Below are positions 1-64,000 of a DNA stretch of 64,000 nt, piece after piece. The translations under genes were made by a program, and so were the position numbers. A model generated the notes under the pieces. The model saw only the letters and a list, made by a program, of their open reading frames with translations. It did not search any database and was not told where the DNA came from. The stretch is from Somniosus microcephalus (taxonomy: Eukaryota), in the NCBI GenBank assembly GCA_052327205.1, contig CM126204.1, forward strand, positions 142,786,001-142,850,000. The letters are read 5' to 3'. Positions within the stretch are counted from its first letter, which is position 1. Each line of letters opens with the position of its first letter.

Positions 1-992
1 AGTCCCCCCAGTGCAAGGACTCTTGCTTAAATTATATAGACAGGAACGGCTCAAATAAATTTGTAGCTTTATGATTCATGACTGAATGATTAATTATGTA
101 TTTACTAAAGATTAGTGGCAAAGCAATTTTTATATTCTTTGAAAAGAGTGAAGGGCAGCTTATGACTTTTATTTCACAGTCCATACTACGCCCTTTTCCC
201 CTGCTGCTTACCCTATTTTTAAAAATCAATTTACTGCCTGAAAAAAAATCAGCTGACACCAGTAACATCATTTAGAAATGAAATAACGGTTGATTATTAC
301 ATTTTTAAAGTTTTTCTTTTCGAGAAAAGCACAACTGTTTAAACATGTTATTTACAGTTCAGACAGAATTTTTTTCGAACTGCGTCAGTTTTTACCTTCT
401 CAACAGTTTGAATGCCCTCTTTTTTTTGGGGGGGGGAGAGGGTTTGGGGAACTTCTATTTTTAAATACAGTACTGAGGAGGAACTCAAATATCTCTTGAA
501 AATCGGCATTTATCACTTTTGTGACAAAACCTTAACCTTGTCTGCAGGACTACAAGTTTTCTTTTGCTCGTTCTTCTTAATAAATATAAGGATAAATTCA
601 TTGATCTTGTGTCCCGAGTGTGGAGCTGCGTTCGAAGGGGAAGCGGATTGGGGAGTTGGTGCTACAGTGTTGTAGCCTCATCTCTGACCTGAGCACTTTT
701 TTGAGTGCAGTTTCTCTCTGGGTGTGCAGGATCGGCAAGTTTTCCCTACAAAGTACATACAGAAAGCTTTATAAAGATATAAGTCGTGACTGTTTTAGGT
801 TACAGCGTTCTGCCACTGCTGTGAAGCGGTTTCTACTGCGTAGCAAGGCAAAGTCAGCGATTAAGTTTGAAGTCGAGTACTGACCTACCTCCAGACGTGA
901 GCAGTGTGCACTACCCTGAGAGAGTACTGCTCACCTACGGTAGAATCATAAATAGAGTGCTGCCAGCTGCAAATTTATATGGTAGCCAGCAC

Positions 993-1354
993 TCGGGTTG
1001 CCAACTCTGGCTGGGTGTATTCCTGGAGGTTTCATGGTATGACCGCCTCGCCCCTACGCTCCCCTCATTGGGCGCCCGACATGTCCATTCTCACGGCGCC
1101 CCACCTTCACGCGCCAATCAGAAAGCGAACAGACTCTTCGTTACCCGGCTGGATGACTCTTGACTGTCAGTCAAATAGCCTTTTCTTTCCCATCACCAAC
1201 ATTTTTATAACTAATAAACAAAAGTGTTGAAAGATTTTTTATTAAATTTTATGCCCCCTATGATTTTTCTCCTGGGTTGTTCCCAACAATGACCTGGAGA
1301 TTAAGCTCCAATTTCTGGAGACTCCAGGGCAATCCTGGAGGGTTGGCAACCCTA
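993..1354. mobile_element. Non-autonomous hAT-like DNA transposon (MITE)
   Basis: TIRs tcgggttgccaac...gttggcaacccta; 8-bp flanks gccagcac / gccagccc (7/8 match). Confidence 0.7.
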
Positions 1355-1975
1355 GCCAGCCCTCTGGAATTAGCAGTTACAATATAAACATTACTCTTGT
1401 CTGTACTTTTCCATTTGCATAGTGTAGAAAAAAAAATAGCTGAACCACATCTGATCTAACTTAGGTCAAATATACACAGTTATTCACCTACAATGTGATA
1501 ATGGTCGAAAGGTCTGCCAGAAAATAGACTATAGAATACACTCCTTTGTTAAGTAAATAGACGAGCAGAACAATTACTCAATGAAGATATATAATAATCC
1601 ACATTCTCAAACACGATGTTCTCACCACACACCAAAGGTTTAGCCAGGGATACTCACTAACTTTTGGCCGAGGCCCACAATTCCAAGCACCGACCTGCCT
1701 GCTGGCTGCTGGCCGTCCCCCGGATTTTGATCAAGCCTAATGGTGGGCATCTTTTGACGCTGTTCATCATCGCCTGGCGTTGCATGCATGTCCTTTTTTT
1801 TAAATCAAAATGGGGAAATTTTGAAGTGTTTTGCAGTCTCTTTTCAAAAGCTCTGAGTCACCGAAATTCTTCAGTTATCATTAGAGCTACTGAGTCATGT
1901 CTCCTGGCAACCACAAGAAGAAGTGCTTCCAGCCAATCACCGATCGCAAATCAGCTTGAAGAGGTTTTCACGTAC

Positions 1976-1996
1976 CTCACTGGGCATTGGAGACAG
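1976..1996 (-). CDS. Candidate 21-nt PLCB1 cassette micro-exon (LSPMPSE)
   Basis: tgcctgtttttatag|CTGTCTCCAATGCCCAGTGAG|gtacgt. Symmetric phase 0, matching the phase of the preceding exon end. No transcript evidence available. Confidence 0.4.
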
Positions 1997-3504
1997 CTAT
2001 AAAAACAGGCACAGCCAAGCCCGTCCAAAAAAAAGTACGTTTCAGCTGAAGTTACAACAAACTTTGGTAGTCTCTTGTACCACCATTCATATTTTAATGA
2101 TTGTAAAGTACAACTCTGTCAGCTATTTTGACTGTTAAAAATAAATGGGCAACGAGCAACGCTTTTGCATGTATTTGAATGCATGCATGGAGTGCTGCCT
2201 TCCTCAGTTTTAAAGTCATGAGAGCAAGGTGTGGCACATGGCTTACCCACTTGCCCTGTGATTACAGCCAGTACCGCAACCATCAAAAACCATTTAAGCC
2301 TGACATTAATATGTGTTTCAACTTTTCTCCCCACCCCGTTCATAATTTCTCTTCCTTTAATTGCCTTTTGATCTTTTCCTGTCCTTTTCTTTTCCCACTG
2401 CCCTTTCTCTCTCTCTGCCTTTTTTCTTTCATTGTTCTTTTTCTCCCCGTTGCTTTCCCTCTTCTTGTTTCTCTGCTTTTTCTCTTCTGTTCATGCCTTT
2501 CACCGTCCACCCACGCAGCTGTGAGCATGAGTGCTGCCATGACAGCTTGGTCAGTGAGAAAGTAAAGGAACCAGATGGGAGCAAGTCTTACCCAGAATCC
2601 ATGGCGGCGGTGAAAGCTCCCTATCTACAGGCCCTATAATATTAATATGAGTCTTTCACTGGCAATATACAAGTTCTGGGGAAATCCCGCCTCCATCGCG
2701 TTCTTTCGCTTTTTCTCACTCTGCAGCAAGAAAACTGCCACAGAGTGGAGGAGGAAGACAAGAGGATGGAAAAATGAGGAGAAAGCCAGTATATAGAGAG
2801 TTTAATTTACATCTGACCAGACCTGATGCTGACACTGAGGGGGGTGTTTTTCTACTGTTGGATGCCATTTCTTGCCTGAAAAATAGGCGGGCAGCATCTA
2901 TAAAATGGCCTCCACTTCAGCCAACCCCATTGATAACCAAGGCACATATGATGCAATTTTCAGGCAGGCCTGTAAATGGGTAGGCTGACCCGCTCACCTG
3001 TTTCAGGTGGGAGACTGCTTAAATATGCAAATCGGAGTCCTACGCAGGTTGTAGGACCTGTCTTGCAATTTTAAGCACATACACCGTGTATGCTCCGCCC
3101 AATTGTACCAGGTGTCGAGTGGCTTAACTAGCGATACTTAAAAGGACTGCTGGAGGCCGCTCAAAAAAAGTCGTAGAAATTAGATGGAGAAAAGATGTCA
3201 CCACCCATTAGCCAAGTTTCAGTCAAGGACAGGATGTCACTGCAATTGACAATGATGATGGATGGCAAGTGCCTTGTCTGCGTGTGATCGGACATTCTGG
3301 TGGGAAATGCAGACAGAGGTTGTGATTGTTGATCCAATGGCAGCATCTGAGGGGCTAGTAGTGGATGGAGTAAGTGGGGCGGGAAAAAGATTGGCGAAAT
3401 TATCCCCCAGCAGGCACCTTGGGCGGGAAGGTCGCCAAGAGAGGAGCAGTTATGGTTCCTGCCGATTGGATGTCTCGATGGGCCTTTTGAAGAACGGCAA
3501 AAGA

Positions 3505-3915
3505 AATAAAAAGAACTTGCATTTATATTGTGCCTTTCATGACGGCAGGACATCCCAAAGCGCTTTACAGCTCATGACATACTTTTGAAGTGTAGTCACT
3601 GTTGCAATGTAGGAAAAAAGGCAGTCAATTTAGGACAGCAAGGTCCCACAAACAGCAATGTGATAATGACCAGATAATCCATTTTAGTGATGTTGATTGA
3701 GGGATAAATATTGGCCAAGACACCGGGGAGAACTCCCCTGCTCTTCTTCGAAATAGTGCCATGGCATCTTTTCCATCCACCAGAGAGGGCATATCGGTTT
3801 AACGTTTCATCCAAAACATGTCACCTCCGACAGTGTAGCACTCCCTCAGTACTGCACTGGGAGTGTCAGCCTAGAAATTTGTGCTCAAATCTCTGTGCTC
3901 AGGAGAGGGACAGTG
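3505..3915 (-). mobile_element. Deu-domain SINE (SacSINE1/AmnSINE1-like)
   Basis: Core GTACTGAGGGAGTGCT...CCATGGCACTATTTCGAAGAAGAGCAGGGGAGTT and L2-like tail ATATAAATGCAAGT; recurs at several places in the window. Confidence 0.8.
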
Positions 3916-4241
3916 GGTAGTTGTAGGCTTATCAAAGGATGATTCAAGCCTGGAAAGGTTGCAGGAAAGTAGGAAGGCAGAAGAGTAGTGGTGGGTTGTG
4001 GTTTGGAGTGGGGGCATACTTCCCAAGAGGAGAAAAATGAAATGTCGTCTAACTGGGCAACTGGAAGGGGAGAAGACGGAGAGAAAGGGTCTGAGAGGAG
4101 ACAAGAGAAAAAAGAGATAGAAGTAATGTGCTCAGTTCTAGAGCAACAATCAAAATGTGCATGTGAATAGACACGGAGGGAATTTAGGTGATTAGAATAG
4201 ACATGGCCTGGCCATAAACAGACCATAGGCTGAATTTTTAC

Positions 4242-7200
4242 TGTGATAAATCCATGTAGTGAGACAAGGACTCGAAGAGGCGAGGTATTAGGATTAATAA
4301 GAGTACTTTATTAAACGACTGCGAAACAACCAGGCAGGCTTGCATCCAGGCATTGCACCCTTGCTGACCTTGACAGGAAGCAAACCTCTGACCTTAACAG
4401 GAAGCAAACCTCTGACCTTAGCAGCAGCATTGGCTACAGCACCACCTGGTGGATAACCTTAATCATAACATCCCCGGTTACTATATCCCTCCTCCCTTAA
4501 GATTTCAGTATGAATTTCTTAACAAACAACCATTCCTAAGGGTCACATAAGGAGTCTCCATTCATCATGTTCCATACTTGATGAATCTAACAGGTCAGTA
4601 TCAATCTCTCTGGTGGCTTGCGAGCCCTTTGTGAACGTCTAACAGTAAAGTCCCTGATTGTTTGTGGTGAAGCCACCAGCTGCTCCTGAGCAGTGCTCAG
4701 AGTATCTGACAATGCAACGATGGTTTTCTCTTGATGAATAGGTTCCTGTGGAATTGTCTCTGTTCTTGGTGGTGGCACCACAGATGCACTTGGATAACTG
4801 GGGGCAACCCTGTCTTCAGTCATTGCATCTGGAATCTTCATTTCAATTTCCCCTTGTCTGGGAAGTATCTGATCTACATGTCTGCGTACTACCCTACCAT
4901 CACCCAACATGACCTTGTATGATACTGGACCTGTCATTGAGTCAATGAAGCCAGGAATCCACTTTGGTCCATAACTGAAATTCCTGGTAAGGACTGCATC
5001 TCCTTCTCCAAAACTTCGGCTCTTTGTTCTTTTGTCATGGTTCTCTTTTTGTTTGTTTTGTCTGTTTTCCATTTTCCTTTTTAGGTCTGGGTGGACAAGG
5101 TCAAGAGTGGAGCGTAGTCTACGACCTAATAACATCTCAGCAGGAGAGAGTCCTGTGGTAGATTGAGGCGTTATTCTGTAGCTGAACAGAACCCGTGACA
5201 CTTTGGCTGCTAAACTCCCTTCTGCACTTTTTTTCATCATCTCCTTAAATGTTTGTACGGCTCTCTCCGCAAGTCCATTCGAGGACGGATGATATGGAGC
5301 TGAGGTCACCTGCACTATGCCATTTTTTCCTCAAGAACTCTTTTGTCTCTGTACTCACAAAACAAGTGGCATTGTCACTCACCACGATCTCCGGTAGCCC
5401 TTGATTACTGAAGCTCCGATGCAGGCAGTCTATAGTAGTAGTGGCGGAAGCAGAATTTACAGGATAAACATCCATCCATTTGGAATGTGCATCAATGATT
5501 ATGAGGAACATCTTCCCCATGAATGGACCCGCATAATCTAAGTGCAATCTTCTCCATGGTTTATCCGGCCACTCCCAGGGGTGGAGAGGAGCCGCTGCTG
5601 GTGCCTTCCGGTGTTCCTGACAAGTGCTGCATGTCTTGACTAGATTTTCTATCTCCTCATCTAGCTTTGGCCACCACAAGTAACTCCTAGCCAAGGCTTT
5701 CATACGCGAGACCCCAGGATGACACTGATGTAGTTGCTCTAGGATAGACTGTCGTGTTGGCTGTGGAATAATCACTCGTGCTCCCCACAACATGCAACCA
5801 TCCTGCACACTCAGCTCTGTTTTCCTGACACTGTGGGGTGTGAAGTCAGCCCCTTCCGGATGCTGTGGCCATCCCCTCACCACATATTCTCGAACTCTAG
5901 ACAGTACTGGATCTTTACCTGTCCATGTTCTTACTTGCTCTGCAGTCACAAGTGCCGTGTCAGTGTCCTCCAACATCAAAACTCTGTCCTCTGGAGCTGC
6001 ACGGATAGGTGTGCCTGGCAGTGGAAGACAGCTCAAGGCATCTGCGTTCCCATGGCACTTGCCCGCCTTGTAGACGATTACATACTCATATGCCCTCAAC
6101 ATCACTGCCCACCTCTGGATCCGGGGTGACACCATCTGTGGAACTGCTTCCATTTCATTGAAAAGAGAGAGAAGAGGTTTATGATCGGTGCATATGGTGA
6201 ACTTCCTGCCATATATGTACTTGTGGAACCTCTGTAACCCAAACATTACTGCTAACCCCTCTTTGTCTAACTGGGAATAGTTTTTTTCCGCTGGTGTTAA
6301 GAGTTCGGGACATAAACCCTATTGGTCTTTCAGTTCCATCTTCCATGCAGTGTGAAAGAACTGCCCCCACCCCATAAGGTGAAGCGTCACAAGAGAGAAT
6401 GATGTCTTTCTCTGCATTGTAGTGAACCAGCACATCCAACGACAGCATCAGTTTCTTGGACTGTTCAAATGAAACCCCCTGCTCCTCTCCCCACTGCCAC
6501 TGTGTCTCCTTGCGCAGTAGTTTGTGAAGAGGTGCTAACACAGTTGACAAGTTTGGTAAAAACCTGTTATAATAGTTCAGCAGTCCCAGGTAAGCTTTTA
6601 ACTCAGCCACATTTGTAGGAGCAGGGGCGTCCTGCAGTGCTTGTACCTTCTCCTTGAGTGGATGGAGCCCGGTGGCATCCACTCTGTGTCCCAGGAACAC
6701 TGCCTCATTCCCCAGGAAAGTGCACTTACTCCTCTTGAGCCGGAACCCTGCCCTCTTCAATCTCTGTAGTACCTCTCTCAGAGTGCTCAGATGCTCCTGG
6801 TCGGTTCTTCCCGTCACCAGAATGTCATCCAGATAGATGGAAACATGTGGAATCCCTTGCAGTACACCTTCGATTGTCCTCTGGAAGATAGCTGGACTAG
6901 ATGAGACACCAAATGGTAAGCGGTTATATGTAAACAAGCCCTTGTGTGTATTTATGGTGACATACTTCTTTGATTCGTCATCCAGTGTAATCTGCAAGTA
7001 GGCATGACTCATATCCAACTTTGTGAATTTCTTTCCTCCAGCCAGGTTTGCAAAGAGATCCTCTGTTTTGGGAATCGGATACTGCTCTAGTTTGGACACC
7101 CGATTGACTGTCAATTTATAGTCTCCACAGAGTCTTACCGAATTGTCCGGTTTTAAAACAGGTACTATGGGAGCTGCCCATTCCGAACATTTCACTGGCT

Positions 7201-8971
7201 CCAGTATGTTCTCTCTCAATAGACGGTCAAGCTCAGCCTCTACCTTTGGCTTCATGGCATAAGGCACAGGTCGTTGTTTAAAAAACCTTGGCGGTGCCTC
7301 CTTGTCTACATAAATCTTAGCTGGGGGGCCATTAAATGTGCCAAGTTCCTCCTTGAACACATTCTCATGTTCTCTCAACACTTCTTGCAAAGTCAACTGT
7401 TTGCCCGCATCTATTTGATGTACTGCTCCCCAGTCTAATTTAAGTTCTTTTATCCAGCCCCGACCTAACAGGTTTGGTCCGTTACCCGATACTATATCAG
7501 CTGGTAGCTGTTCCACTGTGTCCCTGTGTTGCACAGTTACATTAGCTGTACCTAATGTCGCTACTCGTTCACCTGTATATGTTTTAAGATGCAGGGAGCA
7601 AGGCTTTAACTCTGGAACTTTTGCACGGTTCCACAATTTTGAGCACTCTGCCTTGTTCATTATGGTCACACCGCACCCTGTATCCACTTCAAAGTTCACC
7701 TTAGAGTCATTTACTGTCAGTTGCAATGTGATAGGAGCCACTTTTGGAATGTTCTTTAACATGCTATACATTATGAACATATCCTCTTCTTCCTCAGCTT
7801 CTCCGCTGATGTGGTGTGCTCCATGTTTTTTCACTTCTCTCCCTTGGTTTTGCTGTCCTCCCCCTTTTGGTTTGGATTCCTCCACAGGTGATTTTGCCCT
7901 GCAAGCTCGTTTTATGTGTCCTTGTTTCCCACACTTGTAGCACTTTTCCTCCAGAAACCGGCATTCACTCGCCAGGTGATCGCCCTTGCATCTATAACAT
8001 GCCTTCACATGCTCACGTTGTGGTTTCTGACGCATGTTCAACTTGTGCACAACAACCTGACCTGCAACTTGCGTAGCATTAGCCCTGTCTGAACCCTGTA
8101 TTTCTTTTACATCTCGGTTCGCTGTCTCTATGGCTTGAGCAAGTTCCAATGCTTTTTCATAAGTAAGCCCAGTCTCGGATAATAATCTGTGCTGCATTCG
8201 GTCATCCATTATTCCGCAAACTAGCTTATCTCTCAGCATTTCCTTCAGGTTGTTCCCATAATTGCAATCTTGTGCTAATTTACACAACACCACTACATAG
8301 TCCATTACACTCTCTTCCTCTTTCCTGTTCCTTGAATTAAACTTGAACCGCTGTACAATCTCACTAGGCTTAGGGTTGAAATGTTCTTTTAGCAAGGCCA
8401 CTAATTCAACAAATGATTTGTCTCCAGGCTTTTCAGGACTGAGCAGATTCTTCATCAAACTGTAGGTTTGGCTTCCCACTGAACTAAGCAGAATGGCTTT
8501 CCTTTTTCCGGCATCATTTATTTCATTTGCTTCGAAAAAAATAACCCAAAACTTCACAGTATTCCTCCCAGGTTTGTGTTTGACTATCAAAAGCGGAAAC
8601 CATTCCTACCATGGCAGCCATGCTCTCTTCCAGCTGGTAGCTAACCGTAGCTTGTAATTTTGTTGTTTAAACGTCCTGGCAGACTTTTCTTCTTTGTTCA
8701 GGGTCCTTTAGTTACCTCGTCGCCAAATGTGATAAATCCATGTCGTGAGACAAGGACTCGAAGAGGCGAGGTATTAGGATTAATAAGAGTACTTTATTAA
8801 ACGACTGCGAAACAACCAGGCAGGCTTACATCCAGGCATTGCACCCTTGCTGACCTTGACAGGAAGCAAACCTCTGACCTTAACAGGAAGCAAACCTCTG
8901 ACCTTAGCAGCAGCATTGGCTACAGCACCACCTGGTGGCTAACCTTAATCATAACATCCCAGATTACTATA
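4242..8971 (-). mobile_element. Gypsy LTR retrotransposon (Mag/K02A2.6-like), full length, frameshifted
   Basis: 244-bp LTRs 4242-4485 and 8728-8971 (5 differences counted by eye); TSD TTTAC; PBS TGGCGACGAGG; PPT AAGGGAGGAGGGA. Confidence 0.95.
4587..8621 (-). pseudogene. gag-pol of the Gypsy element, broken into at least 3 ORFs
   Basis: Two CCHC knuckles, protease VDTG, RT YLDD, RNaseH CDASPYG, integrase HHCC and DAHSKW/SDN/GLAER across ORFs 6179-8590, 5245-6246 and 4587-5315. Confidence 0.92.
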
Positions 8972-9289
8972 TTTACATTGCCGTCGGGGCGGGTGCGGGG
9001 GGCCGTGGATTGTGTTGAAGCGACGTGTCTTGCAGTGGCTTTTTAACAAAGCCACTGCAATTGAATCAGACTTCCGGGTTCCCGACCAATTAACTGGAGT
9101 GGGTCTGATGAAGTCACGGATGACTCGACTTCAGCTCAGCTATTTAAAGGAGCAATGCACAGATGACAGTTGGAAGGTTGGTGGAGGTGCAAGAGACGTT
9201 GTAGGGGGAGAGAGTGCATTGTGTAAAGAGTAATTTGCTTGTTGGTATATAAATTTATACAGATTGATAATCAAAAATGAAGGCTCAGT

Positions 9290-10010
9290 GCCAAAAGGCT
9301 GCCCCCCAGATTTAGTGATGCCTCCCTGGAAATTCTGCTCCAAGGAGTCAGTGCCCACAGGGAGGACCTCTTCCCTGGTGATGGGAGGAAGAGGCCAGCA
9401 GCCAAGACCAAGAGGGCATGGCTGGAGATCTCGGAGGAAGTGAGCAGCAGGAGTATGGTACCCAGGTCGTGGATACAGTGCAAGTAGTGTTGTCAGCTGG
9501 TATCTCACAGATCACACGTGAGCAAGAGCAGATGGTGGAGACAGAGACAGCAGTGGAGAGTCCTCGTTGGAGGGTGCAGGACGCTCCAAGCTGTGCTCCG
9601 CTAGATGAAGATGCTGAACCTCGGGGGCCATCGACAAAGAGGAGCAGCAAAATATACGGGAAGCACCGGCAGCCTTTCCAGCTGCGATGTGCTAGATTGT
9701 AGGGAAAATGGAGGAGTCCATCTCCATCTCCAATATGAGCAGCACAATGTCGCAGGCCATGACTAGGATGTGCTCTTCCATTGAAAGGGTGGCCACCTGC
9801 ATGGAGCATCAAATGCGCCAGTCGAACGAGTGCATGTTTGCTGTGAACAACAGCTTGCAGACTCTGATTGCAGTCATATCCAGGATAGATAGAAACCTAG
9901 AGTTGGCCGTTCATCGCCCCACTGATGTGCAGCAAGGTGCTCTCCAGCTCCTTGCTAGTAGGGAAGTGCAGGTGGGCCATGAGAGGGATAATGGTGAGAG
10001 GGGACATGGA
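9290..10010 (+). pseudogene. Harbinger Myb/SANT-like DNA-binding protein remnant
   Basis: Reads PRFSDASLEILLQGV...KRAWLEISEEVSSRSMVPRSWIQCK (MSANTD/NAIF1-type trihelix), then a coiled-coil-like ORF at 9708-10058. Confidence 0.7.
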
Positions 10011-10109
10011 AGTTGGTTCAGCATCTGGGTGCCATATGGGTGCACTGGTGCAACTTAACTAAATCGTGCCATGATGAGGCCGTCCCGGCCTCCTGCGCAG
10101 CAATGTGCG

Positions 10110-10191
10110 CCACTGCTGGTGCCTTGTCCGCCGCTGCTGGTGCCTTGTCCGCCGCTGCTGGTGCCTTGTCCGCCGCTGCTGGTGCCTTGTC
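10110..10191. repeat. 21-bp minisatellite (gctgctggtgccttgtccgcc) x~4
   Basis: Direct tandem units visible at the 3' end of the transposase remnant. Confidence 0.85.
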
Positions 10192-10240
10192 CATTTCAGG
10201 TTGCTCCTCCTCCTCTTCGTGTTCTTCCTACTCTTCCTCC

Positions 10241-11265
10241 TCATCCATCTCCTCCTCCGAAGAGGCTCTGCGCTCTGCTCCTCCTGCAGCTCCAATCCTC
10301 ACTACTGCGCTCTGTTCTGCATACCATGATGATTCTGGAGACCCTGGCTGGTGTGTACTCAAGGGCTCCTCCAGATCTGTCAAGGCATTTGAAGCGCATC
10401 TTCAGCATCCCTATTGTTTGCTCTATGACGCATCTCATCGTCATGTGGCTTTGATTGTAGCGCTCTTTGGCCTCATTGCTTGGTCTCCTCAAGAGTGTCA
10501 TCAGCCACGTCTTCAGTGGATATACCTTGTCTCCAAGCAGCCAGCCGGTAAGTCTGGTCGAAAGTGCGAAGAGCTGAGGGAGAGTGGACGGGCGCAGGAT
10601 GAATGAGTCATGACAGCTGTCAGGGAATCTGGCACACACATGCATGATGATCTTTATGTGGTTGCAGACGAGCTGCACATTGAGGGAGTGGAAGCCCTTA
10701 CGGTTCACAAACTCTCCTGGGTGATCTGGGGTGCCTTGATGGGCACATGTGTGCAGTCAATGACGCCGCAAAGCCGAGTGCCCGCTCAGTCTAACTGGCT
10801 TCATCAGTGTACATAAGTGCCTGACTTGTTAAACATGGCATCGGTCACTTGGGTGATGCATTTGTGGGCGGCTGACTGCGAGATCCTGCAAATGACTCCT
10901 GCAGATCCCTGGAAGGAGCCTGAGGGGATGAAGTTGAGGGCAGTGGCGACTTTGACAGCCACTGGTAACGCGTATCCACCAGGTTCACTTGGCAGCAGGT
11001 CTTCTTCCAGCAGGCCACAAATGTCTGCCACAATCTGACGTGACAGCCTGAGCCTCTTGAGGCACTGCTGCTAATCCTCTGCCTATACCCTGTGTTGGGG
11101 TATCACCTCCTGCAAGGTGCACCCCATGCTCACCCCTTCTCTCCTGTGGAGTGGCAGGTCGGTCAGGAGAAGGCTGCTGCTGCTACTGCTGGTGTTGTTG
11201 CTGTTGGGGCTCATCTTGGTCCGAATCTGCGGTCCAAGGTGAAACAGCATAAGCGGCACCCATTC
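10241..11265 (-). pseudogene. Harbinger (HARBI1-like) DDE transposase remnant
   Basis: [50 protein letters not shown]; HTH part at 10804-11031; frameshifted. Confidence 0.88.
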
Positions 11266-11912
11266 TGATCTGATATATGCCAGGTAAAATCAGAGACACA
11301 ATCCTCCAATGTCGTGAGAGTGACTTCCAACATTGTAGAAATCACCTGCAAACTCCTGAAAGAAAACGCACAGCACAAATGGTGTCAGCAAGAGCCTTTG
11401 TCTTAGGCAAGGAAGCAGGTGTGAGTATTTCTGTGACTTTTCTTTAACTGACATTTGTTCAACTCCCACAACAGGCGCTCGACTCTCACCTTACTTTCAC
11501 TGGCGATGTTCAGCAAGCCCGGAAATCCCATGGACAGCCAGTAAAAGCTGCAACATCAGGTAAAAAAGCTGTTAGTAGCCTCTTTATGAGCTCTAAACTG
11601 CTTTAATTAGGTCACCCGCCTCTCCCGAGGGGGTCTTTGGCGCACTGATTAACACGCCTGAGTTAAAGGCGGAAGCCAGCAGGTTGAAGCCAGCTTCCCG
11701 ATGCCCTGTCAATTTCAGCACTTTTAACTGCAAAGTAAAAATTCCGGCCCATGCCCCTTACTCCAGGTGCCTTGTATCGGTTGGATCAAAAACTTGTCAC
11801 ACTCAGTACACCCGGTACCCGAATATTACAATAAAATGTTACAATATCTGATTAACCAACTGTCAGCCCACAGGTGCAAACATTGACTGGATCAACAACC
11901 TCACCAAATACT

Positions 11913-12420
11913 AATAACAACAACTTGCATTTATATAGAACCTTTAACATAGTAAAACCGAGGCGCTTCGAGCGATTATCAAACAAAATTTGACACCGAG
12001 CCACGTAAGGAGAAATTAGGGCAGGTGGGAAAAGCTTGGTCAAAGAGGCAGGTTTTAAGGAGCATCTTAAAGGAGGAAAGAGAGGTAGAGAGGTTTAGGG
12101 AGGTAATTGCAGAGCTTAGGGCCTCGGCAGCTGACGGCACGGCCGCCAAGCGAGGAGCGATTCAAATCAGGGATGCTCAAGATGCCAGAATTGGAGGAGC
12201 GCAGAGATCTCGGAGGGTTGTAGGGCTGGAGGAGATTACAGAGATAGGGAGGGGCGAGGCCATGGAGGGATTTGAAAACAAGGATCAGAATTTTAAAGTT
12301 GAGGCGTTGCTGGATCGGGAGCCAATGTCGGTCAGCGAGCACAGGGGTGATGGGTGAACGGGACTTGGTGCGAGTTAGGGTACGGGCAGCAGAGTTTTGG
12401 ATGAACTGAAGTTTATGGAA
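11913..12420 (-). mobile_element. L2 LINE 3' fragment (similar copies ~19548-19870, 28653-29030, 61617-61885)
   Basis: HWLPIQQRLNFKILILVFKSLHGLAPPYL...GGRAVS motif and tail ATATAAATGCAAG(TTG)n. Confidence 0.85.
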
Positions 12421-12719
12421 AGTAGAACTCTACAAAGCAAGGCTCACAAATTTAACAGAAATAGTCCTTTTTAAAAAAAAAAATGTGAGTCTCCCTCTAG
12501 ATAAGGATCGCGAGTGGAGCAGGCCTGGCTCCTGTTCTGCAATATTGAATTTTGGCACGGTGCCTAAAACAGGTGTTAAGCGCCTGACTTACATACATAA
12601 GGGGCCTAACGCCAGTTTTAGGCAGCAGCCAGGGATGCCTAAAAAATTGCCTGACCTGATATTGGATGTTGGTCCCCGAAATTGAACGGGGCATAAAACA
12701 GGCAGAAGAGGTCCAAATT

Positions 12720-15700
12720 CTACCCCAATGTGTTTTAGAACCAACAAGGGAACAGGCCAGACTAGATTTAGTGATGAGTAACGGACCAGAATTAGTTAAC
12801 AATCTGACAGTAAGGGAACATCTTGCAAATAATGACCATATTATTACTGAATTTAATATTAAGTTTGAGAGGGTGAAGAGGGAGTCACAAATTAAGGTTT
12901 TAAATTGAATTACTGCAAACGTCGAAGGGATGAGAAATAAATTGATGACAGTAAACCTACAGACAGCGGGAAGTATTAAAGAAGTAGTTGGTATGATACA
13001 AAACCAATGCACACCCCTAAAAGGCAAAGGCTCCACTTGTGTAGTTAAGCAACCATGGTGAACAAAGTAAGAGACAGTAAACTAAAAGAAAAGGCTTACA
13101 CAAATGCAAGGAAAAGGAGAAATTCAGCAGACTGGGAGAACTATCAAAAGCAACAAGGGCGATACAAAGAAAGTAATAAAAGGTGCAAGAAGGAATATTA
13201 AAACAATCTTGCAATGGATATCAAAGCTAATAGCAGATGTTTTTTATAAATATGTTAAGAACATAAGCAATAGAAGAAGGAGTAGGCCATATGGCCCCTT
13301 GAGCCTGCTCCACCATTCAATATGATCATGGCTGAACTTCTACATCAACTCCACTTTCCCGCCATATCCCCATAGAGTCCAAAAATCTAGTAATCTCAGT
13401 CTTGAATATACTCAGCGACTGAGCATCCACAGCCCTCTGGGGTAGAGAATTCCAAAGATTCACCACCCTCTGAGTGAAGAAATTCCTCAGCTCAGTCCTA
13501 AATGGCCAACCCCTTATCCTGAGACTATGACCCCTAGTTCTAGACTCCCCAGCCAGGGGAAACAGCCTCTCAGCATCTACTCTGTCAAGCCCTCTGAGAA
13601 TTTTAAATGTTTCAATAAGATCACCTCTCGTTAGTCTAAACTACAGAGAATATAGGCCCATTCTCCTCAATCTCTCTTCACAGGACAGCCCTCTCATCCC
13701 AGAAATCAATCTATATTAAGAGAGAGAGTGGTAAAGTGGAATATGGGCCCATTAAAGTAGATGCTGGCGAGCCATTAATGGACAATAAGGGAATGGCGGA
13801 ATTGTTAAATGAGGACTTTATATCTGCTTTCACAGTGGAGAAAGAGAACAAAATACCAGTGGTACAAGGGAACCTGAAAATAAGGCAATGGATGGAACTT
13901 AGTGGATTTAATATAAGTAAAAAAAAGGTAATGGAAAAAATAATGAGGCTTACGATAGACAAATCTCTAGGACCTGATGGCTTTCACCCCAGAGTATTAT
14001 AAGAAATAAGTGAGAAAATTGCAGATGTATTAGTCATAATTTTGCAAAGCTCTCTAGATTCAGGAATTGTACCTTTGGTTTGGAAAATTGAAAATGTCAC
14101 TCCATTATTTAAGAAGGGAAAGAGAGAGAAACAAAGTAACTACAGACCTGTCAGTTTAACATCAATTGTAGGGAAGTTACTGGAATCTATCATCAGTGAT
14201 ATCTGATGGCCCTGATTTAAACTCCAGTTCCCGAATTAAAATTAAGTCGGGTCTCAATGATGTTACGGGGCCACAACATGCATATGTAAAGAAGGACCCT
14301 GTTGGCTCTGGGCGTGTGGCCTTACTGCCTGCTCAGGAGAGTAGGTTAAGATTGTAGATGTTGCGATCATGGCAGCTTTCGGACAGGTAAGAGCCAGGGC
14401 GATTTTAACTGCCCACTCGCCAGGTTTTTGCTGAGCGAGTAGGGCTAAAATCACCCCCTGAGTGACTGAGCACTTGAACAAGTATGAGCTGATCAAAGAG
14501 AGTCAACATTTGCAAAGGGTAGGTCATGTCTGATTAATTGAGTTGAGTTTTTTGAGGCCACTAGCATGGTGGATACGGGAGTGTATATGGATGTTGTCCA
14601 TAAGGCTTTTGATAAGGTTCCAAACAAGAAATTATTACCAAAAATGAAAGCGCATAAAATTGGAGGTAACTTTGTGACATAGCTTGGTAATTGGTTGAGA
14701 GGTAGGACACAGAGAGTTGGGGTAAAGGACATGTTCTCAGATTGATGGGATTTGACAAGTGGTGTCCCCCAGGGATCTGTAATGGGGGTCTCAGCTTTTT
14801 ACCATATATTATTGACTTGGATGAAGGAATAGAGACTTGTATATCCAAGTTTGCAGATGACACTAAGTTAGGAGGGACGGTAAGTTGTGTGGATAGGAGC
14901 AGGAAATTACAAAGGAACATAGATAGACTAATGGAGTGTGCAAAACTATGACAGATGGAGTTCAACGTGGGGAGTATAAGATCACCAACTTTGCATCTGG
15001 CAAAGACAAATTGGAAATTTCTCTTAATGGTGAGAAGCTAAGAGGTGTGGAGGAGCAAACAGTTTTAGGTATCCGTGCGCACAAATCACTAAAAGATAAA
15101 GAAAAAGAAAGACTTACATTTATATAGCGCCTTTCACGACCACCGGATGTCTCAAAGCACTTTACAGCCAAAGAAGTACTTTTGGAGTGTAGTCACTGTT
15201 GTAGTGTGGGAAACACGGCAGCCAATTTGCACACAGCAAGCTCCCACAAACAGCAATGTGATAATGACCAGATAATCTGGTTTTTTTTTGTTATTTGATT
15301 GAGGGATAAATATTGGCCAGCACACCGTGGATAACTCCCCTGCTCTTCTTTGAAATAGCACCATGGGATCTTTTACGTCCACCTGAGAGAACAGACGGGG
15401 CCTCGGTTTAACGTCTCATCCGACAGACGGCACCTCTGACAGTGCAGCACTCCCTCAGCACTGCACTGGAGTGTCAGCCTAGATTTTATGTGCTCAAGTC
15501 CCTGGAGTGGGACTTGAACCCACAAACCTTCATGACTCAGAGATGAGTGTGAGTGTGCTACCCACTGAGCCACAGCTGACACAAGAACAAAAATGAATTA
15601 AAAAAGCTAATGGGATGTTGGTTTTTATCTCAAGGGGGGTGAAATTCAAAAGTGAGGAAATGATGCTTCAGTTGTACAGAGCCATAGCTAGACCTCATCT

Positions 15701-16185
15701 GGAGTACTACGTTCAGTTTTGGGCACCGAACCTCAGGAGATTCAAAATGATAGCGGGGCGTAAAAGGTTAAATTATGCCTAAACTTGGTTTGTATTTCTT
15801 TGAGTTTAGAGTTGATCCAATTGAGGTCTTTAAAAATGATAAAGGGATTCGATAGGGTAGCTAGAGAGAAACTATTTACTCTGGTGGGGAAATCCAGGAC
15901 AAGGGGGCACAATCGTAAAATTAGAGTTGGGTGGGAAATCAGGAAGTACTTTTTGACCTAAAGGGTAGCAAAAATCTGGAAGTCTCTCCCCCAAAAGGCT
16001 GTGGTTGCTGGATCAATTGACACTTTCAAGACTAAGATCAAAAGATTTTTGTTAGGCATGGGTATCAAGGGATTTGGAGCAAATGTGGGTAAATGGAGTT
16101 GAGGTACAAATCAACCATGATCTAATTGAATGATGGAATAGGTCTGAGGGTCTGAATGGCCTACTCTTGTTCCTATATTCCTATT
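12720..16185 (+). mobile_element. Decayed CR1 LINE ORF2, interrupted by an antisense CR1 3' piece (13262-13710), a MITE (~14208-14458) and a Deu-SINE (~15095-15580)
   Basis: EPTREQARLDLV, GPDGFHPRVL, SKFADDTKLGG fragments and a CR1 3' tail near 16150-16185. Confidence 0.8.
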
Positions 16186-16994
16186 GTAACAGCAAACAAA
16201 CTCAAAGATAGCTAGAAATAGGCTTTTTTACTGCATCTGTATAAGTTCAGTGTAGGCCCTTTAAATTTTCTTCTGCCTTCTCCGTGACAATCCTTAACCC
16301 CCGTTTTGTGCTGGTGTGCATATAAATGAGCACAAAATAGAAATGATGGAAAATGGGATGTCTGACACCATCACACCACTGAAAACGTTGGAGAAAATGG
16401 GGCGGGTTGTAAAGTGGCCAGGAATCCACTGGTACAGGTCTCCGTCCCGTTTCTTGCTGCCACCCACCGAATTAGTGGCCAAAATGATCAGGAAATGGCC
16501 ACTGGAGGCTCAAGCCTTTTACTTGTTGCTGAATACTGGTCAGCAGATTTAACAGGCCTCTTCTACACGCAACAACTATTCACCAAACAAGTGAATGAGT
16601 GACATAAGTTCATGGAGAGATCTTTTATTCCAAAGCATGTGATTCATGCACTTTCTTTCACTGTGTGAAGTATCTGGTTACTAGGCTAGGGGAATGCCAG
16701 TACTAATTCTTAATGGGGCATGTACCCAAGCTTTATGCTTCAGAGTTGAAGAAACATAAAATTAAGTAGAATAGCAACAAATGTAGTAATCACGCAACAC
16801 CTTTGTCTGCCTCTCAGTTTTGTCTTTACAAATGGGTAAAATAGGCAAGCCTGTTTATTTTTTCCATTAGGCAAAGAAATCAGGCATAAAAGACTCAAAA
16901 TCCAATTATATGAAACCATGTGATGTGCTTGAAGATCACCTATCAAGGTAGCAGATTCATACCAGCAATAAAATGCACTCTGAAACTATTACAT

Positions 16995-17620
16995 TACATA
17001 GAATTTCCAGCAAAGAAACAGGCCACTTAGCCCAACTGGTTCATGCCGATGTTTGTACTCCACATGAGCCTCCTCCCGCCCTGCTACCTCTAACCCTATC
17101 AACATATCCTTCAACTCCTCTATGCCTCACGCACTTATCTAGCTTCCCCCTAGATGCATCTATGCTATTCACCTTAACTTTTCCCTGTGGTAGCGAGCTC
17201 CACATTCTAACCACTCTCTGGGTAAAGACATTTCTCCTGAATTCTTTACTGAATTTTTTAGTGACAATGTTTAACTTATGGCCCTTAGTTTTGGACTCCC
17301 CCCCCCCCCTCCCCCCCCCACAAGTTGAAACATCTTCTCTACGTGTACCCTGTCAAATCACTTCATAATTTTAGGTCAGCCTTCTCTTTTCTAGAGAGAA
17401 GAGCCCCAGCCTGTTCAGTTTTTCCTGATAGTTATAACCTCTCAGTTTTGGTATCATACGTGTAAATCTTTTTTGCACCTTCTCCAGTGCCCCTATCTCC
17501 TTTTTGTAATATGGAGACCAGAACTGTGCACAGTGCTCCAAGTGTGGTCTAACCAAGGTTCTACACAAGTTTAACATAACCTCTCTGCTTTTCAATTCTA
17601 TTCCTCTAGAAATTAACCCC
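16995..17620 (-). mobile_element. CR1 3' fragment (others ~20475-20925 -, 22170-23110 +, 58425-58650 +, 61075-61600 -)
   Basis: RTLVRPHLEHCAQFWSPYYKK...LGLFSLEKRRL and CR1 3' UTR motif. Confidence 0.8.
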
Positions 17621-18766
17621 ATGCAAAGGGTTCTTAAGTTGCTGCCAAATTACTAGCACAAAGCATAATTCAAGACACGCTTCAAAAACCCAAAGCTGAG
17701 TGGAACGTGGCCACTGACAGATTGTTAATCAGTGAGGGCTTTGTACATGGAATTGTCGTTGAAGAGTTAAAACTGAAATAATTTAGACACTTATCTTCAC
17801 AAAACTGAGAAATGCAACGAAAGAATGAAGCAACAGAAAAACGCTGAAAGAGTCCAACCCAATAACAATTTCATGTCAATGCAGAAAGGCACAATATACA
17901 CAGTAGGACTAGCCGGCCAAGGTTGCACATCACACTGCTGCACAAAAGTCCAGATTTATAGACCGGAGCTTATTTTCCACCAGAAGAATTAAACTATTTG
18001 CCGATGATTAATGGATCTTTCACATCGACTCCGCAATCCCCTACAGGCTCATGAAAATGATTTGTCACCTTAGCTTTTCTGCAAGCTAGCCAACAGCTGA
18101 CTGATTCAATTTACGATTCTTCTTCATTGGAATTGAGGGAAAGGACAACTTCAAAAGACAATTAAATGAAACTGCTTCACCAGTATTATATGACCAGTAA
18201 CCTGTCATATGAAAATATGATCCTAAACAGTAATTAAAAGGTCGGGTGGGGTGGGGGGATCTGAGTGGGTTAGCACACTGCACCAACACCTCGTTGACCT
18301 GAATTTGAATCCAGTTCAGGTTTTTGGGAAAGTTTCTTCCTGCTGGATACAAGACCCTTGTAAAATTCAAATGAGTTTCAAAGTGTCAACCCAATTGCTA
18401 CTAATGTGGTCCCATAACATTAAACTTTAGGCAATTAATTAGCACTAGACTGGTAATCTCACTGCAATTCAATGCAAATGCCATACCATGGAGTAGGGCG
18501 TAGAGGCTGGAGATGAGGCACATTGTTGTAACAGTATAGGAGATTTATTCTCTCAGCTGATTGCGCGGCAGCTAACCAGGGAGAACTTGATGTTGGCACT
18601 GGGCCCCTGACTGTACATCTTGGGACACTAGTGTACAAACACTAATGCATTCTTCTGAAATCCCTCTCTCCGCCATTTTTGCAGGGGTGTTAACCATTTA
18701 AAATGTGGTTTAACATCCACATTAAAATGGTTGAGAGAGGAATTTCAGATAAATGTATTAAGGGTG

Positions 18767-19004
18767 TGTGATAATAATAATAACTTCCAGGAAGTTATGT
18801 CATCACTTCCTGTGAACTGTGAACTATGAACTGTGTACATACCTCACTTCCTGTTGGACTGGTATAAATACTGGACTGTTCAGTATTGTAAGAGGCTTCT
18901 ACCAGAGGCATGGTAAAGACCTCTCTTGTATATAGTGTGTTTGTAAGTTGCTTAAAGCTTACCTTAAAGTTACTTGATGTGTAAGACTCCTTTTTCTTAC
19001 ATCA
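18767..19004. mobile_element. Solo LTR (238 bp) inside an old palindromic element (~18614-19033)
   Basis: TG...CA termini, exact 5-bp TSD GGGTG, internal TATAAATA; flanks rejoin into a long imperfect palindrome. Confidence 0.75.
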
Positions 19005-20232
19005 GGGTGTGTATACTATTCTGCCCTGATGTATTTCAGCACCAGGATGCCATAAAATGGGAAATATTCCATTCTCCACTTTTAACCTTTTTAAATCTAT
19101 ATATAAATATATACATTTGTGTCCATCCAATGCCTGCCCATCCACCTATTCATTTCCAGTCATCTAGGTTCTGTGCCAACCATGTCTCAGCTCTGATTGG
19201 CCTCTGTATTGTTGATCATGTGGTTACTAGGGACCAATCAACTGTAACATTCAGTACACTGCCATCTTGCTTCATGTCCTGTACAATTGTGCAGGGGCTG
19301 CTTCAGCCTCACCTGGCCTAATCTGCTTTCCAAGTGTCGAACCCCAGTGTGCTCCTTCAATCTCTAGGCCTCAGCTTCTTATTCTTAGGCTGCGCTCTTT
19401 CCCACCTTCCATACACACCCCTGCCCTAGTCTCCCTGCTCACTGAGCCTCAGCGTTGAGTTCCTACTTTCCAAGTCTTAAACTGGAAAGATAGGGGAAAA
19501 GACCAAAGGAGGAAGAGAGAGAGGGGGAAAAAGTCAAACAGAGAGACAGCAACAACAACAACTTGCATTTATCTAGCACCTTTAATGTAGTAAAACGTCC
19601 CAAGATGCTTCCCAGGAGCGTTATCAAACAAAATTTGACACCAAGGTACATAAGGAGATAATGGGCAGAAAGCTTGGTCAAAGAGGTAGGTTTTAAGGAG
19701 TGCCTTAAAGGAGGAAAGAGAGGTAGAGAGGCGGAGAAGTTTAGGGATGGAATTCCAGAGCTGAGGGCCTAGGCAGCTGAAGGCACGGCCGCCAATGGTG
19801 GAGCGATTAAAATCGGAGATGCTCAAGAGGCCAGAATTGGAGGAGCGCAGATATCTCGAGGGTTGTAGGACAGATATGGTAATGAGAGAAAATGTATGAG
19901 CGTTCTACAGAGTAAGAAGGAGACCAAAAAAAAGTGGAATACGAACAGAAAGACAGCGAAAAAGACAATTACAAGGAGGGAGAGAAAGAAAAAAGTCCGT
20001 GAGCATTGCCAAGCGAGATCAGCCAATAAATAAATAAAATTGAATTCACTATTTATTGAGTAGAAACAGTCTTAAACACTGTGAGCAAGAGAATCTTCCA
20101 ACAAGTAACAATGACCTGATAAAAGAAGGAACAGTTCTGCTGAGTGTTAAAATCTTTTATGACACATTGTATCTGCTTTAAACCGAATTACTGTTGTGTA
20201 CTTGTGCAGTAAAAGATGAAAACATTTCTTAC

Positions 20233-20342
20233 ATCTTTCTTTTCTTCTTCCTCATCTTCTAGAGTTAGAGCCACTAGCTGTTGTGCTCTCTGTTCCATCA
20301 GGTTCACATATCTAATAGGATTAGACAGTGCCTCGATCACAT
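20233..20342 (-). CDS. PLCB1: PLCB1 coding exon, proximal CTD / G-alpha-q binding helix (110 bp)
   Basis: tacag|ATGT...AGAT|gtaaga. Encodes (D)[36 protein letters not shown] and ends in phase 0. Confidence 0.95.
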
Positions 20343-21084
20343 CTGTAAGGATAAATGAAACTGAACTTGATGAAAACTGGCAGGATTTATATTAGTCTGT
20401 AGATCATATTCTCAGTAGGGGGGATGATTTAATTAATTAAAATTGTGTAAAAAGACTTTTAAATCACATTGCAATAAGAACATAAGAATTAGGAGCAGGA
20501 GTAGGCCATTTGGGCCCTCGGGCCTGCTCCGCCATTCAGTAAGATCATGGCTGATCTGATCTTGGCCTCAACTCCACTTTCCTGCCCGCTCCCCATAACC
20601 CTTGCCTCCCCTGTAGCTCAAATATCTGTCTCTCTCAGCCTTGAATATATTCAATGACTCCGCCTCCACAGCTCTCTGGGGAAGAGAATTCCAAAGATTC
20701 ACGACCCTCTGAGAGAAGAAATTCCTCCTCATTTCTGTCTTAAATGGGCAACCCCTTATCCTGAAACTACACCCCCTAGTTCTAGATTCCCCCACGAGGG
20801 GAAACATCCTCTCAGTATCTACCCTGTCGAGCCCCCTCAGAAACATATGTTTCAATAAGATCACCTCTCATTCTTCTAAACTCCAATGAGTATAGGCCCA
20901 ACCTGCTCAACCTTTCCTCATAAGATCTTTCTTTTAAACACTTGCATATTAATTGTAATAGAAAAATAGATGTGATTAGATTGGCCAGCAAAAGTGTTAC
21001 TGGATTTGTTCTTCCGTTGTTTACCACTGGTCTCAGTTTTGCTCACAACCTAAAACAAAAGAGAACTAAGCAGCTCATTTTTAC

Positions 21085-21189
21085 CTGCAAAAGTATCAGG
21101 GACATAATCCTTAACCTCTATGTGTACAAAGAGAGCAGGAAGCATCAGGGGCTGGTTCCGTTCATTTCTTAGACAGATATAGTGATAAC
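21085..21189 (-). CDS. PLCB1: PLCB1 coding exon, end of C2 (105 bp)
   Basis: tttag|GTTA...GCAG|gtaaaa. Encodes (G)[34 protein letters not shown](D). Confidence 0.95.
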
Positions 21190-21296
21190 CTAAAATATAG
21201 CAGACAGCAACGTTACGGAGAGGAGATGGTAAACTGTAATAAAATAAATCCTCATCAACAGTTGTGGAAACGTATATGGAACGTGGCTCTGCTTAC

Positions 21297-21396
21297 CTGG
21301 TCGAATAGCTTGTACAGGCAATATTCGGTGGCCTATAAATTTACCTCCTTCTTCATAGACAGATATCCGCAATGAAGACAAAGATGGCAGCACAAC
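21297..21396 (-). CDS. PLCB1: PLCB1 coding exon, C2 domain (100 bp)
   Basis: ttcag|GTTG...CCAG|gtaagc. Encodes [33 protein letters not shown](G). Confidence 0.95.
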
Positions 21397-22387
21397 CTGA
21401 AAAGGAGATGTGTTTCCACTTAAAAAAACACATTTTAGGAAATCATTGTAATTTCAGAGAATTATTGGGACAGTTTGAACTATATTGATTCAAATAATAT
21501 GAAAGAGATTGCCGATATTTTTAAAAAAGTTTTCAAAAGCATATTGTAAATTATTAAGTGTATTTCAAAATATGTTCTGATTAATCACTTATTTTTTCTG
21601 TCCGTAATAAAAAAACGTTAAATATTGAATTTACAAAACAGCTTTAGTCATCTGAGAACTACTGTACTGACACAGCTACTCAGTTCAAGTGGCTGACAAA
21701 ACAAATCTTTACAGAATGATCTTCGGTCAACGAAAACCCCGCTTCCTTCAACTTGCTCCAACCTTCCAAAATGACCTTGCTCCAGAAGAAGAAAAAAGCC
21801 AAGTAAAAGATATGAAACATACTTTTTTTTTTAGGGGGATCATAGTTAGGGAGGATAGCCTAGGTCAAATTAGGTTAAAAAGGTCAAACTAATAACTAAT
21901 AAAAAAAATAACTGGACAGAGCACAGAAAAGAAGGAATGGGGGAAATAGGAATGACAAGTTGAACTGAAGTGCTTTTGTTAGCTTTGTGTTTTGTGTGTT
22001 TTAATATGTTGGGGCTAAAGTTACAGTAATTAAAGCTATTCTTGATGCTTGACGAGTTTTATTACTGCAATGTTCTTTAGTCAATCAGCAGCACTCAGAT
22101 GGCTCTCCAATGGCCGAGATGAAAATATCCTTGGCAAGCTGGTTCCATTCCAAAAGAAATAACAAAGGAACCTGACTTACGAGGAGAGATTACACAAACT
22201 AGGGTTCTATTCCTTGGAATTTAAACGGTTAAGGGGTGATCTGATCGAAGTTTTCAAGATATTAAGGGGAACAGAGAGGGTAAATAGAGAGAAACTATTT
22301 CCGCTGGTTGGGGATCCTAGGACTTGGGGGCATATTTTAAAAATTAGAGCCAGACCTTTCAGGAATGAAGTTCGGAAACACGTCTAC

Positions 22388-22932
22388 CTCTTTCTCTTAG
22401 GCAGTCCCTCGGAACCGAGGATGACTTGCTTCCACATTAAAAATGAGTTCGCAGGTGACTGATGAGTCCAATGCAGGACCTACAGTCTCTGTCACAGGTG
22501 GGGCAGACGGTGGTTGAAGGGACAGGTGGGTGGGGTGCTTGGGTTGTCGAGCGCTCCTTGTGCTTGGCTTCCACTTGCTCCCGGCGAAGAGACTCGAGGT
22601 GTTCGGCGCCTTTCCGGATGCTTCTCCTCCACTTTGTGCGGTCTTGGGCCAGGGATTCCCAGGTGTCGGTGGGGATGTTACACTTTTTCAAGGAGGCTTT
22701 GAGGGTGTCCTTGAAGCGTTTCCTCTGCCCACCTGGGGCTCTCTTGCCGTGCCGGAGCTCCGAGTAGAGCGCTTGTTTTGGGAGTCTCGTATCAGGCATG
22801 CGGACAATGTGACACGTGCATCGGAGCTGATTGAGCGTGGTCAAAGCTTCGATGCTGGGGATGTTGGCCCGAGCAAGAGCACTGACGTTGGTGCGCCTAT
22901 CCTGCCAATGGATTTGCAGGATCTTGCAGGAT
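22388..22932 (-). mobile_element. RTE (BovB-type) LINE 3' fragment inserted in a CR1
   Basis: ILQIHWQDRRTN...RLPKQALYSELRHGKRAPGGQRKRFKDTLK and terminal CPTC..HLRTH zinc finger. Confidence 0.85.
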
Positions 22933-24609
22933 CTACACACAAAGGGTGGTAGAAGTTTTGAACTCTCTTCCACAAATGGCAATTGGTGCTGCGTCAATTG
23001 TCAATTTTAAACCTGCGATTGATAGATTTCTGTTAACCAAAGGTTTTAAGGGATATAGGTTGCAGATCAGCCATGATCTCATTGAATGGCCTACTCCTCT
23101 TCCTATGTTTATGTAGAGACTTAACACTATCTTCCAAACGGCCCAACCATTTTACAACACAAGGACTACGTCCGAAGTGCAGTCAGTAATTTAGGCAAGT
23201 ACGGCAGTAAATTTCTGGAGGGTGGGAGCCACACACAATAAATGAATGAATGAAATGAAACAGAAAGGGAGGAAATCTTCAAATTCTGCCCATCGGGAGG
23301 CCCGAACCATTTTCAAATTCGAGCCTCATGTGAATGACTGAACTGGTCAGCAAGTAAGGCTGAGGGGGAGCTGTTCCCAGAGGGGAGCGAGCATACGTCG
23401 ACAGCGGGCCATTGTCACTTTCTGTGGAGCCAGTAGGAGCACTCTGGAAAATAATTTCTTGAAGAAGCCTAACCTGTGTTGGGAGCCTCAGGCTCAATTT
23501 GGAGTTCTGGACTTTGAATTACTGGGTTGGATTTTACCTAATATTTTTTCCCGCAAATGTATAAATAATTTCCAATTGTCTTAGTTCCTCCCGATTTACT
23601 CCTTGTCATTTTGTGTACAGAATGTAGGATTGAAGAACCTACCCTTCTGAGTCTTATGAACACCATCACATTTTGGAGGGGGGTGGGTGGGGTGGTTGTG
23701 CATCACATATCATGTTTTTTTTAAATGACTGGCAGCTGGACTAGCCATTCACAGAACATACCAGGACTTGCTGTTTGCACCCTCTTCTCTAATGATGGAA
23801 AACCCCACAAGCCTGAAAGATAACTCAATATTATGGAGACAACATAAACAATGAACTTTTGTACTTTATCTGAGGTAATTAAATAGATACAGGAGATTCG
23901 TTGTTTATGCAATTCATGTTAATCAACACAGGTATGTTTGTATTTACTATTCTTACTTTCCCTGTCATTCCCTTCACCAGCGAATTTGGTTTGGTTTTTG
24001 CTCTAAATGTGCAGGCCTGGGTTTAGATGTCTGGGGTCCTTGGACTTCATTGCATTGTTAGTAAACCTGATCAGCAATTAAACGTATTGTCACTTTACCA
24101 CCACCCACCCCCAGCCCCCTGCCCCCACCATGCATCCCCTATGTTCCTGGACAAATGAATGATGGGCCCACGCTGTTATTATACAGCTGAGGAGTAAACC
24201 AATGGGGAGGATTGAGGCAGATAGTTTGTGAAGGTCAACCGTCTGTCTACCTTGACTGCTCCCAGGTCTGCCCCTTGCTTGCTTGCCCCAAGAGCTTCTG
24301 CCCGCTTCCCCACCCTAATAGGATACGGGCAGCAGAGTTTTGGAGGAGCTCGAGTTTATGGAGTGTAGAAGATGGGAGGCGGGCCAGGAGAGCGTTGGAA
24401 AAAGGGAGCTGCTTACGTATGTACAGGAATTTATTGAGGTTGAGTCAGCTGGACGGCTGCAGAATCCTGTTCATCAGTCTGAAATAAATGCCTGTACCTC
24501 TCCTGTTCAAATGAACTCTGAATCAAATGTAGCTGACACCTCTGAACTAATTTTTAAAAAGTGCTCGATACCTTTCGAGCCTGGGAAGGACAAAGAGGTC
24601 ACAAAAGTT

Positions 24610-24790
24610 AGAAATAAAAAAACGAAACAGCTTGGAAATACTCAGCAGGTCGGAAATACTCAGCAGGTCAGCCAGCATCTGTGGAGAGAGTTCTGACGAA
24701 GGGTCATCGACTTGAAACGTTAACTCTGTTTCTCTCTCCACAGATGCTGCCTGACCCGCTGAGTATTTTCAGCATTTTCTGTTCTAATTT
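24610..24790 (+). mobile_element. Penelope-associated terminal fragment with minimal hammerhead-like motif (related copies ~28000-28130, 62350-63000)
   Basis: Inverted arms cagcatctgtggagagag...ctctctccacagatgctg around CTGACGA..GAAACGTT. Confidence 0.6.
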
Positions 24791-26261
24791 AAGATAGAGG
24801 AGTATATGGGACAGACAAGAGGACATCACATCCACAGGAGGATAAAATCAGAGGAAAGTGGGCAAGCAATAAATAAGCAAGGCTCTTCTGCGCACACAGA
24901 GATCCCTGAAGTATCTGGGAGTCCTTCACTGGATTTCAGATTGCCAGCATCTGGAGTATTTTGCTTTTACAAAAGTTAGAAAGATACTTTAGACTAAAAA
25001 CTTACAAGGTTGATTTTTGGCTTGATTACAAGCCCACAAATTACTTATGTCAAATCGCTGCTCATAATGAACATAATGGCCCAAATTTTGTGGTCAGCGG
25101 CGAAGTGACAGCGCTCACCGCTGACCACAAAGATCTAGCGATCTCTGTGGAGTGGATTTCACCTTTCCCAACGTGAATTTCATTCTGGCACCAAGTCTAG
25201 GGGATCTCCAGTGTCCAGCAGCAGTGACGTCATCAAGCAAGCTAAGCAGCCAATCACATTGAAGAATTCTCACAGACAGCAAACCAGGAAGTAAAAAGCA
25301 CTGGTTATCCTTTACTTTTTTAATTATGTTACAGAGAGCAAAATAAAGATTGGGACAAACACAACGGATTAAGGTAGAAGCTGAAATATCATAAACTTAA
25401 AAAAAAATTATAAAAATCTATGGGAATTTCTATCATAATGGAGAAATTTGACATTCCACAAATATAAAATTAGTTTTTCAGGGCCATAGAGGTTGTTCAG
25501 CAGCAATTATGATGAGTATAAGCCATGGCTTAGTTGGCAGCTCTCTTGCCTCTGAGTTAGAAGGTTGTGGGTTCAAGTCCCACTCCAGAGACTTGAGCAC
25601 AAAAATTTAGGCTGACACATCAACACACCATGGCAGTACTGAGGGAGTGCTGTACTGTCGGAGGTGCTGTATTTCAGATGAGATGTTAAACCGAGGCCCT
25701 ATCTACTCTCTCAGGTGGACGTAAAAGATCCCATGGCACTATTTCGAAGAAGAGCAGGGGAGTTATCCCCAGTAACCTGGCCAATATTTATCCCTCAATC
25801 ATATAGGATTACAGAGGATATACAGCATAGAAACAGGTCATTCGGTCTAACCAATCCATGCCAACCTTTATGCTCCACTTGAGCCTTCTCCCATCTTTCC
25901 TCATCTAAATCTATCAGCATACTTCTCTATTCCCTTCTCCCTCATATGCTTATCTAGCCTCCTCTTAAATGCATCCATACTATTCGCTTCAACCACTCCA
26001 TGTGGTAGCGAGATCCACATTCTCAACACTCTTTGGGTAAAGAAGTTTCTTCTGAATTCCCTATTTGATTTCTTGGTGACTATCTTATATTTACGGCCTC
26101 TAGTTTTGCTCTTCCCCACAAGTGGAAACTCTCTGTGTCTACTCTATCAAAACCTTTCATAATTTTAAAGACCTCTATTAGGTCACCCCTCAGCCTTCTC
26201 TCCCAGCCTGTTCATCCTTTCCTGATAGGTATAACCCCACATTTCTGGTATCACCCTTGTA

Positions 26262-26594
26262 CAGGAAACTTTGGTTTATCCGAAGGTTGTATGTCCGGAA
26301 ACCTCGATCTACCGGCAGAAATCAGGAGCCGTTTAGTTCGGTTTTTTTTCTTCTCGTGGCTTTGTTTTCAACAGTCGGGCTCTGGAAAGTCTCTCTGAAG
26401 CTGTTGCTAAGCTACAGAGACGTTTCCAAGGTACGGGCCGACTGTTTACAAGCTGTTGCTAAGCAACAGTGTTTGTTGTCAGATACGGAGATGAAAACCT
26501 CCGTCTGTTTCAACATTAACTTTGTATGTCCGACAGTTTTGATAGATCGGCAACAGCTCGGTCCCGTCGGTGCCGGATATAACAAAGTTTCCTG
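26262..26594. mobile_element. Tc1/mariner (pogo/Tigger-like) MITE
   Basis: TA|caggaaactttggtttatccg...cggatataacaaagtttcctg|TA; CR1 flanks rejoin. Confidence 0.8.
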
Positions 26595-26900
26595 TAAATC
26601 TTTTTTGCACCCTCTCCAATGCCTCTCTATCCTTTTTATAATATGGCGACCAGAACTGTACAAAGTACTCCAAGTGTGATCTAACCAAGATTCGATAGTT
26701 TAGCATAACTTCTCTAATTTTCAATTCTATCCCTCTAGAAATAAACCCTAGTGCTTGGTTTGCTTTTTTATGGCCTTATTAACCTGTGTTGCTACTTTTA
26801 GTGATTTGTGTATTTGTACTCCGAGATCCCTTTGTTCCCACCTAGACTTGCACCCGCCAAGTAATGAGTGACCTCCCCATTCTTCCTACCAAAATGTAAT

Positions 26901-27661
26901 GGGTCAGAAATTCGGGTCCCCACGGGTGTGTACGCGCTGTGTACTCACACGTAGGGCCAACGAAAGTGCTAGTTTCGTGCATGCACTGCGCATGCGCTGG
27001 AAATCGGAACTTCCGTTCCCTTGAAGGAAGGGATTCACAGGTCAACCGTGTGCACCAGAGAGGCAGTGCGTACGCCTGGAACTTCCAATTTTTTTTACAG
27101 CTTTCTCCGGGAGGGTAAGTCTCTAGCAGCTGCGTGTTTAAAAAGCAGTCGCAAGGCCTGCTTTTAACAAGGTAAGTGGTGAATTAAGTAAAATTAAAAC
27201 ATTTTTTCCACAGGTTTATTATTTTTAAATACTTTAAAGAAAGGTAAGTTTATTTTTAGCCCCATTAAAAACTGTAATTAATTTTTTCAAAAATTTAAAT
27301 TATTGTTTAAAAGTTATTTTATATAATTTATAGTTATTTTAAAAATGTGATTTAAAAAAAAATGTATTTGAAGTTTTAGTTAGGTTTTGGGGCCGATCTC
27401 TATTCATAGATTTGACAGGTCTTCCTGTCAAATTTATGAATGGAGATTCCCTGCTATGATTGGCTCTCCATGGCCCATGTGATCCCAGGGACGCTTCGAA
27501 CTAACTGCGCCCCTGGGATACGCAAGCACTGCGCGCCGGCAGCTGGAGGAGGCCCAGGATCGGAATCCCACGCGGGCCCACAACACAACGGCAGGCGCGC
27601 TAGGTAAGTGCAGGTCGGGGGCTTGCACCCGCGGGAAGCCTCCGACCCGAATTTCTGGGCC
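26901..27661. mobile_element. Harbinger-type MITE
   Basis: TIR gggtcagaaattcgggtc / gacccgaatttctgggcc; TSD AAT; CR1 flanks rejoin (compare ~33195-33220). Confidence 0.8.
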
Positions 27662-29244
27662 AATACCTCACATTTATCTCTGTTGAACTTCATCTGCTAA
27701 TTATATGCCCATTCTGCAAGTTTATTAATGTCCTCCTGTAACTTGTTGCAGTCCTCCTCAGTACTGACTATCCCCCCCCAATTTGGTGTCATCCGTAAAT
27801 TTAGAAATTGTGTTTTTAATTTCAAAGTCTAAATTGTTAACATAAATTGTGCACAACAGTGGTCCCAGCACTGATCCTTGTGGAACACCACTACCCACCT
27901 TCTACCACTGTGAATAGCTACCCTTTACTCCCACTCTCTGCTTTCTGTCTTGAAGCCAGCAAACTATCCATTCTGCTTGTTGTCCCCTGACTCCGCATTC
28001 TTGACAAAGAGTTTGACTCGAAACGTTGACTCTATTTCTCTCTCCACAGATGTTGCCTGGCCTGCTGAGTTTTTCCAGCATTTTCTGTTGTTATTTCGGA
28101 TTTCCAGCATCCGCAGTATTTTGCTATCGTATCCGCATTCTCTGACCTTGTTCATCAGTCTATTATGGGGTACCTTATCGAAGGCCTTTCGAAAATCTAG
28201 ATAAATTACATCTACTGAATTACCATTGTCTACTCTCTCTGTTACCTCTTCAAAAAATTCAATGAGGTTGGTCAAGCAAGACTTTCTCTTTTGAAATCCA
28301 TGCTGACTATTCATTACTATGTTTTTGGCTTCTAGATGTTCTTCTATTTTCTCCTTTAGTAGGGATTCCATTATTTTTCCTACCACCGATGTTAACCTGA
28401 CTGGTCTACAATTCCCTGGACATGTTCTATCCCCCTTCTTAAATATAGGTATTACGTTAGCTTTCTGCCAGTCCTCTGGCACTCCACCTTTTTCTAACGA
28501 ATTATTAAATATGTGTAGTAATGCCATTATTCCCCATGTCATTCCACATATCCACAATTATGTGGTAAATATCATCCTAATCTCCAGTCATACTTGAGGT
28601 CTGTTCATTTTGTACCTGTGTCCTCTGTTCTGTTATCACAGTCTAAGTTAACTAACAACAATAAGTTGCATTTATATAGTGCCTTTAACGTAGTAAAATG
28701 TCCCAAGGCACTTCACAGGAGCGATTATCAAACAAAGTTTGACACATAAAGCCACATAAGGAGATGTTAGGACAGATGACCAAAAGCTTGGTCAAAGAGA
28801 TACGTTTTAATGAATCTCTTGGAAGGAGGAGAGAGGTAGAGAGACGGAGAGGTTTAGGGAGGGAATTCCAGGACTTAGGACCTAGGCAGCTCAAGGGACG
28901 GCTGCCAAATGGTGGAGAGATGAAAATCGTGGAGAGATGAAAATTGGGGATGAGCGAGAGGCCAGAATTGGAGGAGCGCAGAGAACTCGGAGGGTCGTCA
29001 GGCTGGAGGAGATTGCAGAGATAGGGAGGTAATAACCTGATTACATTCACGTTATCCACATCTCCCATTAGTTTAAAGTCTTGGATCACATTGTGGTCCC
29101 TTTTGTGAATGACTTCATAATCTAGAACCCTGAGTCCAAGAATCCTCCTTATTGCTTTTTTCTGAACCCTCTGCAATGGATCAATGGCCTTTTGAAGGAT
29201 CGGTTGCTCAAAACTGCAAACAATATCCTACATGTGGCTTTTTA

Positions 29245-32200
29245 AAATTTGTTTTTATTTGTTTATGGGATCAGGGCGTCACTGGCAAGGCCAGCATTTA
29301 TTGCCCATCCCTAGTTGCTCTTGAGAAGGTGTTGGTGAGTCGCCTTCTTGAACCGCTGCAGTCCGTGTGGTGAAGGTACTCCCACAGAGCTGTTAGGTAG
29401 GGAGTTCCAGGATTTTGACCCAGCGACGATGAAGGATTGACGATACACTTCTAAGTCGGGATGGTGTGTGACTAGGAGGGGAACTTGGAGGTGGTGGTGT
29501 TCCCATGCGCTTGCTGCCCTTGTCCTTCTAGGTGGAAGAGGTCGTGGGTTTGGGAGGTGCTGCCGAAGTGGTGAGTTGCTGCAGTGCATCTTGTAGGTGG
29601 TACACACTGCAGCCACGGTACGCCGATGGTGGAGGGAGTGAATGTTTAAGGTGGTGGATGGGGTGCCAATCATGTGGGCTGTTTTGTCCTGGATGGTGTC
29701 AAGCTTCTTGAGTGTTGTTGGAGCTGCACTCATCCAGGCAAGTGGAGAGTGTTCCATCACACTCCTTACTTGTGCCTTGTAGATGGTGGAAAGGCTTTCG
29801 GGAGTCAGGAGGTGAGACACTCGCCGCAGAATACCTAGTGCTCTTGTTGCCGCAGTATTTATGTGGCTGGTCCAGTTAAGTTTCTGGTTAATGTTGACCC
29901 CCAGGATGTTGATAGTGGGGGATTCGGTGATGGTAATGCCATTGAATGTCAAGGGGAGGTGGTTAGACTCTCGCTTGTTGGAGATAGTCATTGCCTGGCA
30001 CTTCTGTGGCGCGAATGTTACCTGCCACTTATTAGCCCAAGTTGAACGTCATCCAGGTCTTGTTGTATATGGGCATTGACTGCTTCATTATCTGTGGAGT
30101 TGCAAATGGTGCTGAACACTGTGCAGTCATCAGCGAACATCCCCATTTCTGACCTTATGTTGGAGGGAAGGTCACTGATGAAGCAGCTGAAGATGGTTGG
30201 GCCTAGGACACTGCCCTGAGGAACTCCTGCTGCAATGTCCTGGGGCTGTGACGATTGACCTTCAACCACCACAACCATCTTCCTTTGTGCTAGGTATGAC
30301 TAAGTATGACTCCAGCCAGTGGAGCATTTTCTCCCTGATTCCCATTGACTTCAGCTTTACTAGGGCTCCTTGATGCCACACTCAGTCAAATGCCGCCTTG
30401 ATTTCAAGGGCAGTCGCTCTCACCTCACCTCTGGAATTCAGCTCCTTTGTCTATGTTTGAACCAAGGCTGTAATGAGGTCGGGAGCTGAGTGGTCTTGGC
30501 GGAACCCAAACTGGGCATCAGTGAGCAGGTTATTGGTGAGTAAGTGCCGCTTGATAGCACTGTCGATGACACGTTCCATCACTTTGCTGATGATTGAGAG
30601 TGGACTGATGGGGCAGTAATTGGCCGGGTTGGATTTGTCCTGCTTTTTCTAGATAGGTCATACCTGGGCAGTTTTCCACATTGTCGGATAGATGCCAGTG
30701 TTGTAGTTGTACTGGAACAGCTTGGCTAGAGGAGCAGCTAGTTCTGTAGCACAAGTCTTGCAGCACGATAGCCGGGATGTTGTCAGGGCCCATAGCCTTT
30801 GCTGTATCCAGTGCGCTCAGCCATTTCTTGATATCACGGAGAGTGAATTGAATTGGCTGAAGACTGGCTTCTGTGATGGTGGGAACCTCGGGAGTAGGCC
30901 GATATGGATCATCCACTCGGCACTTCTGGCTGAAGTTGGTTGCAAACGCTTCAGCCTTGTCTTTTGCACTCACGTGCTGGGCTCCACTATCATTGAAGAT
31001 GGGGATATTCACGGAGCATCCTCCGCCCATGAGTTGTTTAATGGTCCACCACCGTTCACGACTGGATGTGGCAGGACTGCAGAGCTTTGATCTAATCTGT
31101 TGATTATGGGATCGCTTAGCCCTGTCTATAGCGTGCTGCTTCTGCTTTTTAGCTTGCATGTAGTCCTGTGTTGCAGCTTCCCCAGGTTGGCACCTCATTT
31201 TTAGGTATGCCTGGTGCTGCTTCTGGCATGCTCTTCTACACTCGTTGTTGAACCAGGGTTGGTCCCCTGGCTTGGTGGTAATGGTAGATTGAGGGATATG
31301 CTGGGCCATGAGGTTACAGATTGTGGTGGAATACAATTCTGCTGTTGCTGATGGCCTACAGCGCCTCACGGATGCCCAGTTTTGAGCTGCTAGATCTGTT
31401 CTGAATCTATCCCATTTAGCACGGTGGTCGTGCCACACAACACGATGGAGGGTGTCCTCAGTGTGAAGACGGGACTTCGTCTCCACAATCACAGTGCGGT
31501 GGTCACTGCTGCCAATGCTGTCATGGACAGATGCATCTACGACAGGTAGATTGGTGACGAAGAGGTCAAGTAGGTTTTTCCCTCTTGTTGGTTCACTCAC
31601 CACCTATCGCAAGCCCAGACTGGCAGTTATTTCCTTCAGGACTCGGCCAGCTCGGTCAGTAGTGGTGCTACCGAGCCACTCTTGGTGATGGACATTGAAG
31701 TCCCCCACCCAGAGTACATTCTGTGCCCTTGCTACTCTCAGTGCTTCTTCCAAGTGGTGTTCAACATGGAGAAGTACTGATTCATCAGCTGAGGGAGGGC
31801 GGTAGGTGGTAATCAGCAGGAGGTTTCCTTGCCCATGCTTGACCTGAAGCCATGAGACTTCATGGGGTCTGGAGTCAATGTTGAGGACTCCCACGGCCAC
31901 TCCTTCCCGACTGTATACCACTGTGCCACCACCCCTGGTGGGTCTGTCCGCCAAGACCACTCAGCTCCCGACCTCATTACAGCCTTGGTCCAAACATGGC
32001 CAAAGGAGCTGAATTCCAGAGGTGAGGTGAGAGTGACTGCCCTTGACATACCCAGGGATGGTGATGGAGGAGTGCGGGACATTGGCTGAAAGGTATGATT
32101 CTGTGAGTGTGACTATGTCAGGCTGTTGCTTGACTAGTCTATGGGACAACTCTCCCAATTTTGGCACAAGTCCCCAGATGTTGGTGAGGAAGACTTTGCA

Positions 32201-32635
32201 GGGTTGACTGGGCTGGGTGTGCCGTTTCCGTGTCCGTAGCTGGTGCCGAGGTCGATGCCGGGTGGTCCGTCCGGTTTCATTCTTATTTTGTTTCGTAGCG
32301 GTTAGTTACAACTGAGTGACTTGCTAGGCCATTTCAGAGGGCAGTTAAGAGTCAGCCACATTGCTGTGGGTCTGGAGTCACATATCGGCCAGACCAGGTA
32401 AGGACGGCAGATTTCCTTCCCTAAAGGACATTAGTGAACCAGATGGGTTTTTACGACAATCCGATAGTTTCATGGTTACTATTACTGATACTAGCTTTTT
32501 ATTCCAGGTTTATTTAATTAACTGAATTTAAATTCCCCAGCTGCCGTGGTGAGGTTTGAACTCACGTCTCTGGATCATTAGTCCAGGTCTCTGGATTACT
32601 AGCCCAGTGACATTACCAAAACGCTACCGTTCCCG
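29245..32635 (-). mobile_element. Near full-length single-ORF APE-RT LINE with a tRNA-like 5' head, frameshifted
   Basis: EN motifs LTESYL, YRPPS, VGDFNVHH, SDHRTV; [16 protein letters not shown]; C-terminal IYKAQVRSVME. Clade not resolved. Confidence 0.85.
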
Positions 32636-34258
32636 ATTCCCAATGAGTTATGCAAGATTCAAACATTAAATAGTCTTAAGATGCATTTCACTATATAGCA
32701 CTTGATTAGTTTTATTAACACCTGACTGGATGTTATCAATGGTTAACATTCACTTCTTGTCCTGTGTTTACTAATAGACTGTGTCCACATGTATCTGTGC
32801 TAATCTGCACCGTGTAATATTTATATGCACATTAAAATCCATCAACGGTCCTTTATCTCATTTACATAATTGGTCCAACTCATTTTCAGTGCTGTCAACC
32901 TTTCTTCCATTAGTTATCTAATCAAATAGAATTAAAAGCAGATATTATAGTACAATTTTGACTCTTGAGGTCGATAGATTTTTGCTAGCCAAGGGTATTA
33001 AGGGATATGGAGCCAAAGCGGGTAAATGGAGTTAGGATACAGATCAGCCATGATTTCATTTATTGGCGGAACAGGTTTGAGGGGCTGAATGGCCTACTCC
33101 TGTTCCTATGTTCCTTCCTAATAGATCCTTTTGCTCTTCTACCCCACTTAGATTCTTATTTTCCAAGTAATGTGTGACCTCCTTATTTTTCTTACCAAAA
33201 TGTAATATCTCACATTTATCTGTGTTGAAACATTAATTTTCCAATTATATGACCATTCTGCAAGTTTATTAATGTCTTCTTGTAATTTGTGGCAGTCCTC
33301 CTCAGGATTGACTATTCCCCCCCCCCCCCCAAATTGGGTGTCATCCACAAATTTAGAAATTGTGTTTGATTCCGAAGTCTAAATCGTTACTATAAGTTGT
33401 GAACAACATTGGTCCCCGCACTGATCCTTGTGGACCCCACTTTCCACCTTCTGCCACTCTGTAGTGTATGTAACCTGTACCACCTTAAGAGGATACCTTA
33501 AGGTGATGGACTACTTTCTGATGGCTCCTGTACATTGTAGTACCGGTGGTGACCACACCGGTATATAAACCCTGTGGAGCAAAGTGTATTTCAGTTCAGC
33601 CCTGACCCTCAGTTACTAAAGACCTGTTTAAGTATTCTGTAGTCTGTGTCCAGTTATTCAGCATAACTACATTTGAAAGCACAGACTCAACAGTGGCGAC
33701 GAGTCTGATCGTACCTAGCGGCAGTTTTGCATCCAAGGAAGCTTCGTCCTCAGAACGGGCGTCGAAAAGGGGCATCCGCCCTCAACATCCTGCTGAGCAC
33801 TGCATCGCACGGGAGGCCATCGGGAACCCGGGTTGGTTTGCTGGCCACGAAGTCCACCATCAGCAACAGGCAGTGATCATCCCTTCTACGACAGCGGCGG
33901 GTAAGCCCGATCGAGCGGCACGGAGGGGAAGTCGGCCGAGTTGTCAGTGGGAGAAGGGGAGGGAAAACGAAAAGGGCGGAGAACACGACCGCAGCCGGTG
34001 TCAGGGGCCGGACTGCAATCGGGGCAGAGACGCGCAGCAGCCAGAAAAGCGTTGATGTCCACAAGGACCGCGGGAGCGGCGGGGAACAAGAGCAGCAGCG
34101 TCGGGGGAAATAAAGGACCGCCGGGAGGAGAGAACGGCAACAGCGCGGTAATCGCCATTTTTAGTCGGCGGAGGAAGAAGACAAGCGCGGGAAAAGCTGC
34201 CAAGCGCGGGAAGCCGCCATTTTGAAAAATAAAATAAAATAAAGGAAACTCAACAAGG

Positions 34259-35437
34259 ATGCCAAAAACGGGTAACATCACTGCTTTTGATAGCGATGTG
34301 GAAGATTGGGCCACTTATGTGGAACGCGTCGAAGTTTACTGTACAACGAATGAGGTACCGGAGGATAAGAAAGCACTAACCCTATTAAACTCGATGGGTG
34401 CGAAGACGTACGGGTTATTAAGGAACCTTGTAACACCAGATAAACCGGTAGGAAAGAGTTTCGCGGATATTGTTACTATCCTGCAAGAGCATTTAAACCC
34501 CACACCGCTGCTGATAGCGGAACGATTTAAATTCGACAAAAGAATTCAACTTAAAGAGGAAAGCAACGCTGAATTCTTAATCGAACTGCGCAAGTTATCA
34601 AAGTACTGTCAGTTCGGTACAGGACTAGCAGACGCACTGAGAGATAAGTTTGTGTGTGGGCTCCTAAGGGAAGGAACCCAGAAGCGACTGCTAGAGGAAA
34701 AGGATCTTACGCTGGACAAAGCTTTCAGCATTGCAGCATCGCACGAGGCAGCAGCACGAGGCGCTGCAGAGATACAGCAAAGGCCATTGGAATTCAGCAC
34801 CAATGAAATGGCATTGGGCGCAGTAAAGTGCTATCGTTGCGGAAGGACAACGCATGACCAGAACCAGTGCTGGTTCAAAGATAAAGAATGCAGGCAATGT
34901 GGCAAACTTGGTCACATAGCGAGAGTATGCCAGTCAGGAAAGAAGACCAGCAGCAAAAAGTCGCAGCAGGAGAAGTACAAAAAAAAAGTACACAAGGTGA
35001 CAGAGAACAGTTCGGATGAACAGAAGATGGATTCAGACTCCAGCAGTAAGGAACTGGGTTGTCTAAAAATACATAATGTGGGTAACACAGCAGACCACCA
35101 AACTATCTGGGTCATGCTTCGGATAGCAGGAGCCCAAGTGAAGATGGAATTGGACACTGGATCAGCATTGACGGTCATGAATAAGCAAGATTACAAAAGG
35201 TTATTCTCGCACATTCCCCTGAGGGATACGGAGATTGTATTGAAAACATACACGGGGCAAATAGTATACCCCATCGGAAAGATAAAAGTAAATGTGGTCT
35301 ACAATGGTAAAGAAAGTCAGGAAATGGACTTGTATGTGTTACCTGATGGAGGTCCGCCACTACTGGGACGGGAATGGATCCGGAGAATAAATGTGGACTG
35401 GCATTCCATTACAAGCACTGACTGTAGATTCCTGTAA
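34259..35437 (+). CDS. Gag-protease part of gag-pol
   Basis: Two zinc knuckles (CYRC..HDQNQC, CRQC..HIARVC), protease LDTGS, PLLGREW. Confidence 0.9.
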   Translation: MPKTGNITAFDSDVEDWATYVERVEVYCTTNEVPEDKKALTLLNSMGAKTYGLLRNLVTPDKPVGKSFADIVTILQEHLNPTPLLIAERFKFDKRIQLKEESNAEFLIELRKLSKYCQFGTGLADALRDKFVCGLLREGTQKRLLEEKDLTLDKAFSIAASHEAAARGAAEIQQRPLEFSTNEMALGAVKCYRCGRTTHDQNQCWFKDKECRQCGKLGHIARVCQSGKKTSSKKSQQEKYKKKVHKVTENSSDEQKMDSDSSSKELGCLKIHNVGNTADHQTIWVMLRIAGAQVKMELDTGSALTVMNKQDYKRLFSHIPLRDTEIVLKTYTGQIVYPIGKIKVNVVYNGKESQEMDLYVLPDGGPPLLGREWIRRINVDWHSITSTDCRFL

Positions 35438-38215
35438 AGAGGACGACGTCAAACCTAAACGACTGTCCAAAATATTGGACGATGCTAAGGAGGTGTTCCA
35501 ACAGGGACTGGGAACACTGAAAGGAATTACGGCAAACATCAAGGTTGAAGAACATGCAAACCCAAAATTTTTCAAAGCCAGACCGGTACCTTATGCGATA
35601 CGACCTGCTGTGGAAGCAGAGCTGGAAGGGCTAGAACGTTCAGGAGTACTGTCAAAGGTGGACTGGAGCGAATGGGCCACACCCATTGTTCCTGTCATGA
35701 AGCATTCGTTGAGCAACAAGCCGGGGGAACCTGGGAAGGTTCGCATCTGTGGCGATTTCAAGATCACTGTTAATCCGGTTCTTCACACGGTGCAATATCC
35801 GCTTCCGCGAATTGAAGATATCTTCGCTTCGCTGTCTGGCGGGAAACACTTCACCAAGATAGACCTGGTGCAGGCGTACCTACAGATGGAAGTTGATGAA
35901 GCGTCACGCCAGTATCTCATGATCAACACACATAAGGGCTTATATCGGTATAATAGACTGGTTTTTGGAGTGGCATCGGCTCCAGTGATTTGGCAAAGGG
36001 CCATGGAGCAGGTATTGCAGGGAATTCCAGGCACACAATGCTACCTGGACGACATTCTGATTACAGGAGATGATGATAAGGATCACCTCGCGAATTTGGA
36101 GCAGGTGCTCACCAGATTGAAAGAATATGGGCTCAGAGTTAATCGCCAGAAATGTAAGTTCTTTCAAAAGCGAATCTCGTACTGCGGCCACGTCATTGAC
36201 CAGGAGGGGCTCCATAAGTCACCTGACAAGATCGAAGCTGTTGTGAAAGCTTCCGCTCCGGAAAATGTATCCCAGTTGAGGTCGTTCCTTGGGTTGGTTA
36301 ACTATTACCACAAGTTTCTTCCAAATTTATCCACGGTGTTACACCCGCTGAACGCTCTTTTGCAAATGGGAATACCATGGAAGTGGAGCGATGATTGTAA
36401 GCAGGCTTTTCACAAAAGCAAGGCACTGATCACCTCTAAGGAAGTGTTGGCTCACTTTAACCCAACGCTGCCTATTCGCTTAGCTTGTGATGCTTCTCCA
36501 TATGGTATTAGGGCAGTGCTCTCACATAAGTTTCCAAATGGCTTGGAAAGGCCAGTCGCGTTCGCATCCAGATCATTGACCTCCACAGAGCGCAACTATG
36601 CTCAGATAGATAGGGAGGCTCTCAGCCTCGTGTGGGGAGTTAAGAAATTTAACCATTACCTGCAAGGCCAAAAGGTTACGCTGCTGACAGATCACCAGCC
36701 GTTGGTTTCCATTTTTAACCCTAAGAAGGGTGTTCCGGTTATGACGGCGCTGAGGCTTCAGAGATGGTCCCTTTTCCTAGGGGCACATCAATATGATATC
36801 GAATTCAAAGGTACAAAGCAACATGGTAATGCTGATGGGCTGTCGCGCCTGCCACTACCTACAGCGGAAGAGGCACCGGCAGTTGACCCTGTCGAGATAT
36901 TTCACTCGACCATCATCGAATGCTTACCAGTCACCAATGCGGGTATTGAGAGAGAGACCCGAAACGACCCGACACTGTCTCGGGTCTACGATTTGACAGT
37001 GAAGGGATGGCCAGCACATGGCGAACCACTGTTACCTGCATTCTCAGCCAGACGAGAACAGCTGTCCGTCTGTCAAGGAACATTGATGTATGGAACAAGG
37101 GTGATTATTCCTCCTAAATTAAGGGAGAGAGTTCTGAAGGAACTGCATGAAGGTCATCTGGGGGGAGTCAAGATGAAAAGCCTTGCTAGGGCTTATGTGT
37201 GGTGGCCAGGTATCGACAAACAAATAGAGGATCTGACTAAAAGCTGCTCAGGGTGCCAAAAAGTTCAAAACGCACCTCCAATTGCACCGCTGCATCCGTG
37301 GGAATGGCCTTCAACCCCATGGCAACGTGTGCATATCGACTTTGCAGGTCCATTCATGGATTCCATGTTTTTGATAGCGGTAGATGCACATTCTAAATGG
37401 CCAGAAGTGATTAAGATGTCGACCACTACCTCTGAAAAGACGATCGCAGTTCTAAGAACCATATTTGCAAGGAATGGGTTGCCGGAACAAATATGTTCAG
37501 ACAACGGACCACAGTTCGTGTCAGAAGAATTCCAGAAATTCATGAAAAAGAATGGGGTGAAACACTATACATCTGCCCCATATCATCCGGCTACCAATGG
37601 GTTGGCCGAGAGATTTGTACAAACGTTCAAAAAGGCGATAAAGGCCATGAGCGAAGACCATGTTCCACTACAACACAAGGTGGACAATTTCCTGATGGCA
37701 TATCGAAACGTCACGCATGCAGTGACAAATCAAAGCCCTGCCATAATGTTCTATAACAGGAGGTTGCGGTCCCGGTTGGATTTGTTAAAACCCAATGTGC
37801 GTAGGGAAGTCGAAAACAAGCAATTCCAGCACGTAAATAACAAGGCCACTCGGAGTTTCGAAATAGGACAACCAGTGTTGGCCACGGACTATAGGAATGA
37901 TAAATGGCAATCCGGAACAATTCGTGCCCGACAAGGACCCTTGATGTACACGGTAGACGTTGGTGAGAACGTAATACAACGTCATGCTGACCAACTTGTG
38001 GAATCGAGAACAAGGGTCGACCCCATGTCTACGGCAGAGACACCAGTTGAAGAAGTTATTGAGCCTGTAGCATCTACCTCAGACTCGAACGTACATGATG
38101 ATGTTCAATCCATAGGAGATCAAATGGATGAGTCACCCCAGCAACGAGAACCAGAGACCCCGAAAGGCGTTATCCGGCCTGGATCAGGAGGCCTCCTCAG
38201 AGACTGAATCTTTGA
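35391..38215 (+). CDS. Pol (RT, RNaseH, integrase), offset from gag-protease by one base near 35410; second frameshift near 38160
   Basis: YLDD, CDASPYG, HEGH..CSGC, DAHSKW, SDNGPQF, GLAERFV; family-type C-terminus RRYPAWIRRPPQRLNL* lies in another frame. Confidence 0.9.
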
Positions 38216-38651
38216 ACAGTTTTGTGTGAAAGTTGTATATATGTTATCCATGTTATGTTTAAATTGGGGTGTACACTGTTAAGCTAAAAGGGGAGGAATT
38301 GTAGTGTATGTAACCTGTACCACCTTAAGAGGATACCTTAAGGTGATGGACTACTTTCTGATGGCTCCTGTACATTGTAGTACCGGTGGTGACCACACCG
38401 GTATATAAACCCTGTGGAGCAAAGTGTATTTCAGTTCAGCCCTGACCCTCAGTTACTAAAGACCTGTTTAAGTATTCTGTAGTCTGTGTCCAGTTATTCA
38501 GCATAACTACATTTGAAAGCACAGACTCAACACTACCCTTCACCCCTACTCTCTGTTTCTATCTTGAAGCCAGCTAGCTATCCATTCTGCTACTTGTCTC
38601 CTGACTTTGCATTCTCTGACCTTATTCATTAGTCTATTATAGGGTACCTTA

Positions 38652-40545
38652 CTAAAAAAAATAAAGAGAGAGAAGATGAATTATGAGAGTAAACTGGCAA
38701 GAAGCATGAAAACAGATAGTAAGAGCTTCTACAGGTATATAAAAAGGAAGAGGGTAGCTAAAGTAAATGTTGGTCCCATAGAGGATGAATTAATGATGGG
38801 TAATTAATAATGTGGAACAGGGAAATGGCAGAGTCTCTGAACAAATATTTTGTATCTGTCTTCACGGTAGAAGACACTAACAACATCCCAATAATGGATA
38901 ATCAAGGGGCCACAGGGGAGGGGGAACTAAAGACAATCACTATCACTAAGGAAATAGTACTTGGTAAAATAATGGGACTAAAAGATGACAAGTCCCGTGG
39001 ACCAGATGGCCTGCATCCCAGGGTCTTAAAAGAAGCGGCTGCAGAGATAGTGGATGCATTGGTTGCAATATACCAAAATTCCCTAGACTCTGGAGAGGTC
39101 CCAGCGGATTGGAAAACCGCAAATGTAACAACCCTATTTAAGAAAGGAGGGAGACAGAAAGCATGAAACTAGACCAGTTAGCCTAACATCTGTCATTGGG
39201 AAAATGCTGGAGTCCTTCATTAAGGAAGCAGTAGCAGGGCATTTGGAAAATCATAATGCAGTCAAGCAGAGTCAGCATGGTTTTATGAAAGGGAAATCAT
39301 GTTTAACAAACTTGCTGGAGTTCTTTGAGAAGGTAACGAGCAGGGTGGACAAAGGTGAACCAGTGGATGTGGTGTATTTGGATTTCCAGAAGGCATTCGA
39401 TAAGGTGCCACATAAAAGGTTACTGCTCACGGAATTGGGGGTAATATATTAGCATGGATAGAGAATTGGCTAACTAACAGAAAGCAGAGAGTCGGGATAA
39501 ATGGGTCATTTTCCAGTAGGCAAACGGTAACTAGTGGGGTGCCACAAGGATCGGCGCTGGGGCCTCAACTATTTACAATCTACATTAATGGCTTGGATGA
39601 AGAGACCGAGTGTAATGTAGCCAAGTTTGCAGATGATACAAAGATGGGTGGGAAAGCAAGTTGTGCAGAGGAATCAAAGAACCTGCAAAGGGATATAGAC
39701 AGGCTAAGTGAGTGGGCAAACATTTGGCAGATGGAGTGTAATGTGGCAAAGTGCGAGGTTATACACTTTGGCAGGAAAAATAAAAAAGCAAATTATTATT
39801 TAAATGGAGAGAGATTACAAAATGCTACAGTTCAGAGGGACCTGGGGGTCCTTGTGCATGAAACACAAAATGTTAGCATGCAGGTACAGCAAGTAATCAA
39901 AAAGGCAAATGGAATGTTGGCCTTTATTTCAAAGGGGTTGGAGTATAAAAGCAGGGAAGTTCTGCTACAACTGTACAGGGCATTGGTGAGACCACACCTT
40001 GAGTACTGCATACAGTTTTGGTCTCCTTATTTAAGGAAGGATACACTTGCATTGGCGGCAGTTCAGAGACGATTCACTAGGTTAATTCCAGAGATGAGGG
40101 GGTTGACTTATGAGGAAAGGCTGGGCCTATACTCATTGGAATTTAGAAGAATGAGAGGTGATCTTATTGAAACATATAAGATTCTGAGAGGGCACAACAA
40201 GGTAGATGCAGAGAGGATGTTTCCCCTCGTGGGGAAATCTAGAACTCGGAGGCACAGTTTTAGAATAAAGGGTCGCCCTTTTAGAACTGAGATGAGGAGG
40301 AATTTCTTCTCTCAGAGGGTCGTAAATCTGTGGAACTCTCTGCCCCAGAGAGCTGTGGAGGCGGGGTCATTAAATACATTTAAGGTGGAGATAAACAAAT
40401 TTTTGCAAGATAAGGGAGTGAAGGGTTATGGGGAGGGGGCGGGGATGTGGCTTTGAGCCCAAGATCAGCCATGATCTTATTGAATGGCGGAGCAGGCTCG
40501 AGGGGCCAAGTGGTCTATTCCTGCTCCTATTTCTTATGTTCGTAT
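38652..40545 (+). mobile_element. 5'-truncated CR1 LINE inserted in an antisense CR1
   Basis: ORFs 38810-39166, 39204-39452, 39539-40456 with QHGF, PQGS, FADD; CR1 3' tail ending cttatgttcgtatgttc. Confidence 0.9.
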
Positions 40546-40931
40546 GTTCTTATCGAAGGCCTTTTGGAAATCTAGATAAATTACATCTATTGCATTATTC
40601 TTGACTACTCTTTCTGTTGCCTCTTCAAAAAATTCAATGAAGTTGGTTATGCAAGACTTCCCCTTTTGAAATCCACGCTGCCTATTCATTATTATATTTT
40701 TGGTTTCTAGATGTTCTTCTATTTCTTCCTTTAGTAGGGATTCCATTATTTTTCCTACCACAGAACATCACAGAAACAGATCATCTGGTCATTATCACAT
40801 TGCTGTTTGTGGGAGTTTACTGTGCACAAATTGACTGCTGCGTTTCCTACATGACAACAGTTACTACACTTCAAAAGTACTTCATTGGCTGTAAAGCACT
40901 TTGGGACGTCCTGAGGTCATGAAAGATGCTA

Positions 40932-41524
40932 CAGGTAGATTATCCTTTATCCGAAAACCTCGGGACCAGCCGAGTTTCGGTTTTCGGAGAATTTCGGATT
41001 TCGGAAGGTGGGTCGGCGGGGGTCCGCGGGGGGGTCGGCGGGGATCGGGGCCGGCGGGGGTCCGGCGGTTGTCGGGGCCGGCAGGGTCCGCGGGGGGGTC
41101 GGCGGTTGTCGGGGCCGGCGGGGTTCGCGGGGTCCGCGGGGGGGTCGGGGCCGGCGGGGTCGGCGGGGGGGGTCAGCAGTTGTCGGGGCTGGCGGGGGGG
41201 GTCGGCGGCGGGGGTCGGGGCCGGCGGGGTCCGCGGGGGGGTCGGGGTCGGGGCCGGCGGGGGGTCGTGCGCACGACTTACGGTGACGCTCAGCGTAAGT
41301 CGGTGGGGGTCGGGGTCAGCGGGGGTCGGGGCCGGCGGGGGGGTCGGCGGGGGTCCGTGCGCACGACTTACCCTTTATCCAAACTTCCGAAACCGGAACC
41401 CTCTAAAAACCGAAGGTTTTTTCATTCAGTGTAAGTCGTACGCACAACTTACGCTGAACGAAAAAACCTTCGGTTTTTAGAGGGTTTCGGTTTTCGGAAG
41501 TCCGGATAAAGGGTAGTCTACCTG
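40932..41524. mobile_element. Tc1/mariner-type MITE with G-rich minisatellite and internal palindrome
   Basis: TA|caggtagattatcctttatccg...cggataaagggtagtctacctg|TA, inserted in a SINE tail. Confidence 0.85.
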
Positions 41525-43049
41525 TATCTAAATGCAAGTCTTTCTTTTAATACGCTGTTAAAAACTCAGTTACACCTCATTCAATAAAGCTTAACAATTT
41601 CAGGGGGTTTTACAGCGTGATTAGAGCATAAAAAAATGGAAGTTCACGTCAATTCAAGTGATTTGTAAGATTTCCATCTGCAAGGACTTCAACAGCGCAC
41701 CCTGTGGAGGAGCGGGGAATCACTGACAGCAACTTCCGTATTTCCGCGTTTAAATGCGCCTGTGCGGACGTCAGAAGTTGCTGTCGGTTTTACAGAGCAA
41801 TGACGGCAAACGCTGACAGTTTCACCGTCATTACAACCGCAAATTCTGGGCCAATGTGCATTTTCTGGTAGGCATTTAGACCTCCTGCCTCCAAGATGTT
41901 GTTTCACGGTTTGTGCTAGTTCCTGTTGCAAATGCCAGAAACACACACTTTCAAAATTTCGCTCATGCAAGTTGAGCATCCAACATTGCCAGTCCATGGA
42001 AAGAAATTTAACAAGGCAGTCAGCAAGTTAAATGGTTTGCTTTTGGCTTGTATTGTTTGTTTTTTAATGTGTTGTTTATTTTGGCTACTTCAGTGGATGA
42101 AACTTTTTATTTTAGGCACAGCCCCCTACATATTAGGACTACTGTCCCTATAGGAATCTATATATCATTTGGAGGAAAACGAGGAGGAGAAACTGCACCA
42201 ACAGGACTACACACACTTGCTGCTACCCCACAAACGGCATATACTTTTGAGCACCCCTCCCAGTCTGCTCCACTCCCGGCACCCCTTACCCAATGTACTC
42301 CATTCACTGCACCCTGCTACATCTCCCTCTGCTGTTCACCAGTAACTATATAATAGAAGCCCTGCTTCCAGCACACACCTCTTATGAGTGTCACACTTCC
42401 TGTCACACTTTCCCCTCTCTCACTTTTTTTTTTTAACAACACCCCGATTGTTATAAAACAGCATGTCCTCTGACTTACTGTGACGACACCGTGGAAGTTC
42501 TGCTGGTAATATATTCAAAGTCTTGCCAATAAAGAACACTTACCGTACACAACACACTTAATTCCTGTCACACTAAAGCCATCACACTCTGCTGATTGAC
42601 TCAAAGTAAAACAGCAGCAAATTGAGAGGTAGAAAATATAAGATTGAGGAAAGTGGCTGGAAATATCTGTGGCCTTAATACTTTGTCATGCATTCCGCGG
42701 GAAAAAAAGACATTATTACAAAACAGCATGTCTTCTGACTCAATCTGAGTGATGCCATGGAAGATCTGCTAATGTGTGTGTATATAAATGTTACATTTTG
42801 CTGCACATGCAGTGTTTCTAGTCAACAGAAATATCATAATTGGCTCAAATATTCCCAGAGCTAATGATAAACACTTCATTGCCTCCGAGCATATCACTCC
42901 TTGCGTCTCCTCCCCATCCCAGCAACCCCTTTGTAACAGCATGACCTCTGACCTGTATGAGCAATGTCATGGAGATTCGCTAGTATATTAAATAACTAGC
43001 TGGGGGTGCCCGGTGGTGCCGAGGCTTTTTAGAGGGCATGTTGTTGTTG

Positions 43050-43760
43050 GAAGAGAGAGAGAGAGCGACTGGGGGGAAGAGGGAGAGCGAGCGACTGGGG
43101 GGAAGAGAGAGAGCGAGCGATTGGGGGGAAGAGAGAGAGCGACTGGGGGGAAGAGGGGAGGAAGGGACAGAGGGCAGGAAGGGGGAGAAGGGGGGGCGGA
43201 AGGGGACAAGGGGGGCAGAAGGGGGAGAAAAGGGGGGTGGAAGGGGGGGAGAGAGAGAGGGGGGGAGAGAGAGAGGGGGAGAGGCCGGGTTGCCGGGATA
43301 ACCCTCCTCCCCCTCCCGCGGCCCGCCCCTCCCGAGCCCCACCCCCGCCCCTCGCGAGCCCCGCCCCCCCAGCCCTGCCCCCCCTCCAGCTCCCCGAGCC
43401 CCGCCCCCCCTCCAGCTCCCCGAGCCCTGCCCCCCCTCCAGCTCCCCGAGCCCCGTCCCCCCCCTCCCGAGGCCGGGCCTGAGGCGGCTTGAGACGGCTG
43501 ATTGCGGCTGGCCAGGCCCGGTTGCCGGGGTAACCCTCCTCCCCTCTCCGCTCCGCTGTCCAAGCCCCGGCCGCCCCGCCCCGCACTCCCGAGAGCCCCG
43601 CTCTCCGAGCCCCGGCCGCCCCGCCCCGCACTCCCGAGAGCCCCGCTCTCCGAGCCCCGGCCGCCCCGCCCCACACTCCCGAGAGCCCCGCTCTCCGAGC
43701 CCCGCCCCCCCCGCCCAAGCCAGCTTCAAGACCACCGAGCGGGGAAGAGAGAGAGACACA
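43050..43760. repeat. Purine-rich and GC-rich minisatellites inside the Helitron
   Basis: Units gagcgactgggggaaga, cccctccagctccccgagc and a 42-bp unit x3. Confidence 0.85.
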
Positions 43761-44253
43761 AGAAATAGGAGCAGGAGCAGGCCAACCGGCCCCTCGAGCC
43801 TCCTCCACCATTCAATAAGATCATGGCTGATCCGATCCTAACCCCAAATCTTCTATCACTCTCCATCCCACCCGAACCCATGTGATCTCCCGGGAGAGGC
43901 GAAAAACCAGATAAAAAACCCAATGGCCAATTTGGGAGAAAAAATCTGGGAAATTCCTCTCCGACCCATCTAGGCGATCGAAACTCTTCCAGGAGATCAC
44001 TCTGTCCCTATATTTTCTACAGTACTTACCTTCTGTAAAGGCGATCTCCACCCCAGCCAGGAACAGGAATAAAACCATCTCCTGAAATCTAACACAGAAT
44101 AAGAACACAAGAAGTAGGAGCCGAACCAGGCTACACGGCCCCTGGGCCCGCTCCACTACCCACAGGGCCATGACCATTCCTAACCTAGACTCATGTCCAA
44201 TTTCCTGCCCGCTCCCTGTAACCCTTAATTCCCTTTACTTCTAGGAAACTATC

Positions 44254-47200
44254 TGTTAAGTCTGTGGGTTGTATTATAAATAATCACAGACTCCACTGTT
44301 AACAGAATAAAACACGTCTTTACTATTCAGCGGCTCGGGCGATTCTGCCCTAGTTAACGTATCACAACCCTTATATACTGGTGTGGTCACTATCGGTATT
44401 ACAGTATACATGAGCCAATAGATAGTGCCACCCTAAAGTAGTGCTCTTAAAGGCGAACGGTTACATTCTATAGTTCCCTTAAAGGTAAACGGTTACATAC
44501 ACAACACTCCTCCCTTCCTAGCTTATTACTTACAGAATCCCGTTAAACATACAATCTTCAACTTTATATAAACAGTTTGCAGATATACTCTCGATGGAGT
44601 CAACGTCATATAACAATTTACAAATATACTCTCAATGGAGTCAACGTCATATAACAGTTTACAAACATACTCTCAGTGGAATCAGTTTACAGGTTCAGTC
44701 TCTGTGGGAACAGTTCATAAATTCAGTCTCTGGTATTAATTCGTTCCAGACAGCATCCTCCATAGCTTTTTTTTTTTTTTTTTAAACAGCTTGTACTTTC
44801 GTCCTGTTGAACCAGCAGTGCGGACTTATACAACCCACTGGCTGTCTTGATAATGTCCCTGGATTTTTTTTACAAATTTAGCACCTTTCGTAGTGTTCGG
44901 ACTGAGGTAGTAGAAGTAATAATATTTTAAACAGTTATTATTTTCTGCTTCTTCTTTTTCTTTTCTGCCTTTTTGAAACTCTCCGAGCTCTTTTCCCGGC
45001 TGCCATCTGTAGCGCCACCAACTCTCTATGTTCCTTAGACCTTAAGTGCTTCCTCAGGATTTCAGCACTTTGGGAGTTCCCATCACAATTTGGGCAGACC
45101 ACATCCTCATAACATTCGGTGTCACTCAACAGGTCAAAACCCTTCTTCAAGCAATCATATTCATCCTGCTCTTCCTCGGATGTCTGCCCTTCCTTCCCTC
45201 CTGGCCTCATTTGTGCGTTCAATCCTTTCCCTTCCTTCAGGGATTTCGTTATCAGGCTATTTAATCCTTCTACTGAAGTAGCTGTTTCCCCATTCTCCTG
45301 TTCCCCTGGACGTAATTCAGCGTACTCCTCCATTTCATCCATCATTTTCTCCAATGCTTTCATCTTCTCTTCCTCTTGTACTTTGGCTTCCAGTGCTTGG
45401 AGAAGTTGCGCCTCGATGCTCTCTAGCTCATGTTCAGGGCCCATTCCCAGTTGAAACTGTTCTTCAAGTCGGTCAACCTCGGTAATTGCCGCCTCATATT
45501 TGTCTTGGGCTTCCTTCCATATTTTTATGAGTTCTGCCATGTCTTTCACCTCTACATCCTCATCTATGTATGGAACTTCTACCGATGAGTCTGTCTTGGC
45601 CCTGAGCTCCTCAAGAATTTCCTGCAGCCTTTGGACTTCTTGCTCATGTTCAACCTTTAGTTGCTCATATACTTCCAACGAAACTAGCTTTTCGGAGGTT
45701 GCTGAGTTAACCCCCTCCAGAATTGTAGTCTGGGCCTGTTCATACTGTTTTTTCAACTTCTCGCACTCTGCTTGTAAGGAGTCGTAGAGAAGAACTGGAA
45801 TAAAATCCTGGCTTCCTGAAGATTCCTCTTCATTTGTTTCTTTCGCAATTTCCTGTTGGAGTTCAGCCAAGGCTGCTATGCTATCTGCCTCTCGAAGTCT
45901 CACTGCCATCAACTCTTCTTTATTCTTGCAGTCCATCTCAGCCATTTCCCGTTTACTTTCATTTAACTGAGTGAGTAGTCCCTTATTTTGGGCTGAGAGA
46001 TATTGCACCTTCTCATGTAGACCCTTGCACTCCTTCTCTGCTTGACATAGCTGATTACCGCTGATTTGGTTCTGCGTTTCAAGTTCCAACATCCTTTGCT
46101 TAGCTTCTTTCAGTTTCGCCCCTATAAGCTCCTCTTGCAACATGGCCACATTATTCTCATCAGGTAAAGAAGCGTTTCTCTTTTCCATGTCCAAGATTTG
46201 TTTCTGCATCTCCTTAAGAGCACCCTGTGATTCAACTTCTCTTAACTTTGCCTGCACTAGCTCCGTCTCTAATTGCAGAACAAAATCCTCAGTGCAGCGT
46301 GATTTGCCCTTCTGCTGTATCTCTAGATCATGCAAATATTCTAACCCCTGAACATCATCAGGGAGATGTGATCGGTAATTGGTCACGATGGCTCTATGGT
46401 CGCTCTCTGCTTGAGCCAGTAGGTTCTGTTGTCTTTCCAGACTCTCCCATTCGGTGTCATAGAACTTTTTCATTGTTTTCATCTCTTGTACGAGGCGGTA
46501 ACTTAATTGTTCTAATTGTTGTTGTACTTTGAAATAGCGTTGAGTTCGAGCCCGGTGTTCCTCCGTAATGCATATGTCTGTAGCTTGAACAGACTCAGAA
46601 TTCTCTGTCTTTATGCACGCCATCGATTTCCCAACCTTAGTCCGTGAGTTAATGTTAACCTTGTTTTTCATACATAAGCTGGACTTATCGTCTTCCAGCT
46701 CAGAGTCTGAGCTGCTTGTCTGCACCGAGTCCTCACTCGTCATTGCTTGTCGGTAGTGCCATTCCATGTCTATTTTCTTGATCCACTCCCGTCCTAGAAG
46801 TGGTGGTCCTCCCTCAGGTAGTACGTACAAATTCATTCTTGGGTGTACTTTACCCCTATCTCTCACCTTGACTCTTATCTTCCCCATGGGGTATACGCGA
46901 TGCCCCGTGTATGTCTGTAATACGAACTTGGTATTTCTTAAGGGTATGTGAGAGAATAGTCGGTGGTAGTCCTTTTGGTTGATGACTGATACAGCTGATC
47001 CCGTGTCCAGCTCCATTCGTACTTGGACTCCAGCTATTTTTAGTGTGACCCAGATCGTCTGTAGATCAGTTACTTTACCCACATTGTGGATTCTCAGACT
47101 ATCCAACTCCTGGCTGTTTGGGTCTGAGTCTGAATTTTGTTCGTCTGAACTCTTTTCAGCCACCTGATGCACCTTGTTGTACTTTTCTTGTGGTGGTGGC

Positions 47201-48999
47201 TTCCTTTGTTTGTTGGTCTTCTTTCTGGACCTGCATACCTTCGCGATGTGACCCAGTTTGCCACATTTCCTGCACTCTTGATTCTTAAACCAGCACTGAT
47301 TCTGGTCGTGCGTTGTCTTTCCACAACGGTAGAATTTGGAAATGCTTGCAGTCATTTGGTCCACCCCGAGTGCCGCCGCCTTTAGCTGCATTTCCGCCGT
47401 CCCTTTCGCTGCGGCTTCGTGCGATGAAGCTATGAGGACAGCCCTGTCCAGTGTGAGGTCGTTTTCTTCCAGAAGTCGCTTCTGCGTTCCTTCTTTGGCC
47501 AAGCCGCATACGAACTTGTCCCGCAGCGCCTCTGTCAAATTCCCTCCAAACTGGCAGTATTTCGCTAGCTTACGCAGTTCGACTAAGTATTCCGCATTGC
47601 TTTCATCTTGCCTCTGGGTTCTGGCGTAAAATTTAAATCGTTCAGCCAGTATCAACGGTGTGGGGTTCAAGTGATCCTTCAGCACTGCTACGCTCTCTTC
47701 GAAGGTCTGGTCCACTGGTTTAACTGGTGCTATTAGATGTTTCAAGAGCCCGTATGTTTTTGCTCCCATCGAATTTAACAAAGTTATTGCCTTGGCGTAT
47801 ATGGCTACGCAATATATTCCTATGCGTTCCCCATACGTGGCCCTGTCTTCTATTTCAGCATTAAAATCATTAATATTTCCTCGCTTAGGCATCTTCTTCT
47901 CTTTCCGAGAACAGCACAAGTATTTCTTTACTTATTATTAATTTTCTTCTCTTCTTGAGAACACCACCAGTATTGCTTTACTTATTTCTTGTTTCTGAAA
48001 ATTCTAATTAATTTTCTTCTCTCTTCTTGAGAACACCACAAGTATTGCTTTACTTATTTCTTGTTTCTGAAAATTCTAATTAATTTTCTTCTCTCTTCTT
48101 GAGAACACCACAAGTATTGCTGTACTTATACTTATTTTTCCTCTCTTCTTGAGAACACACCAGCCTTTCTGAAAAATCTTATTACTTTCCTGAAATTCTT
48201 AATAATTTCCAAGATGGCGGTTTCCCGCTTCTTCCTTCTTCTTCAGCGGTTTCCCCGCGAAAAATGGCGGCTTTCCCGCGCTTCTCGCTCTCCCCGCCCA
48301 CTTCGATGGCGGTTTTCCCGCGCTTCTCGGCGCTCTCCGCCCACTTCAATGGCGGTTATCACCCGTTCCCCGACGCTGACTTTCAGGCCGAGTGCGGGCC
48401 TTATCAGCGGATGCGATCGATGGCCCGGCTGCCCTCGCACTTGAAAGCGGCCCCCGGCCTCTGGCTCACCCGCTCGCACGGCTCTTGCTCGCTCCCTCCC
48501 GGGCTCTGGCTTACCCGCTCGCGCGTTTCACCGCGGCTCTTATCAGGGATTGCGATCGCCCTGTCTTTGCAGCCAACGCTGCGGCTTACCCACGAGGTTA
48601 TGGAGGCTTCAGGGTCCTAATGCCTGTCGCTTCCAGCCTGTCGGTTCCAGACTGGTGAGGATTGAAACCTCTCTTCAACGTCCTGTCTTCGGACGAAGCC
48701 GCCGTGGAACAACTGCCGCAGGGTTCGAATCCTGACTCGTCGCCAATGTTAAGTCTGTGGGTTGTATTATAAATAATCACAGACTCCACTGTTAACAGAA
48801 TAAAACACGTCTTTACTATTCAGCGGCTCGGGCGATTCTGCCCTAGTTAACGTATCACAACCCTTATATACTGGTGTGGTCACTATCGGTATTACAGTAT
48901 ACATGAGCCAATAGATAGTGCCACCCTAAAGTAGTGCTCTTAAAGGCGAACGGTTACATTCTATAGTTCCCTTAAAGGTAAACGGTTACATACACAACA
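44254..48999 (-). mobile_element. Non-autonomous Gypsy LTR retrotransposon carrying host-gene-like cargo in place of pol
   Basis: 253-bp LTRs 44254-44506 and 48747-48999, no differences seen; TSD CTATC; PBS TGGCGACGAG; PPT AGGAAGGGAGGAG; no RT, RNaseH or integrase motifs. Confidence 0.95.
44938..47892 (-). CDS. 984-aa Gag-protease fused to coiled-coil and zinc-finger cargo
   Basis: First ~385 aa align with ORF 34259-35437 (LDTGS intact); remainder resembles recalled STK10, ANKRD24, EVI5 and DNAJC21 segments; no stop codons. Confidence 0.88.
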   Translation of the reverse strand: MPKRGNINDFNAEIEDRATYGERIGIYCVAIYAKAITLLNSMGAKTYGLLKHLIAPVKPVDQTFEESVAVLKDHLNPTPLILAERFKFYARTQRQDESNAEYLVELRKLAKYCQFGGNLTEALRDKFVCGLAKEGTQKRLLEENDLTLDRAVLIASSHEAAAKGTAEMQLKAAALGVDQMTASISKFYRCGKTTHDQNQCWFKNQECRKCGKLGHIAKVCRSRKKTNKQRKPPPQEKYNKVHQVAEKSSDEQNSDSDPNSQELDSLRIHNVGKVTDLQTIWVTLKIAGVQVRMELDTGSAVSVINQKDYHRLFSHIPLRNTKFVLQTYTGHRVYPMGKIRVKVRDRGKVHPRMNLYVLPEGGPPLLGREWIKKIDMEWHYRQAMTSEDSVQTSSSDSELEDDKSSLCMKNKVNINSRTKVGKSMACIKTENSESVQATDICITEEHRARTQRYFKVQQQLEQLSYRLVQEMKTMKKFYDTEWESLERQQNLLAQAESDHRAIVTNYRSHLPDDVQGLEYLHDLEIQQKGKSRCTEDFVLQLETELVQAKLREVESQGALKEMQKQILDMEKRNASLPDENNVAMLQEELIGAKLKEAKQRMLELETQNQISGNQLCQAEKECKGLHEKVQYLSAQNKGLLTQLNESKREMAEMDCKNKEELMAVRLREADSIAALAELQQEIAKETNEEESSGSQDFIPVLLYDSLQAECEKLKKQYEQAQTTILEGVNSATSEKLVSLEVYEQLKVEHEQEVQRLQEILEELRAKTDSSVEVPYIDEDVEVKDMAELIKIWKEAQDKYEAAITEVDRLEEQFQLGMGPEHELESIEAQLLQALEAKVQEEEKMKALEKMMDEMEEYAELRPGEQENGETATSVEGLNSLITKSLKEGKGLNAQMRPGGKEGQTSEEEQDEYDCLKKGFDLLSDTECYEDVVCPNCDGNSQSAEILRKHLRSKEHRELVALQMAAGKRARRVSKRQKRKRRSRK

Positions 49000-51760
49000 C
49001 TATCTATTTCTGTTTTAAATTTATTTAATGATGTAGCTTCCACAGCTTTCTGGGGCAGCAAATTCCACAAACCTACCACCCTCTGAGTGAAGAAGTTTCT
49101 CCTCATCTCAGTTTTGTAAGAGCAGCCCCTTATTTTAAGATTATGCCCCCTAGTTCTAGTTTCACCCATCATTGGGAATATCCTCACCGCATCCACCCGA
49201 TCAAGCCCCTTCACAATCTTATATGTTTCAATAAGATCGCCTCTCATTCTTCTGAACTCCAATGAGTAGAGTCCCAATCTACTCAACCTCTCCTCATATG
49301 ACCACCCCCTCATCCCCGGGAATAACCGAGTGAACCTTCTTTGTACTGACTCGAGAGCAAGTATGTCTTTTCTTAAGTATGGACACCAAAACTGTATGTA
49401 GTATTCCAGGTGCGGTCTCACCAATACCTTGTATAACTGCAGCAATACCTCCCTGTTTTTATATTCTATCCCCCTCGCAATAAAAGCCAACATTCCATTG
49501 GCCTTCTTGATCACTTGCTGCACCTGCATACTAACTTTTTGAGTTTCGTGCACCAGGACCCCCAGATCCCTTTGTACAACAGTACTTTCCAGTTTCTTGC
49601 CATTAAGATAATAACTTGCTCTATGATTTTTCCTGCCAAAGTGCCTAACCTCACACTTTCCAGTATTGTATTCCATCTGCCAAATCTCTGCCCACTTACT
49701 TAGCCTGTCTATGTCACTTTGCAGGTTTTTTATGTCCTCCTCACTCACTACTTTCCCTCCCATCTTTGTATCATCTGCAAACTTTGATATGTTACACTCG
49801 GTCCCCTCCTCCAAATCGTTAATATAGATTGTAAAGAGTTGGGGACCCAGCTCTGATCCCTGCGGAACACCACTAGTTACTGATTGCCAGTCTGAGAAGG
49901 AACCATTTATCCCAACTCTCTGCTTTCTGTTAGAGAGCCAATTCTCCACCCACGCCAGAATATTACCCCCAATCCCGTGATTTTTTATCTTGAGCAATAA
50001 TCTTTTGTGTGGCACCTTGTCAAATGCCTTTTGGAAGTCTAAATACACTACGTCCACTGGTTCTCCTTTATCCACCCTGTATGTTACTTCCTCAAAGAAC
50101 TGAAGCAAATTTGTCAAACATGACTTCCCCTTCATAAAACCATGCTGACTTTGTCCTATTAAATTATGTTTATCCAAATGTCCCGTTACTGTCTCCTTAG
50201 TAATGGACTCTAACATTTTACCAACCACAGATGTTAGGCTAACAGGTCTATAGTTTCCAGCCTTCTGCCTACTACCCTTTTTAAATAAGGGTGTTACATT
50301 AGCAGTTTTCCAATCTGCTGGGACCTTTGCTGAGTCCAGGGAGTTTTGGAAAATTATTACCAATGCATCCACAATCCCTACCGCCACTTCCCTCAAGACC
50401 CTAGGATATAAGCCATCAGGTCCAAGGGATTTATCCGGCTTAAGTCCCATTATTTTACCAAGTACCACTTCCTTAGTGATTTTAATCGTATTTAGCTCCT
50501 CTCCCCCTAGAGCCCCCTGTTTGTCCAGTGTTGGGATATTCTTAGTGTCCTCTACTGTAAAGACTGATACAAAATATTTGTTCAGCGTTTTTGCCATCTC
50601 CATGTTTCCCACCATTAATTTCCCAGTCTCATCCTCTAAGGGACCAACATTTACTTTAGCCACCCTTTTTCTTTTTATATAACTATAGAAACTTTTGCTA
50701 TCCGTTTTTATATTTTTTGCTAATTTACTTTCATAATCTATCTTCCCTTTCTTAATCAATCTTTCAGTTATTTTTTGCTGTCTTTTAAAGACTTCCCAAT
50801 CTTCTATCCTCCCACTAGATTTGGCTACCTTATATGCCCTTGTTTTTAGTCGGATACTATCCTTAATTACTTTACTTAGCCACGGATGCCTATCTTTTCT
50901 TTTACACCCTTTTTTCCTCGGTGGAATATATATTTTTTGGAAGTTGTAAAATAACTCCTTAAATGTACACCACTGATCATGTACCGTCTTACCCTTTAAT
51001 CTATTTTCCCAGTCCACTCTAATCAATTCCGCTCTCATACCTTCATAGTCTCCTTTGTTCAAGCTCAGCACGCTTGTTTGAGATCCAACCTTCTCACCCT
51101 CTACTTGAATATGGAATTCAACCATGTTATGGTCACTCATTCCAAGGGGATCCTTTACTAGGACATTTTTAATTAATCCTGTCTCATTACACAGGACCAA
51201 ATCTAAGATTGCTTGCCCCCTGGTCGGTTCAGTTACATACTGCTCAAGAAACCCATCCCTAATACACTCAATGAACTCATCCTCAAGGCTGCTCTGCCCA
51301 ATTTGATTTGTCCAGTTAATATGATAGTTAAAATCCCCCATAATTATAGCTGTTCCCTTATTACAAGCCTCAACTATTTCCTGATTAATACACCGTCCAA
51401 CAGAGTTGCAACTGTTCGGAGGCCTATAGACTACGCCCACTAGTGTTTTTTCCCCTTATTATTCCTTATCTCTACCCAAACTGTTTCACTATCCTGCTCC
51501 TTTGACCCAATATCATTTCTCTGTATTATTATAGTGATTCCTTCCTTTATTAACATAGCCACCCCACCTCCCCTCCCTTCCTGATTGTTAAATAACCTGG
51601 TATGTTTAATTCCCAGTCATGGTCACCCTGCAGCCATGTTTCTGTAATGGCCACAAGATCATACCCATATGTAGTTATTTGTGCTGTTAACTGATTCATT
51701 TTGTTACGAATGCTACGTGCATTCAGATAAAGAACTTTCAAATATGTTTTGTGACACTTA
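49000..51760 (-). pseudogene. CR1 ORF2 (APE endonuclease + RT), frameshifted near 51560-51590 and truncated by the LTR insertion
   Basis: LYLNARSIRNK, ITETWL, GDFN, SDHN, QHGF, PQGS, FADD. Confidence 0.9.
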
Positions 51761-51920
51761 GTTCCTGTTTTTTCCCCTTTTACTACTTTACCTTTTACTC
51801 CATAACTTCTGTCCCTTCCTGACATGTTCTGTTTTTTAATTTCCCCACTGCTACCTAAGTCTATGACCTTCTCCGTTGTCATTTCTGTTATTTGCTCTCT
51901 AGAAACCTCCCCCCCACTAA

Positions 51921-52877
51921 TTAGTTTAAAGCCCTCTCTACAGCCCTAGTTATATGATTTGCCAGGACTCTAGTCCCAGCACTGGCCAAGTGGAGTCCGT
52001 CCCAACGGAACAGCTCCCTCCTGTCCCAGTACTGGTGCCAGTGTCCCAAGAAGCAAAACCCATTTCTCCCACACCAGTCTTTGAGCCACGCATTTAACTC
52101 TTTTATTTTATTTATCCTAGCCAAATTCGCTCGTGGCTCAGGTAATAACCCAGAGATTATTACCCTTGAGGTTCTGTTTTTTAATTTGACCCCTAGCTGC
52201 TCATACTCCTTTAACAGAACCTTCTTCCTTGTCCTATCTACGTCGTTTGTACCAACATGGACCATGACAACTGGATCCTCCCCCTCCCACTCCAAGTTTC
52301 TTTCCAGCCCAGAAGAGATGTCCTTAACCCTGGCACCGGGCAGGCAACACAGCCTTCGGGACTCCCGCTCTTGACTGCAGAGAACCCTATCTATCCCCCG
52401 AATGATACTATCCCCTACCACTACAACATTTCTTTTTACTCCCTCCAATTGAATGGCCCCCCGTACCATGGTGCTGTGGCCAGGTTGCTCATCCTCCCTG
52501 CAGTCCCCACTCCTGCCCTCACAGGGAGTAAGAACCTCAATCCTGCTTGACAAGAGCAAGGGCTGCAGCTCCTTCAACGCTACATTCTGGATCCCTGTAC
52601 CTTCCTCACTCGTAGTCACACCGTCCTGTCCCTGACCACGGACTACATCTGCAGTAATTAATTTCATAGGTGTGACCACCTCCTGAAACATAGAGTCCAG
52701 GAACTTCTCCCCCTCCCTGATGTGTCGCAGTGTCTGAAGCTCGGTCTCAAGCTCTTTGACATGGAGCTTGAGTTCCTCTAGCAGCAAACACTTATCACAA
52801 ATGTAATCACCGTGAGCCTCAATGGGGTCCACCAGCTCCCACATTTCGCAACAGTGACACATCACCTGTTCACCCAT
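51921..52877 (-). CDS. CR1 ORF1p (zinc finger, coiled coil, SGNH esterase-like)
   Basis: CHCCEMW..CDKC, VVVGDSIIR, CLPGA, HVGTND, WDGLHL. Confidence 0.9.
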   Translation of the reverse strand: MGEQVMCHCCEMWELVDPIEAHGDYICDKCLLLEELKLHVKELETELQTLRHIREGEKFLDSMFQEVVTPMKLITADVVRGQGQDGVTTSEEGTGIQNVALKELQPLLLSSRIEVLTPCEGRSGDCREDEQPGHSTMVRGAIQLEGVKRNVVVVGDSIIRGIDRVLCSQERESRRLCCLPGARVKDISSGLERNLEWEGEDPVVMVHVGTNDVDRTRKKVLLKEYEQLGVKLKNRTSRVIISGLLPEPRANLARINKIKELNAWLKDWCGRNGFCFLGHWHQYWDRRELFRWDGLHLASAGTRVLANHITRAVERALN

Positions 52878-53714
52878 ATCTGTGTAATTAATTAAATTTC
52901 TTATTATTAGTTATGAAGACCCTCTGCCCCGATATAGATGATAATATTACACCACTATTTAATAGGACTTACCAACTTAAAGGTATAGAAGAGAAGGAAG
53001 AGAGCCTACCAACCAGCTGATCACCAACCTCCCTCGTGGAAGCTGTCTGGGGGACCTGTCTGGTTGCATTGTCTCACTGCTCCACGTCCGCAGTGTTGGA
53101 TTAGCCTGAGAAAGGGAAGCAAAACAGAGCAACAAGCACCCCCTCACCTCCCACTTGCCCGAAAGCCCGCCCCTTTTTATACCTGGATTCTACTTCCGGT
53201 TTCAACTCCCCAACAACTTAATTTACTCTAAAAAATTAAACTTACTTCAAATAATTCACTTTTTTACTCACTAAAATTCAGTAAATGCACTTAAAAGACT
53301 TTTTCTGCCACTTACCAAAGTCTGCTTAAACTTAATGCGACGCCGTATCTGAGCTGCTGGCTTCCCGCGCTCTGCGTCGCCTGCTGCGCGCGCACCCTGT
53401 GCATGTCCCGTGACCCTCGCGGCCAATGCCGTTGCCCCAGGGTAACGTGACGGGGGGGACTGGGGGGGGAGGAGCTTACAGAAGCCGTGGGACAATTACC
53501 TAGCTCGGGCGTGGCTGGGCAGGAGAGGCCCAGGCTTTGAGGCCTAGGTTTTGAGGCCTTACAAAAACAGGGAAAGGTAGGAAAAAGAATCATCAGGTTA
53601 GAGAAAATATTTACAAATGAATGAATTTTTTTTTTAAACAATTTAATAAAAGCAATTTTTTTTTGCTGGAAATGTAGATTTGAAAAGAAACACGCAGAAA
53701 GCGGGAAAAAGAAT

Positions 53715-53975
53715 GGAATCAAGATGGCGGCCACTCACCTCGGTTCAGAACGATAAGGCCCGCCCACACACGCACCGATTGGTCAATCGTCCTGTCACTC
53801 GACTCTAGGAGGGCCCGCACGCGCGACGAACCCGCCCCTGCCACGCAGCAATTGGTCGACCATCGGGTCGCTGGACCGGACGATTGGTCTACCTTCGCGT
53901 CACTCGATGCTAATGAGCGGATAATGAGCGGAATTTTGAACGTTTTTTGGATACCGCGGACGCCATTTTTGTCTC
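53715..53975 (-). promoter_or_regulatory. CpG-rich promoter-like block with splice donor inside the Helitron
   Basis: Three CCAAT boxes (53778, 53851, 53883), GC boxes (53759, 53831), YY1-like sites (53721, 53961), donor GAG|gtgagt at 53739/53738. Confidence 0.45.
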
Positions 53976-54329
53976 GCCGAAACGTAAATATGCTTATGAC
54001 CGTTCCGGAATCGTAAGCTTTCTTTTGATGTAACGCACATGTAGGTATGCTCTATAACTTTAGAGTGTATAGCCGGACAGACAGACGGAAGGACAGACAG
54101 ACAGATCGATCCTTTTATATATATATATAGATAGAATAGATAGATAGATAGATAGATTGTATAACTTTCCATGTAATGCGCCAGAGATCAAACATTGGTG
54201 TATACATACATATATTTTGAGATGGTGTGTTCTGCCTTTTGTCTCAGGATCATAATGGGAAAAAAAAGTTTAATTGGTGTTAAATAAAATATTGTTATAC
54301 TGAATTGTCTCAAATGTTAAAATACAAAC

Positions 54330-54494
54330 CTTTTTAAACACAATAGGCTCATCTTCCCAGACTGGATTCACCGCATTGTTTTGTGAAGTTTTTGTTTTGA
54401 AAGCTTTCCGTCTCGTGTCCACAGGTAGACCAAACATGTCTATCTCCACATAGGTCCCAACTTTCTTGTCAGAAAGAAATTGGCCAGAGAGTAC
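54330..54494 (-). CDS. PLCB1: PLCB1 coding exon, C2 domain (165 bp)
   Basis: ctcag|GTAC...AAAG|gtttgt. Encodes [55 protein letters not shown]. Confidence 0.95.
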
Positions 54495-57400
54495 CTGAGG
54501 GAAACAACAAAAAAGTCTTAATAGAGATCTAACATTTGTTACCTTGAGTAAAGGAAGAATGGTTATTAGACATTGAATTCAGGTGCGCTCCAACTAGCTC
54601 AGTTAAGCTAAACAGTGAAACCACAAGATTCAAGAGAGGCGCCCACATAAAGGAAGATCACTGCTAGCTGAAAGATTTTTGCCTGTGAAGATCGCCTTTC
54701 AATCTACATCGTCAGTTCTTTTAACCAGAGAATCATAGATGAGAAAAAAAAGACTTGCATTTATATAGCGCCCTTAACGACCTCAGGACATTTACAGACA
54801 ATGAAGTATAGTCACTCTTGTAATGAGGGAAACACAGCAGCCAATTTGCGCACAGCAATGTGATAAATGACTAGATAATGGGGCAGATTTTATGGTGGGT
54901 ATTTCCTATATCCCAAACTTGCGATCCGTCAAGGTACGCCTTGATCCACACCGACGGGGAAATACTCATTGCTGGAGCAGAGTTGGGCTATTTGCCCACC
55001 AACTGCCCAGCAATTACATCTGAAAATTTTATGGTTAGTGAAAGCAGGCGCAGGAGCCTGTTTCACTGTGAAAGGAACCCATTTGAGTGTGTCGGAAAGG
55101 ATTGTTAACCATTCTGGTATCACTTCACAATAAAATACATGTACTTAGTGGCAACATTTTCAAAAACATAAAATATGACAATTAATATTTAAAATTATCA
55201 ATGTTTTCTGCACTCCAATTGTATGATTCTCAGTATGAAATATAAATAACGTAACGTTTAATACACTTCCCATGTAATAGAAACTGTGCTGCCTGTATGT
55301 CTTTACTGAGGAAAGAGTGAATGAAGTGACCTGACAACAGCAGTTTACATTGATTAACCAGTGTATATGTTTCCAGCAACCTGTTATTAAGAGCATGGCC
55401 AGAATTTTCTGGAGGAAGGAGGGTTGGGAGCGGGGGTGGGGGTGCCCCGAGACAGTCAGGAAACCTGGGAGGCTGGGTTTCCCGCAGGCTCTGCCGACTT
55501 TAACGGCAGGGCCTGATTTGCATGCAAGGCCTCAGTTTCCCGCCCGTAGCCAGCCAGATTGAGAGGCTGGCTGGCTGGAGGCAGGAAGGTCTTCGACTGG
55601 ACAAAGGAGGGAGGGAGAGTTCGTGTGAGGGCCAGGCCATTAAATGGATCGGGGGGTGGGGGATGAAGAGAGGTCTGGGGATCGGGGCAGAGCAGAGGAT
55701 CGGTGGGGTGGGGAGAGGGAGGATTTGGGCCCTGGCACCGGAGGATCGTGGCTGGCTTCAGCATCATTGTTGGGGGGGGGAGGGGTGATCGGAGGTCTCA
55801 TGAGGGGGTCTCTGGTCGCGGGGGGAGGGGGGTGGGTTAGGTAGGGACCCTGGACCCAGGAGATAGGTATAAAAGCCACATACCTCCTGGATGCAGCCTC
55901 GCTTTAACTGCCGGGTTTCACGAATTGTGTGAAACCCGTCCACATGCAGTTAAAAACAAAATGGAGGTTAAAAAAGAGGCTTCCAGCCTCATTATTATAA
56001 TATATAAAGTGGGAGTGGGTTGGCTGCCCTCTGCCCTCCCTCGCGCCCCCGGCCCACCTCCATTAAAACTGGAAGTGCGCGGTTTGGAGGCGGGATCAGG
56101 TCGGGAATCCCATTTTTAACAATTTAACTGCCCCCACGCTCTAAACCCACCTGTTTTTTTAGGTTTAAATCTTTTGCAAAGGAAGGCTGTGATAGAATGG
56201 AGCCTGCCTGGCAGGAACCTGAGCACAAACTAACAGCCAGTAGAATTGGCAGCAGAAACCAGCTAAAAGGCCAAACGGCTAAACGATTTATTTCACTTTA
56301 GTAAACGGTCAAAGGATGAGAATCATTCCCTTGCCCTTAAATTTTTTTTTAACCTTCAAGTGGAAAAGAGATGCCAAATTATTGTTGGTATTTTGTTACA
56401 TAATTTTAACAAAATGCTGATGTATGAAATAAGTCCAAGTTCCAGTTTAATTAAAAGTTTTTAAAAAAGTTTTTAGAAGTTTTTAAAAGTTTTTAAAATG
56501 TAATTTCAATGGAAGAGACTGAGAGAAGTTTCTGTGGGTGTGGCTTAGGTTTGACAGATTTTGTGGGCGTGTCTTGCCGTATGCATTTGCTGTACGCTGC
56601 GCTCCTGGCCTTCGTGATGTAATAGACCGCGCACAACTCTGCAGCGTCGAAGAGCAAGTCTCCGTTCTGGGCCTCGCACAAGGTAACTTCGTATTCTTTT
56701 CGTAGGCCAGCGGCATACTCTGTAGCCAATCTGTTTTAGTAGCGTTTGTTGAGGGATAAATATTGGCCAGGACACCGGGGAGAACTCCCCTGCTCTTCTT
56801 CGAATAGTGCCATAGGATCTTTTACGTCCACCTGAGAGAGCAGATGTGGCCTCGGTTAAATGTCTCATCTGGAAGGCAGCATCTCCAACAGGGGTCGGGG
56901 GTTGGAGTTCGGACCCCCCGGTTCTGGAAGATCAACCCCCCACCCTGGGGAATTGCGACTCCGGGTCGGGGGACAGACCCCCCTCCCCCCCAGGCCTGGA
57001 ACATCCACCCCCTGGGGATTGCGACTCCGGGGTTGGGGATTGGACTCCTCATCCACGGCTTATAATCCCCCTCCAACCATCTTGGGCGCAGCACCTACCT
57101 GATCCTGTGGCACCCTTGTCCGCGTTCCCCGCATGACTGGAAGCCAGCCAGTCACTCAGGCTGACTTCCAGGCGGGGAACCCGTCCTTTACATCACGTGC
57201 ATGCTGTGGAATTATCTCCACAGCATGCCAGGAAACCTGAACTTCCAGGTGTCTCACCGTCTCCTGGGTCACCCGCACCATGTGAGTGGGACCCGAGAAA
57301 ATCCACCCCATCTGATGTGCTGTGGATGTGGTCTAGCACAAGTATCATTCATGTTGGACTCTGCAATTGTCTGTCCTTTTCACCTCTCATACTTCTGATC

Positions 57401-57759
57401 TTTCAAGTTGCTAAACTTAACACCCCCCCATCCAACATGCCATGTGGAATACAATGAATGAGAAATCTATGGCCAGAATCTTCTCAGAGCTGCTCCCTCG
57501 CCATCACCACAACTTGGCCAGAAGTGCGACAGAAACCGCACATAAATTTCAGGCCTATATTTCTTCCCCATAGCCCTAGGGGATGAAATTGGTCTTTTGC
57601 GAATCGGCAGCCCTAGTGACCGGCCGCCCGCTTTTCAAAATCAGACACGGTGTAAGACAGGCTGCCAATTCACTATCGCACTTTCGTCGAGAACCAACTG
57701 CGCTCTCACAACATTATAAACACCTCTTAAAATCATGATCAAAAGTGAGAGTTTCGCAC

Positions 57760-57914
57760 CTTTACTGAAAGGGTGTTGGCCACGATTCCATCGACGGTGC
57801 TTTCAGTGAAAGGGTCAAAGTGCTTATCTGTTCGTCTCATGAACTCTGGTTTCAGGCGGAAGCCACTTTTCCCATTGTGTTCAAACATCCCCATGTTCAG
57901 TTGCATAGACAGGT
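57760..57914 (-). CDS. PLCB1: PLCB1 coding exon, end of Y box to start of C2 (155 bp)
   Basis: ctcag|ACCT...AAAG|gtgcga. Encodes (D)[51 protein letters not shown]; phase matches the previous exon; closest to recalled PLCB1. Confidence 0.95.
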
Positions 57915-59553
57915 CTGAGTAAAATAAAGACGTTTGTTACTTATCATATTTTTGCTTTTACCTTTTTGGTGTAAACAGCATATCGTCTTGATACAAAAAT
58001 AATAAAAGAAAGAGAATTCAGCTCAGGACTTTCACCGTAACTATGGGAATTGGGACCTGTCAACATTTTGTTATGACAAAAAAAGCTAGTGATGATTTAC
58101 ACCTTTTTTATCCTTTCATTTTTCTCCCTCCTCTCCTGAATACAGTGATTCATGGAATGACTTTCCATGAGCAGCATAGACATTCTGGTATCTCACCCAA
58201 GCACCTATCCTTCACATGGCAGCCTTGATAGTGTGTGTCATCAGGCAACATCATCACACACGTGTACATGTGTGCAGCGCACTTTATATTGGTGTCATTC
58301 GGTCACAATCAGGAGTGGAAGCACATTAGCCGATCTTTTTTAATCTCTTCCCTTCTTAGGCTAGCAACACTAAGGTCAACTCTGGTGAGATTAACTAACT
58401 CAGCACAAAGAAGCATGGCCTATCTGGAATCCACTATCTGAAAGGGTGGTGGAAGCAGATTCAATAATAACTTTCAAAAGGGAATTGGATAAATACTTGA
58501 AGTGGGGGGTGGGGGTGGGGCGAATTTGCAGGGCTATGGGGAAGGAGCAGGGGGAGTGGGGTAGTTGGTTAGCTCTTTCAAAGAGCCGGTACAGGCACAA
58601 TGGGCCAAATGGCCTCCTTCTGTGCTGTATCATTCTATGATTCTATGAATTCCACACCAGACTATTTTGATAGTCTAGGTTAAATATTCAATGTAAAGAA
58701 ATCCTATTTATCTTATTTGGCTTTGAAGAAGCTGTATTTGTAATTTGTTTTATAACTAAAAGATAAGTGTATTGTACGCTCATCTTCCTTAAGGGTCTTT
58801 TTAAAAATTACGTCGTGTAGTCAACCCAGCCACCCAGTTGCTAAATTATGGAATGGGGGGAGGCAACATGAGTATTGATCCGCTTCTAATAACTTCTCCT
58901 AAACATTTTAAATACTTCAGCTTTGATTTGACAGCCTGATGGTTAAATTGTAATGTTAGTGATTCTACCCCAAACAATGCCAAACTAATGCACCAGGCTC
59001 CATGAACTTAACTTTAATCCATCTTTACAAACATGAAAGGCTTGCAGGGCAATTTAATGAGTATTCACGCCTGGGGTGCACGCAGCAGTCGCTTCAGGGC
59101 TGCGGTACTGTTGCCCAACATTTCCGATGCACTCGTTGCTGACAAGATTCCTCATGGGGGGGGCGAAGCCTCAGAAAATGACCCCGCCCCATTAATTAAT
59201 CTTTAAAAGGCTTGATTCCGCTCAGTTGCTTCATTTTTTGTGTAACTGAATCCTCTACACAGTGCTACATAAGAAATAGGAGCAGGATTAGGCCATACGT
59301 TCCCTCGAGCCTGTTCCTCCATTCAATAGGATCATGGCTGATCTTGTACCTCAACTCCACTTTCCCGCCCTATCCCCATATCTCTTGATTCCCTTAGTGC
59401 CGAATAATCTATCGATCTCAGTCTTGAATATACTCAACAACTGAGCCTCCACAGCCCTCTGGGGTAGGGAATTCCAAAGATTCACCACCCTTTGAGTGAA
59501 GAAATTTCTCCTCATCTCAGTCCTAAATGGCCGACCCCTTATCCTGAGACTAT

Positions 59554-60380
59554 GGGCTGGATTTTCATTCAGAAGTCAGGACTACAACTTTCGGGGTTGT
59601 AGTCCTGCCTCCATCGAGATGCGGCCAATCCACGCGATTTTCACTTGCTTGACCTTGTTGAGCCCGCCTGGGCTCAGCAGGCCAATTAGGGCCACCTGGC
59701 AACAGGTGACGTCACAGACTGAAATTTCATCTGTCAAGACGTGTTGACAGATGAAATATCAGTGTTTCACAGCTGCTTGAAGCTGTCAAACACTGACAGT
59801 CTTACTTCTAACCTGAGTCCTTCTACGCAGACTCAGTTAGAAATCTCACCGGCACTGAAAGCTGCAGGCTGTCACTTTTGACAGATCGCAGCCATTCTGC
59901 TTTCTGTGCCGGCTGAATGATGGACCCCCGAAGCCTAGAGGAAGGAAGGCTGTAAAGGTAAGTACAGGTAATTTAAACTTCTTTACACACTTTAGACACA
60001 CCAAACACACTTACCTTTGTACTCATGCACCCATCACTCACCTGAACACTGACATCTCGACCCCTCCAAATCCTTCAACCCGACGGCTCGACTCCTCTAA
60101 CCTGGCGTGGTTTGGAGCCGTCAGGAATCCCACACGACAACCTTCAAAATAGGGATTAGGCTAAAAACTGCCTGTTAACTGCCTGTTAACAGGCAGTTAA
60201 TTGGCACTAATCCCTTCCCGCCTTGGGTCGGCGGGTCCCAGTGCGGGGTGGGTACCCGCCTCCTTTGAAACTTACATGGAGGCGGGTTTTGGGCGGGATG
60301 GTGTCGGGACCCCCGAATTCGGGACTTTAACCCCCCGCACGCCTAAAGGCCTGCCTCACGGCACACTGAAAATCGACCCC
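59554..60380. mobile_element. Harbinger-type MITE in a CR1 fragment
   Basis: TIR gggctggattttca / tgaaaatcgacccc; TSD TAT. Confidence 0.8.
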
Positions 60381-60664
60381 TATGACTCCTGGTTCTAGAC
60401 TCTCCAGCCAGGGGAAGCATCCTTCCTCCATCTACCCTGTCAATCTCCCTCAGAATCTTATATGTTTCAATGAGATCACCTCTCATTCCTCGAAACTCCA
60501 GAGAGTATAGGCCCATTCTCCTCAATCTGTACTCACAGGACAGTCCTCTCATCCCAGAAATCAATCTATATTAAGAGAAAGAGAGTGGTAAAGGGGAATA
60601 TGGGCCCATTAAAGTAGATGCTGGCGAGCCGTTAATGGACAATAAGGGAATGGCAGAATTTTTA

Positions 60665-60988
<324 letters not shown>

Positions 60989-62433
60989 CTAAGGCAAAGT
61001 AAACAGAATGAAGGACTCGTATATTTTTCCGATGGAAGCATAAACGATACTACAAATACAATCACCATGAAAGGAACCAGAGGAATGGGCTGTTACATAG
61101 AAACATAGGAACAGGAGTAGACCATTGAGCTCCTCCAGCCTGTTCCGCCATTCAGTGAGATCATGGCTGATCTGTACCCTAACTCCATCCTTCGGCCTTG
61201 GCTAGCAAAAATCTATTGATCTGAGATTAAAATCATGAATTGAGCTAGCACCAACTGCTTTTTGTGGGAGAGAGTTCCACACTTCTACCACCCTTTGCAT
61301 GTAACAGTGTTTCCTAACTTCTCCCCTGAATGGCCTGGCTCTGATTTTAAAGTCATGTCCCCTTGTCCTAGACTCCCCCCACCAGCAGAAACAGTTTCTC
61401 TCTAACTAGCCTATCAATTCCTTTTAAAATCCTAAAAACCTCAATCAAATCACCCCTTAACTTTCAATATTCCAGTGAATACAAGCCTAGTTTATGTAAT
61501 CTCGCCTCATAATCTAACCCTTGGAGCCCTTGTAACATTCAAGTGAATCTGCACTGCACTCCTTCCCAGGCCAGTATATCCTAACCCTGTTAACCTCCCA
61601 TCATAAGGTAATCATCTACAACAACAACTTGCATTTATATAGCACCTTTAACGTATCAAGACGCTTCACAGGAGCATTATCAAACAAAATTTGCCACCTA
61701 GCCATATAAGGAGATATTAGGACAGGTGGAGATATAGGTTTTAAGGAGCTTCTTAAAGGAGGAGAGAGCGGTAGAGAGGCAGAGAGCTTTAGGGAGGGAA
61801 TTCCAGAGCTTAGGGCCTCGGCAGCTAAAGACACAGCCACCAATGGTGGAGCGATTAAAATCAGGGATGCGCAAGAGGCCAGAATATAATACTCTAACGC
61901 CAAGTTCTCCCATGCAGTACTGCAAGGAGGAGAACTGTTGAGGTGGCGATGGCTGGCATTGGGCACTGTATAAATAGTGGCAAAGCAGGTGAGCTTGCTA
62001 CATGTTCAACAAATCTCAGTCAGTGCACTGTCTGAACATCAGTGAATCACATGAATGGCACAATCGCAAGGAAGATGACAACCGGATTACTTAGAACATT
62101 CTCCCTCACACGGTTGAAAATCATGCCCGGTTGAAGCAATGAAGCTTCCAAAAGAGTATTTATCTCAATAACTATGGTTCCTATACCAAAACAGTAAAAC
62201 GGGCACAGTAAAATACTTGACGGTCGGAAAACCAAAACAAGTCGGACTCAGGAAACTTGCCACAGCAAGAAAATGAAATGCCTCTGAAAAAACTCCACCT
62301 CGTCGTAACATTTCGTTTTTTAAGAGCATCATCTTATTTTTGGAAAAGGCAAAATACTGCGGAAGCTGGAAATCTGAAATATAAACAGAAAATGCTGGAA
62401 ATACTCATCTGTGGAGAGAGAAACAGAAGTAAT

Positions 62434-62898
62434 GGGGGAATTTTAACATGAAAAAACAGGTGGGTTGGGGGGGGGGGGTGGTGAAGTTAACGTGTTATAA
62501 ATCAAAATCCCAACCCCAACCCGCCTGTAACCCGCCCAGTTTCAGCTTTTACTCAGGCGGGATGGCTGGTGGGGGGGGCGGGCACACAGCCACCCCGCTG
62601 CCAGAAGGCAGGTTAGTATTTTAAATAGGACAATGAGGCCCTGCAGCCTCTGCATTAACCCGCTGTGCAGGTGTAACTGTGGCCAACCAGGGATCCCGGG
62701 GCTTGGGATTCCTGGGAGTTGCAGCGAAGTGAGCAGAGCCTCAGGGAGCAATCCCTGTGGGCCGGGAGCAGCAGGAGTGCTTTCTCCTGGGCCCCCAAAG
62801 CTCACCCACCATCAACCCACTCCCAACAAACAATACCACCTCCCACCCGTGGTTGGGGGTTCGGAACCCCTGTGGATCGAAACTTCAAAATCCTGGCC
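62434..62898. mobile_element. Harbinger-type MITE in a Penelope fragment
   Basis: Ends gggggaatttt / aaaatcctggcc; TSD AAT. Confidence 0.7.
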
Positions 62899-64000
62899 AA
62901 TGTTTCCAGTTCTGACAAAAGGTCACAGACCTGAAACGTTAACTCTGTTTCTCACTCCACAGATGCTACCTGACCTGCTGAGTGTTTCCAGCATTTTCTC
63001 TTTATAGTATATGTTATTTTTGGACTTTCTTTTAAGAAAATGCCTTAAGGTCAAAGGTGAAGCTACAAAATCTGATCCTACCAGCACACAGCTGATCCTG
63101 TCACTTCCCCCCGCAATTTCCAAAAGTTAAAACTGGAGTTTCCTGAAGTAGTTTATTAACTGAAAAATCTTTTTTGATCAGCGTTGCAAGTTGTGCATAT
63201 ATATTGAATAAACTGCCCAAAAAATATGTATCATATCCTTAACTTACTGAGTTATACTGAGTAAAATAAAAAATTGAGCAACTAAAACAACTGTTCGTAT
63301 CACACTTGCTTGTTGCTGCGACTCGCATCTATAAAGACACAGCTCCGCCCAGTGGTCATAGTCTGGAAGAACAGCTTTCTGATTTTATAATAACAACGGA
63401 TTTTCCTCTTGTTTGAACAGAACAAGGTGCGAGCCACTGGTCACAATGACAACATTTGGACTCAGAATGAGAAGATGATTATACATTGTTTAAAAATCTG
63501 CTCCGCCACAAAAACATGTGTTAAAATTCAAAATACCCTTCATCCCCCCCCCCCACCGCCCCTCAACACACAGCTCCTCCACAGTTTCGTTTTACGATGG
63601 TTTGGTGTTTCTCGCAATTTTCATGCGTTTCTGCCATCTCTCTGATAGTAAACATCATTTCATGGGATTTTTTAAAATCCAGTCAGAAAATGACAGAATA
63701 AAATATATCATCAGGCCAACTCCCAATGTTAAACTCTGACATTTGGGAGCGATTTTAACCCTACCTGATCAGCAGAAAACTGGCGGGTGGGCAGTTAAAA
63801 TCGCCCTGGCTCTTATTTGTCTGAAAGCCGCCATGATCCCAACATCTGCAATTTCCCTGAGCTGGCAGCAGGGACGCGCCAACAGGGGTCCTTCTTTACA
63901 TACGCATGTTACGGCCCGATGACATCATTGCGAGCCGACTGCAATTTTAACCCAGGTCTGAACGGGGAATCCACCTGGAGTTAAATTCAGGGCCTACTCT

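What the first reader, a model, noticed from the sequence alone, without database searches (positions are those of the whole stretch)
44254..48999. Recently inserted LTR retrotransposon that replaced pol with an in-frame mosaic of host-gene fragments
Seen: identical 253-bp LTRs, exact CTATC TSD, PBS and PPT, and one open 984-aa frame. It aligns with the neighbouring Gypsy Gag-protease up to WHYRQAMT (~46740), where RT should begin, then runs ~600 aa with no RT/RNaseH/IN motif. Length (4746 bp) is close to the two pol-bearing elements here (4730 and 5073 bp). From recalled sequences, the cargo resembles pieces of four unrelated cellular genes (STK10, ANKRD24, EVI5, DNAJC21). Inference: serial mRNA capture by template switching, analogous to oncogene transduction by retroviruses. 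All junctions are in frame and the pieces look diverged from their sources while the copy is young, suggesting an older non-autonomous family under selection to express a chimeric Gag/coiled-coil protein that the intact protease might release.
Basis: partly seen in the sequence, partly recalled or inferred. Interest (0 to 1): 0.95.

Follow-up and report, generated by a model that had tools for sequence, protein, structure and literature searches.

The report
Shark retrotransposon that captured circular RNAs
A jumping gene with thousands of copies in a shark-like genome replaced its replication enzymes with pieces of five host RNAs, three of them copied from circular RNAs, and kept them all in one open reading frame, which shows how circular RNAs can be written back into a genome.

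Summary
44254-48999 is a young non-autonomous Gypsy element: identical 253-bp LTRs, 5-bp TSD, one 984-aa frame of Gag, protease and about 600 aa of host-derived cargo.

Four donor loci were found in this genome. Where the cargo crosses a host exon border I located, the intron is gone.

New here: the STK10, ANKRD24 and EVI5 pieces carry exact back-splice junctions (a downstream donor joined to an upstream acceptor). The STK10 and EVI5 pieces begin and end at the same host position, i.e. one full turn of a circular RNA.

The intermediates survive as families. STK10 circle alone replacing pol (1,106 copies), then OPTN, a zinc finger, the ANKRD24 circle (4,018 copies), the EVI5 circle, and finally in-frame deletions.

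Selection keeps the frame open, but cargo amino acids change near-neutrally. A selected chimeric protein function is therefore not shown.

Multi-gene LTR capture and circRNA-derived pseudogenes are each known. I found no report of serial, one-turn, in-frame circRNA capture by an amplifying family.

The parts
48747..48999 (-). 5' LTR, 253 bp, TG...CA
   Evidence: identical to the 3' LTR
48729..48746 (-). primer-binding site (tRNA-Ser-like; the assignment is recalled, not tested)
   Evidence: directly after the 5' LTR; the first 10 bases are shared with both neighbouring Gypsy elements
47893..48728 (-). 5' leader with 72-bp tandem repeats at 47948-48213; variable between copies
47060..47892 (-). 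gag (aa 1 to about 278) with two zinc knuckles
   Evidence: Pfam zf-CCHC 206-221; Gag-protease 65% identical to the pol-bearing neighbour
46740..47059 (-). aspartyl protease with D-T-G motif at aa 296-298
   Evidence: Pfam Asp_protease_2 E 2.4e-05; position
46424..46737 (-). STK10, opening arc of the captured circle: two collinear pieces (STK10 aa about 400-478 and 616-660) joined by an in-frame deletion
46348..46423 (-). ANKRD24: last bases of one exon plus the whole next exon (host C13:62873348-62873413)
   Evidence: 92.5% over 67 nt, starting at the acceptor and ending at the donor; end of the preceding exon seen in family D
46331..46347 (-). ANKRD24 back-splice into the start of the upstream large exon (host C13:62861849)
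   Evidence: junction at 4,018 places, control 0
45845..46330 (-). EVI5: one full turn of a five-exon circle (678 nt, all phase 0; 486 nt kept after a 192-nt in-frame deletion); back-splice at 46315|46314; starts at host C3:348013488 and ends at C3:348013487
   Evidence: EVI5-less joint 45844-46331 in RNA and contigs
45330..45844 (-). ANKRD24 large exon resumed at the next host base (C13:62861866), with in-frame deletions
45142..45327 (-). optineurin remnant (longer in families B-E and G)
44938..45135 (-). jaz-type C2H2 zinc-finger piece, very probably DNAJC21, with basic tail and stop codon
   Evidence: family G version scores zf-C2H2_jaz E 1.9e-08 and is 94.8% identical over 115 nt to a single host exon at C1:4792918, starting at its acceptor
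44785..44966 (-). decayed closing arc of the STK10 circle, now mostly 3' UTR (coding in families E, F, G)
   Evidence: 65% to family F with many gaps; family D 78%
44507..44519 (-). polypurine tract
44254..44506 (-). 3' LTR
44249..44253 (.). target-site duplication (partner at 49000-49004); the target lies inside a dispersed repeat

Best explanation
A non-autonomous Gypsy lineage repeatedly copied co-packaged host RNAs by reverse-transcriptase template switching, and at least three of those RNAs were exonic circular RNAs. SHOWN: (1) In founder family F the whole RT-RNase H-integrase region is replaced by one turn of an STK10 circle; entry (just inside RT) and exit (in the integrase C-terminal tail) use the same short host stretch. 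(2) Optineurin was then added (E), a zinc-finger exon pair (G), an arc of an ANKRD24 circle spanning its back-splice (D), and one exact turn of an EVI5 circle placed inside the ANKRD24 exon with no host base lost (C, B); in-frame deletions gave the window type (A). The nesting gives the order. (3) Stops and frameshifts are purged upstream of the stop codon but not downstream. INFERRED: the switch happens inside the particle, with RT and integrase supplied by the abundant pol-type relatives. RT leaves the element RNA at a few shared bases, goes once round the circle and returns. Circles of phase-0 coding exons contain no UTR and no stop, so a full turn preserves the frame, and a lineage filtered for an open frame becomes enriched for them. 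The open frame most likely serves the element's own RNA: ribosomes run nearly to the 3' LTR, avoiding decay of a long untranslated tail and/or favouring packaging by its own Gag. It is less likely to serve a specific activity of the cargo protein. My odds by step: spliced-RNA capture 0.99; circular templates 0.9; RT switching rather than a DNA-level event 0.75; selection on frame 0.9; RNA-level reason for that selection 0.55.
For: Back-splices match host splice sites exactly. EVI5: donor C3:348013503 joined to acceptor C3:347968011 (1 match in the genome). STK10: donor C8:167191933 joined to acceptor C8:167198433 on the minus strand (1 match each). ANKRD24: donor C13:62873413 joined to acceptor C13:62861849. 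One-turn closure: EVI5 starts one base after it ends; STK10 starts at aa 385 and ends at aa 388. The EVI5 donor, EVI5 acceptor and STK10-only family were predicted before they were searched for (notes). Intermediates exist: F (L071), E (L069), G (L072), D (L068), C (L037), B (L035). The EVI5-less form makes up 45 of the first 100 listed junction matches (hand count) and appears in 2 RNA runs and 2 contig sets. Frame selection: ORF indels are multiples of 3 in 5 of 5 (A-B) and 1 of 1 (A-short A), with 2 plus one compensated pair (B-C); 3' UTR indels are 0 of 3 (A-B), 0 of 6 (A-C, L037), 0 of 5 (L060), 2 of 6 (L045) and 3 of 12 (A-D). P(no stop after 125 neutral substitutions) was 0.001-0.004. 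The same STK10 arc stays intact while coding and decays once behind the stop. Cargo dN/dS is 0.68-0.77 (A vs C, B) against a neutral range of 0.45-1.08. 13 of 30 A copies lack 105 capsid codons in frame. The pol-type version of the protease-RT stretch occurs at 11,733 places. Run X7 is strongly one-stranded over the ORF.
Against: The parent circular RNAs were not shown to exist as RNA. No back-splice is visible in the OPTN or zinc-finger pieces. The ANKRD24 piece is an arc, not a full turn. At the EVI5 entry the 4 shared bases are used one base out of register, so simple homology pairing does not fully explain it. B vs C cargo dN/dS is 0.52 and host ANKRD24 vs C is 0.35 (CI 0.18-0.74), which allows some constraint, although the host branch contributes. 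Gag-protease is strongly constrained (0.12-0.14), but its dS (0.37-0.45) far exceeds the cargo's (0.09-0.16), so much of that may have accrued in pol-bearing lineages and been recombined in. Families B-G are each represented by one or a few copies; D is an old copy with private frameshifts. Copies were picked by likeness to open-frame queries. Run X8 shows only weak strand bias.
Confidence: 0.78

Rival explanations
1. Same captures, but the cargo protein itself is selected: the coiled coils replace RT as the dimerising or spacer module behind the protease, or give Gag a scaffold, localisation or decoy function.
For: Most pieces are charged helical regions; the low-confidence single-sequence model is almost all long helix beyond the STK10 spacer. 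Every coding piece is in the host's sense strand, and those aligned to host or orthologous proteins are in the host's own frame. B vs C EVI5 has 1 replacement and 2 silent changes. In HIV-1 a leucine zipper fused behind the protease enhances Gag cleavage (PMC3291649, abstract).
Against: Cargo dN/dS lies within the simulated neutral range. Pieces are freely swapped, cut and deleted between families. STK10's kinase, EVI5's TBC and ANKRD24's ankyrin domains were not captured. 13 of 30 young copies lack 105 capsid codons. In the HIV work the fusion reduced particle output.
Confidence: 0.25
2. The scrambled exon order came from linear RNA: RT jumping backwards at the shared AG of exon ends, or exon repetition by trans-splicing or tandem duplication in the host genes.
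For: Exon ends and intron ends share AG or CAG (5 shared bases at the ANKRD24 junction). Dong et al. note that non-colinear junctions can arise by other routes (PMC4897178).
Against: Three of three scrambled junctions fall exactly on a donor and an acceptor. Two pieces also close exactly on themselves, which a linear template does not predict. The tested acceptors and the STK10 donor are single in the assembly. A LINE-associated STK10 retrocopy here is collinear with stop and UTR.
Confidence: 0.08
3. Circular RNAs were first reverse-transcribed into circular DNA or genomic circRNA pseudogenes and then recombined into element DNA at microhomologies.
For: A single reciprocal crossover between a circle and a linear molecule explains the clean EVI5 insertion with no loss on either side.
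Against: The STK10 event replaced about 2.7 kb of pol using two different element positions and one host position, which fits two RT switches. The nested serial captures suggest one repeated route.
Confidence: 0.15
4. The chimeric ORF is a domesticated gene kept for the host's benefit.
For: The family is transcribed.
Against: Thousands of dispersed copies exist. Only 12 of 30 EVI5-ranked copies (L031-L060, mostly C type) are open across the fetched stretch, so inserted copies decay. The window copy is a fresh insertion with identical LTRs.
Confidence: 0.03

Closest known systems
circRNA-derived pseudogenes, e.g. 33 mouse circRFWD2 copies with LTR-rich flanks (Dong et al. 2016, PMC4897178; main text read, supplement not read)
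   Same: Non-colinear back-splice junction in genomic copies; LTR association; many copies from one circle.
   Different: There the copies are pseudogenes and the authors call the mechanism mysterious. Here entry and exit points inside a Gypsy genome are visible, two captures are one full turn, three different circles are nested, all are fused in frame to Gag-protease, and there are thousands of copies with intermediates.
LTR-mediated retroposition in metazoans, including the mouse 'Super' retrocopy of four genes (Tan et al. 2016, PMC5131818; passages and sections 7 and 12 read, supplements not read)
   Same: Internal ORF replaced by partial, intronless host RNA; short shared bases at switch points; several parent genes; sense strand; further rounds of retroposition.
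   Different: The word 'circular' does not occur in its main text. For older copies it reports 14 of 21 with loss-of-function changes, whereas here frame is kept through at least five captures.
Maize Bs1 (seen only through PMC5131818 and PMC13317346 passages; the primary paper was not held)
   Same: LTR element whose interior is a translated chimera of three host genes.
   Different: 1-5 copies, one piece out of frame, no circular templates reported, plant; here more than 5,000 copies and a preserved stepwise series.
Acutely transforming retroviruses with gag-onc fusions (recalled)
   Same: Helper-dependent genome, pol replaced by spliced host sequence in frame with gag.
   Different: No env; STK10's kinase, EVI5's TBC and ANKRD24's ankyrin domains are not included; no sign of selection on the cargo's activity; germline, not somatic.

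Membership tests
Ty3/Gypsy LTR retrotransposon, non-autonomous | Direct LTRs (TG...CA), short TSD, PBS and PPT | tested here: met
Ty3/Gypsy LTR retrotransposon, non-autonomous | Gag with CCHC knuckle and aspartyl protease related to an element with PR-RT-RH-IN order | tested here: met
   Pfam; 65% to the neighbour at 33460-38532, which has RT, RNase H and integrase in that order
Ty3/Gypsy LTR retrotransposon, non-autonomous | Own RT, RNase H and integrase absent, yet amplified | tested here: met
Ty3/Gypsy LTR retrotransposon, non-autonomous | Mobilised in trans by an intact pol-bearing partner | tested here: inconclusive
   11,733 places continue into RT; intactness and partnership not examined
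LTR-mediated retrocopy (Tan 2016) | Intronless partial host RNA replacing the internal ORF | tested here: met
   EVI5, ANKRD24, STK10 and zinc-finger host exon borders crossed without introns; OPTN host exons not located
LTR-mediated retrocopy (Tan 2016) | Short shared sequence at switch points | tested here: met
   RT/STK10 and STK10/integrase-tail junctions share the same few bases; 4 shared bases at EVI5 entry, offset by one; no significance test run
LTR-mediated retrocopy (Tan 2016) | Co-transcribed in sense as one unit | tested here: inconclusive
   continuous one-strand depth in X7, weak bias in X8; short reads at family level only
circRNA-derived sequence (Dong 2016) | Exon-exon junction in reversed order at true splice sites | tested here: met
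   3 of 3 scrambled junctions
circRNA-derived sequence (Dong 2016) | Captured sequence confined to the circle's exons, no poly(A) or UTR | tested here: met
   STK10 aa 291-704 only, EVI5 five exons only, ANKRD24 three exons only, in the copies examined
circRNA-derived sequence (Dong 2016) | Parent circular RNA detected in RNA | not tested
circRNA-derived sequence (Dong 2016) | Non-coding pseudogene | tested here: not met
   part of an open, frame-selected ORF
Acutely transforming retrovirus-type transduction | Captured domain selected for its activity | tested here: not met
   cargo dN/dS within neutral range; kinase, TBC and ankyrin domains not captured
Acutely transforming retrovirus-type transduction | Infectious particles through a helper env | not testable with these tools
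   no env-like frame in the element

The most novel reading that the evidence does not exclude
Germline circular RNAs are preferred, repeatable substrates for a Gypsy reverse transcriptase: RT steps onto the circle, copies exactly one turn and steps off. Because phase-symmetric coding circles are stop-free cassettes, the element works as an in-frame exon-shuffling engine. It has built a new 600-750-aa protein region from five genes, spread it to thousands of loci and left a fossil record of ancient shark circRNAs. In the boldest form the captured coiled coils functionally replace Pol behind the protease.
Probability: 0.45. Interest if true: 0.95.

Novelty: new variant of a known kind. Interest (0 to 1): 0.87.

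Why it matters
How circular RNAs get written back into genomes was left open by the paper that described circRNA-derived pseudogenes. Here entry and exit points, one-turn geometry and the order of events can be read directly, three times in one lineage, which gives a mechanism that can be tested. It shows a route to in-frame domain shuffling in a vertebrate germline at thousands of copies. It names specific circRNAs that must have been present in ancestral germ cells. It separates selection for an open frame from selection for protein sequence in a retroelement. Thousands of transcribed near-copies of STK10, EVI5, ANKRD24 and OPTN exons could also feed small-RNA silencing of these genes, and they will confound gene annotation and circRNA calling in this genome.

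Tried and rejected
PDB sequence search of the cargo: 0 hits at E 10; for the zinc finger, only generic fingers. Single-sequence AlphaFold of protease plus cargo: pLDDT 47.6, pTM 0.23, too weak for a fold search, so none was run. No tRNA or tmRNA genes in the window. No RNA holder was listed in the run index; the two RNA runs were added by species label. Naming the zinc-finger donor: one recalled motif gave 0 matches. Zuotin-domain hits lie on C17 (2 matches). No J-domain hit lies near C1:4.79 Mb among 53 matches from 81 candidates. Atlas hits were generic jaz fingers, two of them in zuotin-domain clusters at scores under 0.9. The name therefore stays probable. Whole-protein searches for host STK10 and EVI5 either failed or returned only element copies. 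The hit at C3:354.66 Mb was hoped to be a longer circle but is an ordinary collinear retrocopy. Length matching to pol-bearing elements is rejected as a requirement. Assembly chimera is rejected. Earlier scan findings: none. Not done: ANKRD24 circle length, base-level STK10/ANKRD24 and ANKRD24/OPTN junctions, OPTN host exons, full-length sequences of B, C, F and G, and a tree of copies.


Full report
1. Observation. The element is as described. The LTRs at 44254-44506 and 48747-48999 are identical over 253 bp, with a primer-binding site and a purine tract in place. CTATC is duplicated at 44249-44253 and 49000-49004. One 984-aa frame runs 47892-44938 on the minus strand. Pfam finds a zinc knuckle, an aspartyl protease and a weak C2H2 finger, and no RT, RNase H or integrase. 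DNA likeness to the pol-bearing neighbour stops at 46739. The genome is 6.45 Gb, and the best protein hits are all sharks and rays, so I call it shark-like.

2. It is a large family. The cargo query returned 4128 first-look candidates; the 40 scored are all full-length. The 30 fetched differ from the window by 0-5 bases in 1800 (one is the window itself). 28 of these 30 have one open frame from gag to the end, 13 of them with an in-frame loss of 105 gag codons. These 30 are the nearest copies, not a random sample. Among 30 copies ranked by EVI5 likeness, mostly C type, only 12 are open across the fetched stretch, so inserted copies decay.

3. Donors. EVI5, ANKRD24 (labelled ankycorbin or ANKRD24-like by the sources) and STK10 are confirmed by database hits. 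A fourth block is optineurin (E 6e-23). The terminal finger's only named hit is a copepod DNAJC21 (E 1.3e-4). Its least-changed version (family G) is 94.8% identical over 115 nt to one host exon at C1:4792918, and the match begins exactly at that exon's acceptor. The name DNAJC21 for that gene rests on that weak hit, on Atlas leads under 0.9 and on my recall. No J domain was found nearby. Host loci in this genome: EVI5 C3:347.97-348.01 Mb, ANKRD24 C13:62.86-62.88 Mb, STK10 C8:167.18-167.20 Mb. OPTN exons were not located. At the host exon borders I located, the cargo runs across without the intron, so the templates were spliced RNA. Identity to the host exons is 94-99% in families B and C and 86-98% per exon in the window copy.

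4. Three templates were circular. EVI5: the element joins the donor at C3:348013503 to the acceptor at C3:347968011, 45 kb upstream. I predicted both sites from the element before searching. The donor pattern has an exact match inside the gene (one of 340 matches genome-wide, most from an unrelated repeat), and the acceptor pattern has 1 match in the genome. The piece begins at host 348013488 and ends at 348013487: exactly one turn of a five-exon, 678-nt, all-phase-0 circle (exon sizes), of which 486 nt remain. It sits between two adjacent bases of the ANKRD24 exon with nothing lost. ANKRD24: the exon ending at C13:62873413 is joined to the start of the large exon at 62861849. STK10: family F (L071) reads protease, the first residues of RT, STK10 385-478, 616-704, then 291-388, then the integrase C-terminal tail. 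The 704-to-291 joint is a host donor joined to an upstream host acceptor, each with 1 match; an isoform inserts an exon at the same donor. Entry and exit use the same short host stretch, shared with RT on one side and the integrase tail on the other. A LINE-associated STK10 retrocopy elsewhere is collinear with stop and UTR.

5. Order of events. F has the STK10 circle alone: ORF about 728 aa, junction at 1,106 places, control 0. E adds OPTN over the back-splice point. G adds the zinc finger inside the closing arc, still in one frame; a motif of it matches 498 places. D adds the ANKRD24 arc and shifts the closing STK10 arc out of frame. C and B add the EVI5 circle, and A adds in-frame deletions. 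The ANKRD24 junction occurs at 4,018 places, control 0. Of the first 100 listed, 15 are A, 40 are B/C and 45 lack EVI5 (hand count). The order is inferred from nesting in one or a few copies per family. A's gag-protease is much further from B's (dS 0.45) than its cargo is (0.09), which points to recombination between backbones. The pol-type continuation of the protease-RT stretch occurs at 11,733 places, so candidate helpers are plentiful; none was checked for intactness.

6. Selection. Gag-protease dN/dS is 0.12-0.14 (A vs B, C). Cargo is 0.77 (0.53-1.18) and 0.68 (0.49-0.99), and B vs C is 0.52. A neutral simulation with the observed transition bias gives 0.68 (0.45-1.08), so amino-acid change is not clearly constrained. 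The same simulation leaves the frame stop-free in only 0.1-0.4% of runs. Indels inside the ORF are multiples of three between A, short A and B (6 of 6) and net in frame between B and C. The old D copy has two private 1-nt shifts. In the 3' UTR 0 of 3, 0 of 6, 0 of 5, 2 of 6 and 3 of 12 are multiples of three. The STK10 closing arc is an internal control: intact where it is coding (E, F, G), 78% in D and 65% with many gaps in the window, where it lies behind the stop. At the EVI5 entry, switching in the register of the four shared bases would have produced a stop; the surviving junction is one base off and in frame (read). The caveat is ascertainment, since open-frame queries favour open-frame hits.

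7. Expression. On 44100-49150, RNA run X7 laid 8139 reads (2622 at 99% or more). Over 45452-46972 the first-mate-plus depth is 93-360 against 1-18, which is the element's sense strand in the usual stranded protocol. X8 laid 7582 reads with weak bias. Both show the EVI5-less joint. This is family-level evidence from runs chosen by species label. It does not show that this copy is transcribed, nor translation.

8. Mechanism. Most likely RT, working on co-packaged RNAs in the particle, leaves the element RNA at a few shared bases, copies once round a circle and returns. Stopping after one turn could reflect RT meeting its own starting hybrid or a single nick (inference). Circles of phase-0 coding exons carry no UTR or stop, so they pass a filter for open frames more often than mRNA fragments do. 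The filter is most simply the element RNA's need to be translated to near its end (stability, cis-packaging). A structural role for the coiled coils behind the protease remains possible (PMC3291649, abstract). Rivals and odds are in their sections.

9. What is known. Tan et al. 2016 (PMC5131818; passages, sections 7 and 12) describe LTR-mediated capture in animals with microsimilarity and up to four parent genes; 'circular' does not occur in the main text. Dong et al. 2016 (PMC4897178; part 1 of 2, the main text to the acknowledgments) describe circRNA-derived pseudogenes with LTR-rich flanks and leave the mechanism open. Bs1 is known to me only through passages. I did not read the supplements of the first two, and they could hold non-colinear LTR retrocopies. 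Nine searches (listings only, apart from the papers named) showed no report of serial or one-turn circRNA capture by an LTR family, or of this family; subscription journals are mostly not covered.

10. Verdict. It is a new variant of LTR-mediated retroposition in which circular RNAs were captured three times, in frame, with the intermediates preserved in thousands of copies. Interest 0.87.

Noticed in passing
L068:671-5562 (G000:C13, about 62867070-62871960): An EVI5-less copy of the family (LTRs differ at 4 of 255 bases) lies antisense in an intron of ANKRD24 itself, between two exons of the captured circle.
   Followed up: partly
e.g. G000:C9:103276613, C8:34722176, C3:66243408: Further families with longer intronless optineurin pieces (matches from aa 24 to 444) in open frames of up to 1413 aa; they may hold more donors or an optineurin back-splice.
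   Followed up: partly
L070:371-1045 (G000:C3:354.66 Mb): Collinear processed copy of the STK10 3' end (97% aa, with stop and UTR) directly beside sequence that looks like a CR1-type LINE (LINE label recalled).
   Followed up: partly
L004-L006, L009, L010, L012, L013, L016, L020, L024-L026, L028: 13 of the 30 nearest copies share an in-frame 315-nt deletion in the capsid region of gag yet are dispersed and young.
   Followed up: partly
L025/L026 (C5:250.59 Mb); L031/L032 (C1:56.14 Mb): Head-to-tail tandem copies; L025/L026 share one LTR.
   Followed up: no
window 47325-47340: The window copy has a substitution in the first Gag zinc knuckle that the other aligned copies lack.
   Followed up: no
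L073 (G000:C1:4792560-4793010); C1:2.67 Mb: The host zinc-finger exon sits in very GC-rich, repeat-flanked DNA with no J-domain hit nearby; J-domain exons lie 2.1 Mb away on the downstream side. Possibly a local assembly or duplication issue.
   Followed up: partly
window 4242-8972 (-) and 33460-38532 (+): Two pol-bearing Gypsy elements, both with broken frames. The second has identical 233-bp LTRs and is related to the cargo family (65% Gag-protease to A, 75% to E); the first is distant (30%).
   Followed up: partly
window 48972-51455 and 51921-52910 (-); 39416-40456 (+); 27964-31603 (-): LINE ORF2 and ORF1-like frames and fragments (CR1/L2 type by recall).
   Followed up: no
window 10241-10756 (-): 171-aa frame resembling a Harbinger-type transposase nuclease (recalled, not tested).
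   Followed up: no
window 41012-41260 and 43300-43850: GC-rich tandem repeats that create long spurious open frames.
   Followed up: no

Follow-up and report, generated by a model that had tools for sequence, protein, structure and literature searches.

Serial uptake of host exons, probably from circular RNAs, into the Gag-protease frame of a non-autonomous Gypsy-type LTR element of Somniosus microcephalus

How did an intronless piece of host coiled-coil coding sequence come to lie in a 64,000-nt stretch of Somniosus microcephalus DNA (CM126204.1, hereafter the window, with positions counted from its first letter), and from what template was it copied? The piece had been described in an initial annotation as an EVI5-like coiled coil captured through an mRNA intermediate. 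It is carried on the minus strand by a 4.7-kb non-autonomous Gypsy-type LTR element, in which at least four host pieces, EVI5 being one of them, are fused to Gag-protease. We consider it very probable, at roughly 85%, that the cargo is of circular RNA (circRNA) origin and was acquired through serial capture by the non-autonomous LTR element.

The element is bounded by identical 253-nt LTRs with TG...CA ends (5' LTR at 48747..48999, 3' LTR at 44254..44506, all features of the element being on the minus strand) and is flanked by a 5-bp target-site duplication, GATAG (49000..49004, second copy at 44249-44253). It is an insertion splitting the 3' end of a CR1-type LINE. The primer-binding site (48736..48746) displays the core TGGCGACGAG, common to both pol-bearing LTR elements of the window, and a polypurine tract occupies 44507..44518. 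The open frame spans 997 codons (44938-47931) and contains a single ORF with its first ATG at 47892 (44938..47892), encoding Gag, protease, host cargo, a zinc finger and a basic tail. Gag displays two zinc knuckles (47233..47325), the first of which is without its first Cys in the window copy while the second gives a sub-cut-off match to PF00098; these are followed by an aspartic protease with an LDTG motif (46777..47049; PF13650, 25.3 bits, above the cut-off), the cargo, a C2H2-like zinc finger with weak, sub-cut-off Pfam matches (45028..45096) and the basic tail (44941-44991). Pfam searches of the ORF revealed no RT, RNase H or integrase, and no env was found in the element. It is best explained as a young copy of an LTR retrotransposon that is non-autonomous and, by domain order only, of Ty3/Gypsy type, and that encodes one Gag-protease-cargo protein. 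The interrupted CR1-type LINE is near-complete (48972-52910, minus strand; ORF1 51921-52910, ORF2 frame 48972-51455), its 3' end being broken by the LTR element. An exon at ~54330-54490 on the minus strand encodes a peptide resembling what we take to be a phospholipase C beta C2 domain, and this putative phospholipase C beta gene seems to carry the element in one of its introns, on the same strand.

The EVI5 identity is well founded. A homologue search with ORF residues 545-705 returned 2,836 matches, the best in sharks and rays (E = 4.5e-64). Among the matches listed (120 of 2,836) all have Rab-GAP TBC domains and, apart from two generic TBC entries and one hypothetical protein, those with names are EVI5 or EVI5-like. 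Gapped alignment to the best shark EVI5 gave 130 of 160 identical residues (81%) with one 64-residue gap, element residues 537-610 corresponding to EVI5 415-488 and 611-696 to EVI5 553-638. A longer match covering EVI5 residues 299-488 was rejected as a low-identity extension, all seven older loci aligned giving the same 415-488 plus 553-638. The TBC domain had been described as missing, and indeed Pfam places none in the ORF although the host protein has one.

The host EVI5 gene, located with the N-terminal half of shark EVI5 as query, lies at C3:347.9 Mb (up to 94% identity), with a paralogue on C31. Its exons B (135 nt), C (141), D (159), E (147) and F (96) total 678 nt and have canonical AG/GT ends, all in phase 0. 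Read in the direction of the element, the captured piece begins with exon F nt 81-96 (46315..46330, 16 of 16 nt identical), crosses the F|B back-splice junction at 46315/46314 into the entire 135-nt exon B (46180..46314) and continues through exon C nt 1-64 (46116..46179), where a 192-nt deletion follows, exon D nt 116-159 (46072..46115) and the entire 147-nt exon E (45925..46071) to exon F nt 1-80 (45845..45924), closing the circle one base short of F:81. The exon F donor is joined exactly to the upstream exon B acceptor, the order within the piece is B-C-D-E-F, and the circle is closed after one turn with an overlap of 0 nt. Because the piece is non-colinear in this way and exactly one circle long, its template was not an ordinary mRNA. 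The alignment score is 786 against the doubled circle versus 759 against the linear A-F exons, the end of host exon A does not match the bases that precede exon B in the element, and no genomic exon duplication was found over 130 kb of host EVI5, where every exon occurs once. The doubled 678-nt circle contains no stop codon. Four host exon junctions are crossed without introns, so the proposed intronless multi-exon copy and its RNA intermediate stand, while an ordinary linear mRNA does not agree with the F|B junction and the single turn. The span first given, 45844..46293, covers a real piece whose true extent is 45845-46330, 37 nt longer. Nucleotide identity to host EVI5 on the two sides of the deletion is 198/215 and 260/271 in the window copy (92-96%) and 208/215 and 266-267/271 in three older copies.

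The 64-residue gap corresponds to an in-frame deletion of 192 nt, or 64 codons, which joins two similar heptad-coding stretches within exons C and D at 46116/46115 (~+/-2 nt). A loss of about 65 residues between LREA-type repeats had been proposed with a join at 46102/46101; the in-frame deletion between repeats is confirmed and the join is displaced, because the KLKEA codons derive from exon D. Exon skipping was rejected since the join connects the interior of exon C with that of exon D. Both back-splice motifs and the deletion join are present in 30 of 30 cargo-selected loci, and a non-exhaustive search for an undeleted intermediate with exon D nt 1-115 gave one match, the host gene alone. 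These two observations place the deletion at or soon after capture.

The EVI5 piece lies within a second back-spliced segment. Residues 695-876 and the residues just upstream of EVI5 match ankycorbin/ANKRD24-family proteins, and the host ankycorbin gene is located at C13:62.86 Mb. The element carries the end of exon Y and all of exon Z (46348..46432), exon X nt 1-17 (46331..46347) and, beyond EVI5, exon X from nt 18 with later in-frame deletions (45316..45844). Mapping on the host exons identified the Z|X junction at 46348/46347 as an exact back-splice. EVI5 was inserted between X:17 and X:18 with zero bases lost or duplicated, and an EVI5-less precursor (L043/L044, C13:62867070-62871961, minus strand) displays Z|X uninterrupted. 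This precursor sits in an intron of the ankycorbin gene; its location within the circularised region of that gene is probably due to chance, given the copy number. The EVI5-less join, 1289->1776 in the coordinates of the older copy L025, is present in both DNA contig sets and both RNA runs. A further relative (L046) is without the EVI5 and ankycorbin pieces and displays a PKK domain above the Pfam cut-off. Downstream, an optineurin remnant (45257..45327) corresponds in older relatives to four colinear exons of the host gene on C17, in normal order and with no back-splice seen. Two variants were noted in the reads: over L025:1260-1785 there is a form in which 38 nt of different sequence span the ankycorbin back-splice, and at L025:1495-1646 an RNA-only 150-nt in-frame skip in the EVI5 piece has ends that are not splice sites.

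Upstream of ankycorbin the window element retains an STK10/SLK-family remnant (46424..46609) comprising host exons a, c and d at 83-87% nucleotide identity. Of the 16,569 candidates from a PKK search, 150 were scored, and 16 of these, chosen mainly for long ORFs, proved to be 15 elements and one processed 3' copy. In the sister element L057 one turn of a 1,245-nt STK10/SLK circle is preserved with an exact d|z junction and an overlap of up to 14 nt, and the circle is entered and left at the same TGGATGAG motif. Since a pol-bearing relative has a close form of TGGATGAG both just after PR and at the pol end, one turn of the STK circle would have replaced RT-RH-IN. The d|z junction occurs in 14 of the 15 PKK-selected elements and has 880 exact matches in the genome (reversed-pattern control, 0), while L053 and L062 display a full STK turn at peptide level only. 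In L060 a 462-nt insertion with its target intact corresponds to three exons of a C12 gene with a WAC domain, presumably BAZ1A. It makes one turn with an exact r|p back-splice and a 3-nt overlap, and carries an internal deletion of ~45 nt and a one-base difference in a host C run.

Several further features of this cargo were observed. The host WAC-domain exon (L094/L095, C12 ~104340255) has an extra C in that run relative to the element, a difference that would change the frame and is possibly an assembly error. I-set Ig domains, titin/obscurin-like in a PDB search, occur in 10 of the 15 hand-picked sister elements (L048-L052, L054-L056, L058 and L059), as two to three and a half domains within the STK piece, and in L048, L051, L052 and L058 a further insert with a zinc-finger-like motif follows the protease. 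The processed copy (L047, C3:354658271-354658949) is a 5'-truncated copy of an STK10/SLK-family 3' end, 98-100% identical to host exons and placed beside a LINE fragment; it leads to the host STK10/SLK-family gene on C8, STK10 and SLK not being separated by PDB. The ESM Atlas gave only generic coiled coils, and no match for the L060 insert, PDB searches of the cargo gave 0 matches, and a homologue search with residues 395-550 found nothing. A cytokine-receptor repeat at 21% identity in a representative search was rejected as chance.

The family is large, and a potential helper lies nearby. A pol-bearing Gypsy-type LTR element of the window (33460..38532, plus strand) with the domain order PR-RT-RH-IN is a putative helper-family member. 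Its LTRs are identical, its gag-PR and pol lie in different frames that overlap near 35391-35437, and its gag-PR shares 70% nucleotide identity with the window element and 80% with L057. RT and integrase may thus be supplied in trans by a pol-bearing relative, as the common primer-binding site and the gag-PR similarity suggest. A second pol-bearing Gypsy-type element (4242-8972, minus strand) has LTRs that are 98% identical and several frame breaks. When the 3' half of the window element was compared with its own 6.45-Gb genome, 40 of 40 scored matches were ~100% identical (99.8-99.9% for the 9 copies measured), and a 29-mer across the ankycorbin/EVI5 join gave 1,815 exact matches against 0 for the reversed-pattern control. 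The 3' flanks differ at ten of ten loci, one being a tandem junction, and the copies are therefore dispersed. Older subfamilies have ORFs of ~1,116-1,127 codons. Tandem arrays with a common LTR were seen (L005; C1:217281722, 217286205 and 217290688), the 3' LTR being followed directly by the primer-binding site at a spacing of 4,483 nt.

The direct observations are the order of the exons, their exact splice-site junctions, closure after one turn, the precursor states, the copy counts and transcription. Four exact non-colinear junctions, EVI5 F|B, ankycorbin Z|X, STK10/SLK d|z and WAC-gene r|p, were identified, and the element-to-host alignments of these four back-spliced donors contain no sequence from exons outside the circle; an exact non-colinear junction and the lack of out-of-circle exon sequence are, together with detection of the parent circle as RNA, the marks of high-confidence circRNA retrocopies in Dong et al. 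2016 (PMC4897178). Meeting both a splice donor and an acceptor exactly by chance has a rough probability of 5e-5, 3e-6 and 2e-5 in the three host genes for which it was calculated. Three circles were calculated to be stop-free and of a length divisible by three, and the donor frame is preserved across the mapped joins, in keeping with a filter for uninterrupted ORFs. A circular origin is not demonstrable for all of the cargo, the exceptions being the colinear optineurin piece and the Ig domains. In the mechanism that we propose, a circRNA would be co-packaged in the particle and the RT would probably switch template onto it; RNase H would destroy the circle behind the RT, leaving the template exhausted after one turn and forcing a return jump, and selection for an unbroken ORF would keep only native-frame captures. 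The one-turn limit and the co-packaging are supported by accounts of tandem circRNA copies made with an RNase H-minus RT (PMC6721031) and of host circRNAs packaged by retroviral Gag (bioRxiv 10.64898/2026.01.21.700838). One turn of the STK10/SLK circle would have replaced RT-RH-IN at the outset, after which a colinear optineurin piece may have replaced the remainder of the STK circle and an arc of the ankycorbin circle, across its back-splice, the STK/OPTN join. One turn of the EVI5 B-F circle would then have entered ankycorbin exon X at 17/18, with the 192-nt slip between similar heptad repeats, and in-frame deletions would have shortened the ORF from ~1,120 to 997 codons.

Other templates and another insertion step were weighed against this reading. 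LTR capture of mRNA is well documented (PMC5131818, in the portion available) and the optineurin piece is colinear, so that ordinary linear mRNA capture followed by rearrangement within the element might be considered; its breakpoints would have to coincide exactly, in four separate cases, with a splice donor and an acceptor upstream of it, and with the end of exon A unlike the bases preceding exon B it is contradicted by the exon maps and scarcely tenable. A linear intragenic trans-spliced or exon-repeated RNA (B-F|B-F) would be a more serious template, since such RNAs carry the same junction and have been mistaken for circRNAs, according to the available part of PMC10450196, and a tandem RNA would also present twice the motif that STK uses at both entry and exit. 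None of the four donors reaches an exon outside the circle, however, and closure after one turn in three of them (0 nt overlap for EVI5, 3 nt for the BAZ1A-like piece, up to 14 nt for STK) argues against it; the EVI5 closure has no reason under a linear tandem RNA, and we regard this template as quite improbable. A DNA route retains the circRNA origin and differs in the insertion step alone: a circular or linearised circRNA cDNA would have been ligated into a break in a genomic copy of the element, without a template switch. At the EVI5 and BAZ1A-like inserts no bases of either partner (or 3 ambiguous nt) are lost or duplicated, the outcome expected of one reciprocal exchange. The EVI5 joins display no clean microhomology, with an offset TTGC(A/T)GA likeness alone; template switching is therefore not established for the EVI5 step, and cDNA ligation into a break is possible there. 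In contrast, where the STK, ankycorbin and optineurin pieces took the place of element sequence, the joins display short common stretches (~7-13 nt at the STK/ANK, ANK/OPTN and STK/OPTN joins, five replacement joins with STK entry and exit), the LTR template-switch pattern of microsimilarity with ORF replacement described in the available text of Tan et al. (PMC5131818), which is found at all five of these joins and not at the EVI5 insertion. Every piece is in sense and all four mapped back-spliced captures are in one element family, and as a general account the DNA route is unlikely.

Circular RNA origin by serial capture leaves the role of the cargo to be weighed, namely whether it is a selected functional module on Gag, for oligomerisation, trafficking or as a decoy. 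Gag-PR is under strong constraint, with dN/dS of 0.08-0.13 in five of five pairs (P at most 3e-8). For EVI5, element-to-element dN/dS is below 1 and significant in two of five pairs (0.41, P=0.03; 0.35, P=0.018), the other three (0.51, 0.84 and 0.40) not being significant, and from ankycorbin to the end it is significant in one of three (0.34, P=1.6e-7, L025 vs L014; also 0.64 and 1.08), these pairs not being independent. Host-to-element values (0.23-1.26) include the host's own purifying selection and are weaker evidence. That four donors of the lineage yield coiled-coil-type regions and that each of the five indels separating the window copy from L014 has a length divisible by three would also favour a module. 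Against it, the ankycorbin part of the window lineage is near neutral (dN/dS 1.03 vs host, 1.08 vs L014), and the cargo erodes by deletion and is interchangeable, Ig domains taking its place in the sisters mentioned above. A selected module is thus doubtful, and equally tentative is the wider proposal that the lineage repeatedly captured whole circRNA turns as a translated, selected C-terminal module of the Gag-protease protein; if true, circRNAs would repeatedly supply a mobile element with new, permuted protein parts, and the genome would be a fossil record of germline circRNAs. We lean towards reading the cargo mainly as a passenger that keeps the ORF open and is mildly constrained at the protein level (about 60%), not as a module with a function of its own. 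Between the window element and L025, dS is 0.57 in gag-PR versus 0.12 in the cargo, and this much higher value in gag-PR suggests recombination between family members.

Acutely transforming retroviruses are replication-defective gag-onc fusions that need a helper; they are exogenous and made linear oncogene captures, in contrast with the shark element, which is germline and Gypsy-type, has no env found and has donors that were probably circular. Both ingredients of the present case are known already, namely LTR capture of mRNA and the mouse circRFWD2 pseudogenes. The latter, among the circRNA-derived pseudogenes described in the main text of Dong et al. 2016 (PMC4897178), comprise 33 copies associated with MMERVK10C-int LTR sequence whose mechanism was called "mysterious". 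They resemble the shark element in being genomic copies with a non-colinear exon junction, but are pseudogenes with one main donor, whereas the shark family displays four donors in series (with one full turn in three of them), the native frame within a Gag-PR ORF, precursors and no fewer than 1,815 copies. LTR-mediated retroposition (Tan et al. 2016, PMC5131818) likewise involves host RNA replacing ORFs at microsimilarity, multi-gene chimeras and further non-autonomous rounds; in the portion of that paper available it differs in its linear mRNA templates, few copies and no long-lived Gag-PR fusion under purifying selection, and its main text has 0 occurrences of 'circ'. Maize Bs1 (PMC13317346; PMC5131818) is similarly an LTR element whose hybrid ORF contains parts of three host genes, but in a plant, and the excerpts mention no back-spliced junctions. 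The published human circEVI5 is a different circle of 339 nt (PMC13414913; see also PMC8342614). No report of the shark element family or of serial in-frame circRNA capture was found in the literature covered, which leaves aside most subscription papers and Repbase/Dfam. The shark family shows one way in which circRNAs may be written back into a genome, the retrotransposition of molecules with no free ends and no poly(A) having been left open by PMC4897178. Precursor and product stand side by side with base-exact junctions and so provide a testable rule, template-switch entry and one-turn exit. The exon permutation is repeated and preserves the frame, and its products have reached thousands of copies in a genome of 6.4 Gb. 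In practice, the copies will yield false circRNA calls and false EVI5, ankycorbin and STK10 paralogues in carrier sharks.

Among 15 of 18 joints in two RNA runs, of which 24% and 31% were read and which have no RNase R treatment on record, none was the joint of a host circEVI5 (1775 back to 1290). Ten runs under three organism labels from four studies, none on record as RNA, contain 57-81% of the cargo's words, and one of these runs may be the source sample; another ten runs with low shares (0.06-0.09) do not contribute to the results. The family is transcribed, RNA reads from two runs covering 30 of 30 bins of L025 at an 88% threshold. One RNA run is strongly strand-biased, which agrees with transcription in sense, provided that its library was made by the usual stranded method. 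In 254 of 318 reads the letter at position 1768 of L025 is that of the element and not that of the host.

Follow-up and report, generated by a model that had tools for sequence, protein, structure and literature searches.

Structure of the element

On the minus strand of the window (the whole stretch of DNA analysed, 64 kb), an element at 44254-48999 was found inserted in the end of ORF2 of a CR1-type LINE. Its paired TG...CA LTRs, target-site duplication, primer-binding site (PBS) and polypurine tract (PPT) (Table 1), a gag and protease related to those of an element with reverse transcriptase (RT), RNase H and integrase, and the lack of an RT and integrase of its own by Pfam identify it by sequence as a young non-autonomous Ty3/Gypsy LTR retrotransposon, which we take to resemble the Mag clade of that group. 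No tRNA genes were found in the 64-kb window. The element's untranslated regions hold short tandem repeats, with 72-nt units at 47937-48129 (5′) and 41-nt units at 44558-44730 (3′). The interrupted LINE, with ORF1 and ORF2, occupies 48972-52910 (minus strand), and the end of its ORF2 resumes below 44249. Other Gypsy elements lie nearby. One at 33460-38532 (plus strand) has identical 233-nt LTRs, RT, RNase H and integrase, with a frameshift between protease and RT; it shares 70% of nucleotides with the window element over gag-protease and is the closest RT-bearing row to the cargo family in the tree described below. A more distant one at 4242-8972 (minus strand) has LTRs differing at 5 of 245 nt and pol in several frames. 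GC-rich, strand-skewed tandem repeat tracts were seen at 41010-41365 and 43030-43737.

Table 1. Features of the window element and its flanks (window coordinates)
Feature	Position	Strand	Remarks
5-bp target-site duplication	44249..44253; second copy 49000-49004	.	flanks element
3′ LTR	44254..44506	-	polypurine tract before LTR at about 44507-44520
Single ORF, Gag-knuckles-protease fused to host cargo, 984 aa from first ATG	44938..47892	-	
Decayed STK10 exon 8 3′ end and exon 9 5′ end	44785..44955	-	now stop codon and 3′ UTR
jaz-type C2H2 zinc finger and basic tail	44943..45136	-	Pfam
Optineurin coiled-coil remnant	45142..45327	-	colinear, without back-splice
Ankycorbin-family exon A, resumed past EVI5 insert	45317..45844	-	81% nt
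EVI5 circle, one turn	45845..46330	-	678 nt less 192-nt in-frame deletion
Ankycorbin-family (RAI14/ANKRD24-like): end of exon B, exon C, start of upstream exon A	46331..46419	-	
STK10 exon 11 3′ part and exon 12 5′ part (start of first PKK coiled coil)	46424..46564	-	Pfam, host DNA match
Two decayed STK10 exon 9 pieces (linker), first cargo	46560..46738	-	77% and 84% nt to host
Aspartic protease	46765..47049	-	Pfam Asp_protease_2, E=2.5e-5
Gag, two zinc knuckles at 47334-47230	47100..47892	-	Pfam zf-CCHC
Primer-binding site	48722..48745	-	complementary to a tRNA 3′ end
5′ LTR, 253 nt, TG...CA	48747..48999	-	identical to 3′ LTR, 0 mismatches

The ORF lies in a 997-aa stop-free frame (47931-44938, minus strand), with about 600 aa of cargo behind the protease and neither RT nor integrase. 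Host cargo has replaced pol, made up of STK10, an ankycorbin-family gene, EVI5, optineurin and a zinc finger. A skate protein named "ankycorbin" (P0129) is a relative of the ankycorbin-family segments, and ANKRD24 is close too. The EVI5 host gene was located through its TBC region; a first splice-site pattern for an EVI5 exon gave no match in the genome. Neither the host of the zinc finger nor that of a sister-element cargo segment that we presume to be a cingulin-like coil was found by pattern searches, so both donor names are tentative, DNAJC21 being a possible one for the zinc finger. A ZUO1-like family search gave one C17 gene, whose role as zinc-finger donor was rejected, as it had no match to the zinc finger. 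The whole cargo gave 0 matches in a sequence search of the PDB. The first knuckle carries a private zinc-ligand substitution (window about 47334-47290), not seen in 8 of 9 other close copies.

Identity of the 46-residue STK10 piece

The first-pass annotation had read the 46-aa peptide encoded at 46563-46426 (minus strand; residues 457-502 of the stop-free frame) as an STK10/LOK-like PKK coiled coil. Stops are present on the plus strand at 46426-46563. A profile of this 46-mer and two longer sister pieces placed shark STK10 proteins at the top, with 63-67% identity to the 46-mer, and SLK-named rows at 52-54%. Because that query included sister pieces, the 46-mer was also scored alone: it reached 38-41 bits on three shark STK10 proteins and 17-19 bits on four SLK-type proteins (two named SLK, two unnamed), with at most 4.5 bits on 120 EVI5 coiled coils, at most 3.7 bits on 26 optineurin coiled coils, and a best score of -4.9 among 60 shuffles. 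The host STK10 gene was located at G000:C8:167.17-167.28 Mb, and most of its exons match sawshark protein P0261 at 90-100%. Its exons 11 and 12 agree with the piece at 114/138 nt (83%) and 32/46 aa, the 1-kb host intron between them is gone from the piece, and sister elements agree with the host at 136/138 nt. Since the first PKK exons of the shark SLK paralogue are absent from the 50 kb fetched, the choice of STK10 over SLK is based on the protein scores and the STK10 DNA match. The Pfam PKK match that the annotation had suggested as a check was obtained (E=3.7e-5, 24.3 bits), slightly below the 25-bit cut-off, as a chance match of a low-complexity coiled coil would also allow; the DNA identity over the removed intron, the sister match and the scores below 5 bits on other coiled coils refute that explanation, and the generic matches without STK10/SLK preference that would have told against the annotation did not occur. 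These matches identify the 46-aa piece as a descendant of STK10, not a generic coiled coil.

Compared with the STK10/LOK PKK domain (Pfam PF12474), the piece is a direct descendant of STK10 exons 11-12, but it covers only the first third of one PKK repeat, is 70% identical, and sits in a transposon polyprotein. The N-terminal STE20 kinase domain and two PKK repeats of an STK10 gene or paralogue are not both present in the window ORF; as the annotation had stated, Pfam finds no kinase there, and its absence follows from the STK10 circle (exons 8-12) beginning after exon 7, where the kinase ends.

The piece starts at 46563 at an old internal deletion that joins exon 9 to exon 11 and is common to sister elements. 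It had been called the first cargo module; this has to be corrected, as the decayed STK10 exon-9 linker precedes it at 46738-46560, making it the second STK10 segment. At its other end STK10 descent continues a few bases beyond 46426, into an overlap with the next donor. That module adjoins directly, as claimed: it is the ankycorbin-family segment, and the microhomology proposed for 46425/46426 was found. Host STK10 exon 12 has about 7 nt in common with the end of the ankycorbin-family exon, which less-diverged sisters show plainly and the window copy only indistinctly. Of the donor mRNAs that the annotation had placed at this junction, host STK10 origin holds, whereas the template was most likely not a linear mRNA but a back-spliced circle of exons 8-12.

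Back-splice junctions and one-turn inserts

The host exons of STK10, EVI5 and the ankycorbin-family gene were placed on G000 and have AG/GT borders. In sister elements the STK10 cargo runs in the order exon 9 (3′ part), exons 11-12, exon 8, exon 9 (5′ part), and the end of exon 12, a host donor site, is joined exactly to the start of exon 8, a host acceptor. This junction occurs in sisters only; the window copy lost it when the next donor came in. The permuted order is nevertheless kept in the window, where the remnant at 44955-44785 (local score 77; best of 300 shuffles, 36) is, judging by this match, the rest of the STK10 circle. The other two back-splice junctions are present in the window, that of EVI5 at 46315|46314, last circle exon to first, and that of the ankycorbin-family gene, joining exon C to the upstream exon A, at 46348|46347 (92% nt across the junction). 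The elements align unbroken over the back-splice of all three in-silico circles, whose lengths are 1245, 1743 and 678 nt (678 being EVI5), all multiples of 3 and stop-free. Exact patterns of the three junctions have 916, 3655 and 1781 genomic copies, and reversed controls have 0. Over the fetched host regions, the STK10, EVI5 and ankycorbin matches all fall within circle exons and none outside them. As in LTR-mediated retrocopies, intronless host sequence stands in place of an internal ORF part. The exact back-splice junctions suggest that these three donors were captured as circular RNAs.

The lengths of the inserts were then considered. The STK10 cargo of sisters enters its circle at position 281 and leaves at 294, that is, one turn plus a 14-nt overlap, and is flanked by short matches at the start and end of pol. 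The EVI5 insert, 17 nt into the ankycorbin exon, likewise makes one turn, from entry at 659 to exit at 662. One-turn length was thus seen in 2 of 2 inserts with both ends surviving. For the ankycorbin circle, no element with exon B was found (the single genomic match, 1/1, is the host gene). Where donors change, sisters show about 4-14 nt of microhomology.

Linear RNAs in which exons are repeated, arising by trans-splicing or by tandem exon duplication in the host and captured by the same template switching, would leave an identical junction sequence, and Dong et al. 2016 (PMC4897178) caution that such non-colinear junctions may also arise in other ways. However, the fetched host regions have a single copy of each exon and the genome a single ankycorbin exon B, three independent genes would be needed, and nothing would drive such templates toward one-turn length, so we consider them improbable. 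Extra RT jumps on ordinary linear mRNAs that landed on splice sites by chance are more improbable still. Splice sites do share a short consensus, the back-splice joints share 1-3 nt in linear mRNA, and the element family recombines often; yet all 3 backward junctions are exact on both sides, 0 of 18 other junctions join two splice sites, and one-turn inserts would need a third exactly placed jump every time. Circular templates are accordingly preferred to both, as the likely source of these three cargoes.

Back-splices were found for 3 of 5 mapped donors (STK10, ankycorbin-family, EVI5). The titin-type Ig cargo of sisters, also examined for a back-splice, is colinear over 5 exons with mid-exon ends, and their optineurin cargo covers exons 3-8 almost end to end with no back-splice junction, which leaves it ambiguous; being colinear, both speak against generality of circle capture, and 2 further donors were not located. 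In X13, a run guessed to be RNA from another organism, only host-gene pieces were found, among them an EVI5 contig of 680 letters that equals the five circle exons plus 2; it may weakly hint at an expressed circle, and alternative splicing could give the same.

Copies, sister elements and order of gain

A 451-nt query gave 40 of 40 scored genomic matches at about 100%, and an exact 30-nt pattern over the STK10/ankycorbin junction of the window subfamily occurs 665 times in the genome; first-look candidate counts (1473, 16569, 13829 and 21276) are not copy numbers. The top copies (n=10) all have open frames of 891-998 aa with a common tail. When the genome was searched with the PKK family, all 150 scored matches exceeded the cut-off; 12 loci were read, comprising 11 sister elements with longer STK10 cargo and 1 processed STK10 3′ copy. 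The latter (L011, G000:C3:354658271-354658942), next to a LINE, has the STK10 3′ exons at 98-100% identity to the host and is a linear retrocopy of the usual kind. The 30 zinc-finger loci comprise 28 sister elements, a single host exon and one locus not displayed. The sisters come from protein and family searches, a kind of search biased towards open frames.

To the STK10 scaffold, sisters add titin-type Ig repeats, optineurin exons 3-8, a zinc finger or the cingulin-like coil. The Ig exons (L012-L022; host at G000:C5:24.71-24.73 Mb) look captured as spliced linear RNA, which would require a muscle-type transcript in the germ line. A sister subfamily (L081-L084, L105-L124) holds optineurin exons 3-8 nearly complete, including a stretch that we take to be the LC3-binding motif; the window lineage is without this stretch. 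Copies in head-to-tail tandem, 4483 bp apart, were seen at G000:C1:217281626-217290621 and L037. One EVI5-less copy (L054, G000:C13:about 62867500-62870700) lies in an intron of its own ankycorbin-family donor, within the circle-forming region, which may be chance, given the copy number.

A tree of knuckle-protease DNA (47 rows, midpoint root) placed 4 RT-bearing rows outside the 43 STK10-bearing rows (support 97/99). Within these the cargo states are nested, STK10 > ankycorbin > EVI5, with 26 ankycorbin rows at 100/100, 21 EVI5 rows at 94/75 (a weak SH-aLRT of 75) and the window subfamily of 10 rows at 100/100. EVI5-less intermediates survive (L045, L048), and the EVI5-less joint also occurs in contigs of runs X1, X2 and X4, which cover all 30 bins and carry three organism labels from two studies, one of them possibly the source sample. 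Synonymous divergence (dS) to the host falls from 0.25-0.70 for STK10 to 0.07-0.10 for ankycorbin and 0.02-0.11 for EVI5. The nested tree and the falling dS together give the order of gain as STK10, ankycorbin, EVI5. The optineurin/zinc-finger block of the window lineage has one deletion and one duplication in common with other sisters and hence was probably gained by recombination between elements.

Reading frame and constraint on the cargo

Counting from translations, in a sample with a bias towards open frames, we find the frame preserved at 17 of 18 distinct recombination junctions; the one exception creates the present stop codon. In the optineurin part, 20-nt and 1-nt deletions compensate each other, and a frameshift of about 12 codons survives. 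The ratio dN/dS, obtained by simple counting that ignores transition bias and so lowers it, was 0.08-0.11 for gag-protease, indicating strong constraint. For the window copy it was 0.32 over the PKK piece (46 codons, Fisher p=0.036), 0.95-0.97 over the linker and ankycorbin exon A, and 0.69 over the cargo as a whole (p=0.064); for the cargo of sister L085 it was 0.32 over 356 codons (p=5e-6). With constraint mixed and the frame kept, we prefer a model in which selection acts on an open, translated frame and only weakly on the coiled-coil extension that it encodes. Most likely, then, the cargo is translated into a coiled-coil extension under loose constraint, its exact residues counting for less than its open frame. 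An open frame would avoid decay of RNA with an early stop, and the cargo possibly replaces Pol as oligomerising partner behind the protease.

A stronger reading would make the cargo a selected tool: as a coiled coil it might dimerise the protease or give order to the particle, or it might act as a decoy for host partners (optineurin and EVI5 pathways). That 5 of 7 cargo donors are long coiled coils, that the L085 cargo is constrained over so many codons and that chimeric subfamilies number thousands would fit it. However, the family swaps and trims its modules and reads parts of them out of frame, the cargo of the window copy is in large part near neutral, and purine-rich coiled-coil exons would also give more microhomology and stop-poor frames. 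We therefore think a selected tool unlikely and keep to the loosely constrained extension.

Proposed route of circle capture

RT switching onto co-packaged circRNAs at microhomologies, followed by selection for an open frame, is very probably the best explanation of these data. Both of its ingredients have precedent: RT can switch to co-packaged RNA at microsimilarity and then back, according to Tan et al. 2016 (PMC5131818), and retroviral Gag alone can package circRNAs, according to a preprint (bioRxiv 10.64898/2026.01.21.700838). The RT of a shark Ty3/Gypsy element would have switched at a short shared sequence onto a co-packaged STK10 exon 8-12 circle, gone round it once and returned to its own template at the end of pol, thereby removing RT, RNase H and integrase from the element. 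RNase H would destroy the circle template behind the polymerase, so that copying would stop where it had begun, giving one-turn inserts. Gag and protease would still be made, and RT-bearing relatives would move the element in trans, supplying RT and integrase, as the identical LTRs and the 665 exact subfamily-junction copies suggest. The next capture, of an ankycorbin-family circle, would have cut PKK down to 46 aa; an EVI5 circle would then have entered, nested inside the ankycorbin insert, and the optineurin/zinc-finger block would have been added from sister elements.

The gag-onc transducing retroviruses have Gag fused to host gene pieces, have lost pol and are moved by helpers, and we know of no back-splice junctions in them or in maize Bs1. 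Bs1 is alike in having Gag fused to several host gene pieces, pol lost and helper-driven movement, as cited in PMC5131818, whereas the shark element is an animal Ty3/Gypsy element without env. In LTR-mediated retroposition as the same paper presents it, host RNA likewise replaces an internal ORF part between LTRs, with microsimilarity at the switch points, several parental genes, in-frame products and further non-autonomous cycles. There, however, linear mRNAs serve as templates, and the main text has 0 occurrences of "circular" and "circRNA", whereas the shark family has three donors with back-splice junctions, nested, in thousands of copies. The mouse circRFWD2 pseudogenes (Dong et al. 2016, PMC4897178) resemble the shark case in a non-colinear exon-exon junction in genomic DNA, no poly(A) and nearby LTR sequence (MMERVK10C). 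They are, however, 33 high-confidence copies of one circle, called pseudogenes, with the mechanism stated as unknown, whereas the sharks have complete LTR elements, three circles in one lineage, frame kept with Gag-protease, and one-turn inserts. Both halves are thus known, LTR-mediated retroposition from PMC5131818 and circRNA-derived pseudogenes from PMC4897178. In the literature searched, largely other than subscription journals, neither the present shark family nor a series of circle captures within an LTR element was found described; as far as that search reached, serial, nested, in-frame circle capture at such scale is the new part.

The route by which circRNAs are reverse-transcribed into genomes was left open by PMC4897178, and the shark family would supply a mechanism with checkable marks, namely LTR bounds, microhomology at entry and exit, and one-turn length, in three independent captures within one lineage with surviving intermediates and thousands of copies. 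It is also a vertebrate case of large-scale exon shuffling by a transposon, in which circRNAs would be written back and shuffled into a chimeric gene. Tentatively, and with more doubt than assurance, these points may be joined in one reading, in which circRNAs are favoured for capture by LTR elements, the chimeric protein is selected stepwise, and germ-line circRNAs have left a dated fossil record in the copies. Here circRNAs would be packaged and endless, with RNase H forcing the polymerase off after exactly one turn; whole exon cassettes would drop in without loss of flanking sequence, and the selected Gag-protease-coiled-coil protein would let an element that lacks Pol outgrow its helpers. 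The family also makes it testable whether cargo captured by LTR elements is enriched in circles. Finally, reads of STK10, EVI5 and optineurin, and back-splice reads, in such sharks can stem from transposon DNA.
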